This document shows positions 1 to 24,664 of a DNA stretch of 24,664 nt, in pieces (position 1 is the first letter of the stretch; every line of letters begins with the position of its first letter). Made by a program: the position numbers and the translations under genes. The stretch is from Brasilonema angustatum HA4187-MV1. Lineage in GTDB: Bacteria > Cyanobacteriota > Cyanobacteriia > Cyanobacteriales > Nostocaceae. A model generated the notes under the pieces. That model worked only from the letters and a program-made list of their open reading frames with translations, did no database searches and was not told the origin of the DNA. The stretch covers positions 1 through 24,664 of the forward strand of contig JAHHGV010000081.1 of the NCBI GenBank assembly GCA_019359695.1, in the 5' to 3' direction.

Positions 1-215
1 AATGGTCATCATCGCTGATATCACTCGTTTCCTCTAAGAAAACAGAAACGGTATGATTTTCCTGAGAACGGTCATCATCGCTGATATCACTTGTTTCCTC
101 TAAGAAAGCGCAAGCGGTATTATTTTCTTGAGAGCGCTCGCACTCATTCTCATCATCGCCATCGCTTGTCTTTGCGGTTTCCTCTAAGAAAGCGCAAGCG
201 GTATTATTTTCTTGA
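1..215. repeat. Tandem repeat of about 66 bp (coding on the minus strand). Each unit carries GTTTCCTCTAAGAA. This is the same array as 24517-24664.
   Basis: Units start near 3, 69 and 135. The GTTTCCTCTAAGAA core sits at 27-40, 93-106 and 178-191. Confidence 0.85.
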
Positions 216-403
216 GAGCGATCGCATTCCTGGTTAATACCAGAAATTAAGCCATCGTTATCATCAAAGTTAGTTTTTGCAATTTCAGGGTATGCCGTGC
301 CATCTTCCCAAGCTGGATCAGCTGCATACGCTGAATATTTTTTTCTCTTGCTCCTGGCTGGGGCGGAATAATTGCCCAAACTAAATAACTCGTTTTGTAT
401 CAT
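1..403 (-). CDS. 5' portion of an ORF that runs off the window start: an acidic protein with 22-aa tandem repeats (..SQENNTACAFLEETSDISDDD..). It continues in frame at 24579 if the replicon is circular.
   Basis: The ATG at 401-403 overlaps the TGA of the upstream gene (ATGA at 400-403). My hand translation (MIQNELFSLGNYSAPARSKRKKYSAYAADPAWEDG...) stays open down to base 1 (134 codons plus 1 nt). It is absent from the ORF track because it has no stop inside the window. Confidence 0.55.
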   Translation of the reverse strand, partial: MIQNELFSLGNYSAPARSKRKKYSAYAADPAWEDGTAYPEIAKTNFDDNDGLISGINQECDRSQENNTACAFLEETAKTSDGDDENECERSQENNTACAFLEETSDISDDDRSQENHTVSVFLEETSDISDDDH

Positions 404-1140
404 AATTCCTCCCATTTATCCTTGAAAGCTTTAAACATCGCTCTGTAGGGTTCTTTCACGTTTTCGCTTTTTTTGAGCCAACCTATGAAAGTCTTAATCG
501 TGGGTTCAACCTTTTCCCTTGGCAGCTTGCCTGCCTCTTGAATAACAACTTCTACTTTTGGGTTGAGTTGAAGAACATCATTTTGGTAAGTAAGCAGATA
601 CACACCATGCTTACCGAGTGTTTCTTTGTATTTTTCAAAAATTTCCATAACACCACCTTCTTGATTTGCGCTTTGAGCGCCGTCTGTAGTGTCTTTTAAG
701 TCTGTATAAGTCTGTATAGTCTTAGGCGATTCAAAATCTTTTGCTGGAGGCAATTTTGGCGCTTCATTTTCGCATTTTTGATTTTCGGATGACAAAAATG
801 ATTTTTCTGTCTCATTTTTGTTTAACTCTGTCTCATTTTTGTTCAACTCTGTCTCATTTTTGAGACTGGTTACACCTCTTAAGTTCCTTCCACTTACTCC
901 GACCGTCTGGAAGTCATACAGTTCAAGCTCTTGCAGTTTTGCCATCGCTCTGTACAGAGTAGCCTTGCTTACACGACAACGCTGCATTATTTCTAGTGGT
1001 TCAATGTTTTGGTAGCGATCGCCAAAGGGGTCTTGCTTTGCCAGGAAAATCCATATCCTGTACTCAGCCGCCGTCAGGTCATAATCAATCAAATCGTTTG
1101 CTAATTGCTCATTAATTTTGATAAACTTCTCGTTAGTCAC
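400..1140 (-). CDS. Winged-helix (HTH_36/DnaD-like pattern) DNA-binding protein, a candidate plasmid replication or partition factor
   Basis: A GTG start at 1138-1140 abuts the TAA of the upstream gene. The N-terminus (LTAAEYRIWIFLAKQ...IMQRCRVSKATLYRAMAKLQELELY) is paralogous to the two upstream ORFs. There is an internal (NETELNK)x3 repeat from a 21-bp tandem repeat at 807-865. Confidence 0.7.
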   Translation of the reverse strand: MTNEKFIKINEQLANDLIDYDLTAAEYRIWIFLAKQDPFGDRYQNIEPLEIMQRCRVSKATLYRAMAKLQELELYDFQTVGVSGRNLRGVTSLKNETELNKNETELNKNETEKSFLSSENQKCENEAPKLPPAKDFESPKTIQTYTDLKDTTDGAQSANQEGGVMEIFEKYKETLGKHGVYLLTYQNDVLQLNPKVEVVIQEAGKLPREKVEPTIKTFIGWLKKSENVKEPYRAMFKAFKDKWEEL

Positions 1141-1401
1141 TTAAACCCCCTGTTCTCCGCGAAGATTTTTACAAAGATAGTGCTTATTGAAACTAAACAA
1201 TTGTTGTTGCTTGAGTTTTTCTACTGCTTTGTAGGCGCTCGACTTACTTACATTGCAATTGGTCATTAAATCATCAATGGTTACCTGGTGTTGTCCTTCA
1301 AACGTGTTGAGATAACACCAAACACGCCACTCGGTCGCGGTTAGGTTTGCTTGTATTAGTTTCTTAGCTGCTTTGCTAGTCAACAGATAGTCGCTTTCCA
1401 T
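1141..1401 (-). CDS. Small winged-helix protein (86 aa), paralogue of the flanking genes
   Basis: I prefer the ATG at 1399-1401 (MESDYLL...), which has a GAGGAGG Shine-Dalgarno about 10 nt upstream and lies 4 nt after the TAA of the upstream gene. Motif: LTATEWRVWCYL...LMTNCNVSKSSAYKAVEKLKQQQLF. Confidence 0.7.
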   Translation of the reverse strand: MESDYLLTSKAAKKLIQANLTATEWRVWCYLNTFEGQHQVTIDDLMTNCNVSKSSAYKAVEKLKQQQLFSFNKHYLCKNLRGEQGV

Positions 1402-1405
1402 ATCC

Positions 1406-1993
1406 TTAGACCTCCTCACCTGATACGAGTACGTCAAAGGGTTCACAAGCTTGTTTTATCCGGTCTAACTTTGATATCTGGCTGGTGTCACCATAAAGAT
1501 GTATCCGTTTCTTGTGCTGAGGAAATAGAGCACCTATAGGAAGAATCCGGCTGAGAGTCGTTTTCCAGTTTTCCAATCCGCCAACTTGGATAAGCTCAGT
1601 TTCTGTTAGCAGGTCTAACTTACCCGTAACGGTCACGAAGTCTTTTTGTCCTCCCAGTCTTAAATGCAGCCCGTCTTTTATTAACTTCTTGTAATTGCGA
1701 TAAGTTTCTGATTGTCTTGGCATTACCAACAAAATTCTTAGAGGAATTGCTTTTAAATCCTTGAGCCGTGCAATCGCTCTGTAATAAGTTGAGCGGCTTA
1801 GCGCTAAATCAGTTAATATCGCACCTGTCTTTACTAAGTTGGGTAACTGGTCGTCACCTGCAAATTTATTGATAAGAAGCAAGTATAAGAAAATTTTGAC
1901 TTCGGAGCGATTTAATGTGCCATCACTCAATACATCAAGATTTTCTTCTGTGTAAATATTAAATACTTGCTTTTTAGGTTGAGGGTCTGCCAT
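1406..1993 (-). CDS. Winged-helix N-terminal domain protein with an uncharacterised C-terminal domain (possible degenerate PD-(D/E)xK-like pattern GKLDLLTETELIQVG). First gene of the operon.
   Basis: ATG at 1991-1993. Motif: LNRSEVKIFLYLLL...LTDLALSRSTYYRAIARLKDLK. It is followed by two tightly packed paralogues. Confidence 0.7.
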   Translation of the reverse strand: MADPQPKKQVFNIYTEENLDVLSDGTLNRSEVKIFLYLLLINKFAGDDQLPNLVKTGAILTDLALSRSTYYRAIARLKDLKAIPLRILLVMPRQSETYRNYKKLIKDGLHLRLGGQKDFVTVTGKLDLLTETELIQVGGLENWKTTLSRILPIGALFPQHKKRIHLYGDTSQISKLDRIKQACEPFDVLVSGEEV

Positions 1994-2647
1994 AATTTAT
2001 GAAAGATTTGCACAAAACGCAGTGAACTACTCACGTGTACTTGCCTTCAAACCAGCATTAAGTCTTTTTTCTGCACTGGAAAGCACTTTTTATGTTAAAA
2101 AAGATTATTTAATCCAAGTTTGATTAGGCTTGGCTTAATTGATTCTGATTGATTAGGTTGTTTGTACTATTTCAAAACCTGGATTAATCAACAAATCGAG
2201 TATGAAGCGCCATTTTGAGCAAAAGAATATATAAAACAAGTTATTTCTCAAGGCTGGTGGCGCTGTCATCAGCTTTTTTATTAACTTCGTGTGACTTTTG
2301 TACTTACCTTTTGACACATCAGCAATTAATATACTGATTTGATACCCGGAGATTGTAAGATAAGAACAAGTTAAGCTGATAATAAGTGAGGTTTGACATC
2401 TCATGAATTTTTTGGCTTTTTTTAGGTAAATATAAGGATATCCCCAAGGCTTTATTAAGACAAGGGAATATCCTGACGCTCTAGCTAGTTTAGAGCTAGC
2501 TGGAGCATTTTTTATTCGTAGAACACTTACATTGTCTAACGAAACAGAAAAGCGGTCAAGCATTGATACAGCAAAGGCTGCATTCTTTCTGATGGATATC
2601 ATAGGAAAAACCATTTAAGAATTTGTTACCAAAACGTTGACAAAAAG

Positions 2648-2768
2648 AGAAGACAAAAACGCGCTTTCCAAACCAGCCCACGGCGCAACACGCGCTACAT
2701 TAGTTATTTGCTTCGTTTAAGTTCACTTCAAGCGCGGCTGCGCCGCGCCTAGCGCGTTTTTGTCTTCT
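2648..2768. repeat. GC-rich structured element: a perfect 18-bp inverted repeat enclosing 85 nt that contains a GCGCGGC/GCCGCGC hairpin
   Basis: AGAAGACAAAAACGCGCT at 2648-2665 is the exact reverse complement of 2751-2768. The inner hairpin is at 2732-2748. Part of the loop resembles 4975-5003 in inverted orientation. Confidence 0.6.
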
Positions 2769-2858
2769 AATCCAAGAGAATTTTTTTTGTGCTAGGATTT
2801 TCTCAAGTAGCGGGTCAGGTTTCTTGGTCGAACACGTGACCGGCTACCCAATATTTAA

Positions 2859-3572
2859 CTAAAATCCAGTTTCCTCACCCTCGTCATAACCAGCATATTG
2901 GTTGAGCCTTAGTCCATGTCGGTTAGTTTCCTCTAAGAATGAGTCATATCTTTGCTGTCGCACGTGCTGATATTGGTTGAAAGTTTCAGCGCTTAGATAC
3001 TTCCACACCGCAAAGATGTGTTTATCTGGCAATTGTCCTCTAGTTACTGGGTGCTTAAGTAAAATTTTGTAGGCGATCGCATCTTGTTCAAAAGCATTCA
3101 TTAATCCTCGATAGGCGTGACAAGTACAAGTCGCCTCATCTTCTCTCATTTCCACCTCGTAGAAGTCACCCGTGTTACCCAAAGCGATAAATCTATTCCA
3201 GTCATCTCCCAATTGCAGTTTATAGGGGTCTGATTTGGTTTTTGCTTTATCAATTAATACCTGCACATAGTCGCCTTTGCTAACGTGGCGGCTCAAGCCC
3301 TTAATTTTAATTGTTTCACCGCGTTTAACGATTTTGTTGGGGATATGCAGATATACACTGTGTTTCATCACATCTATGGTGATATGTTCACAGCCGATTT
3401 TAATATCTTCGGTACTCCATCCCCACTTTTGAAGTAAAACGCGAGTAGCTTCTACGTTGTAAAGGTGGTGAAGTGCATAATGGTCGCCTTCCTTGTGTCC
3501 TAAAAGCATCTGATGAAACTGTGAATAGGTGCGGTTGGGTTTTGCGTGAGCTTTTGCGATATTACGAGGCAT
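2859..3572 (-). CDS. Hypothetical protein with a SWIM-like zinc-finger pattern
   Basis: 237-aa ORF. CTCHAYRG...LPDKHIFAV resembles CxCx(n)CxH with the third Cys replaced by Asp. Amino-acid composition is normal. Confidence 0.6.
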   Translation of the reverse strand: MPRNIAKAHAKPNRTYSQFHQMLLGHKEGDHYALHHLYNVEATRVLLQKWGWSTEDIKIGCEHITIDVMKHSVYLHIPNKIVKRGETIKIKGLSRHVSKGDYVQVLIDKAKTKSDPYKLQLGDDWNRFIALGNTGDFYEVEMREDEATCTCHAYRGLMNAFEQDAIAYKILLKHPVTRGQLPDKHIFAVWKYLSAETFNQYQHVRQQRYDSFLEETNRHGLRLNQYAGYDEGEETGF

Positions 3573-3645
3573 TTTGATCTATCCTTAAAGTAGTTGAATT
3601 AGAAACAAGTCCTTAAAGGGGGAGAGACGCTCCCCCAAGGGCTTT

Positions 3646-3870
3646 TTAGAATGGAACTGTGTTGGTGCGGTTAAAGTAAACAGATAAATCATCGGGATTC
3701 ATCAAAATGGTTGCACCAGTGCTTTGAGAAACACAAACAAGGCGAACAAATGATTTTTGTTCGATGTTTTCAATGCAAGCGCCTACGATTTCAACAAAAT
3801 CCTTGATTACATCAATGTAAATAATTGCTGGGGTCAGGTTTTTAGTTTTCATGGTGTTTTGGTCGAACAC
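3646..3870 (-). CDS. Hypothetical small protein (74 aa)
   Basis: GTG at 3868-3870 lies 10 nt downstream of GAGGAG. It is divergent from the RHH gene. Confidence 0.5.
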   Translation of the reverse strand: MFDQNTMKTKNLTPAIIYIDVIKDFVEIVGACIENIEQKSFVRLVCVSQSTGATILMNPDDLSVYFNRTNTVPF

Positions 3871-3961
3871 GTTTTACTCACTCCTCTATTATAGCGTGAA
3901 TACTCGTATATGCAACAAATTTGTGATATGATTTACTTATGTCGCAAAGGAGCTAAATAGT

Positions 3962-4153
3962 ATGGGGAGAGGTAGACCAGGAGGTAACCCAAATTTGAGA
4001 GAGCATCAATTCACGAACGACGGAAGACCTGCTCGGAACAAAGTCTTGAGTATTCGGGTAACTGAGGAGGAGCTAACGGCTATTAGAAATTTCTTTGGAG
4101 ATCGCTGCTCAGAGCAGTGCAGAGACATCATTCTAAACCAATTGCAGCCATAA
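3962..4153 (+). CDS. Ribbon-helix-helix (CopG/MobC-like pattern) small DNA-binding protein
   Basis: AAGGAG lies 8 nt upstream of the ATG. A basic N-terminus (GRGRPGGNPNL) is followed by KVLSIRVTEEELTAIRNFF, typical of an RHH strand plus helix. It is followed by a strong terminator. Confidence 0.65.
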   Translation: MGRGRPGGNPNLREHQFTNDGRPARNKVLSIRVTEEELTAIRNFFGDRCSEQCRDIILNQLQP

Positions 4154-4178
4154 TTTGAAAAAGAAATACACCAAAGAG

Positions 4179-4249
4179 AAAGGGGTAAAGCTTTTTGAAT
4201 GCTTCACCCCTTTTTGTTTGGTTTCGTGGCGGGCAACGCAACCGCCACG
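4179..4249. terminator. Bidirectional intrinsic terminator pair between the convergent RHH gene and the adenine-starved gene
   Basis: Hairpin 1 pairs AAAGGGGTAAAGC (4179-4191) with GCTTCACCCCTTT (4201-4213) and is followed by TTTTTGTTTGGTTT. Hairpin 2 pairs CGTGGCGG (4225-4232) with CCGCCACG (4242-4249). On the minus strand the hairpins are followed by a T-rich tail. Confidence 0.7.
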
Positions 4250-4253
4250 AAAA

Positions 4254-4793
4254 CTAGAAAAGCGACAACTGAACTGGCGCGGGAGCGACCAACGCAGGAG
4301 AAAACTGAAACCAGCCAGGAGCACCAGACAAAGAAACCAAGCCCCAACCAACCGGACAAGGCAGTGAACCAAGGAAAACAAAACACGGCAAGCCAAGCCC
4401 AACACAAAAAGCTAGAGTGGACCAACTGCCAGAACCAAAACCAGCGAAGCAACGCGAGGAAGATGAGGACGGAACCAAGCCAGCCGGACACGGCGACGAA
4501 GGGAAAGAAACCAGCACACCATCAGCTGCCAAGAGCGCCAGAACAAAAGCCACCGAGCGACGAGCAAAAGCAGCACGACCTAAGCCAAACTGACCAGAAG
4601 CAACAGAGAAGACCCGCGCACCAGGGAACTGAGAACGAAAAAACTCATCAACGCCACGAGCGCACCCAACAAAAACCTGAGCACCGATTGGAACCGCCAA
4701 GGCAGCGGAAGACAGCGCAGAGGAAGACGCAGGCAGATGACGAGAGCCAGAAAAACCGAAGGTGTGAAAGTGGGAAAAAGCTGATGTAAGCAT
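4254..4793 (-). CDS. Adenine-starved CDS (179 aa), tentatively a SLOG/DprA/DUF2493-like Rossmann-fold protein
   Basis: This frame has clear 3-nt periodicity (GNT/NNT codons: GCT, GGT, GTT, TCT, CGT, TTT). A TATAAT-like box lies about 25-30 nt upstream of the ATG at 4791-4793, and the stop sits just before the terminator pair. Motif order is FSGSR ... VGCARGVDEF ... GRAAFARRS ... DGVLVSFPS ... GSGSWSTLA..GLGLP. There is no Lys, Asn or Tyr. Confidence 0.45.
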   Translation of the reverse strand: MLTSAFSHFHTFGFSGSRHLPASSSALSSAALAVPIGAQVFVGCARGVDEFFRSQFPGARVFSVASGQFGLGRAAFARRSVAFVLALLAADGVLVSFPSSPCPAGLVPSSSSSRCFAGFGSGSWSTLAFCVGLGLPCFVFLGSLPCPVGWGLVSLSGAPGWFQFSPALVAPAPVQLSLF

Positions 4794-5392
4794 GAAACTT
4801 GAGGAATTTTATGCTATTATTATAGCACGTATACACGTTAAATTAATAGTTTTTGTGAGTGAATGACGCAAACGCAGAGATAACACGCTGATAACACCTT
4901 CTTTTCTTCTTCTGCCGGGGTAGCGTAGCGGCGGCGCGGGAGCGCAGCGAACCGCGCAGAAACAACCGAGGAGGAAACAAATAACCGAAGTAGCGCGTGA
5001 GAGCAAGCGGCAAGGGCGTGGCAGCGCCGCCGCAAGCTTACCCAAACGAGTAAGCGTGAACTGCTTCAACGCGCGGGTAACGAATGCAAGCGCATTCCCT
5101 GGCGCAAAGTGCTTAAAAGCAAATCTTCAAGGGAAGCGATACGCGTCCTTTGAGTGCGCCCCCAAAGACTACGGGCACGCTTCCGCTATCGGGGCTAGCG
5201 TCAGCAAGCGGGCTTATCGCAGATTTCGGAAAGATTTCCTGTGTAAGCTTTTTTTGCGGGTTACCCATCGCACAGAAGTCTGTGGAAAAGTACTGTTTAC
5301 TATCCGGTTTTTCCACAATCAGCCAAATGACATCACTTTCGAGAGCAAACATTCGGAACATGGAAAGTAATGTCAATAGTTGAAAGACCTCG

Positions 5393-5776
5393 TCAGATGG
5401 GTGTATTTCCGTTACCTCCTTGTCTGAGCAGATATTCCCAAATACGCTGAATTTCGTTTCGGAATTCTTGGCGGTCAATGGCTGCTTGCTGCCTGTCTTG
5501 GGCTGCTTGCGCTCGGTCAAGTTCTGCTTGTGTGGCTAAGATATCTACTCGGTTGGTTACTTCAGCAACATTGGTAGTTAGTGCGTCTACTCTTTGGTTT
5601 ACTGCTGCGACATTTTCGGTTAACTGCTGGATGTTAGCAACCAGAACATCAATGGTGTTGCTTTGGGCGTTGATGTTAGCACTCTGGGCTAGCACTGCTT
5701 CGCCAACGTTGGCAAACAGAGTTTCTAAGCGGCTGAGTCGTTCTTCAATGCTTGGTGGTTGTCCTGCGTTGGTCAT
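5393..5776 (-). CDS. Coiled-coil protein (127 aa)
   Basis: AAGGAGG lies 5 nt upstream of the ATG. Heptad-like repeats are rich in N/V/A/Q (NVAAVNQRVDALTTNVAEVTNRVDIL). Confidence 0.7.
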   Translation of the reverse strand: MTNAGQPPSIEERLSRLETLFANVGEAVLAQSANINAQSNTIDVLVANIQQLTENVAAVNQRVDALTTNVAEVTNRVDILATQAELDRAQAAQDRQQAAIDRQEFRNEIQRIWEYLLRQGGNGNTPI

Positions 5777-5928
5777 TTGTCCTCCTTGGCTTCAAGTGTA
5801 GCGTGCCCGCAGGGCTTAGGGCGAGTGACTCGGAGTCATTTGTACAGAAGATTAGTTCGACGATTCGTTCTATTTTTTGTCTTCCTCCTGACTCCTGACT
5901 CATGACTCCTGAGTTCTTGGTTAAAGAT

Positions 5929-7122
5929 TTACTGCTTTGGCTTTGGTTTTGGCTTCGGCATATCCAAAGGTGCGGAACTTGCCCTTGGCTTGAAGTCACC
6001 TCTTGGCTTAAACGGTGGATTGTCGCTTCTTGGTGGTCGCGTATCCCTACCTGCAGCTCTATCAGCCGCTTTCTTTTCTGCCATTGCTGTTGCCTTGTCG
6101 TCCTTGCTTACTTTTAAGAATTTGGGCGGTTTCTCCAGTGGCACTCCTAACAGTGAGTCGAATTCAAATGCATTGCGCGATGGCTGAAATCTTGCTTTGA
6201 CTTGGACAAAGACTGGTCTACCCTGTTCTTCTTTTGTTGCTTTCGGGTTGAACCGAAACGGTGGAACTGGCGCATCCCTCCAGAACAGCGGCAGGTGAGA
6301 TGCTTTCATGAATTTCACTTTTTTCGCTGGTTCTGATTGCTTGACGTGTTCAAGCCGTTCTTTGGTAAAATTTCGGAAAATTGAGATACATGGAGTTCTA
6401 CACACAGGGATGAACTGCCACAAGCCACAGAGTTTAAACTCCAAATCTTGAAGTTCTTTTGATGGTACGTCTTTTTCTTGTTCCTCTCGTCCTTTGTCAA
6501 AACCAACGAGTTGAAAACCGACGTTAGGTTGCTGATCTCTTCCGGGGAAGTGGGTAAACCGTGGGTAAACTACTACTCGCTGAGTGCGATCTCCTGTCGC
6601 TTCTATTTCTTTTTTTAGTGCATCATATGCACGTTGCTTCTTGGGTGCGTAGAAGAGTGGGTATTCCTTTGCACCAATAGTGATACTGGCTACTGTTTTT
6701 TCGTTTTCGGTAGTAAAGGTCACATCCCCTCGAATAACGCCAACAGCTTGGAAGATGGTTCCGGGGGGGATTTCTATTTCCTGCTTTTTCTCTTCTTTAA
6801 CCGTTTCTTTTGATACTGTCTCTGGGGTGCTTGCTTCTGGTGGGGCTTCTGGAGTATTTACTTGTGCTGAAACTTCTGGTGGTTTTTCTGGAGTATTTAC
6901 TTGTGCTAAAACTTCTGGTGGTTTTTCTGGGGTTGCTTCTGGTGGTGATGGCTCTGTTAATTGTGTAACAGCAGGTATAGCTGGCTCTGTTACTGAGTCA
7001 TCAGTTTTTTTGGACTTGATTTCGAGTAACTGTGCGGACTTCTTTGTCCGTTTGACAGGTTTTTTTAATGGTTCACCCGATTCGGGTGAATTGTCGCCAT
7101 TAGTGGGAGGAGTGTTTACCAT
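5929..7122 (-). CDS. Hypothetical protein (397 aa) with a Pro/Glu-rich repeat linker (VNTPEKPPEV x2) and basic tails
   Basis: Long ORF with normal composition in the central domain (LWQFIPVCRTP..., PLFWRDAPVPPFRFNP). No family recognised. Confidence 0.7.
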   Translation of the reverse strand: MVNTPPTNGDNSPESGEPLKKPVKRTKKSAQLLEIKSKKTDDSVTEPAIPAVTQLTEPSPPEATPEKPPEVLAQVNTPEKPPEVSAQVNTPEAPPEASTPETVSKETVKEEKKQEIEIPPGTIFQAVGVIRGDVTFTTENEKTVASITIGAKEYPLFYAPKKQRAYDALKKEIEATGDRTQRVVVYPRFTHFPGRDQQPNVGFQLVGFDKGREEQEKDVPSKELQDLEFKLCGLWQFIPVCRTPCISIFRNFTKERLEHVKQSEPAKKVKFMKASHLPLFWRDAPVPPFRFNPKATKEEQGRPVFVQVKARFQPSRNAFEFDSLLGVPLEKPPKFLKVSKDDKATAMAEKKAADRAAGRDTRPPRSDNPPFKPRGDFKPRASSAPLDMPKPKPKPKQ

Positions 7123-7199
7123 AAATAAGTATCAGGTGTATTGTTCTTTTATTATGGAACCTGGTGATAAATTTCCAGGTTTCATAAATCTTAGATGTT

Positions 7200-7230
7200 G
7201 AGGCGGCTGCAATCAAACTGCAGCCGCCTC
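7200..7230. other. 12-bp perfect stem-loop spanning the stop codon of the 96-aa gene
   Basis: GAGGCGGCTGCA (7200-7211) pairs with TGCAGCCGCCTC (7219-7230). There is no clear T-tract, so this may be an attenuator or processing site between the two co-oriented genes. Confidence 0.45.
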
Positions 7231-7503
7231 AGCTTTAGGTTTCTTCTCAAAGGTTTGAATATTTGGTTCCAGCAGAACAAATCCGTTCCCTGTTGTGTCA
7301 CCCATCTTACCAGTGATGCTGGCTACCCACTGAGGATAGTTGGCTTGGGCGTCGGTTAACTTTTTCCACACCTTGGGCTTGACGGTAATAGTAATAACAC
7401 GTCCATCGCAGTCAATTTCAAATTGCTGCCACCCGTTCTCTACAGTCTTGGCTTGTGGAAGTTCATTGATTTTGACAACGACTTCTAGTTTTCCTTGAGT
7501 CAT
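7213..7503 (-). CDS. Hypothetical small protein (96 aa)
   Basis: ORF with balanced composition, co-oriented with and upstream of 5929-7122. A palindromic operator-like site lies upstream. Confidence 0.6.
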   Translation of the reverse strand: MTQGKLEVVVKINELPQAKTVENGWQQFEIDCDGRVITITVKPKVWKKLTDAQANYPQWVASITGKMGDTTGNGFVLLEPNIQTFEKKPKAEAAAV

Positions 7504-7536
7504 AAATACCTCTTAATACTTAGAATTTCGTGCGCC

Positions 7537-7554
7537 GATATCAAAATTGATATC
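7537..7554. promoter_or_regulatory. Perfect 18-bp palindrome GATATCAAAATTGATATC, a candidate operator
   Basis: Lies 34-51 nt upstream of the start of the 96-aa gene, between that gene and the 100-bp repeat array. Confidence 0.45.
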
Positions 7555-7584
7555 TGACGGTCAATGGTTTTCTAACGCTTGCGT

Positions 7585-8040
7585 TTTGGTCTATTGGTAA
7601 TTGAACCATTTTAGTAATTCCTGCTTTTCCTTTGTAGTTTGGTTTCTAGCTGGTCTACTTTGGTTTACTCCATCAAAATTAGCGACAGCAAAGAGTAAAC
7701 CGGTTTGGTTTTAGTAATTCCCATTTTTCCTTTCTAGCTTGACTTCTAGTTGGTCTACTTCGGTTTACTCCATCAAAATCAGCGACAGCAAAGAGTAAAC
7801 CGGTTTGGTTTTAGTAATTCCTGCTTTTCCTTTGTAGTTTGATTTCTAGCTGGTCTACTTTGGTTTACTCCATCAAAATCAGCGACAGCAAAGAGTAAAC
7901 CGGTTTGGTTTTAGTAATTCCCATTTTTCCTTTCTAGCTTGACTTCTAGTTGGTCTACTTCGGTTTACTCCATCAAAATCAGCGACAGCACAGAGTAGAC
8001 TGGTTTGGTTTTAGTAATTTCTGCTTTTCCTTTTTAGCTT
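7585..8040. repeat. Tandem array, exact 100-bp period, about 4.3 units (left part of a split array)
   Basis: TTAGTAATT recurs at 7611, 7711, 7811, 7911 and 8011. Two unit variants alternate, giving a 200-bp higher order. Each unit contains the hairpin GGTTTACTC...GAGTAAACC. Confidence 0.9.
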
Positions 8041-9338
8041 GGGGTCTAGCCGGGATACGTGCAAAATGGGACACGATGCAAAGTTATGTTAAAAAAGTTG
8101 CTTTAAATTTTATGATGTGATGCTAAGGAAAAATCAAACTGATAACTTTAAGACAGTTTTGGCTGAAAAACCTCAAACATATCAGAGGCGTGCGATAGCC
8201 CAAAGGGCTGACGCTCCGCGTATCGTCATCTTCGTCCAAATGCAATCACCGAAAGAACTCAAACAACGATTATTAGGCGTGTTTTGGCTCTTTCATTGGA
8301 TGCTCTTGTCGGTTAAGTTAAAATAAAAGCCCCAATCTCATCTAATGTCTGCGGTATAATATTTAGATCTTCCGTGCAATTTGAAATGCAGCTAAGTTAA
8401 ACAGATGAATTTCGCCCTTAAATTGCTGTTCGATCGCGGTTCTCAATCCCGAAAATAGATTTACTCTCACTTGCGACTCTAAGGCAACGTATTGTGAACC
8501 GCTACTCAAATAATCGAGATACCGATCAACGCTATAGGTTTGTTCGCAAGGGAAGATTTCTGTGGAGGGAGGCTCAAACAATCCTGAATCCCCGACAGGT
8601 TTTCCCAAGCCTGCGGCAATTTCAGCTTGTTTTTCTCGACCTTCGTACGAAGGTGCGATCGCGGGCGCGTAAGCTTGATAAACCTGATTCAAAACTTGAT
8701 GAACTTCATGACTTGGCTCAAGCGTCAGGTTCCAAAGTAAAACGAGAGAACCATCCTCTCGTAACGTCTGTGATGCTTTCACATATTTGATGCCGGATGA
8801 TATCCAGTGCCAAGCATTTGCTGCTAGTACAATTTCATACGCTTGTGGTTGAACTTGCCACTCCTCGAAAGATTCCTGAAAGAGTTGAACCAGAGGAAAT
8901 GCTGCAAGACGACGTGCTGCAACTTGGCAGAAATCTCGATTCGGTTCTACCGCATCGATTGCACATCCCAACTGAGCAAAGTTAATCGTCGCAATTCCTG
9001 ACCCGCATCCGACTTCGAGAATGGTTGAGTCAGAGGAAAGGTGAGCGGCTTCAATCGCTCGCTGTATTAGTGCTTCAGGATAGCGGGGTCTGCCTCGATC
9101 ATAAGCTTCCACAACTGGCGTGTACCAAACCTTCCGTTGCTCTAAGTCTCGATTTGAATACTCATTAAATATTTTGACCGAATCTGCCATGATTCTTACC
9201 CGTGCTTGTCATTTTCAAGCTTAACTCTCTTGTCGCATCTCATGCTAAATAGGGGCAAGTTGGTAAATCAAGAAAGTAGGTTGTGTAACATTTTTTTTAC
9301 AACATGTCCCCTGAATGCGCGTATCCCGGCTTAACCCC
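8041..9338. mobile_element. TIR-bounded, transposase-less cassette of about 1.3 kb carrying a SAM methyltransferase, inserted into the 100-bp array
   Basis: GGGGTCTAGCCGGGATACGTGCAAAATGGGAC (8041-8072) matches the reverse complement of 9306-9338 (GGGGTTAAGCCGGGATACGCGCATTCAGGGGAC). It is flanked by direct AGCTT at 8036-8040 and 9339-9343. The repeat unit is restored if the element plus one AGCTT is removed. Confidence 0.65.
8363..9190 (-). CDS. Class I SAM-dependent methyltransferase (Methyltransf_11/25-like)
   Basis: Motif I is ILEVGCGSGIATINFAQLG, followed by an acidic post-I residue (AIDAVEPN). 275 aa. Confidence 0.8.
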   Translation of the reverse strand: MADSVKIFNEYSNRDLEQRKVWYTPVVEAYDRGRPRYPEALIQRAIEAAHLSSDSTILEVGCGSGIATINFAQLGCAIDAVEPNRDFCQVAARRLAAFPLVQLFQESFEEWQVQPQAYEIVLAANAWHWISSGIKYVKASQTLREDGSLVLLWNLTLEPSHEVHQVLNQVYQAYAPAIAPSYEGREKQAEIAAGLGKPVGDSGLFEPPSTEIFPCEQTYSVDRYLDYLSSGSQYVALESQVRVNLFSGLRTAIEQQFKGEIHLFNLAAFQIARKI

Positions 9339-9738
9339 AGCTTGACTTCTAGTTGGTCTACTTCGGTTTACTCCATCAAGAACAGCGACAGCACAGAGTA
9401 GACTGGTTCGCTTTGAGTAATTTCTGCTTTTGCTTTGTAGTTTGGTTTCTAGTTGGTCTACTTCGGTTTACTCCATCAAGAACAACGACAGCACAGAGTA
9501 GACTGGTTCACTTTGAGTAATTTCTGTTTTTCCTTTGTAGTTTGGTTTCTAGCTGGTCTACTTCGGTTTACTCAATTAAGATTAGCGACAGTACAGAGTA
9601 GACTGGTTCGCTTTGAGTAATTCCTGCTTTTCCTTTGTAGTTTGGTTTCTAGCTGGTCTACTTTGGTTTACTCAATTAAGATTAGCGACAGCACAGAGTA
9701 GACTGGTTCGCTTTGAGTAATTCCTGCTTTTCCTTTTT
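9339..9738. repeat. Tandem array, exact 100-bp period, about 4 units (right part of the split array, same orientation)
   Basis: CTTTGAGTAA recurs at 9411, 9511, 9611 and 9711. The units are homologous to 7585-8040 but use the hairpin CTGGTCTACT...AGTAGACTGG. Confidence 0.9.
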
Positions 9739-9828
9739 AAAAAGCGATCGCCTCTGGCGTCTGCGCTTTGCGCAATCGCCGTGACCCCGCCATAAAACGC
9801 AAATGAAAAGAAGTTTTTTAGTTTTGGT

Positions 9829-9873
9829 CGAAAAAACCCCCTCCAGGATGCCCAGGAAGGGGTCTATTTTTTC
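9829..9873. terminator. Bidirectional intrinsic terminator downstream of the exoprotein gene
   Basis: AAAAAA, then the CCCCCTCC...GGAAGGGG hairpin, then TATTTTTTC. On the minus strand the hairpin is followed by TTTTTT. Confidence 0.6.
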
Positions 9874-9978
9874 TTGGTGGGGTGATTGTACCTTTGGTAG
9901 AAACTCAATTGTTAATACATATGTACTAAAAAAAGATTTAGTTACCTTAAAATAAGGGTGCGATACCTGAAACCGTGG

Positions 9979-12900
9979 CTACTTCGTTGCAGCACAACTA
10001 CTATTAGGCGCTGGCTGTTCACGCTGTGGACCAGTCTTAGTCGGATCATAAGCGACCAGCACCACCTCACCTTTTTCGTTATATATCCAACCTTGAGCAG
10101 GTACTATCTGTTTAACAGGTGGCTTTTTAGATGGTTGCTTTTGTGTTGGAGTTGTTAAACTTACTTTACTGGGGACAGGCTCAATTAAATCAACACGCAC
10201 ATTGTCACTACTGAGGATTTTATTTGGATCTGTTGGCAATCCCCCGCGTCCGGTGACAGTGAAAGTGCTACCAAAACCTTTGATACAGGGATTTTGAGCA
10301 ACCTGCTGTGCCGGATCAACCACAGTTTCTGTTAATTCAAATAACCCTTGGGTGGGGTCAATATCAACTACATTAATTAGCACATTACCACTCGACTGGT
10401 CATTTACCCCTGTGGCGGTGATGTCGCTTGTGTTTGGGGAAGCAGGATTACGAGACACAAAGCCAAAAATACCTCGGCTATTGATTTTGACATTACCGCC
10501 ACGGGAATTAGCAGAGTTAGCAGTGATATCGCTATTGTCAAAGCCAACCAGGACACCAGTATTAATATTGATGTTGCCGCCAATAACGTTTTCTCCTGTG
10601 GCGTTGGTTGTGATGTTGCTGTTGTTGCGCAAGATTAAATCTTTTGAAGTAATGTTAATTGTCGCTTGCTCCCTACTGGAGTCAACTTTAGCACTACGTG
10701 TATCGCCACTGAGTAAAGCATTGTTGTTTAAACGGATAGAGCGAGCATTTAATGTCATCTTGCCTGCGGTTCCTGTTCCGAAACTCTGCACGCTTACTCT
10801 TGCCCCATCTTGCACTAGCAAGGTATTGGTTCTAACTGTAAGATCACCCGCATCTCCTGTTGAGTTTCGATTTGCTTGAGCAAACAAGCCACTGGAAAGC
10901 TGACCATCAGCCCTTCTACCAATCAATTGCACATCTTGGGCATCAACAGTCAAACTACCCCCCTTGCCCGCACCAAAAGTGGTAGTACTTACCTGTGCTG
11001 TATCTCGCACTAGCAAAGTATTGGTTTTGATTGTAAGATCACCCGCATCCCCTGTTGAGTTTGGATTTGCATTAGCAAACAAGCCACTGCCATCACCATT
11101 AGCGCTTATACCAATCAATTGCACATCTTGGGCATCAACAGTCAAACTACCTCCCTTGCCCGCAGCATTAGTACTAGCATCTACCACTGCCCCATCTCGC
11201 ACGAGCAAGGAATTAGTTTTGATTGTCAAATCACCTGCATTCCCTGTTGAGTTTGCTTGAGCACTCAAGGCACTGGGAAGCCGACCATCAGCGCTTGTAC
11301 CAATCAGTTGCACATCTTGGGCATCAACAGTCAAACTACCCCCCTTGCCCGCACCGTAAGTGTTGTCACTTACCAGTGCCCCATCTCGCACGAGCAAGGT
11401 ATTGGTCTTGATTGTCAGATTACCCGCATTCCCTGTTGAGTTTGGCTGTGCAGAAGCAAACAAGCCACTGGAAACCCGACCATTAGCGCTTCTACCAATC
11501 AGTTGCACATCTTGGGCATCAACAGTCAAACTACCCCCCTTGCCCGCACCGGAAGTAGTAGTACTTACCTGTGCCCCATCTCGCACGAGCAAAGTATTGG
11601 TTTTGATAGTAATATCACCCGCATTCCCTATTGAGTTTCGCTGTGCATCAGCACTCAAGCTACTAGGAAAGCGACCATTAGCGCCTGTACCAATCAGTTG
11701 CACATCTTGGGCATCAACCCTTATATTTGCCCCCTTACCCGCACCGAAAGTGCTAGTATTTACCACTGCTCCATCTCGCACTAGCAAGGAATTGGTTTTG
11801 ATTATCAAATCACCTGCATCCCCTGTTGAGTTTTGCTGTGCAGAAGCACCCAAGCTACTGCCAAACCGACTATCAACGCTTCTACCAATCAATTGCACAT
11901 CTTGGGTATCAACAGTCAAACTACCCCCCTTGCCCGCACCGTAAGTACTAGTACTTACCTGTGCCCCACCCTCAAGCCGCAAGCTGCTAGCACTGATATT
12001 GACATCACCTCCCTGTCCATTTGCTCTTGATCCCACCTGATTAGCAATTCGACTGTTGTTAAGGTTTATTGCTCCTGTGGCATTAACCGAAATGTTTCCT
12101 GCTTGAGTATCAACTGTCCCCAAACCATCTCCTATTCCAGCCTGAAGCAAACTTCCTCCCGTCATCTCTAAATTACGGGCATTAACTGCAATACTACCGC
12201 CCCCACCTGAGCTAACATCAACGAGCGCAGCATTCGTCAGCGATACATCCGCTCTTTGCACTCCCACAGGAAAACTCAAACTTCCATCACCATTGAGTTC
12301 TATCGTCCCAGCAGCAGACAATCCTCCTAACTCAACTCGTCCTCCTGGTGCAAACAGTATTCCACCATCTAAGTTGACGTTACCACCCACCAGTGCTAAT
12401 GAATTTCCTTCTGGAACAGTAAGACCATTAACAACATTGCCATTATTATCAACAGCCCTCGACTGATTGCTGATATTTTTGAAATTCTCCCGATAGCTCA
12501 ACCCAACTGGAGCAGTTATCGTTAACAATGGTGGTGCTTGGGGATTCGTTGCACTAAACTCAAAATTATTCTTAAACAGCAAACTATTTGCCGTACTTCC
12601 CAAAAAAGAACCACCTACATCCAACCGCGCATTTCGTCCGAAGATAATTCCATTCGGGTTGATAAAAAACAAGTTCGCTTTGCCCAACACACCCAAAACA
12701 CCTTGAATGTTCGAGATATTCCCCCCAGTCACTCTGGTGAGTATGTTTGCAATCCCCGCTGGATTGGAAAAATAAGCTCCTCTACCAGCATTGATATTAA
12801 ATTCCTGAAAACTATGAAACAGGTTCGCCCCACGCTTTGCGCCCCCATCAATCCTGTCGCTAGGGATGCCCTTAATCACATCCTGTGTGACACGGGAGTT

Positions 12901-13020
12901 CTCCGCGCCCAGCGTGTTATCAGGAGTAATTTGTGCTTTGGCTACGGTAAAGTAGGTCAAGCTGAATACAGCTGCAAGGGGTAAGGTGAGGAGAAAGAGT
13001 GGGTGACGCACTTGTTCCAT
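9979..13020 (-). CDS. Filamentous-haemagglutinin-type exoprotein with an N-terminal two-partner-secretion (TPS) domain and a beta-helical repeat body
   Basis: Signal-peptide-like start MEQVRHPLFLLTLPLAAVFSLTYFTVAKA (ATG at 13018-13020). TPS hallmarks are NLFHSFQEFNI and NILTRVTGGNISNIQG...LFFINPNGIIFG. There are about 8 repeats of roughly 60 aa (GAGKGGSLTVDAQDVQLIG...NSTGNAGDLTIKTNTLLVRDGA). Confidence 0.85.
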   Translation of the reverse strand: MEQVRHPLFLLTLPLAAVFSLTYFTVAKAQITPDNTLGAENSRVTQDVIKGIPSDRIDGGAKRGANLFHSFQEFNINAGRGAYFSNPAGIANILTRVTGGNISNIQGVLGVLGKANLFFINPNGIIFGRNARLDVGGSFLGSTANSLLFKNNFEFSATNPQAPPLLTITAPVGLSYRENFKNISNQSRAVDNNGNVVNGLTVPEGNSLALVGGNVNLDGGILFAPGGRVELGGLSAAGTIELNGDGSLSFPVGVQRADVSLTNAALVDVSSGGGGSIAVNARNLEMTGGSLLQAGIGDGLGTVDTQAGNISVNATGAINLNNSRIANQVGSRANGQGGDVNISASSLRLEGGAQVSTSTYGAGKGGSLTVDTQDVQLIGRSVDSRFGSSLGASAQQNSTGDAGDLIIKTNSLLVRDGAVVNTSTFGAGKGANIRVDAQDVQLIGTGANGRFPSSLSADAQRNSIGNAGDITIKTNTLLVRDGAQVSTTTSGAGKGGSLTVDAQDVQLIGRSANGRVSSGLFASAQPNSTGNAGNLTIKTNTLLVRDGALVSDNTYGAGKGGSLTVDAQDVQLIGTSADGRLPSALSAQANSTGNAGDLTIKTNSLLVRDGAVVDASTNAAGKGGSLTVDAQDVQLIGISANGDGSGLFANANPNSTGDAGDLTIKTNTLLVRDTAQVSTTTFGAGKGGSLTVDAQDVQLIGRRADGQLSSGLFAQANRNSTGDAGDLTVRTNTLLVQDGARVSVQSFGTGTAGKMTLNARSIRLNNNALLSGDTRSAKVDSSREQATINITSKDLILRNNSNITTNATGENVIGGNININTGVLVGFDNSDITANSANSRGGNVKINSRGIFGFVSRNPASPNTSDITATGVNDQSSGNVLINVVDIDPTQGLFELTETVVDPAQQVAQNPCIKGFGSTFTVTGRGGLPTDPNKILSSDNVRVDLIEPVPSKVSLTTPTQKQPSKKPPVKQIVPAQGWIYNEKGEVVLVAYDPTKTGPQREQPAPNSSCAATK

Positions 13021-13232
13021 GTTTAAAAACAGTATTGTAAGAGGAGTCGTCAAATTACCGTCTTTAAATACTCATACCAGGTTTTTAGACAAAAGTGCGC
13101 TTTTTATAACTTTTTTTTGAAAAAAGGCACGGATAATTTCCTTAACTAAACTGTATTGGTTTCCCTTTCCCCCTTAACCTTTAACCTTTTCCCTGTCCTC
13201 CAGGCATTGACCTTTTCCCCCGACTTCTACTG

Positions 13233-13421
13233 TTAATCATCGTCCTTATCTTTTCCACGCTGAGCTAATCCCACACCACCGCTAATACTTGCGGTTGCGA
13301 TCGCACTAGCAATCGTCAGACGTTCACCAGATGCACCTGTGCAAAGTGCCACAGATAAAATAATTGTGCCTGCAACTATGCCCATGCATGGGGTAAGTGC
13401 TCTTATTAGTTCAGGAGTCAT
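13233..13421 (-). CDS. Small hydrophobic protein (62 aa), possibly membrane-located
   Basis: Two hydrophobic stretches and an acidic/basic tail (KDKDDD). The only support is the ORF and its composition. Confidence 0.35.
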   Translation of the reverse strand: MTPELIRALTPCMGIVAGTIILSVALCTGASGERLTIASAIATASISGGVGLAQRGKDKDDD

Positions 13422-13461
13422 AAAATAATAGTTAAGCTTAAATAATTGGAGACAAAAGAAT

Positions 13462-14112
13462 ATGCCTTCTGTGATAATTCGGAAGAAAGCAATACTAGAA
13501 TTTGGTATTGGCTTGTCTTTACTGATTGCAATTGCGATCTGTTCTTACAATAGCTTAAATAAGCTAAACAACGCGGTTACATGGGTCAAGCATACTTATT
13601 TAACAAAAGAAAGTTTAGACGCGCTTAAGACTGATTTAATCAGCGCTGAAAGTAGTCAAAGGGGTTACTTGCTCACAGGAAAATCACAATATCTCACAGA
13701 AACTTATATTGCGATTGAGCGTGTTTACTTAAGTGAGTCGTATTTGTCGGGTCTTGTAATTGATAACTCTAGCCAGTTTAAGAAAGTTCAAAGTCTTTAC
13801 AAAGTTATTGAAAAGCGTCTTGCAGTTCTCCGAAATGTTGCTGAGTTAAAGGAGTCTGGAAAAGTTGAAGAAGTTTACACAATTGTTTCTAGCAGTAAAG
13901 GTAAAATCCTAATGGATGAAGTTTTAAACAAGATACGAGAGATAAAAGTGATTGAGGACGGGCTTTTGGAAAAGAGGCTAGATGAGCTAGAAACTAGCTA
14001 CCAAACCACAACAAGCATAATCATATTTGGTGGGGTGATATCGATAGTTATTGTTTTTGGAGCAATGACGATTATCAACAATATTGGACACAGCAGTAAG
14101 TCGGTGGTTTAA
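13462..14112 (+). CDS. Stand-alone CHASE3 sensor-domain protein with N- and C-terminal transmembrane helices and no output domain
   Basis: WVKHTYLTKESLDALKTDLISAESSQRGYLLTG...YL matches the CHASE3 signature (W..HT...aE..qRGYllTG). There is a hydrophobic helix at each end. Confidence 0.75.
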   Translation: MPSVIIRKKAILEFGIGLSLLIAIAICSYNSLNKLNNAVTWVKHTYLTKESLDALKTDLISAESSQRGYLLTGKSQYLTETYIAIERVYLSESYLSGLVIDNSSQFKKVQSLYKVIEKRLAVLRNVAELKESGKVEEVYTIVSSSKGKILMDEVLNKIREIKVIEDGLLEKRLDELETSYQTTTSIIIFGGVISIVIVFGAMTIINNIGHSSKSVV

Positions 14113-14232
14113 AGTTAACTCAGAAGTTTAAAGAAGCTTTTAAGTTGAATGTATACGTCTCACTTTTCCTAGTTTATTGATGCATTGATTAACATGTGGA
14201 GATAGTTTGAGTGCGAGCGCATCTATTAGACA

Positions 14233-15051
14233 ATGACAAACATCGAAGCACAAAAGAAGCTTGTTGAATGGGGTGTATTAGACCCTCCCGCAGACGGCAA
14301 GTGGGGGAACTGGAGCAAGAGCGCTTTATCTGAAATACAGAAGTTACTCAAGTCATCTGTAACTGATGGAATTCTCAATGAGACTTCTATTGCTCTGTTG
14401 GAGAAGCTGGGAAGTCCCCCGGAGATAAAAGCAAGTGGATGGTTGGAGAAAGTAATCAGATATTACGAAAAAAAGAACTATTGGATAGCTCGCGGCACCA
14501 ACGTATTTAACATTGTTTACGTTGAGGGCATGTATCCAGACGGCACGCCAAACATTGACAGACTTGATGAATGGAACGATACCCGCGCTTTGTTTCAAGT
14601 CGAGCATAATGGTAGCGCTAGATTAGTGGATACGTGGGCAGCTACCAGTGAACCAGGGGCATATTACACTTATCACCGAATGAGTCCTGGTGGTGCTGCT
14701 CGAATTGCTTTCGGTCAGTATTGGGCTTGGTCAGTTGGGATGCATGGCTCGCGCAATCCATATGAAGCACTTGTTCAGTGTGCAGATGTGGAATTTTACA
14801 GAGACGACAATGAGGACGGTTTTAGAAAGGGTGATGAAGTCACAAACGCCAACATTGGAGCCAATCAACATCACGGATTCTCCATGCCGGAAGTTGGAAA
14901 GAATAGCGCGGGCTGTTTGGTTGGTCAGTCCATCACAGGTCACAAGCAATTTATGCTTTACAACAAAAGCGATCGCCGATATGTAACGAACAATTCTTAT
15001 AAATATGCAACAGCAGTATTGCCAGCAGATGAACTAGGACTTAATTCTTAG
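14233..15051 (+). CDS. Peptidoglycan-binding (PG_binding_1-like) protein with a YkuD/L,D-transpeptidase-fold-like C-terminal domain
   Basis: The N-terminus (LVEWGVLDPPADGKWGNWSKSALSEIQKLL) fits the DG.xG..t..A...Q pattern. The C-terminus (NQHHG...VGKNSAGCLVG) resembles the His...S.GC catalytic motif. Confidence 0.6.
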   Translation: MTNIEAQKKLVEWGVLDPPADGKWGNWSKSALSEIQKLLKSSVTDGILNETSIALLEKLGSPPEIKASGWLEKVIRYYEKKNYWIARGTNVFNIVYVEGMYPDGTPNIDRLDEWNDTRALFQVEHNGSARLVDTWAATSEPGAYYTYHRMSPGGAARIAFGQYWAWSVGMHGSRNPYEALVQCADVEFYRDDNEDGFRKGDEVTNANIGANQHHGFSMPEVGKNSAGCLVGQSITGHKQFMLYNKSDRRYVTNNSYKYATAVLPADELGLNS

Positions 15052-15230
15052 AGGATTTCGAGGAAGTGGGCTTTAACCAGTTTTTTGCATCTACCTGATT
15101 ACATTCAATACAGAATACTACTAGAATGTAAACTGAAAGCATAAATCAGCAACCATTTGAGAGCGATCGCTGATTTATATAAGGTGTATTCAATTTAGGA
15201 AATTATATTATACACCAAGTTTTTTACAAC

Positions 15231-15767
15231 ATGCCAGCAATTACGCTTGACAAAGCTGCAATTACTAACCTAAAAACTTACAAGATTGCATCAACCTTAG
15301 ATTATGCATACTTGGCTCTGAAGTACGAGAAAGACCCAGCCAACAGTACTCAAAATATTGATACTGACCAGTTTCAAATGGATTGGGGCGTAACCAACAC
15401 AGATTTACTTCGTTACTTGCAGCAACTTGAGACTAAGAAAGTTTTGAAAGTCACGCCAACATCTTTATCTATTATTTGGGGTGACACTGCTGAAGCTACG
15501 ACCATAAGCCAAAGTGAAGTCCTGAGCATGAAGAAGGAAGGACTCATCAATACAACCAGCTATGTGTACTATGCACTGTTGCTGAATAAGACAGCAAACA
15601 ATGCAACTCAAGCAGTTAACCCAGCGACTTATGCTGCCAACCCTTGGACGATTGACGGTAGCACTCTGTTACAGGAACTGGGAAACATCAGCCAGAAAAC
15701 AAATAGTGATAAGTCGAAAGTCATTACTTTGGACTTAACCACAATTAGCGTAGTTTGGTTGATTTAA
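15231..15767 (+). CDS. Hypothetical protein made of two copies of an approximately 85-aa domain also found four times in the downstream gene
   Basis: Both halves end in similar strands (LSIIWGD and ISVVWLI). WGVTNTDLLRYLQQLETKKVLKV parallels RWKVTTDDLLRYLPGVLKK in 15966-17942. Confidence 0.6.
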   Translation: MPAITLDKAAITNLKTYKIASTLDYAYLALKYEKDPANSTQNIDTDQFQMDWGVTNTDLLRYLQQLETKKVLKVTPTSLSIIWGDTAEATTISQSEVLSMKKEGLINTTSYVYYALLLNKTANNATQAVNPATYAANPWTIDGSTLLQELGNISQKTNSDKSKVITLDLTTISVVWLI

Positions 15768-15871
15768 TTATCGCTTCGCTCCTGGGTATAGAGGTGTGGG
15801 GGTGTAGGGGAAAGACTTGAAAATGTACACCCCTAAGAGTGCAATGGGGTTTTAGACCCCAACCGATTGCT

Positions 15872-15945
15872 CCCCCCCCCCTACACCCTTATACCCTTAT
15901 ACCCTTATACCCTTACACCCCTACACCCTTACACCCTTACACCCC
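15872..15945. repeat. C10 homopolymer followed by about 8 tandem octamers (CCCTTATA/CCCTTACA)
   Basis: The C-run is at 15872-15881 and octamers extend to 15945. They are complementary to GGGTATAGAGGTGTGGGGGTGTAGGGG at 15784-15810. Confidence 0.85.
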
Positions 15946-15965
15946 TTCTTTTTTACTTTGGTCAT

Positions 15966-17942
15966 ATGAACTCTTCTGTAGACTTGACTCAACATATGAC
16001 CAGCCTGTTTAAGGCTGGCGTGTTGGATGTCAATCTTTTTTCTTACCTCAAGTTACGCAAGCTGAACCCAACCGGACCAGTAACGCTTGACAGCAATGTT
16101 TACTCTGGTACTCAAATAAGTGCTGATTTATTTAACGTTGCGGCAGCACTATGGCAAAAGGGACTGGTCAAAATCAATCCGTTTCCTAACGTAACGGTGA
16201 GATTTTCTAATGAACCAGATGCATTGTCAGAAGCAGAGATACTGCGATCGCAAGATACTATCAGTTCATCAACTCATATCTTCAATGCACTGCAAGGCGA
16301 ATCTTCCAGACTGAACGCTGAGACAGTTGTCATCGATGACGCTTTTCGTACCAGATGGAAAGTTACAACTGATGACCTGCTTAGATATTTACCTGGTGTT
16401 TTGAAAAAAGCGTATGAAGCTGACAGATTAGATACCTTTTATTCTGCTAATCCATCTTTGGTATGGACAGCTACAGCTACACACAACCCCAGTGAGACTA
16501 CGGAAGCTGATTTAAAATCTTTGTTTGCCTTGGGTTTATCCAATGAAGCTTACTTCTTCTGGATTCTCAACGCTTTCTTGGAATTGCGATCGCCCATCCA
16601 AGCCGACCTTGCAGAAATTGGTGACGAGTGGGGACTTGACGCTGATAATGCACTTGGTGCAGCTGCTGACTTGGTTACTGCCAAAGTGATGACAACTTAC
16701 CAAGCGGATTCAATCAACGTAGTTTGGTTAAAAACCTTGTCAACACTTGGCACCGCAGAAATTGATTACGCTGGTGCATTGATGAGCGCAGAAGGCAAAA
16801 TGATGTATCAACTCTGGAAGTACAACAGTCCGGTTGAACCATCTTTGTTTTCAACGCTCAACGGTGTTACTCTAGCTAACTTCTATAAAAACCTTAGAAG
16901 AATCAAAGCAAAAGGCATTATTGATATTAGCACGTCAAATCTCACGGCTACTTGGTCAGCAGTTTACAACCCACCTCCACCATCAAATGCACTGAGGGCA
17001 CCAACAGGTGTTACAGTCACAGCAATCGACTCATCGAAAATTCGGGTGACTTGGACACAGCCAAGCTCAGGAGTTGCTGCAACAAACTGGCGTGTTATGT
17101 ATCGTGTGAAGAATAGCGGTGTTGCTTACTCAGAAAAGAATCCAGCAACTTCACCAGCTGTCGTTACTGGCTTGAGTGCTAGCACAGAGTATGAAGTATA
17201 TGTTTACTCTGAAGGCGGCGGTGACTTGAAACCATCTAACACGGCTTACGGTAGCACGACAGCTGCGAGTAGCGGTGGTAACGCTAGTGGTAGTGGTAGT
17301 GGTAGCGCTAGTGGTGGTAACAACACCCCAACAATCCCAACCAATCACACCATTTGGTTAAAGTTTGACCCAGGTGAACTGCAAACAAACTCTGGAAGCT
17401 ATGGACCAGTTGCAACAACAGGGGACTCAATTACCAGTGTCACCAATAGTGGGCACGGCAACACAGTCAAACTTGGTGAGAATAGTGGTTTTGTTGTGTA
17501 CAATCAACCACAACCAGCTGCATACACCAGAAGCGCTTGGATAAAAATCACAGAATATTTTGATTGGTCTGCTTTGTTTGGAGCAGAGACAGGAACAGAA
17601 GCCAACCGTCACAACTTGATGGTGAATGAAGATCATTCGTTTGCACTGTGGAGTAACTACGATTGGATAGCTACATATGATTGGGTAATTCCGTTGAACC
17701 AGTGGGTACACGTGGCAAGCACCTTTGAGAATGGTGCATTCAAGCTTTATGTAAACGGTGCGCTGGTCATGACTGAGAATAATCTCACTTATGCACCAGA
17801 CTCAACAAACAGCACAGTATTTATTGGATTGATGGGATTTGGAAATGCTTCTTGGAACAACTATATAGATGATGTCGTGTGGTATTCAAGAGCGTTAACC
17901 CAGGCTGAAGTTACGCAGTTGTATCAAGTTACGACTGTGTGA
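15966..17942 (+). CDS. Multidomain protein: four repeats of an approximately 85-aa (winged-helix-like?) domain, an FN3 domain, a Gly/Ser linker and a LamG/concanavalin-A-like lectin domain
   Basis: I prefer the ATG at 15966 (MNSSVDL...) because the upstream part of the track ORF is the octamer repeat. FN3: PTGVTVTAIDSSKIRVTWTQP...STEYEVYVYS. LamG_3-like: AWIKI...WVHVASTFENGAFKLYVNGALV...IDDVVWYSRALTQAEVTQLY. Confidence 0.8.
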   Translation: MNSSVDLTQHMTSLFKAGVLDVNLFSYLKLRKLNPTGPVTLDSNVYSGTQISADLFNVAAALWQKGLVKINPFPNVTVRFSNEPDALSEAEILRSQDTISSSTHIFNALQGESSRLNAETVVIDDAFRTRWKVTTDDLLRYLPGVLKKAYEADRLDTFYSANPSLVWTATATHNPSETTEADLKSLFALGLSNEAYFFWILNAFLELRSPIQADLAEIGDEWGLDADNALGAAADLVTAKVMTTYQADSINVVWLKTLSTLGTAEIDYAGALMSAEGKMMYQLWKYNSPVEPSLFSTLNGVTLANFYKNLRRIKAKGIIDISTSNLTATWSAVYNPPPPSNALRAPTGVTVTAIDSSKIRVTWTQPSSGVAATNWRVMYRVKNSGVAYSEKNPATSPAVVTGLSASTEYEVYVYSEGGGDLKPSNTAYGSTTAASSGGNASGSGSGSASGGNNTPTIPTNHTIWLKFDPGELQTNSGSYGPVATTGDSITSVTNSGHGNTVKLGENSGFVVYNQPQPAAYTRSAWIKITEYFDWSALFGAETGTEANRHNLMVNEDHSFALWSNYDWIATYDWVIPLNQWVHVASTFENGAFKLYVNGALVMTENNLTYAPDSTNSTVFIGLMGFGNASWNNYIDDVVWYSRALTQAEVTQLYQVTTV

Positions 17943-17968
17943 GCATCTCAAAGATTGAGGAGTGAACG

Positions 17969-17996
17969 AAATCACCACAAGGTGATTTTTTTTATT
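17969..17996 (+). terminator. Intrinsic terminator of the LamG protein gene
   Basis: AAATCACC-ACAA-GGTGATTT followed by a T-run. Confidence 0.75.
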
Positions 17997-18056
17997 TGTA
18001 CGGTGGCTAATTGTCTGTCACTGTGACAAATTAATGTCATTCGATAAATTTTTGCT

Positions 18057-18173
18057 CTACTTCAATGAGAGTACTTAACTTGAAGTAGGACTTAAGCCGT
18101 GTGAGCGCGAAAGTTTCATGCACGGTTCGCGCGGGGAGGGGAGAGCAGCGACGCTCGAACCTTACCCGACTAC
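18057..18173 (+). mobile_element. Group II intron 3'-terminal remnant (domain IV stub, domain V, domain VI) with no reverse-transcriptase ORF
   Basis: AAGCCGTGTGAGCGCGAAAGTTTCATGCACGGTTC (18094-18128) fits the domain V consensus: AGC triad, GAAA loop and an ACGGTTC 3' arm. It is followed by a hairpin with a bulged A (CGGGGAGG.../CCTTACCCG) ending in ...CTAC. A 9-bp stem at 18057-18088 lies upstream. Confidence 0.5.
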
Positions 18174-18379
18174 CTGCCATCGACTCAACCCACCCCTGAA
18201 TTTGGAGGGGAGGGTTTTCACTCCATCTCTTCTGGAGTTCATCTGTTATCAGATGGTTATCTTATTTACGGATTAATTACCGAGATTCGGCTAACAACGA
18301 ATCGCACCCCAACATACGGTTATTTGTTGGGATTTACAAAATATCTTTAAGCACGTTTATTTTAATTGGCTTCATGGTT

Positions 18380-18434
18380 GCGGGTTATTTTCGACAAGCG
18401 AGGTGCGCTCACCGTCGAAAATAACCCGCTTGTC
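18380..18434 (+). promoter_or_regulatory. 16-bp perfect inverted repeat with an alternative pairing option, about 140 nt upstream of the Bell-like gene
   Basis: GCGGGTTATTTTCGAC (18380-18395) pairs with GTCGAAAATAACCCGC (18414-18429). GACAAGCG (18393-18400) can alternatively pair with CGCTTGTC (18427-18434). Confidence 0.45.
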
Positions 18435-18568
18435 AGGGTATATTCCACGTTAGTCGGATTTGGTGTAGCGCGACCCAAGACTTGTATGATAAATATGCCG
18501 AGAAATCCAAAAAGTTGTACAGTAAGTTTGTATATATCACTATTAATACTAAATTTAAGTGCAAGCTG

Positions 18569-19027
18569 ATGGTGGAACCTCTAACGGCAGCAGTGATTGT
18601 ATCCTTATTTTTCTCTGAAGCAGTCAAAGAAGGAGGAAAAACGTTAGGTAAAGGTGTGACCGATACATTTACTCAGTTGGTAAATACTATTCGGGAAAAG
18701 TTTCAAGCACATAATATAGATGGAATATTGACACAAGCACAGAAACAACCAACAGAAACGAATAAGACTATTTTTCAAAATGTACTGCAAACTCAAATCG
18801 ATACAGATGAGGCCTTTGCTAACAAACTTAAAGAATTAGTCCAGCAACTACAAGCACAGGATGAAAGGATACGTCAGGTAGTTCTAAGTGGGATTGAATT
18901 AGGTGGCGATTTGAAAACGAAAGACATAAGCCAGAAAGCTATACGAAGTGGTTCAGTTGAGCAGGAAATGCTCAAGCAGGTGAAAGCAACAAACATTGAG
19001 TTGGGTAACTTAACTCAGGAAAGCTAG
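18569..19027 (+). CDS. Bell-like predicted membrane-targeting effector (152 aa) with a C-terminal double copy of the motif shared with the downstream NLR
   Basis: I prefer the ATG at 18569 (MVEPLTAAVIVSLFFSEAV...), giving a hydrophobic N-terminal helix, a helical body, and then VVLSGIELGGDLKTKDISQ and NIELGNLTQ at the C-terminus. The stop is 4 nt before the NLR start. Confidence 0.7.
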   Translation: MVEPLTAAVIVSLFFSEAVKEGGKTLGKGVTDTFTQLVNTIREKFQAHNIDGILTQAQKQPTETNKTIFQNVLQTQIDTDEAFANKLKELVQQLQAQDERIRQVVLSGIELGGDLKTKDISQKAIRSGSVEQEMLKQVKATNIELGNLTQES

Positions 19028-19031
19028 AGAC

Positions 19032-21281
19032 ATGAGCGAGCACCTAAGTCCAGAAGAAATTTTGCAGAGCATTCTCCAGAATGTTCAGATAGGTGGCAAT
19101 CTGACTACAGGGGATATTACCCAAATCCTAAATTTAATAGTTGTTATCAAACAGATTGATTCTTTCAAGCCGACTGAGATTCCTCAAAATGTTCCCCGCA
19201 GTGGCACGATTAAGTTTGTGGGTCGTGCCGAGGCACTAGAGAGGCTGCACCAAATGTTGCAACAGAACAATCAGATAGTGCTTGCTGCTATTGAGGGCAT
19301 GGGTGGAGTTGGGAAAACGGAGTTAGCCACCCAGTATGCACTAATTCACTTGCTAGTTAGCACCTATACGGGTGGTATTTGCTGGTTACGAGCTAGAGAT
19401 GAAGATATTGGTTTGCAAATTGTGCAGTTTGCCATGACAGACTTAGGCTTGCAACCTCCAGATAATTTAGATTTACAACAGCAAACACGTTGGTGCTGGT
19501 CACGTTGGTATCAGGGAAATGTGCTAGTCGTGCTGGATGATGTCAACGATTACCAGAAGGTGGAGCCATACCTACCACCGCAATCACCCCGTTTTAAGGT
19601 GCTAATTACGACACGCTTGCAGTTAGACGACCTGACTGAGTCATCTAGATTTATCTTAGATGTGTTAAGTGAGTCGGCAGCAATTGAACTTCTTGAGGGG
19701 TGGATTGAGGCTTCAAAAATTAAACAGGAATTGGCAGATGCCAAAGAACTTTGTCAATGGCTGGGCTATTTGCCTCTAGCGCTAAATCTAGTAGGACGGT
19801 ATGTTAAGAAGCGGAAACTGTCCTTAGCAGAAATGCTGCGGAGGTTAAAGGAAAAAAAGTTAAGTCATGAATCTTTGGTACGTGATAGCAATGATCGTAC
19901 TTTGGCGTTAAATATTAAGCGTGGAGTTGAAGCTGCCTTTGAGTTGAGTTGGGAAGAATTAAGTAAAGATGCTCAAAAGCTAGGGTGTCTGCTCAGTTTA
20001 TTTGCTTTGGCTCCGTTTCCTTGGTCGCTGGTAGAAAGTGCTGCCCCTGAGCAAGACGCAGAAGAACTGGAAGATGCCAGAGTTGAATTAGAAAACTTGC
20101 ACTTGCTTATGGGTGAAGATAGTTATCAGTTACATCCACTGATTCAAGAGTTTCTCAGAGACAAGCAAAATAACTTAGCTGTTAAAGAAGAACAAAAATA
20201 TAATTACTGCGTTGCAATGGTTGCTGTTGCGGAGAAAATTCCTCAAAGCCTTATATTACAAGAAATTACTACATCCACTATTGTTATCCCCCACCTTGCT
20301 GAAGTTGCCACTGTTTACAATAATTGGTTAAGTGATGAAGATTTAATTATGCCTTTTAGGGCCTTAAGTCGATTTTTTCAAGGTCAAGGAGCTTATGCAC
20401 AAGCTTTACCTTGGTTAGAGCAATGTTTATCAGTTGCAAAAAATCGCTTGGGAGAAGAGCATCCCCATGTTGCCACCAGTTATAACAACTTGGGAGTACT
20501 CTACTGTGAACAAGGACTGTACAACGAAGCTGAACTACTGTACAAAAAAGCATTGGAACTCAGGCTACACCTGCTGGGAGAAGAGCATCCCCATGTCACT
20601 ACCAGTTACAACAACTTAGCAGCAGTCTACCAATCGCTTGGACGGTACAACGAAGCTGAACCATTGTACATTAAAGCATTGGAACTCAGGCTACGCCGGG
20701 GAGAAGAGCATCCCGATGTTGCCACTACTTTCAACAATTTGGCTAATCTCTACCGTGGCCAAAAACGGTACAGTGAAGCTGAACCACTCTACCGAAAAGC
20801 ATTGGAACTCAGGCTACGCCGGGGAGAAGAGCATCCCAATGTTGCCGAGACTTACAACAACCTGGCAGGACTCTACTCAGACCAAGATCGGTACAGTGAA
20901 GCTGAACCACTGTTCATAAAAGCATTGGAACTTTATCAACACTTACTGGGAGAAGAGCATCCCAATGTTGCCACCACTTACAACAACCTGGCAGCAGTCT
21001 ACTCAGACCAAAAACGGTACAGTGAAGCTGAACCACTCTACCGAAAAGCTTTAGAACTAAGGCAACGCTTACTGGGAGAAAAGCATCCTCAGATCGCCAC
21101 CACTTACAACAACTTGGCTAATCTCTACCGTGACCAAGAACGGTACAGTGAAGCTCAACTACTATACCAAAAAGCTTTGAAAATTGCTGAACTTAGCTTA
21201 GGAGTTGATCATGACATTACAAAACTTATCCGTGAAAATATGACAGAAAATATGACATTTTTGGCAGATAATGACGCTTAA
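19032..21281 (+). CDS. NB-ARC (STAND NTPase) protein with C-terminal TPR repeats (NLR architecture) and a short N-terminal signalling motif
   Basis: Walker A is GMGGVGKT (19296-19319), Walker B is VLVVLDDV, plus ITTR and GYLPLAL (GLPL motif). There are about 7 TPR_12-type 42-aa repeats (EEHP.VA..YNNLA.LY..Q.RY.EAEPLY.KALEL). The N-terminus is LQNVQIGGNLTTGDITQ. Confidence 0.9.
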   Translation: MSEHLSPEEILQSILQNVQIGGNLTTGDITQILNLIVVIKQIDSFKPTEIPQNVPRSGTIKFVGRAEALERLHQMLQQNNQIVLAAIEGMGGVGKTELATQYALIHLLVSTYTGGICWLRARDEDIGLQIVQFAMTDLGLQPPDNLDLQQQTRWCWSRWYQGNVLVVLDDVNDYQKVEPYLPPQSPRFKVLITTRLQLDDLTESSRFILDVLSESAAIELLEGWIEASKIKQELADAKELCQWLGYLPLALNLVGRYVKKRKLSLAEMLRRLKEKKLSHESLVRDSNDRTLALNIKRGVEAAFELSWEELSKDAQKLGCLLSLFALAPFPWSLVESAAPEQDAEELEDARVELENLHLLMGEDSYQLHPLIQEFLRDKQNNLAVKEEQKYNYCVAMVAVAEKIPQSLILQEITTSTIVIPHLAEVATVYNNWLSDEDLIMPFRALSRFFQGQGAYAQALPWLEQCLSVAKNRLGEEHPHVATSYNNLGVLYCEQGLYNEAELLYKKALELRLHLLGEEHPHVTTSYNNLAAVYQSLGRYNEAEPLYIKALELRLRRGEEHPDVATTFNNLANLYRGQKRYSEAEPLYRKALELRLRRGEEHPNVAETYNNLAGLYSDQDRYSEAEPLFIKALELYQHLLGEEHPNVATTYNNLAAVYSDQKRYSEAEPLYRKALELRQRLLGEKHPQIATTYNNLANLYRDQERYSEAQLLYQKALKIAELSLGVDHDITKLIRENMTENMTFLADNDA

Positions 21282-21844
21282 CGCCAGTCAAGTTAAAAAT
21301 TATAAATAAGCTGGGTGGTGCAGGAAGTCCGCCAAAGAGCTAAAACGTTGACCTGATGGCTCAAAGTATTAACGCTGTTGGGCGTTAAATATAACGGCTT
21401 TTATTTTGGATAACTGAAAAGTTTTAGAGGTCTACTTTAGGGTAGACCATATAAAAACACTGCACAATCGCAAAAGCAATTGATAAAGCAAGCATATGAC
21501 GTCAGTTTGCTTAGTTTATTTGTACTAATAACTCTAGGCGATGTGGTATTTTTTACTATCAAAGTTTACCATTGTGTTGAAGCAATACTATTTTGCTCGT
21601 CTACAACCCAATTCAATTAACGCTCCTTTGAACCACAGCCGTGACTCCTTAACGGTTGTTTTTTTATTGGTAAAATAGTAGCGCTGGTACTCTCCATAAG
21701 GAGTTTACTTTTAAGTCCAATAACAAAAATGCGATCGCGTGTGAATGGTCGCGATCGCTTTACTAATTCCTTTTGTGTTGGACTGATTCCACTCAGATAT
21801 GCTCTAAAGCTTTATATACCATCAAAATAGACATGAAATTCAAC

Positions 21845-22148
21845 GACAAGCCTAAAAAAGTACTCTTCAACATATTCTTAGAGGAAACTGAGTTTTTAAC
21901 AGATTTTCTTAGAGGAAAGTCTAAATTCTGATTGACAAGCTCATAAAAAACACTCTTTAACATATTCTTAGAGGAAACCAAGCTTGCAAGAGATTTTCTT
22001 AGAGGAAAGTCTTGCTGTAAGAAACTGCGTTCATGAAAGATTTTCTTAGAGGAAAGTCTGATTTATCACTGACGAGCCTAAAAAAGCACTCTTCAACATA
22101 TTCTTAGAGGAAACTAAGTTCGCGGGAGATTTTCTTAGAGGAAAGTCT
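21845..22148 (+). repeat. Iteron cluster: 7 direct copies of TTCTTAGAGGAAA(C/G) organised as three units of about 78 bp plus a half unit. Candidate origin or centromere.
   Basis: Copies start at 21875, 21906, 21965, 21996, 22043, 22101 and 22132. They lie inside a roughly 0.9-kb non-coding stretch (21282-22221). Confidence 0.75.
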
Positions 22149-22221
22149 TACTTTTTGTTTTCAAACAAAAAAAGAGGAACTATGATGCGTCTGGAGAGTC
22201 CCCCCACATCTAAGTTAACTT

Positions 22222-22809
22222 TTAGATACAAGAAATACTAACATTCTCTAAAAATTGAGCTTGCTTGTCGTTAAGACAGTACACATTTTCTTTCCAGTTA
22301 CCTGAAAATTTGGCGTGCCACACTTTTGCAGGTAAATAATCAATCTTGGCATTTGCTGCACACTGCTCATCGTGCAACAAGTCACCAATAAACCATATGT
22401 CGTCTAAGCGCCCGTATTCTTCAAGCGCTTTCTGAATCATTCCAAGCTCAGGTTTTCTAAAAGAGTTTTGATTACCACGTCTAGAGTAGACAAACGAATG
22501 GGGAAGAACTTTATACACCTCCTCGCCGTCGCTTGGGGCAAAGTAAATTTTACTAACCTGGGGTAAAAGGTTCATGGTTGCCTGCATCTCTTCAATGCAC
22601 TCCAACGGAGATTTAAGAATTGGTACACAGCTTTGATTACTTATCCCAACTATGTCGTACCCATGCAACTTAAATGATTCTACCCCCGCCTGCACTCCTG
22701 GAATAAGTTTTATATCCTCTTTAGCTGGAGACTGCTTAAATGATTTTCCGCTTTTGGAGAAAGTCAAGGTATTGTCAACACTGCAAAATATTAGTTTCTT
22801 GGTAGTCAT
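22222..22809 (-). CDS. HAD-superfamily phosphatase-like protein (GmhB/histidinol-phosphatase/PNK 3'-phosphatase-like subfamily pattern)
   Basis: Motif I region is LIFCSVDNTLT, motif II GISNQS, then RKPELGM, and motif IV FIGDLLHDEQ. Confidence 0.7.
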   Translation of the reverse strand: MTTKKLIFCSVDNTLTFSKSGKSFKQSPAKEDIKLIPGVQAGVESFKLHGYDIVGISNQSCVPILKSPLECIEEMQATMNLLPQVSKIYFAPSDGEEVYKVLPHSFVYSRRGNQNSFRKPELGMIQKALEEYGRLDDIWFIGDLLHDEQCAANAKIDYLPAKVWHAKFSGNWKENVYCLNDKQAQFLENVSISCI

Positions 22810-23266
22810 GACTTAACAAGGAATGTTTGTAAAACAAAAGCGATCACAGCAAAGCGATCGCACTCCATAAATAGCAATAATCTACTAGTTACATAATAAA
22901 AGCGATCGCATTACACAATCGCTGAATCCATGCCAAATAACAGAATTACAAGAAAAATACTTGTCACTAACCATCATATAAAAAAACGACTAGTGGGAGT
23001 AGTCGCGTAAAGCATGAGCCTTATTTTCAATAGCTAGAAAAGGTATCTACCTGATAGCATTTTTAAAAATTATTGTCAAGCTTTAAGAAGAGTTCATTCT
23101 TCAAGTTTTCAATTCTTTTGGATTCCTCAGCAGTTGTTCATGACTAAGGTATTTACTGGTGTAGTTGTGAACAAGCACCTTGTTCAAGGGTGCAAGGGTG
23201 CTACTGAGTTGCACCCTCTTCGACTTTATGTGTTTTTTATACACACAACCAAGAGAAATAAGCCAA

Positions 23267-24664
23267 TTACAACGGGTTAGCCCTTTTCCTACCCTTAGAA
23301 TTCTTGATGAACTCAATAGTTTTATCTAATGGAGTATCAAGCTTTTGCATAGCTCTTATCATTGATAGAACTCGGTGAGGTATACACCCAAGACTTCTGT
23401 TTCTCCATTCACCGTTTACTTTTTCTTCCCAGTTAAAACCCCATCGCCAATGAGTAACATCATTTTCGTCACGTTCACCATCAATTCGCGGATAAGTGAC
23501 AATCAACCCATTCTTCAGGGTTTTGTTTTCTAGATACTTGTATAGACAACCTCTAGCACGTCGTTCATCTACTGATGCTTTCGAGGTATAAAACTCTGTG
23601 GAGTCCGATAGCGGCAAGTCTTGGGTCAAAAGTGTTACCGAGGGCTTCGCGTCGTCGTCGGATGATGCGATCGCCTTTAGGAAGTCCCAAGCTGTAAGAG
23701 AGTTGGTTGGGTCGGTCCAGTCGGTTGGAATTCCTAGCGATTCCTCTAAGAATTGAGGGTTTATTACTTGTCCCCGCTCCAAGTGTCCTGTTTGTCTCAA
23801 GTGCTGCTCTAATTTGTTCAATCCAGGGGGACGGGATTTCACTGAACTGTATGCTGTTGGCGACGGCAACCAATAGCAATCTTTGTCTGACAAATCGACT
23901 TCCAACACTGCCACCGGAAACCAAAGCACCCTCAAGTCGATATCCGAGCGTGTCGAAGATTTCCGCCAATCGATTAATGTAGAGTTCTTTGGCTCCTGGT
24001 CGGAGGGGACAATTGAGCAAGCCTGGGACGTTTTCAATGACACAATACTTTGGTCTAACTCGCTCGACGATTTTGACAACAAAGGGGAAGCAGTCTCTCT
24101 CGTCGTCTGCACCGAGTCGCATTCCTCTGATACTAAATGGGGGGCATGGAGTGGAACAGGAGATGATGTCTGCTTCTGGCAGTGACTCAAGCTTGGCGAT
24201 GTCTCCGAAGTTTTCGACGCCTGGGTATCGTTTTGCAAGGATTCCACAGCAGTAGTCGTCGATTTCGGCAACTCCAACGAGTTGCAATCCAAGGGCAGCA
24301 CCTGCGAAACAGTATCCTGCACCAATTCCTGAGCACAAATCAAATTGCTTGAGTCTTCTTTGTCCTTCCATTCCTTCCATGCCTGTTCGTATTCGTTTAA
24401 GTTTGGATAATCGTCTGGGTCTGGTGCTTCTTCGCTAGAATCCAAGAAGATGAGCAACTGTCCATCCTGTTCCTTCTGGAATACGCCTGTACTATTGAAG
24501 TCTTTAGGATTCCACCTGTCATCATCGCTGATATCACTCGTTTCCTCTAAGAAAGCGCAAGCGGTATTATTTTCCTGAGAATGGTCATCATCGCTGATAT
24601 CACTCGTTTCCTCTAAGAAAACAGAAACGGTATGATTTTCCTGAGAACGGTCATCATCGCTGAT
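23267..24664 (-). CDS. Second long ORF in another frame, open to the window end. It continues the acidic repeat ORF from 1-403, overlaps the whole methyltransferase gene, and ends in an approximately 100-aa C-terminal domain.
   Basis: The frame has no stop from 24664 down to 23267 and is in phase with the 1-403 ORF across the 85-bp terminal identity. It contains NPQFLEESLGIPTDWTD (23711-23761), a C5-methyltransferase motif IX-like sequence, and a normal-looking C-terminus (GCLYKYLENKTLKNGLIVTYPRIDGERDENDVTHWRWGFNWEE...). The middle part is Ser/Thr-rich and looks like off-frame sequence. Confidence 0.45.
   Translation of the reverse strand: MSDDDRSQENHTVSVFLEETSDISDDDHSQENNTACAFLEETSDISDDDRWNPKDFNSTGVFQKEQDGQLLIFLDSSEEAPDPDDYPNLNEYEQAWKEWKDKEDSSNLICAQELVQDTVSQVLPLDCNSLELPKSTTTAVESLQNDTQASKTSETSPSLSHCQKQTSSPVPLHAPHLVSEECDSVQTTRETASPLLSKSSSELDQSIVSLKTSQACSIVPSDQEPKNSTLIDWRKSSTRSDIDLRVLWFPVAVLEVDLSDKDCYWLPSPTAYSSVKSRPPGLNKLEQHLRQTGHLERGQVINPQFLEESLGIPTDWTDPTNSLTAWDFLKAIASSDDDAKPSVTLLTQDLPLSDSTEFYTSKASVDERRARGCLYKYLENKTLKNGLIVTYPRIDGERDENDVTHWRWGFNWEEKVNGEWRNRSLGCIPHRVLSMIRAMQKLDTPLDKTIEFIKNSKGRKRANPL
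23565..24380 (-). CDS. DNA (cytosine-5)-methyltransferase, unusually short (271 aa) with a minimal target-recognition region
   Basis: Motif I is FDLCSGIGAG (24315-24344), motif IV PCPPFS (24132-24149), motif VI ENVPGL, motif VIII RQRLLLVAV, and a motif X-like ALGNTFDPRLAAIG (23622-23645). Confidence 0.8.
   Translation of the reverse strand: MEGMEGQRRLKQFDLCSGIGAGYCFAGAALGLQLVGVAEIDDYCCGILAKRYPGVENFGDIAKLESLPEADIISCSTPCPPFSIRGMRLGADDERDCFPFVVKIVERVRPKYCVIENVPGLLNCPLRPGAKELYINRLAEIFDTLGYRLEGALVSGGSVGSRFVRQRLLLVAVANSIQFSEIPSPWIEQIRAALETNRTLGAGTSNKPSILRGIARNSNRLDRPNQLSYSLGLPKGDRIIRRRREALGNTFDPRLAAIGLHRVLYLESISR
24517..24664. repeat. Tandem coding repeat of about 66 bp, continuation of the array at 1-215
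   Basis: GTCATCATCGCTGATATCACTCGTTTCCTCTAAGAAA recurs. 24580-24664 is identical to 1-85. Confidence 0.85.

Follow-up and report, generated by a model that had tools for sequence, protein, structure and literature searches.

An adenine-poor gene family of mobile elements encodes short proteins with a predicted DprA/SLOG-type fold

Canonical DprA proteins combine an N-terminal SAM-like domain, a Rossmann domain and a C-terminal winged-helix domain, and to our knowledge no member of the DprA/SLOG group has been reported to be adenine-free. Engineered ACA-less mRNAs survive MazF, and toxin and restriction motifs are avoided in nature. DGRs are the only well-known prokaryotic or phage process we know of that singles out adenine in coding sequence. 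We know of no natural protein-coding gene family described as excluding one of the four bases, and full-text literature searches returned no description of adenine-free genes. In vertebrates, ALREX elements are adenine-poor coding regions of signal sequences in secretory mRNAs (PMC2100149, PMC3635865). As regards counter-defence, phages have been reported to encode DarG-like proteins (PMC13309987).

Here we compare with these systems a gene of Brasilonema angustatum HA4187-MV1 that lies in a window of 24,664 nt, the whole stretch of DNA that was analysed (contig JAHHGV010000081.1). The features discussed below are the following:

4254..4793, minus strand: adenine-poor CDS for a 179-aa protein of predicted DprA/SLOG fold, GenBank KME46_33755 (composition, homologues, dN/dS, AF2 model)
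4794..4830, minus strand: putative promoter and short A-containing leader (sequence read directly; element kept in homologues)
4170..4261, no strand assigned: pair of neighbouring hairpins at and past the stop codon TAG 4256-4254 (inverted repeats)
3962..4153, plus strand: convergent 63-aa ribbon-helix-helix protein (weak NikA-like match)
2859..3572, minus strand: downstream conserved neighbour, 237 aa, with a CxCH (SWIM-like) motif (translation, neighbour clustering)
4911..5056, minus strand: second adenine-poor tract, upstream of the promoter (T content, inverted repeat)

On the plus strand, positions 4229-4770 (542 nt) contain 220 A (40.6%), 157 C, 143 G and 22 T (4.1%). Against the whole-window background of 29.2% T, the binomial probability of 22 or fewer T in 542 is 1.6e-51. 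A recount thus returned exactly the number of T that an earlier note on this DNA had counted by hand, whereas its figure of about 45% A was too high (41% measured). The sliding base composition and AT-skew analysis proposed in the same note confirmed the depletion, with a maximum skew of +0.83 at this tract and no other such peak in the window. The 179-aa ORF read from the minus strand (4254-4793) has 27 A in 540 nt (5% adenine), of which 6, 12 and 9 fall at codon positions 1, 2 and 3. Its translation bears out the claim that the product contains no Lys, Asn or Tyr. That all six frames are open across the tract, as was also claimed, holds for the coding frame and for one plus-strand frame (4199-4789), but the rest are interrupted. 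Because most of 72 homologues carry stops in the alternative frames, we rejected open frames as a selected trait; they are a by-product of adenine depletion.

The 179-aa product matches an annotated Brasilonema protein at 100% and has 328 further homologues. The dN/dS ratio is 0.146 in the coding frame; of the five other frames, four give 1.25-2.56 and the wobble-aligned antisense frame gives 0.28, which is the expected artefact. These ratios rule out any other frame, the plus-strand ORF 4199-4789 included, as the true gene. With purifying selection, 328 homologues and a confident fold, the minus-strand frame is a genuine gene, in agreement with the earlier proposal. An extended -10 element of the TGnTATAAT type, TGCTATAAT, is found at 4827-4819 of the minus strand, 25 nt upstream of the ATG (4793-4791), giving a leader of ~20 nt. 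A gtgcTATAAT element recurs at comparable spacing in most cyanobacterial homologues, and the TATAAT-like box noticed earlier upstream of the ATG is thus real. A consensus promoter scan did not list this -10 box because it has no good -35 hexamer. Taken together, the strong extended -10 promoter and the purifying selection give 4254-4793 the appearance of a gene of the expressed type.

At the other end of the gene, the two hairpins (arms 4213-4232/4242-4261 and 4170-4194/4198-4222) sit between the adenine-poor gene and the convergent ribbon-helix-helix gene. They likely form a bidirectional terminator region; the terminator scan gave no score for hairpins in 4170-4261. The ribbon-helix-helix protein matches Pfam PF21983 (NikA-like, mobilisation accessory) below threshold (E 0.033). 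The family of the 237-aa CxCH protein comes after the adenine-poor gene in 14 related loci (neighbour cluster 3), and the protein has no Pfam match. The tract at 4911-5056 is the sole further stretch in the window with T below 8% per 100 nt and contains a long-range 20-nt inverted repeat (4918-4937/5024-5043). It shows no excess fold stability (z ~0.2) and is similar only to Brasilonema sp. CT11 (L034). Accordingly, we rejected an ssDNA-promoter or ssi-type hairpin, which would not fit the lack of excess stability and the retention in a single Brasilonema relative. The tract may be a remnant, a small ORF or an RNA. An Rfam search of 3500-6000 returned no match.

The AF2 model of the 179-aa protein (pLDDT 93.2, pTM 0.88) shows one alpha/beta domain of alternating strands and helices, followed by a disordered tail at the C-terminus. 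Foldseek matches in BFVD are phage YspA/DUF2493 and DprA-like proteins (probability 1.0, E 1e-3 to 7e-3, TM 0.44-0.53). The best matches in the PDB, LOG (5its, 5zbl, 5zbj) and ShosA (8zva), are weak (E 0.1-0.3, probability 0.5-0.8, TM 0.33-0.36). By sequence, the window protein matches no Pfam family even at E 0.1, PF02481 included, and neither the protein nor its profile finds a match in PHROGs or among PDB sequences. A relative of normal base composition, P0175, passes PF02481 (DNA_processg_A) with 31.3 bits at a cut-off of 29.6, and other normal-composition relatives stay below threshold (E 1e-4 to 6e-3). As only P0175 passes, the family is related to PF02481 without the window protein itself qualifying by sequence. 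The motif order reminiscent of SLOG, DprA and DUF2493 proteins, pointed out earlier, is thereby supported by the BFVD matches and by P0175. Of the profile and structure searches that had been suggested, it is the structural ones that succeeded, and sequence profiles found nothing for the window protein itself.

The predicted product is accordingly a short DprA/SLOG-type Rossmann fold protein: in the model a Gly-rich loop follows strand 1 of a Rossmannoid fold, and SLOG members are structurally similar. Like phage YspA, a cpYpsA-related SLOG protein (DUF2493, PF10686), and like PF02481, it has a Rossmann-type alpha/beta fold with a GxSGSR loop after strand 1 and GxD after strand 2. F14-S15-G16 and G43-C44-x-x-G47-x-D49 are invariant in the family alignment. 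YspA/DUF2493 and DprA-like proteins are, like the present family, phage- and plasmid-encoded. Unlike canonical DprA, the window protein is a core domain only (one alpha/beta domain of ~175 aa), without SAM-like and winged-helix domains. Unlike LOG, it lacks the PGGxGTxxE motif, the corresponding stretch reading G-x-G-S-G-S-W-A-S-L, without Glu. Another relative, P0160, fuses this domain to a DarG-type macrodomain (PF01661, E 3e-22), which matches 5M31, 5M3E and 5M3I at E 1e-50; these entries are structures of DarG (PMC5179494). The family thus resembles DarG-type antitoxins in that P0160 couples the two domains. The window protein differs from them in having no TARG1/DarG-like macrodomain, found only in P0160, and the fused relative is of normal composition and not adenine-poor.

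The homologues share the avoidance of adenine, as the earlier note had asked, in 98 loci. The family comprises 733 cluster representatives at 50% identity. Across these 98 loci, in hosts with 31-73% GC, coding-strand A has a median of 3.4% and a minimum of 0.2%, compared to 12-37% in the flanks. T is not enriched in the family genes of high-GC hosts, and the feature is therefore an exclusion of A and not T-richness. Codon positions 1, 2 and 3 contain 2.5, 3.4 and 3.0% A, and four-fold sites 3.2% A compared to 20.3% in neighbouring genes. The choice among synonymous codons is just as skewed (AGR:CGN = 12:746, AGY:TCN = 86:1682, TTA and CTA absent). At third positions T, C and G occur almost at random (1.56 bits), and with pS at ~0.55-0.6 these sites have turned over without admitting A. 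What takes the place of A follows host composition (T, C or G) and is not chiefly G. These results demonstrate a nucleotide-level pressure that removes coding-strand A family-wide, in many phyla and equally at the three codon positions. Several relatives have a normal or half-normal base composition, which makes the adenine pressure lineage-dependent.

It is mainly the CDS that is depleted, the leader and the post-stop region being far less affected. Over the last 50 nt ahead of the start A stands at 18-26%; it falls to 3% from ~codon 10, remains at 2% up to the stop and reaches 27% again within ~50 nt. Many leaders are A-rich (31% A), often with A runs, and the first ~10 codons are relaxed, often with Thr, His, Ser-UCA or Lys codons.

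Adenine removal confines the protein to an alphabet of about ten amino acids: 95% of family residues are F, L, S, C, W, P, R, V, A or G. Typical replacements are I to V, Y to F, T to S, and K to S, R or A. Residues that are impossible without A are still kept, such as the invariant Asp49 and Gln175; Asp (GAY), Gln (CAG) and Met are present in every member, and NNG codons are used freely (33%). Adenine is likewise scarce in an unrelated second protein family (fam2) and in a further SLOG paralogue carried by the same elements, and the immediate neighbours of the two unrelated families are not purged. For fam2, the AF2 core (pLDDT 77-95) has no structural match. Even in ORFs as long as 509 aa, ten-letter residues make up 92-99.7%.

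The A that remains in the family genes has a context of its own: AA is over-represented (O/E 2.2), 48% of residual A is followed by G, and the GA dinucleotide is mildly under-represented (O/E 0.62-0.64). In predicted RNA structures, 0.289 of residual A is unpaired compared to 0.310 for relocated A (p 0.045), a marginal effect. On these grounds we rejected the hiding of residual A in RNA stems, a CmdT-type avoidance of GA, and a shaping of residual A by UV dimers, whose sequence context does not fit the A that precedes G.

How does this depletion compare with known forms of base avoidance? As in target-site avoidance (ACA-less mRNAs and MazF), a recognised sequence is removed and one message may survive while others are destroyed. 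In target-site avoidance, however, a motif of 3-7 nt is lost synonymously and the protein is unchanged, whereas here a whole base is lost and the protein is rebuilt from about ten amino acids across hundreds of lineages. ALREX shares with the family an adenine-depleted coding segment and, as proposed for the family, a depletion that acts at the RNA level and not via the protein. It differs in consisting of short 5′ segments (tens of nt) that serve eukaryotic nuclear export; here it is the bacterial CDS as a whole that is depleted, its first codons excepted, and the polarity is thus reversed. The likeness to DGRs lies in the singling out of adenine in coding sequence and in an overlap of host range, as generally understood. 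Unlike DGRs, the present case lacks a reverse transcriptase (RT), a template/variable repeat pair and a hypervariable region, and A is absent and not variable. No RT domain is found in the window ORFs scanned, and the direct repeats in 4100-5200 amount to a single 20-nt two-copy match. A DGR target or template was rejected, as there is no repeat pair and no RT in the window or among the neighbour clusters.

The family is found on plasmids, ICEs and prophages of cyanobacteria, with relatives in many other bacterial phyla. Two copies are carried by plasmid pSYSX of Synechocystis PCC 6803 (SGL_RS01470 and its duplicate, probably slr6022 and slr6081), and members are also found in Thermosynergistes and Desulfobacteraceae, whose habitats are not sunlit. 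IMG/VR viral contigs contain the family; a tblastn search of 50,697 GenBank phage records returned no match. Annotation pipelines overlook such genes or place a gene on the opposite strand instead (Nostoc PCC 7524, several plasmids). In related loci and plasmids, ArdA, ERF, Rad52, Sak4, AAA_24, DdrB, Gp157 and SNase genes are found downstream or nearby, and an AlkB-like gene adjoins the adenine-poor gene in related loci. With anti-restriction and ssDNA genes beside it in the same orientation and a strong promoter, the gene has the position of a leading-region or early anti-defence gene of a conjugative element or phage; the weak NikA-like neighbour is the sole hint of a nearby oriT or relaxase. 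Judged by gene content, it belongs to a putatively early module for anti-restriction and recombination that cyanobacterial plasmids, ICEs and prophages carry.

Next, we considered what could make coding adenine so costly. Our tentative explanation, to which we give a little less than an even chance, is that selection removes a base-specific target (A of the mRNA or T of the template) so that an early gene stays expressible under nucleic-acid-directed immunity. Each A in the message, which is each T in the template, would carry a hazard. The purge would turn the coding part of the transcript into a non-substrate for base-specific attack by host immunity, and the protein could thus still be produced once such a defence has fired. 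In the version that we favour, single-stranded mRNA would be attacked at adenosines. Candidate attackers are an adenosine-specific HEPN RNase of the Csx1 type, A-requiring mRNA interferases, and adenine-N6 ADP-ribosylation of the CmdT type; Csx1 cleaves RNA specifically at adenosine (PMC4712672) and CmdT directs its attack on mRNA at adenine (PMC11618068). The protein itself is probably a counter-defence or recombination-mediator factor that would bind ssDNA or ADP-ribose/nucleotide.

The early, anti-defence and ssDNA-related context and the relative fused to a DarG-type macrodomain speak for such a hazard. Counting against it are the normal adenine content of that same relative, the normal or half-normal composition of several relatives, the only mild rarity of GA and the only marginally greater pairing of residual A. 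The retention of Asp49 and Gln175 fits a cost per adenine that is weighed against function. A hazard that extends over the CDS cannot be absolute along the transcript, because leaders are often A-rich and the first ~10 codons are relaxed; we assume that cover by ribosomes, or a start that has to stay unstructured, could account for this. An RNA-level cause, of which the earlier note had offered resistance to mRNA interferases as one possibility, is the leading candidate.

Sequence data alone are compatible both with a hazard on RNA adenine and with one on template thymine. If the target were the T of the template strand, a template without T would offer no site for DarT-type ADP-ribosylation on ssDNA and no TT/TC photoproducts, and RNA polymerase would never be blocked. 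Selection would be needed from promoter to stop only, which agrees with the CDS-limited A profile, and the ssDNA-centred module (DdrB, SSAPs, AlkB-like), the DarG-type macrodomain of a normal-composition relative and the sunlit habitats of many hosts fit as well. We nonetheless consider a thymine-free template unlikely. DarT motifs need at least two T within 3-4 nt, so isolated A should be harmless and yet is purged, while AA is in excess; the residual A before G leaves dimerisable 5′-CT in the template, contrary to a shaping by UV. A runs are common in leaders, the macrodomain-fused relative is not A-poor, and the family extends to the non-sunlit Thermosynergistes and Desulfobacteraceae. The pressure could also act in decoding, with A codons avoided (they require tRNAs with anticodon U, many with hypermodified U34, Q34 or t6A37) so that the gene would be translatable after the action of anticodon nucleases or U-preferring RNases. 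The tRNAs for Lys, Asn, Tyr, His, Gln, Glu, Asp, Thr and Ile are known anticodon-nuclease targets, and the amino acids missing here coincide with them; the depletion is CDS-limited and third-position A is avoided too. A cause in decoding is still quite unlikely. Every member keeps Asp, Gln and Met and A codons are frequent among the first 10, which does not fit an all-or-none loss of tRNA, since one codon that cannot be decoded would be enough to prevent synthesis of the protein. The three codon positions are depleted alike, although tRNA logic differs between them, and NNG codons, often read by U34, are freely used. Very unlikely, in our estimate, is a scarcity of adenine nucleotides, under which an RNA needing little ATP could still be synthesised once ATP runs short or has been converted (Detocs/Cap17-type ATP nucleosidases, RADAR deaminase). 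A count-dependent cost per A would fit the quantitative purge and the relaxation after the stop, and proteins of the SLOG/LOG fold are generally known to act on adenine nucleotides. Polymerase, however, would stall first in the A-rich leaders, translation also requires ATP for tRNA charging, and the loci examined have no link to Detocs, Cap17 or RADAR-type systems.

A mutational origin, in which an adenine-specific mutator (a DGR-type RT that copies RNA of the gene itself, or deamination of A on the exposed non-template strand under very high transcription) drives the gene to an absorbing A-free state that is not itself selected, would explain the equal depletion at all codon positions, synonymous sites included. 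DGRs are common in the host phyla of the family. We hold this origin to be highly improbable: the window has no RT and no TR/VR-type repeat, no RT cluster appears among the conserved neighbours of ~100 loci (as judged from neighbour clusters), and the boundaries track start and stop codons and not a template repeat. In addition, lost A is not mainly replaced by G, two unrelated families are purged in the same elements while their immediate neighbours are not, and the protein is still under purifying selection. As the earlier note pointed out, the tract cannot contain A/T-containing palindromic restriction or Dam sites; this is logically true, extends to -10 hexamers and TpA-rich silencer sites, and would suit an anti-restriction (ArdA) module. 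Avoidance of motifs in duplex DNA has nevertheless a slimmer chance still. GC-only palindromes (GGCC, CCGG, GCGC, CGCG) are plentiful in the family, at 6-14% below expectation, so palindromes as such are not avoided and the restriction idea fails in its general form; moreover, sparing one gene from cleavage leaves the replicon unsaved, and isolated synonymous A need not be purged to 3%. Least credible, and extremely unlikely, is selection on the protein, with a product poor in Lys, Asp, Glu, Asn and Tyr favoured (for instance in escaping Lys-directed tagging, another possibility raised earlier) and the base bias secondary. The ten-letter alphabet and the lack of Lys, Asn and Tyr in the window protein would fit. 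A purely protein-level cause is however argued against by an equally strong purge of synonymous sites, where A drops to 3% at four-fold positions and CGN and TCN are preferred to AGR and AGY, when neighbouring genes at the same loci have 20% A at four-fold sites.

Taken together, the data point to a real, conserved gene family under strong and so far undescribed selection against coding adenine. This would be a new category of sequence-level adaptation, and scanning for ORFs depleted of a single base would offer a new route to counter-defence genes. Practically, annotation pipelines are prone to missing or mis-stranding adenine-poor genes. The family is also a natural experiment in reduced amino-acid alphabets, with a Rossmann-type fold kept at 95% ten-letter residues, which is relevant to protein design and to early-code hypotheses.

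A base-specific hazard, as favoured above, would mean that mobile elements of many bacterial phyla retain a few early genes written with U, C and G only. Such a three-base code would yield folded, functional proteins built from about ten kinds of amino acid, and its messages, or their thymine-free templates, would be out of reach of adenine- or thymine-directed immunity; we offer this view tentatively, at slightly below an even chance. If it is true, such genes would be the mark left in genomes by a widespread base-specific defence (RNases specific for A, or a modification of A or T such as ADP-ribosylation) and would embody a new principle of counter-defence, immunity by omission of the target base. 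The purge implies a strong and phylogenetically broad hazard per A or template T, and the family is therefore a handle for the discovery or ranking of base-directed immune mechanisms. The copies on pSYSX make the question directly testable in the model cyanobacterium Synechocystis PCC 6803.

Adenine is nearly absent from the coding strand of one gene in the window. On the plus strand, positions 4229-4770 hold 220 A, 157 C, 143 G and 22 T (4.1% T compared to 29.2% in the whole window; binomial probability 1.6e-51), and the AT skew of +0.83 found there by sliding composition is attained nowhere else in the window. This confirms the T-poor tract counted by hand in the earlier note, whose further statement that all six frames are open is overstated: the tract is open throughout in the coding frame and in one plus-strand frame, but not in the others.

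Features of the window with single-base depletion, and the associated promoter
4254-4793, minus: A-poor gene, 27 A in 540 nt (6, 12 and 9 at codon positions 1, 2 and 3), 179-aa product with no Lys, Asn or Tyr
4827-4819, minus: extended -10 promoter TGCTATAAT, 25 nt ahead of the ATG
4911-5056, minus: second A-poor tract, ~146 nt, upstream of this promoter; the sole other stretch below 8% T per 100 nt
15842-16002, plus: below 8% G per 100 nt
6756-6855, plus: below 8% A per 100 nt

Beyond the T-poor tracts, single-base depletion in the window is limited to the last two stretches, and in both it is much weaker than that of T at 4229-4770; 6756-6855 sits within the Pro/Glu-rich repeat part of a 397-aa ORF (5929-7122, minus). 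The second A-poor tract carries a 20-nt long-range inverted repeat (4918-4937/5024-5043) and has sequence similarity to Brasilonema sp. CT11 only. No convincing ORF, Rfam match or excess fold stability was found in it. Comparable A-poor tracts of 110-600 nt lie upstream of many homologues.

The minus-strand ORF is a real gene, as had been suspected from its codon periodicity. The window is a contig from the MAG of Brasilonema angustatum HA4187-MV1, and the ORF is identical to the annotated hypothetical protein KME46_33755. A word-indexed search returned 328 homologues, mostly of 170-190 aa and with 55-71% identity, and exhaustive profile searching of 1.84 billion cluster representatives yielded 733 clusters at E<=1e-3, of which 547 reach E<=1e-10 and 164 reach E<=1e-30. 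Non-redundant homologues aligned by codon show a column entropy of 0.98, 0.81 and 1.56 bits at codon positions 1, 2 and 3. For close pairs, dN/dS is ~0.1-0.15 in the coding frame (Nostocales median 0.146) and 1.25-2.56 in four of the five alternative frames; the value of 0.28 in the fifth, antisense, is an expected artefact since its wobble positions are shared with the sense frame. The AlphaFold2 model, built from a 94-sequence alignment, is confident (pLDDT 93.2, pTM 0.88) with strands alternating with helices. An extended -10 of the same type is found at the same position in most cyanobacterial homologues, and inverted repeats form hairpins at the stop codon and past it.

While the window protein has no match in Pfam, PHROGs or PDB sequences, its model matched one phage homologue (A0A345MZJ9, 52% identity), followed by phage 'YspA cpYpsA-related SLOG'/DUF2493 and DprA-like proteins (probability 1.0, E 1e-3 to 7e-3, TM 0.44-0.53); solved LOG and ShosA structures are weak matches. 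Relatives of ordinary composition link the family to DprA: P0175 scores 31.3 bits against DNA_processg_A (Pfam gathering score 29.6) and others fall just under that score. The SLOG/DprA/DUF2493 motif order recognized in the earlier note is conserved in the family as GFSGSR, VGCAxGVD, RRS and GSGSGSWASLA. Judging from the model, the protein belongs to the DprA/SLOG assemblage and has a single domain, without being a canonical DprA or a LOG enzyme; no catalytic function is assignable to it. In the relative P0160 (L104 8001-8963), of normal base composition, the domain is fused to a macrodomain (E 1e-50 to 5M31/5M3E/5M3I, the DarG entries from the DarTG paper, PMC5179494), and 3 kb upstream lies a gene for a nucleoside 2-deoxyribosyltransferase; at another locus (L057 6745-7176) a weak macrodomain ORF lies 2 kb downstream of the A-poor gene.

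Adenine avoidance is shared by the homologues. Across 98 loci, the coding strand has a median of 3.4% A and a minimum of 0.2%, corresponding to 1-2 A in ~400 nt, with flanks at 12-37% A and locus GC at 31-73%. High-GC hosts show no rise in T, one example having 1.5% A and 18% T, so A is excluded rather than T enriched. We compared 72 non-redundant A-poor genes (11,796 codons) with neighbouring ORFs from the same loci. A makes up 2.5, 3.4 and 3.0% of codon positions 1, 2 and 3 in the A-poor genes and 3.2% of four-fold degenerate sites, compared to 20.3% in neighbouring ORFs. Arg AGR:CGN is 12:746 versus ~1:4, and Ser AGY:TCN is 86:1682 versus ~3:5. Third positions are nearly random over T, C and G and pS is ~0.55-0.6 even within Nostocales; the exclusion of A is thus upheld through complete synonymous turnover. 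In the meta-profile, the 50 nt ahead of the start codon have 18-26% A, the first three 10-nt bins of the CDS 15%, 9% and 7% and the CDS body 2-3%, and the 27% background is regained within ~50 nt past the stop.

The amino-acid composition is reduced because adenine is excluded from the coding strand. In the 51 most A-poor members, ten amino acids (A, S, G, V, P, L, F, R, C, W) make up 95% of residues, and Ile, Tyr, Thr and Lys of normal relatives are replaced by Val, Phe, Ser and Ser/Arg/Ala, respectively; Asp49 and Gln175 are invariant despite their A-containing codons. The avoidance is graded: among the 150 best of the 733 cluster representatives, the fraction of these ten residues ranges from 0.50 to 0.997 (median 0.89), with 92-99% in ORFs of up to 509 aa, and two relatives on viral contigs (L094, L099) are fully normal in composition. 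Four further viral-contig relatives (L086 2758-3309, L088 1360-1908, L096 5983-6504, L097 4100-4606) are half relaxed, with normal third-position A in the 5′ half (24-34%) and low in the 3′ half (8-19%), which could reflect recombination or a true 5′-3′ polarity of the constraint.

The same elements carry a second A-poor paralogue of the DprA/SLOG-like domain as well as an unrelated A-poor domain of ~115 aa, fam2, with the motif VRPSxRSFSxWVCVCSF...RVSVPC. The latter occurs as an N-terminal fusion to the DprA/SLOG-like domain or as a separate gene a few kb off on either strand. Its AF2 model has a confident alpha-beta-beta-alpha-beta-beta core, for which a structure search gave no match, and 28 stand-alone homologues are found in Nostocales. 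Nodosilinea- and Phormidium-type loci have a conserved A-free element of ~400 nt directly 5′ of the A-poor gene; it is conserved at the DNA level, and both a protein-coding and an RNA nature are possible.

Additional A-poor elements (coordinates of each locus)
fam2, separate: L001 14853-15206; L007 10137-10559, minus; also L008, L015, L020
fam2, fused: L055 5620-6471; L056, L076, L088; the relative P0103 is also listed for fam2
A-free ~400-nt element: L026 322-755, L028 5470-5858, L035 5446-5903, L041 5380-5803, L044 3519-4043, L045 5462-5912

Related loci are prophage-, ICE- or plasmid-like, with integrases, DnaB, RusA, lysins, DdrB, Sipho_Gp157 and SNF2 helicases, and tblastn found 19 cyanobacterial plasmids with the A-poor gene. 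Clustering of the flanking ORFs of ~90 loci gave the following recurrent neighbours.

two SWIM-like proteins, one being window 2859-3572
thermonuclease
DdrB
annealing proteins ERF, Rad52-like and AAA_24 (Sak4-type)
ArdA
C5 methyltransferase
UvrD-like helicase
AlkB-like oxygenase, directly adjoining the A-poor gene in at least 10 loci

From these neighbours and settings, the A-poor gene is therefore placed at the head of, or within, an early module for anti-restriction and recombination in mobile elements. Together with the DprA/SLOG fold and the single DarG-type macrodomain fusion, the ssDNA-annealing, SSB-like, AlkB-like and ArdA neighbours suggest that the protein may bind ssDNA or ADP-ribose-derived ligands and protect or repair incoming or replicating element DNA. 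Hosts are mainly Cyanobacteria, and further include Rhodothermales and other Bacteroidota, Blastocatellia, Chloroflexota, Chlorobium, Ignavibacteria, Nevskiales, Desulfobacteraceae, Abditibacterium and one Thermosynergistes prophage; the family is also present on IMG/VR viral contigs. In that prophage (Synergistota; L003-L005, 6410-6757 and 7082-7237), the A-poor gene lies two ORFs past a gene for dGTP_diPhyd_N (PF18909), a MazZ-like domain, and upstream there is another A-poor tract, intergenic and 150 nt long. The rest of the Brasilonema contig is typical filamentous-cyanobacterial accessory content, with no obvious membership in the mobile module.

9979-13053, minus: 1024-aa TPS-domain (two-partner secretion) protein
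13462-14112, plus: CHASE3 sensor fragment
15867-17942, plus: fn3 and laminin-G protein
19032-21281, plus: NB-ARC/TPR STAND protein

Plasmid pSYSX of Synechocystis PCC 6803 has two copies of the A-poor gene, one of which is SGL_RS01470. The copy at L105 5872-6435 (record 23270-23833, with the second copy in the same record) starts with GTG, contains only 8 A over its 564 nt and is preceded by an A-poor leader that follows TGCTATAAT. SGL_RS01470 is preceded by slr6021, a listed AlkB homologue (PMC3265494), and followed by ArdA, Gp157 and Rad52 genes; from this order it is probably slr6022/slr6081. A review describes slr6022/slr6081 as a function-unassigned gene with high-frequency alleles (>=80%) after high-light laboratory evolution (PMC13515095), beyond which we found nothing on it in the literature. 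A-poor genes are prone to be overlooked or assigned to the wrong strand: on Nostoc sp. PCC 7524 plasmid pNOS7524.01 (L106, 14001-14438), RefSeq calls NOS7524_RS30500 (hypothetical protein) antisense over the gene, and Synechococcus elongatus PCC 11801 and Microcystis plasmids have no annotation over it. This annotation problem covers plasmid matches H9, H10 and H17.

The window protein represents a new branch within a known fold, and for its adenine-excluding coding style we found no precedent: full-text literature searches gave no description of adenine-free, A-less or adenine-depleted genes. What they did return was limited to yeast media, cardiology and, in vertebrate mRNAs, short signal-sequence regions poor in adenine. 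Protein-level selection fails as an explanation because the purge is just as strong at synonymous sites as elsewhere, and selection for open reading frames fails as well. General avoidance of palindromic restriction sites, raised in the earlier note, is not supported, with GGCC, CCGG, GCGC and CGCG only 6-14% under synonymous-shuffle expectation. A DGR-like or other A-specific mutator lacks its associated reverse transcriptase or repeat, neither of which was found linked to the A-poor gene among window ORFs or conserved neighbours of the loci; its effect would not be bounded by start and stop codons, as the depletion in the meta-profile is, nor would it spare neighbouring genes. The data do not fit a complete loss of certain tRNAs, as Asp, Gln and Met codons are kept in every member and A-containing codons are present near the N-terminus. 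ATP scarcity sits badly with the A-rich leaders.

In the mechanism we propose, each adenine would carry a cost weighed against protein function, borne by the part of the expression unit that needs integrity, from just past the ribosome-covered start to the stop. The cost would fall on mRNA adenine or on template thymine. A hazard on thymine of the template DNA could act, and its strongest clue is the macrodomain fusion in P0160, DarG being an eraser of thymidine ADP-ribosylation on ssDNA. Nevertheless, isolated A is purged too whereas DarT motifs require several T, residual A occurs as AA more often than expected (O/E 2.2), and the macrodomain-fused protein is itself of normal composition. We prefer the variant acting on RNA. 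Most mRNA-interferase motifs include A. On single-stranded RNA, CmdT ADP-ribosylates N6 of the adenine within GA dinucleotides, and translation is blocked (PMC11618068); Pyrococcus Csx1 is an adenosine-specific endoribonuclease (PMC4712672). In two weak tests of a hazard on mRNA, residual A is slightly more base-paired than relocated A (p 0.045) and GA is mildly avoided in A-poor genes. With the target base omitted, an early gene for counter-defence or ssDNA handling would stay expressible in the face of base-directed immunity, a reading that we hold tentatively, at a little under an even chance.

Follow-up and report, generated by a model that had tools for sequence, protein, structure and literature searches.

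In prokaryotes, Bell/NLR amyloid-signalling pairs are the suggested equivalent of HET-S/NWD2 in fungi and of RHIM-based necroptosis signalling, and they lend support to the view that NLR-controlled, amyloid-triggered cell death is ancient. In HET-S/NWD2 of Podospora anserina (HRAM), a membrane-targeting helical effector carries two pseudo-repeats and the NLR encoded by the adjacent gene carries one at its N-terminus; activation is proposed to occur by templated refolding that frees the N-terminal hydrophobic helix of the effector. Among the bacterial motifs, BASS4 often occurs in more than one copy on the Bell side and has the grammar closest to HET-s, and BASS4 pairs, with cya_02 and nlr_13 as member motifs, have been catalogued (Dyrka et al. 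2020, bioRxiv 10.1101/2020.01.06.895854, Table S2). BASS1 and BASS3 are reported to form prions and fibrils, with the NLR-side motif converting the Bell-side motif, and amyloid is reported for all BASS motifs tested so far (1, 3 and 11). For Bab/Agp (BASS11) of E. coli ECOR25, experiments have demonstrated abortive infection, with amyloid conversion switching on a Bell-related domain (Ibarlosa et al. 2024, bioRxiv 10.1101/2024.11.07.622273). A 2024 preprint states that what Bell/NLR pairs do biologically has yet to be established. In the literature searched, we found no experiments on BASS4 or on the effector family described below, in agreement with the initial annotation, which had noted that such pairs are largely uncharacterised by experiment in cyanobacteria.

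Here we describe a gene pair in the genome of Brasilonema angustatum HA4187-MV1 (Nostocales, Scytonemataceae), located in a window of 24,664 nt, the whole stretch of DNA that was analysed, which is a contig of that genome. The genus Brasilonema is filamentous, in keeping with the multicellular or filamentous host expected for a BASS4 pair. We conclude, with a probability of about 0.7, that the locus is a BASS4-class Bell/NLR amyloid-signalling gene pair and close kin of the pairs of Dyrka et al. 2020. This reading is correct but not new, and the locus adds no new principle, because close relatives were already catalogued as BASS4 in 2020.

Organization of the effector and NLR genes

The two genes lie on the same strand as a compact cassette, with the following features.

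18486..18568, forward strand: conserved 5' leader or putative promoter region (AAAATCCGAAAA ... TTGTACAGTAAGnTTGTATA ...), which travels with the cassette
18569..19027, forward strand: effector gene, 152 aa, a Bell-type helical domain followed by a tail with two predicted BASS4 repeats
18569..18862, forward strand: Bell-type helical domain, effector residues 1-98, including the N-terminal hydrophobic helix and the MVEPLT start
18581-18613, forward strand: N-terminal hydrophobic helix of the effector, residues 5-15, LTAAVIVSLFF
19028..19031, forward strand: intergenic spacer of 4 nt, from effector stop codon to NLR start codon
19032..21281, forward strand: NLR gene, 749 aa, an N-terminal predicted BASS4 motif, NB-ARC NTPase and TPR sensor repeats
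19230..19892, forward strand: NB-ARC nucleotide-binding domain, NLR residues 67-287
19296-19319, forward strand: Walker A, GMGGVGKT, NLR residues 89-96, with K95
19521-19544, forward strand: Walker B, VLVVLDDV, NLR residues 164-171
19764-19784, forward strand: GxP-type GYLPLAL, within the NB-ARC domain
20349..21242, forward strand: TPR sensor region, NLR residues ~440-737

The initial annotation had proposed an effector and NLR pair with a short motif in common, and every feature that it described is present in the DNA where it was placed, or within that span. The effector gene runs from the ATG at 18569 to the last nucleotide of its stop codon at 19027 and encodes a protein of 152 aa; more than 100 homologues have this same length and start with M[VT]EPLT, identifying this ATG as the conserved start. 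Its helical domain of ~100 aa has a buried-type hydrophobic helix at the N-terminus and is followed by a disordered tail. As the earlier reading held, the helix (residues 5-15) and two motif copies near the C-terminus (R1 and R2, below) occur in a single 152-aa protein, and LTAAVIVSLFF is its most hydrophobic 11-residue stretch (Kyte-Doolittle 2.56). AlphaFold2 models helices at residues 7-20, 28-47, 51-59, 63-79 and 81-97, with pLDDT of 83-92 over residues 31-100. A further modelled helix at 99-112 (pLDDT ~69) overlaps R1, the R2 region is modelled as disordered (pLDDT ~40), and there is no beta structure anywhere in the model. The effector thus has the features of a Bell domain, being helical and ~100 aa long with a hydrophobic N-terminal helix and an acidic residue, E3, where Bell domains have one at position 2 or 3. 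Starts of the M-E-P-[ILV]-T type are found in 55 of the 115 representatives of the effector family, and the effector N-terminus matches the conserved 'MEPIS' region, which has been linked to cell-death activity (Ibarlosa et al. 2024).

At least 184 homologues of the effector are present in a 90%-identity database, clustering at 50% identity gives 254 clusters, and the N-terminal domain of the effector is also found with other C-terminal G/N/Q-rich tails and in fusions. A paralogue of the effector (P0039) is present in the same Brasilonema genome. Pfam, NCBIfam and PADLOC assigned the effector to no family. A sequence-profile search of the PDB gave nothing relevant (best E 0.14), and a Foldseek search of the PDB with the AlphaFold2 model gave nothing significant (best E 2.2), and neither search yielded a structural link to the Babybell fold of Bab (PDB 9H9V), to HeLo or to MLKL; Bell folds vary extensively in topology (Ibarlosa et al. 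2024). Two candidate readings of the effector, as a spectrin (Spectrin_6 at 0.04) and as a gas-vesicle protein (GvpT at 0.017), were rejected as sub-threshold noise far short of the cut-off.

The downstream protein is a 749-aa STAND NTPase with an NB-ARC domain (PF00931, E 2.9e-16, residues 67-287) and seven TPR_10 stretches (4e-85) in Pfam. Six 42-aa TPR units have mutual identities of 50-79% and are encoded by 126-nt DNA repeats at 20449-21194; partner NLRs have between 3 and 14 TPR_10 stretches. The gene starts at the ATG at 19032, 4 nt downstream of the effector, and bears one motif copy (R0, residues 8-31) within its first 31 residues, ahead of the P-loop, as originally described.

The 4-nt spacing between the two genes is repeated in at least 12 related loci, and Dyrka et al. 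2020 report that no more than 10 bp separate the genes of 57% of collinear pairs. The two genes are likely co-transcribed as one operon. Homology in blastn to 34 related loci begins between 18477 and 18604 (at ~18480-18540 in nearly all) and in none of them further upstream. DNA homology is confined to 18477-21320, indicating that the pair is a self-contained cassette, and this discrete two-gene arrangement is kept across Nostocales. The leader forms a conserved block in a 14-locus alignment and may act as a promoter. A scan for promoters and terminators gave counts not above shuffle expectation. A conserved RNA fold in the leader was not supported (-4.6 kcal/mol, covariation term 0.01).

The shared motif and its conservation

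The effector tail and the NLR N-terminus share a motif of ~22-24 aa with the pattern phi-x-Q-x-phi-phi-x-x-phi-x-phi-x-G-[ND]-phi-x-phi-[GK]-[DN]-phi-x-Q. The initial annotation had correctly recognised this similarity but had marked only 14 aa of it. The sites are as follows.

18863..18934, forward strand: predicted BASS4 repeat R1, effector residues 99-122, ERIRQVVLSGIELGGDLKTKDISQ
18893-18934, forward strand: motif core IELGGDLKTKDISQ, effector residues 109-122
18935-18952, forward strand: R1-R2 linker KAIRSG, effector residues 123-128, 6 residues
18953..19018, forward strand: predicted BASS4 repeat R2, effector residues 129-150, SVEQEMLKQVKATNIELGNLTQ
18992-19018, forward strand: motif core NIELGNLTQ, effector residues 142-150
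19053..19124, forward strand: predicted N-terminal BASS4 motif R0, NLR residues 8-31, EEILQSILQNVQIGGNLTTGDITQ
19083-19124, forward strand: motif core VQIGGNLTTGDITQ, NLR residues 18-31

The best Smith-Waterman alignment between the complete proteins joins effector residues 99-122 to NLR residues 8-31 (11 of 24 identical, score 59), and 2 of 2,000 shuffles reached this score. When the C-terminal 58 aa of the effector were compared with the N-terminal 45 aa of the NLR, the same score was reached by none of 20,000 shuffles. The similarity of R2 to R0 is weak when this pair is considered alone, as 805 of 20,000 shuffles reach it. A BASS4 profile built from 14 published aligned rows (Dyrka et al. 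2020, Table S2) detected R1 at 29.0 bits (residues 98-122), R2 at 27.1 bits (128-150) and R0 at 35.4 bits. It matched nothing else among the 170 six-frame ORFs of the window, and the profile search that had been proposed as a check thus recognised all three copies and only these. The result holds across the two sides of the pair: a profile of NLR-side rows alone found R1 at E 1.2e-3 (next ORF 1.7), and one of Bell-side rows alone found R0 at E 1.2e-4 (next ORF 0.96). Both R1 and R2 were still detected by a profile from four Bell-side rows judged, from their motif sequences, to lie outside this effector family. R2 matches published Bell-side rows ('...GSVEQEMLKGIKAT-NIDLGNLNQE', Table S2), and between R0 and ILQSILQNVQVGGNLTTGNITQ, the published NLR-side row of OYD94772.1, there are 2 differences in 22 residues.

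The motif is present in all 24 related pairs that could be read, where the downstream P-loop gene carries it. In the 23 NB-ARC-type partners, 60-65 aa separate the end of the motif from the end of Walker A; in the remaining locus (L009), it sits on a non-NB-ARC P-loop partner and this distance is 102 aa. Among 2,517 six-frame ORFs of 36 related loci, every match of the BASS4 profile was at the C-terminus of an effector or at the N-terminus of the ORF that follows it. The R1/R0 match of the Brasilonema pair ranks first among the 24 pairs compared (score 54). Partner specificity is slight, with a score of 40.5 for own partners vs 39.2 for non-partners (permutation p ~0.01, without phylogenetic correction). 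Of the expected conservation and co-variation of the motif, the first is therefore borne out and the second is weak; what is conserved is the family-level motif, and we make no claim of co-evolution of individual pairs.

Three pairs of this effector family, with their NLR partners, are already listed as BASS4 in Table S2 of Dyrka et al. 2020.

BAZ20404.1/BAZ20405.1: Scytonema NIES-4073, our locus L014
OYE01065.1/OYE01066.1: Nostoc 'Peltigera membranacea cyanobiont' 232, our locus L004
BBD58559.1/BBD58560.1: Nostoc HK-01

The Brasilonema effector is 74% identical to P0069 of L014 (labelled Kalymmatonema gypsitolerans NIES-4073, formerly Scytonema) and 81% identical to P0021 of L004. Its locus has the same effector family, motif, NB-ARC/TPR partner and close collinear spacing as the catalogued BASS4 pairs, but is absent from the 2020 table. 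A BASS4 partner is an NB-ARC or NACHT protein with TPR or WD repeats, encoded no more than 5 kb away and usually collinear; here the motif lies at the N-terminus of an NB-ARC/TPR protein that is collinear with the effector and within this distance of it. The initial annotation had pointed to the Bell architecture, in which the effector has two motifs and the NLR one. Dyrka and co-workers, whom it named, had defined this class, and their table indeed lists members of this family; it had also allowed that the small protein might belong to an unrelated family, an objection that fails, as the family members in the table are Bell-side proteins.

Comparison with other signalling systems

The Brasilonema pair resembles HET-S/NWD2 in its two-to-one arrangement of repeats and in the activation proposed for it. 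It differs in that a HeLo domain is absent (no HeLo or HeLo-like Pfam match at E up to 1), the partner is NB-ARC/TPR rather than NACHT/WD40, and the inter-repeat linker is 6 aa vs 6-15 aa; no sequence homology between the two systems was shown. The EADs of STAND conflict systems, reportedly described by Kaur, Burroughs, Iyer and Aravind, also have one module in common between the N-terminus of the sensor and an effector encoded by a separate gene. EADs are shared globular adaptor domains, whereas the element here is 22-24 aa long and predicted to be disordered; EAD membership was therefore rejected, and the fit to EADs that had been suggested stands as a logical analogy only. In Bab/Agp, the partner likewise has the same motif as the effector at its N-terminus, as well as TPR repeats, and the genes are adjacent. 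[quoted passage not shown] Among Avs/AVAST, bNACHT and the other PADLOC 2.0 defence models, a generic TPR model was the sole match to the NLR and nothing matched the effector, and no obvious defence island was seen among the neighbouring genes.

Proposed mechanism, alternatives and genomic context

By analogy with HET-S/NWD2 and Bab/Agp, we infer that this pair may act through amyloid templating and membrane-targeted cell death. The ligand detected by the TPR repeats would most likely be a phage cue or some other non-self signal, and nucleotide-dependent oligomerisation of NB-ARC would gather several R0 peptides. The R0 cluster could then take a cross-beta fold (beta-arch or solenoid-like) and template R1 and R2 of the effector, with two rungs per molecule as in HET-S. 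As R1 shares residues with the final helix predicted for the globular domain, its refolding would loosen the helical bundle. The freed N-terminal hydrophobic helix might insert in the membrane and kill the cell, which in a filament would amount to altruistic abortive infection.

That the motif similarity is a chance or low-complexity match without function is a negligible prospect: the motif is short and R2 vs R0 is marginal (805 of 20,000 shuffles), but the absence of the R1/R0 score from 20,000 shuffles, the exclusive profile matches at three sites, and the occurrence of the motif in every one of the 24 related pairs, with its position almost constant among the 23 NB-ARC-type partners, refute it. 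The shared motif might instead be a docking peptide that mediates an ordinary 1:1 or small-oligomer contact, for example by beta-strand augmentation or a short helical zipper, with the NLR recruiting or releasing the effector and no prion-like conversion taking place. AlphaFold2 models residues 99-112, the first half of R1, as helical, with no beta structure anywhere, the several lysines of R1 are atypical of the K-depleted BASS composition (Dyrka et al. 2020), and no BASS4 fibril data were found in the literature searched, all of which agree with simple docking. We nonetheless consider it improbable, given the alternating hydrophobic and G/N/Q pattern described for BASS motifs and beta-solenoids, the HET-S/NWD2 logic of two tandem effector copies and one NLR copy noted for BASS4, and the amyloid formed by each BASS motif tested so far (1, 3 and 11).

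Amyloid-controlled death could also serve a purpose other than anti-phage abortive infection, such as developmental or stress-induced programmed cell death in filaments, kin or allorecognition, or stabilisation or exclusion of the replicon on which the pair lies. We hold this as a tentative possibility. It would suit a distribution confined to filamentous or multicellular prokaryotes, the possible nature of the window as a small circular replicon, a neighbourhood with no defence-island genes seen except a truncated C5 methylase, and the second copy, P0039, in the same genome. Against it, only one bacterial amyloid-signalling pair has had its function tested, and that pair protects against phages by abortive infection, and variable TPR number with internally similar repeats is what Dyrka et al. 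2020 link to fast-diversifying recognition. Close relatives also lie on records of 8.7-9.4 Mb labelled as complete or nearly complete chromosomes, so a plasmid location is not obligatory for the cassette.

The BASS4 reading can be extended to a wider picture, which we regard as doubtful: the cassette would lie on a circular plasmid-like replicon of ~24.6 kb with iteron-like 13-mer arrays, as a mobile abortive-infection or cell-death module moving among Nostocales with its own leader, and R1 would sit in the last helix of the resting domain so that conversion unzips it. Such unzipping, if true, would amount to a trigger of the HET-S type, which no bacterial Bell protein has yet been shown to have, and the unusually good R1/R0 match would make the pair well suited to a first test of BASS4 by experiment. 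The locus is a clean and compact example, with its 4-nt gap, its own conserved leader, the best R1/R0 match of 24 pairs and possibly a small replicon, and could serve for a first functional test both of BASS4 and of a cyanobacterial Bell/NLR pair.

The initial annotation had taken this copy to be plasmid-borne, which is unproven but made plausible by indirect signs of a circular replicon. At the DNA level, comparison of the window with PLSDB gave trivial matches only, and hence no close DNA match to any plasmid there. The window is plausibly a plasmid or other circular replicon, judging from features of its sequence: a terminal overlap of 85 nt, a DnaD-like gene and iteron-like 13-mers.

Architecture of the pair and its BASS4 motif

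The window covers practically the entire length of a 24,666-bp contig from a metagenome-assembled genome. The host is classified in the Nostocales, Scytonemataceae, and the effector is 100% identical to KME46_33815, labelled Brasilonema angustatum HA4187-MV1. We delimited the following features.

18569-19027, + strand: effector gene, from the ATG at 18569 to the end of the stop codon at 19027, 152 aa
19032-21281, + strand: NLR gene, ATG at 19032, 4 nt after the effector stop, 749 aa
NLR residues 67-287: NB-ARC domain (PF00931, E 2.9e-16)
NLR residues 89-96: Walker A, GMGGVGKT
NLR residues 164-171: Walker B, VLVVLDDV
NLR, seven stretches: TPR_10

An alternative, longer effector ORF has a TTG start at 18482; more than 100 effector homologues are 152 aa long with the N-terminus M[VT]EPLT. 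The effector has no family match in Pfam, NCBIfam or PADLOC. The NLR also carries a GYLPLAL motif, and its TPR units, coded by 126-nt repeats, share 50-79% identity, which agrees with the repeat-reshuffling idea discussed in Dyrka et al. 2020.

The initial annotation quoted three peptides as copies of one motif, and these were recovered at nt 18893-18934, 18992-19018 and 19083-19124, each within the range claimed for it. The top Smith-Waterman alignment of the complete proteins pairs effector residues 99-122 (ERIRQVVLSGIELGGDLKTKDISQ, copy R1) with NLR residues 8-31 (EEILQSILQNVQIGGNLTTGDITQ, copy R0), with 11 identities in 24 positions. Its score of 59 was equalled in 2 of 2,000 whole-protein shuffles and in none of 20,000 shuffles of the effector C-terminal 58 aa against the NLR N-terminal 45 aa. 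Thus, the shared motif is real, but the common element spans ~22-24 aa rather than the 14 first reported. The second effector copy, R2 (129-150), resembles R1 (score equalled in 23 of 20,000 shuffles); its likeness to R0 is marginal when the window pair is taken alone (805 of 20,000). R0 and R1 have a common residue class at 14 of 22 columns (phi1, Q3, phi5, phi6, phi9, phi11, G13, [ND]14, phi15, phi17, [DN]19, phi20, [TS]21 and Q22).

Dyrka et al. 2020 (bioRxiv 10.1101/2020.01.06.895854) describe a screen of Bell-domain proteins and neighbouring NLRs, from which ten BASS motif families were defined. Table S2 of that study places members of the window effector's family under BASS4, and three of its pairs correspond to loci or effector-family proteins in our set.

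BAZ20404.1/BAZ20405.1, Scytonema NIES-4073: locus L014, which agrees in motif sequences, motif positions and gap length (379 bp)
OYE01065.1/OYE01066.1, Nostoc 'Peltigera membranacea cyanobiont' 232: locus L004 and protein P0021, 81% identity
BBD58559.1/BBD58560.1, Nostoc HK-01: protein P0108

P0069, an effector relative bearing the Scytonema NIES-4073 strain label, is 74% identical to the window effector, and R0 differs at two positions from a published NLR-side row, ILQSILQNVQVGGNLTTGNITQ (OYD94772.1). A BASS4 profile made from 14 published aligned rows was searched against the 170 six-frame ORFs of the window and matched only effector residues 98-122 (29.0 bits) and 128-150 (27.1 bits) and NLR residues 8-31 (35.4 bits); no other ORF had an E value below 1.5. 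A profile from the Bell side only detects the NLR N-terminus (E 1.2e-4; next ORF 0.96), and one from the NLR side only detects R1 on the effector (E 1.2e-3; next ORF 1.7). R1, R2 and R0 are all still detected with a profile from four Bell-side rows judged to lie outside the effector family.

Table S2 and the restriction of profile matches to these three sites bear out the Bell/BASS reading in the initial annotation, as well as its 'two plus one' arrangement, with R1 and R2 on the effector and R0 on the NLR. BASS4 is frequently repeated on the Bell side, like HET-s, to which its grammar is nearest (PMC8086366, from Dyrka's group); this arrangement had therefore already been published for BASS4. 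By sequence comparison, we consider the locus a close relative of the BASS4 Bell/NLR pairs published in 2020, and so of a kind already known. A literature search found no experimental work on BASS4.

Conservation and modularity of the cassette

Scanning a single genome for each species yielded 36 related loci, in Nostocales and a few other cyanobacteria. The pair comparison comprised 24 pairs, namely that of the window and those of 23 loci in which the effector is full-length and a P-loop ORF can be read downstream. Conservation of the motif in related gene pairs, a check proposed in the initial annotation, holds throughout, as the downstream P-loop ORF carries the motif in 24 of 24 pairs; the identical 4-nt gap occurs in many related loci. 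When 2,517 six-frame ORFs of the related loci were searched, the BASS4 profile matched only effector C-termini and the N-termini of the next ORFs. Nine partner NLRs were sampled for domains, and the eight with Pfam matches all contain NB-ARC with 3 to 14 TPR_10 stretches.

The distance from the motif end to the Walker A end is 60-65 aa in 23 of the 24 pairs and 102 aa in the other, L009. There, the region downstream of the Bell relative encodes first a remnant of 59 aa that bears a BASS4 motif (710-886) and then a P-loop protein of 687 aa (1145-3208; GNPGAGKT) with a BASS4-like N-terminal IQQDAFKNIQATSVSIGSINQ and no Pfam domain. It seems that the partner was exchanged and the motif retained, and from this locus we take the motif, not the NTPase type, to be the effector's constant companion. 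What neighbouring genes conserve is the family-level motif; the co-variation proposed in the initial annotation is weak at the level of individual pairs, with match scores of 40.5 for own partners and 39.2 for non-partners (p ~0.01 by permutation, uncorrected for phylogeny). The window pair is the best matched of the 24 (score 54, ranking first from either side).

By blastn, the window and the related loci are homologous only over ~18477-21320. Judged from these alignments, the pair and a ~85-nt conserved upstream leader behave as a discrete cassette in differing contexts; no conserved RNA fold was found in the leader.

In relatives from Scytonema and Tolypothrix, the partner NLRs (L014, 4837-4960; L015, L016 and L034, at the corresponding positions) have ~35 extra N-terminal amino acids (MTSNPEPNIQQQAENSTLSGGMQAIQGDNNIQLQGNS) ahead of the BASS4 motif. 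This Q/N/G-rich segment, which has no BASS4-profile match and is absent from Table S2, may represent an additional signalling motif. Several genomes hold at least two effector paralogues with nearly identical BASS4 repeats, which raises the question of cross-talk among pairs. Examples are:

P0039 (KME46_32575): same genome as the window
L015 and L016: one scaffold
L025 and L027: one chromosome

An exhaustive profile search with the effector (E up to 1e-3) returned 254 clusters at 50% identity. Many relatives have only residues 1-97 in common and end in different tails rich in G, N and Q (such as ...SSIGNxxSGxNxTIGDIN or KYxFxFxxEVKGSAFG), and some are fused to longer proteins, indicating that domain and tail can be separated as modules, a property already described for Bell and BASS. 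P0127 (682 aa), P0128 (458 aa), P0221 and P0228 join a Bell-type N-terminal domain directly to a long C-terminal region, with no BASS tail; P0127 is repeat-rich.

Effector fold and proposed mode of action

An AlphaFold2 model from a 29-sequence alignment (mean pLDDT 70, pTM 0.63) predicts effector helices at residues 7-20, 28-47, 51-59, 63-79, 81-97 and 99-112, followed by a disordered tail (112-152, pLDDT ~40). The first half of R1 is modelled, with moderate confidence, as the last helix of the effector domain. In HET-S, the HeLo domain overlaps the prion-forming region, and the modelled overlap of R1 with the last effector helix would parallel this. Neither a Foldseek search of the model nor a search of the effector profile against PDB gave a significant match, and any structural link to Bab (9H9V) is conjectural; Bell folds show large topological variation according to Ibarlosa et al. 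2024 (bioRxiv 10.1101/2024.11.07.622273). The effector N-terminus (MVEPLT, with E3 and hydrophobic residues 5-15) is consistent with the Bell signature and fits the 'MEPIS' region that the same authors tied to cell-death activity. Of 115 family representatives, 55 have a start of the MEP[ILV]T type.

Beyond the architecture, motif sharing, conservation and modularity observed here, we infer a scheme in which a cue would be sensed by the TPR repeats, and oligomerisation of NB-ARC would cluster R0 peptides. The clustered R0 would nucleate a cross-beta fold that templates R1 and R2, whereupon the Bell domain might be loosened and its N-terminal helix target the membrane. The scheme draws on HET-S/NWD2; on the prion and fibril data for BASS1 and BASS3, where the NLR-side motif converts the Bell-side motif (Dyrka et al. 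2020); on Bab/Agp, an abortive-infection system (Ibarlosa et al. 2024); and on the remark in that preprint that what Bell/NLR pairs do still awaits elucidation. For experiments, the locus would be a reasonable model, though specialists would not find it surprising.

Replicon and other features of the window

The initial annotation called the locus plasmid-borne. Window nt 1-85 are identical to 24580-24664, which points to a circular molecule 24,579 bp long; this overlap lies within 66-nt tandem repeats (4-133 and 24518-24664), so it may be an assembly artefact. Features that may bear on replication are:

400-1140, - strand: DnaD-like helicase-loader homologue (phrog_186, E 4.5e-7), adjoining the repeat junction
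1141-1446, - strand: HTH_36 protein, likewise adjoining the junction
21875-22144, + strand: intergenic array of seven copies of the 13-mer TTCTTAGAGGAAA, directly 3' of the NLR gene
24541-24553, 28-40, 94-106 and 178-190, - strand: junction array of TTCTTAGAGGAAA
2927 (-), 1735 (+) and 23740 (-): single copies of TTCTTAGAGGAAA

The first two genes may form a replication module; the DnaD-like protein has tblastn homologues on seven Nostocales plasmids (37-44% identity). TTCTTAGAGGAAA occurs 13 times exactly and twice with one mismatch (expected 0.06), and its arrays look iteron- or operator-like. The window has no close DNA match in PLSDB, and close cassette relatives lie on records labelled (nearly) complete chromosomes (8.7-9.4 Mb). 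Only distant effector relatives (30-32% identity) were found on Nostoc plasmids. A plasmid location is thus plausible but unproven, and it is no family trait.

In the intergenic region that separates the Bell cassette from the FN3/LamG gene, a match to the Rfam group II intron RF00029 (18092-18170, +) covers the 77-position model end to end at a borderline 41.3 bits (gathering score 40) and may be an intron remnant. Two arrays of related 100-nt tandem repeats (7609-8041 and 9347-9736; ~4 copies each, 89-94% matches) enclose a class I SAM-methyltransferase gene (8363-9190, -). A 1024-aa TPS (two-partner secretion) domain protein (9979-13053, -), with 195-nt internal repeats at 10801-11968, resembles filamentous haemagglutinin, and its gene has 77% DNA identity over ~1 kb to a Calothrix plasmid gene. 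The C-5 cytosine DNA methylase ORF at 23565-24380 (-) covers only profile positions 2-181 of 324 and is nested, in a different frame of the same strand, in a 396-aa ORF (23267-24457, -); a frameshift in the gene or an error in the sequence may account for this. The 8-nt repeat CCCTTACA (8.4 copies, 15878-15944) lies at the 5' end of a TTG-started FN3/concanavalin-like ORF (15867-17942), whose true start is probably further downstream.

What the first reader, a model, noticed from the sequence alone, without database searches (positions are those of the whole stretch)
23267..24457. C5 methyltransferase locus encoded across two overlapping long ORFs, with motifs split between frames
One frame (23565-24380) carries C5-methyltransferase motifs I, IV, VI and VIII, and a motif X-like GNTFDPRLAAIG. 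It leaves only about 45 aa for a target-recognition region, and its motif IX is weak.

The other frame is open across the whole gene, 396 codons in the track and 571 if joined through the circular junction. It carries a much better motif IX (NPQFLEESLGIPTDWTD, 23711-23761) and a well-composed approximately 100-aa C-terminal domain (23267-23570).

Possible explanations:
- An ancestral fusion protein broken by compensating frameshifts.
- Indel errors in the assembly. A G5 run at 23826-23830 lies exactly where a 1-nt change would join motif VIII to the motif IX frame.
- Programmed frameshifting.
- Genuine dual coding, with the Ser/Thr-rich middle of the long ORF overprinted on the methyltransferase.
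Basis: partly seen in the sequence, partly recalled or inferred. Interest (0 to 1): 0.65.

Follow-up and report, generated by a model that had tools for sequence, protein, structure and literature searches.

The report
Split cytosine methyltransferase in two overlapping frames
A cyanobacterial plasmid gene for a DNA cytosine methyltransferase lies, in another reading frame, wholly inside a larger gene that carries the enzyme's missing recognition piece; over 50 cyanobacterial genomes conserve this layout, which has one characterised precedent (M.EcoHK31I).

Summary

- **Frame A** (23565-24380, minus strand) is a complete member of a compact cyanobacterial C5-methyltransferase family of 263-297 aa. 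It has motifs I-VIII and X but no target-recognition domain (TRD) or motif IX.
- **Frame B** (+1 relative to A) is a gene of about 593 aa. It starts at window 403, runs across the contig ends and stops at 23267.
- **Conservation of the layout:** B is stop-free across all of A in 37 of 51 full-length related loci at 35-55% identity (about 4.8 stops expected). The +2 frame is broken as usual.
- **Alternating selection:** codon-position entropy shows A constrained over motifs I-VIII, B constrained over about 57 codons (LPSPTA...NPxFLE..P.GWTDP, 23709-23871), then A again over motif X.
- **Real domains in B:** in relatives B carries Dam and ASCH domains on either side of the overlap.
- **Frameshifting:** no conserved slippery site exists. 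The G5 run is present in only about 20 of 51 loci.

Best reading: genuine dual coding of a split enzyme. A supplies the catalytic large domain and B supplies the small domain within a multidomain protein. This is a new variant of the M.EcoHK31I alpha/beta arrangement. Assembly of A and B in trans is inferred, not shown.

The parts
23565..24380 (-). Frame A gene: compact C5 DNA methyltransferase, 271 aa, with motifs I-VIII, a connector and motif X. I call it alpha-like.
   Evidence: ORF. PF00145 E 9e-26. Full-length family of 263-297 aa. AlphaFold pTM 0.77, and the fold matches the M.HhaI and M.HaeIII large domain.
23871..24359 (-). Motifs I-VIII of A. Only frame A is constrained here. Frame B reads it as an unconstrained, stop-free Ser/Thr-rich linker.
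   Evidence: Mean entropy at A codon positions 1/2/3 is 0.99/0.73/1.39. B stops: 16 observed against 131.5 expected in 51 loci. Apparent B 'motifs' in this stretch are +1 shadows of A motifs.
23709..23871 (-). Frame B constrained segment (WLPSPTAYSSVKSRPPGLNKLE...NPQFLEESLGIPTDWTDP). I infer it to be the small domain, a minimal TRD plus motif IX. Frame A reads the same DNA as a mostly unconstrained connector.
   Evidence: Entropy flips to 1.41/0.88/0.83, so B's third codon position is the most variable. B consensus residues are 0.9-1.0 conserved. 139 cluster representatives match the segment. One B stop observed against 55 expected. AlphaFold of A gives pLDDT below 50 for residues 201-235.
23808..23825 (-). 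Doubly constrained spot. In frame A: W (23823-23825), Q (23814-23816) and R (23808-23810) of PSPWIEQIR. In frame B: PPG..KLE over the same bases. It includes the G5 run at 23826-23830.
   Evidence: Invariant W and Q in A are achieved through invariant B-synonymous third positions. The C5/G5 run itself occurs in only about 20 of 51 loci.
23568..23690 (-). Motif X block of A (LGLPKGDRIIRRRREALGNTFDPRLAAIGLHRVLYLESISR). Frame B is again an unconstrained linker.
   Evidence: Entropy 1.01/0.72/1.37. Invariant G, R, R and GN. Confident helices at 238-270.
23267..24664 (-). Frame B gene, 3' part. It runs from the window end down to the stop at 23267.
   Evidence: 51% identical over 415 aa to the 489-aa protein P0105.
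1..403 (-). Frame B gene, 5' part. ATG at 401-403, GGGAGG at 408-413. N-terminus MIQNELFSLGNYSAP..., followed by FLEETSDISDDD repeat units.
   Evidence: The N-terminus is 62% identical to P0105 residues 1-45.
23285..23551 (-). C-terminal domain of B (GCLYKYLENK...HWRWGFNWEEK...). It is a Nostocales-wide domain of unknown function.
   Evidence: 27 homologues. pLDDT 80-94. No Pfam hit and no PDB fold match.
24518..24664 (-). 66-bp tandem repeat inside B that continues at window 1 to about 230. The contig ends fall inside it.
24369..24400 (-). Internal initiation region of A inside B. ATGs at 24378-24380 and 24369-24371. The B codons EYEQAW overlie it.
   Evidence: In 31 of 51 relatives a GAGG-type Shine-Dalgarno sequence lies 6-16 nt upstream of A's ATG, within B's 'EYEEAW' (GAATATGAGGAGGCATGG). 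In the window it is weakened to GAACAGG.

Best explanation
The same DNA encodes two proteins, and each frame is selected only where its protein needs it.

**Protein A (271 aa).** It initiates internally and is the catalytic large domain of a C5 DNA methyltransferase: motifs I-VIII, a dispensable connector of about 40-60 aa, then the motif X helices. It has no TRD and no motif IX.

**Protein B (about 593 aa, +1 frame).** It starts upstream at window 403. It reads through A's motif I-VIII region as a disordered Ser/Thr-rich linker. It then encodes a conserved segment of about 57-65 aa (W-L-P-S/T-P-x-A ... R-P-P-G-x-x-K-L-E ... N-P-x-F-L-E ... P-x-G-W-T-D-P). This segment corresponds to the TRD and motif IX small domain of single-chain phage-type C5 methyltransferases. 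B then reads through A's motif X region as a second linker and ends in a separate C-terminal domain. In relatives, B also carries Dam and ASCH domains.

**Inferred mechanism.** A docks non-covalently on the small-domain segment of B to form an active, sequence-specific m5C methyltransferase. M.EcoHK31I alpha and beta work this way.

**Shown versus inferred.** Shown here: both frames are conserved and open, selection alternates between them, and both carry real domains. Inferred: that both are translated, that they associate, and that the complex methylates DNA.
For: **A is a real, complete gene.**
- PF00145 E 9e-26.
- About 24 full-length cyanobacterial homologues with a conserved C-terminus.
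- The profile aligns with M.HhaI residues 12-181, including the stretch after motif VIII.
- AlphaFold pTM 0.77. Residues 10-200 and 238-270 are confident and 201-235 are disordered. Foldseek's top hits are M.HhaI and M.HaeIII.

**B is kept open.**
- The +1 frame is stop-free over all of A in 37 of 51 full-length loci, giving ORFs of 400-1196 codons, while the +2 frame breaks every 12-100 codons.
- The synonymous shuffle expects 4.75 stops against 0.45 observed. The +2 control shows 15.4 observed against 14.1 expected.
- Stops are depleted in all three sub-regions.

**Selection alternates A / B / A.**
- W, Q and R of frame A stay invariant inside the B-constrained stretch. Both frames must therefore be read there.

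**B carries genuine domains in the same frame on both sides of the overlap.**
- Dam is N-terminal in L003 and C-terminal in L029, L037, L042, L051 and L054. ASCH is N-terminal in L051 and L054.

**The B segment is MTase-derived.**
- Single-frame relatives join motif VIII, or motif X, directly to it: P0207, P0241, P0229, P0246, P0247.
- hhalign places it on the FVEWLIGLPQYWVTG...LCGN region of the canonical enzyme P0071.

**A has its own initiation signal.**
- Shine-Dalgarno-like GAGG plus ATG in 31 of 51 loci.

**Precedent.**
- M.EcoHK31I beta (motif IX) is encoded entirely in another frame of the alpha gene (motifs I-VIII, X), and both chains are required for activity (PMC2836561, PMC3404938).
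Against: - There is no expression, interaction or methylation data for any member.
- The B segment gets no PF00145 hit and no PDB sequence hit. The hhalign match to a canonical motif IX is weak (E 0.083).
- A hypothetical A-B-A chimera does not score better than A alone against Pfam.
- At about 60 aa the B segment is short for a TRD.
- In the window the Shine-Dalgarno sequence before A's ATG is weak. The B-frame internal ATG conserved in 44 of 51 relatives is absent from the window.
- A few loci are fused in one frame (L058 and L050, A into B; P0229, P0246 and P0247, B into A). Covalent versions may therefore exist, or these may be sequencing errors.
- A structure prediction of A together with B could not be run.
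Confidence: 0.65

Rival explanations
1. Programmed ribosomal frameshifting makes one chain. Ribosomes start in A, shift +1 after motif VIII into B for the TRD and motif IX, then shift -1 back into A for motif X. The product would be a conventional single-chain methyltransferase.
For: The A / B / A selection pattern is exactly the order VIII, TRD/IX, X of a canonical enzyme. Single-frame B-into-A and A-into-B variants exist.
Against: - There is no conserved slippery sequence at either junction. The A-to-B region varies in sequence, the C5 run occurs in only about 20 of 51 loci, and an X_XXY_YYZ heptamer occurs in 1 of 51.
- The B-to-A junction lies in a length-variable region.
- Frameshifting does not explain why B stays open for about 190 codons upstream over motifs I-VII (42 of 51 loci against 3.6 expected) and downstream into Dam and other domains.
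- It does not explain why A stays open through the connector.
- It does not explain why A's W, Q and R are invariant 20 codons into the B-constrained stretch.
Confidence: 0.1
2. The two frames are both real but functionally unrelated. A alone is the whole enzyme, a minimal or relaxed-specificity methyltransferase, or an inactive one. The conserved B segment is a binding motif of the multidomain B protein that has nothing to do with A.
For: - A folds as a complete large domain.
- B's NPxFLEE resembles the PE(N/I/K)FLEE repeats found elsewhere in B-type proteins that have no methyltransferase overlap.
- The B segment has no significant hit to solved methyltransferases.
Against: - No C5 methyltransferase is known to work without a small domain. 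This rests on established knowledge of M.HhaI and M.HaeIII as summarised in PMC3404938.
- The B segment always sits exactly between motif VIII and motif X of A.
- It is contiguous with those motifs in single-frame relatives.
- It aligns to the motif IX position of P0071.
- The M.EcoHK31I precedent shows that such complementation occurs.
Confidence: 0.2
3. Artefact or decay: assembly indels or a recently broken pseudogene produce the appearance of two frames.
For: A homopolymer (G5) lies in the overlap. A few MAG loci (L050, L058) do look frameshifted.
Against: The same layout appears in more than 50 species-level genomes, including finished plasmids. Synonymous sites are saturated, yet both frames remain open.
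Confidence: 0.02

Closest known systems
M.EcoHK31I (E. coli HK31; Lee, Kam & Shaw 1995, as described in PMC2836561 and PMC3404938)
   Same: It is a C5 methyltransferase made of two polypeptides read from the same DNA in different frames. [quoted passage not shown] Both are needed for activity.
   Different: - In M.EcoHK31I a small beta (176 aa by my recollection) is nested inside alpha, and alpha keeps the TRD.
- In the window the catalytic gene is nested inside a much longer ORF of 400-1200 codons.
- Here the other frame supplies the whole TRD-plus-motif-IX segment.
- Here that frame is fused to further domains: Dam, ASCH and a Nostocales C-terminal domain.
- Sequence homology to M.EcoHK31I was not tested because no sequence was available.
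- A short-beta form like EcoHK31I does occur in relatives: P0243-P0245, L033, L038, L039, L066 and pCC7120alpha.
M.AquI (Agmenellum quadruplicatum; Karreman & de Waard 1990, via PMC3404938)
   Same: It is a cyanobacterial C5 methyltransferase split into two subunits.
   Different: In M.AquI the split is sequential: alpha has motifs I-VIII plus part of the TRD, and beta has the rest of the TRD plus motifs IX-X. By my recollection the two ORFs overlap only at their ends. Motif X stays with IX in M.AquI, whereas here motif X stays with the catalytic chain.
Engineered split C5 methyltransferases (M.SssI and M.HhaI fragments; PMC3404938)
   Same: Large-domain and small-domain fragments reassemble non-covalently. 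The best split sites lie between motif VIII and the TRD.
   Different: Those are artificial two-piece splits. Here the small domain is excised from the chain, and the large domain is closed by a linker joining VIII to X.
Long overlapping genes in bacteria (e.g. the Pseudomonas aeruginosa antisense cases, PMC8850804)
   Same: They are long ORFs in an alternative frame with evidence of purifying selection.
   Different: Those cases are antisense and evolutionarily young. This one is same-strand, about 816 nt, shared by many cyanobacterial genera, and both products belong to recognisable protein families.

Membership tests
C5 DNA methyltransferase (Pfam PF00145) | Motif I (FxGxG AdoMet loop), motif IV (PC catalytic Cys), motif VI (ENV) and motif VIII (QxRxR) in one chain | tested here: met
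   Frame A has DLCSGIGAG, TPCPPFS, ENVPGLL and RQRLLLVAV. PF00145 E 9e-26. It aligns with M.HhaI residues 12-181.
C5 DNA methyltransferase (Pfam PF00145) | Motif X (GN...) closing the large domain | tested here: met
   ALGNTFDPRLAAIG in frame A. G and N are invariant in the family. Confident C-terminal helices.
C5 DNA methyltransferase (Pfam PF00145) | TRD and motif IX (small domain) in the same polypeptide, between motifs VIII and X | tested here: not met
   Frame A's stretch between VIII and X is unconstrained and predicted disordered. The Pfam match stops at profile position 181 of 324. The motif IX-like segment is in frame B.
M.EcoHK31I-type two-chain C5 methyltransferase with overlapping frames | Catalytic chain with motifs I-VIII and X but lacking IX | tested here: met
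M.EcoHK31I-type two-chain C5 methyltransferase with overlapping frames | [quoted passage not shown] | tested here: met
   NPxFLE..P.GWTDP lies in the +1 frame. It is constrained in frame B across 51 loci and is virtually stop-free. Its identity as motif IX rests on weak profile evidence and on single-frame relatives.
M.EcoHK31I-type two-chain C5 methyltransferase with overlapping frames | The second chain (beta) is small and lies wholly within the alpha gene, and the TRD stays in alpha | tested here: not met
   In the window, B (about 593 aa) encloses A. A has no room for a TRD. Short nested B forms exist only in some relatives.
M.EcoHK31I-type two-chain C5 methyltransferase with overlapping frames | Both polypeptides are made and both are required for methylation | not testable with these tools
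   This needs expression and methylation assays.
Programmed ribosomal frameshift gene | Conserved slippery site, with or without a stimulator, at the frame junction | tested here: not met
M.AquI-type sequential alpha/beta split | Beta carries motifs IX and X downstream of alpha, with only a terminal overlap | tested here: not met
   Motif X is in the same frame and ORF as motifs I-VIII, and the overlap is total.

The most novel reading that the evidence does not exclude
This is a widespread and so far unrecognised class of 'entangled' DNA-modification modules on cyanobacterial plasmids. A multidomain scaffold protein carries a minimal TRD and motif IX, together with Dam, ASCH and other domains. 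It hosts, in its -1 frame, the separately translated catalytic domain of a C5 methyltransferase. One transcript would then yield a hub that assembles a multi-specificity methyltransferase. At about 800 nt of fully nested, same-strand overlap with alternating purifying selection, it would be among the longest and best-supported overlapping gene pairs in bacteria. It would also show how a split enzyme can arise through compensating frameshifts followed by extension of the second frame.
Probability: 0.5. Interest if true: 0.8.

Novelty: new variant of a known kind. Interest (0 to 1): 0.72.

Why it matters
- **Overlapping genes.** Long same-strand overlapping genes in bacteria are rare and often disputed. 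This one has unusually clean comparative evidence: more than 50 genomes, saturated synonymous sites, frame-specific constraint that switches twice, and real Pfam domains in both frames.
- **A family, not a curiosity.** It extends the single characterised case of a methyltransferase completed by an alternative-frame polypeptide (M.EcoHK31I) to a whole family. It adds a new topology, with the catalytic gene nested inside a multidomain partner.
- **Annotation.** Gene callers report only one of the two genes, or truncate one of them (AP018315.1, AP018275.1). They also name the non-catalytic frame 'C-5 cytosine-specific DNA methylase'.
- **Testability.** Members sit on plasmids of tractable strains (Nostoc PCC 7120 pCC7120alpha, T. 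variabilis ATCC 29413), so the model can be tested directly.
- **Engineering.** A natural, evolved split between large and small domains is of interest for engineering split methyltransferases.

Tried and rejected
- **megablast of the locus against PLSDB:** no match.
- **Pfam and NCBIfam on the frame B ORF:** nothing found.
- **Hypothetical A-B-A chimeras against Pfam:** they scored 6-9 bits lower than A alone and did not extend the match to motifs IX-X. This test does not support a single-chain reading, and it says nothing about identifying motif IX.
- **Profile of the B segment against PDB sequences:** only chance hits.
- **Profile search of the B segment in the word-indexed protein database:** only 6 hits, though these usefully included short stand-alone B proteins and B-into-A fusions.
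- **'Motifs' in B over A's motifs I-VIII:** I first read PHLANPSQ, KMSQDCS and AGTMxNG as canonical TRD elements. The codon analysis showed they are +1 shadows of A's SPPCQPFS, ENVPGLL and GYDAEW, and I dropped that idea.
- **Fold search of B's C-terminal domain:** no significant match.
- **Lee et al. 1995 (PMC306636):** not held.
- **Literature searches for a prior description of the cyanobacterial family:** none found.
- **G5 run as a frameshift or error site:** rejected because it is not conserved.
Full report
**What is there.** On the minus strand, the ORF listing gives two overlapping ORFs. Frame A is 23565-24380 (271 aa). Frame B is 23267-24457 (396 aa from a TTG) and stays open to the window end. 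B is the +1 frame relative to A. Frame A matches Pfam DNA_methylase (PF00145, E 9e-26), but only over profile positions 2-181 of 324, which is motifs I-VIII. Frame B has no Pfam or NCBIfam hit.

**Both frames have homologues.** The last 210 aa of B find 27 Nostocales proteins. Most of these share only the C-terminal domain, GCLYKYLENK...HWRWGFNWEEK. P0003 aligns over nearly 300 aa, including the Ser/Thr-rich middle. Its locus, L001, has the methyltransferase frame overlapping it in the same way. Frame A finds about 24 full-length cyanobacterial 'DNA cytosine methyltransferases' of 263-297 aa at 35-55% identity. They share a conserved C-terminus, W.EQ.R ... R..R.ALGN.LDPRVA..AL.RVLYL. A is therefore a complete family member and not a fragment.

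**The layout is conserved.** A scan of one genome per species returned 73 loci. In nearly all complete ones the +1 frame is stop-free across the entire methyltransferase gene and continues on both sides, giving ORFs of 400-1196 codons. The +2 frame breaks every 12-100 codons.

I shuffled synonymous codons within each gene:

| Frame | Stops observed (mean) | Stops expected (mean) |
|---|---|---|
| +1 (frame B) | 0.45 | 4.75 |
| +2 (control) | 15.4 | 14.1 |

Zero +1 stops were seen in 37 of 51 loci, and the window itself gives P = 0.008.

The depletion holds separately in each of three regions:

| Region of A | B stops observed | B stops expected |
|---|---|---|
| Over motifs I-VII | 16 | 131.5 |
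| Central segment | 1 | 55.3 |
| Over motif X | 6 | 55.6 |

Five of the six stops over motif X are the natural B stop of a short-B subfamily. This excludes assembly error and recent decay.

**Which frame is selected where.** I built a codon alignment of 51 full-length loci and measured nucleotide entropy at A's codon positions 1, 2 and 3. A's position 3 is B's position 2, and A's position 1 is B's position 3.

| Region | Window coordinates | Entropy at A pos. 1/2/3 | Frame selected |
|---|---|---|---|
| Motifs I-VIII | 23871-24359 | 0.99 / 0.73 / 1.39 | A |
| Central segment | 23709-23871 | 1.41 / 0.88 / 0.83 | B |
| Motif X block | 23568-23690 | 1.01 / 0.72 / 1.37 | A |

- Over motifs I-VIII, B's amino acids are not conserved. 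Its apparent motifs (PHLANPSQ, KMSQDCS, AGTMxNG) are just the +1 reading of A's SPPCQPFS, ENVPGLL and GYDAEW.
- Over the central segment, B reads LPSPGALSS.G..RPPG..KLE..LKK.G.L.KGEV.NP.FLE..F.LP.GWTDP at 0.9-1.0 conservation, while A's residues vary.
- There is an exception inside the central segment. W and Q of A's 'PTPW.EQ.R' are invariant and its R is 90% conserved, and W and Q are held by invariant B-synonymous sites. Both frames must therefore be read in this stretch.
- AlphaFold of A with its family alignment agrees. Residues 10-200 and 238-270 are confident and residues 201-235 fall below pLDDT 50, with pTM 0.77. The model matches the M.HhaI and M.HaeIII large domain.

**B is a real multidomain gene.**
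- In the window it starts at ATG 401-403, preceded by GGGAGG at 408-413.
- It passes through a 66-bp tandem repeat that spans the contig ends. After trimming the 16-19-nt terminal overlap it reads 593-594 aa.
- Its two pieces match the 489-aa protein P0105: 51% identity over 415 aa, and 62% over the first 45 aa.
- In relatives the same frame carries Dam (PF05869) upstream (L003) or downstream (L029, L037, L042, L051, L054) of the overlap. ASCH lies upstream in L051 and L054. D12-class adenine methyltransferase domains occur in P0175 and P0186.
- Having domains on both sides in one frame requires translation through the overlap.
- B's own C-terminal domain folds confidently (pLDDT 80-94) but matches nothing in the PDB.

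**What the B segment is.**
- Single-frame relatives join it directly to motif VIII. P0207 reads ...APHLRERVFVVAYTTSYSGKHRPGQTKLDLKLRQLG..NPQFVEWLMGFPTDWTD.
- Other single-frame relatives join it directly to motif X: P0229, P0246 and P0247 read ...GWT.P...R.RRAALGN....
- hhalign places it on P0071's FVEWLIGLPQYWVTG...LCGN, the motif IX position of a canonical enzyme, but only weakly (E 0.083).
- Neither the PDB sequence profile search nor Pfam recognises it.
- My reading of it as the small domain (minimal TRD plus motif IX) is therefore well motivated but not proven.

**Mechanism.** The large domain of a C5 methyltransferase is built from motifs I-VIII plus X, and the small domain from the TRD plus motif IX (PMC3404938). 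Frame A encodes exactly the former and frame B's constrained segment exactly the latter. M.EcoHK31I is a characterised precedent. Its beta chain (motif IX) is encoded entirely in another frame of the alpha gene (motifs I-VIII, X and TRD), and both chains are needed (PMC2836561).

I therefore propose trans-assembly of A with B. A appears to initiate on its own. In 31 of 51 loci a GAGG-type Shine-Dalgarno sequence lies 6-16 nt upstream of A's ATG. The B 'motif' EYEEAW (GAATATGAGGAGGCATGG) is probably the shadow of that signal.

Frameshifting is unlikely, for four reasons:
- No slippery site is conserved.
- The B-to-A junction is length-variable.
- Frameshifting would not explain why both frames stay open throughout.

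**Variants.**
- Some relatives have a short B. P0243-P0245 are 98-99 aa and P0227 is 130 aa; P0243 and P0244 start at the ATG that is conserved in 44 of 51 loci. In L033, L038, L039 and L066, B stops just after the segment.
- pCC7120alpha of Nostoc PCC 7120 has a 238-aa A (WP_010999822.1) with a 162-aa B nested inside it, the M.EcoHK31I topology.
- A few loci are fused in one frame (L050 and L058, A into B). These may be sequencing errors or genuine covalent forms.

**Annotation and literature.** GenBank records treat the locus inconsistently. AP018315.1 calls only B and names it 'C-5 cytosine-specific DNA methylase'. AP018275.1 calls A plus a truncated B. I found no paper describing this cyanobacterial family.

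**Verdict.** This is a real, conserved case of dual coding and a new variant of the M.EcoHK31I kind of split methyltransferase. Dual coding itself I rate at about 0.9. Functional complementation of A by B is inferred, and I put the full model at 0.65.

Noticed in passing
window 24518-24664 and 1 to about 230 (minus strand, inside frame B): A 66-bp tandem repeat encodes FLEETSDISDDDRSQENHTVSV units. Short 'xFLEE' motifs (PE(N/I/K)FLEE) recur as repeats in many B-type proteins just before the C-terminal domain (P0007, P0014, P0021, P0023, P0026). They resemble the NPxFLEE core of the motif IX-like segment. Their function is unknown. The contig ends fall inside the repeat, so its copy number is uncertain.
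   Followed up: partly
window 23285-23551 (minus strand): A C-terminal domain, GCLYKYLENKKLKDG..YPRV...HWRWGFNWEEKIDGEWKGRSIG...EEII.FI, is attached to many unrelated N-termini in Nostocales. AlphaFold is confident (pLDDT 80-94; beta-sheet plus two helices). It has no Pfam family and no PDB fold match. Some relatives end instead in a different module, G.G.I.WRTITK.GK.Y.Q..Y......K..YIPK..L.
   Followed up: partly
L076 (AP018315.1 247714-249186); L077 (AP018275.1 85059-87663): Public annotation is inconsistent. One record calls only the long non-catalytic frame and names it a C-5 cytosine methylase. The other calls the catalytic gene plus a truncated remainder of the second frame.
   Followed up: yes
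L078 (NC_003276.1, Nostoc PCC 7120 pCC7120alpha, 284941-285657): A model-strain relative has a 238-aa methyltransferase with altered motifs (IENPTGLL; GL in place of GN in motif X). A 162-aa +1-frame ORF nested inside it ends at INPEFLRWLLGFPLE. It sits next to dnaB, an ASCH gene and DUF1392. It may be a partly decayed member, or a short-beta form like M.EcoHK31I.
   Followed up: partly
L058 3001-5664; L050; proteins P0224, P0229, P0246, P0247: Sporadic loci have the two frames fused into one: A into B before or at motif VIII, or B into A between motifs IX and X. L058 gives a 901-aa chain with motifs I-VIII, TRD/IX, ASCH and Dam but no motif X. Whether these are sequencing errors or natural covalent variants is unresolved.
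   Followed up: partly
window 4000-5500: This stretch has unusual composition: GC about 0.50 against about 0.41 elsewhere, and AT skew up to +0.47. Several long ORFs overlap on both strands. The + strand ORF at 4199-4789 is a low-complexity K/Q/E/T/P-rich protein.
   Followed up: no
window 9979-13053 (-), 15867-17942 (+), 19032-21281 (+), 8363-9190 (-), 22222-22809 (-): The neighbouring genes are: a 1024-aa protein with a two-partner-secretion TPS domain; an fn3 plus LamG protein; an NB-ARC/TPR (STAND-type) protein; a class I SAM methyltransferase; and a PNK3P/HAD-like phosphatase. No restriction endonuclease was seen among the ORFs scanned. The methyltransferase therefore looks like an orphan on a plasmid-like replicon.
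   Followed up: partly
alignment column 239 of 51 loci (not present in the window, about 23939-23945): The nucleotide string CGGGTAYGATGCRGAATGG is almost invariant in relatives. It gives A's GYDAEW, a B-frame ATG (44 of 51 loci) and a fixed GGG glycine codon. It may be an internal start for a short B isoform. The window's subfamily (GYRLEG) lacks it.
   Followed up: partly
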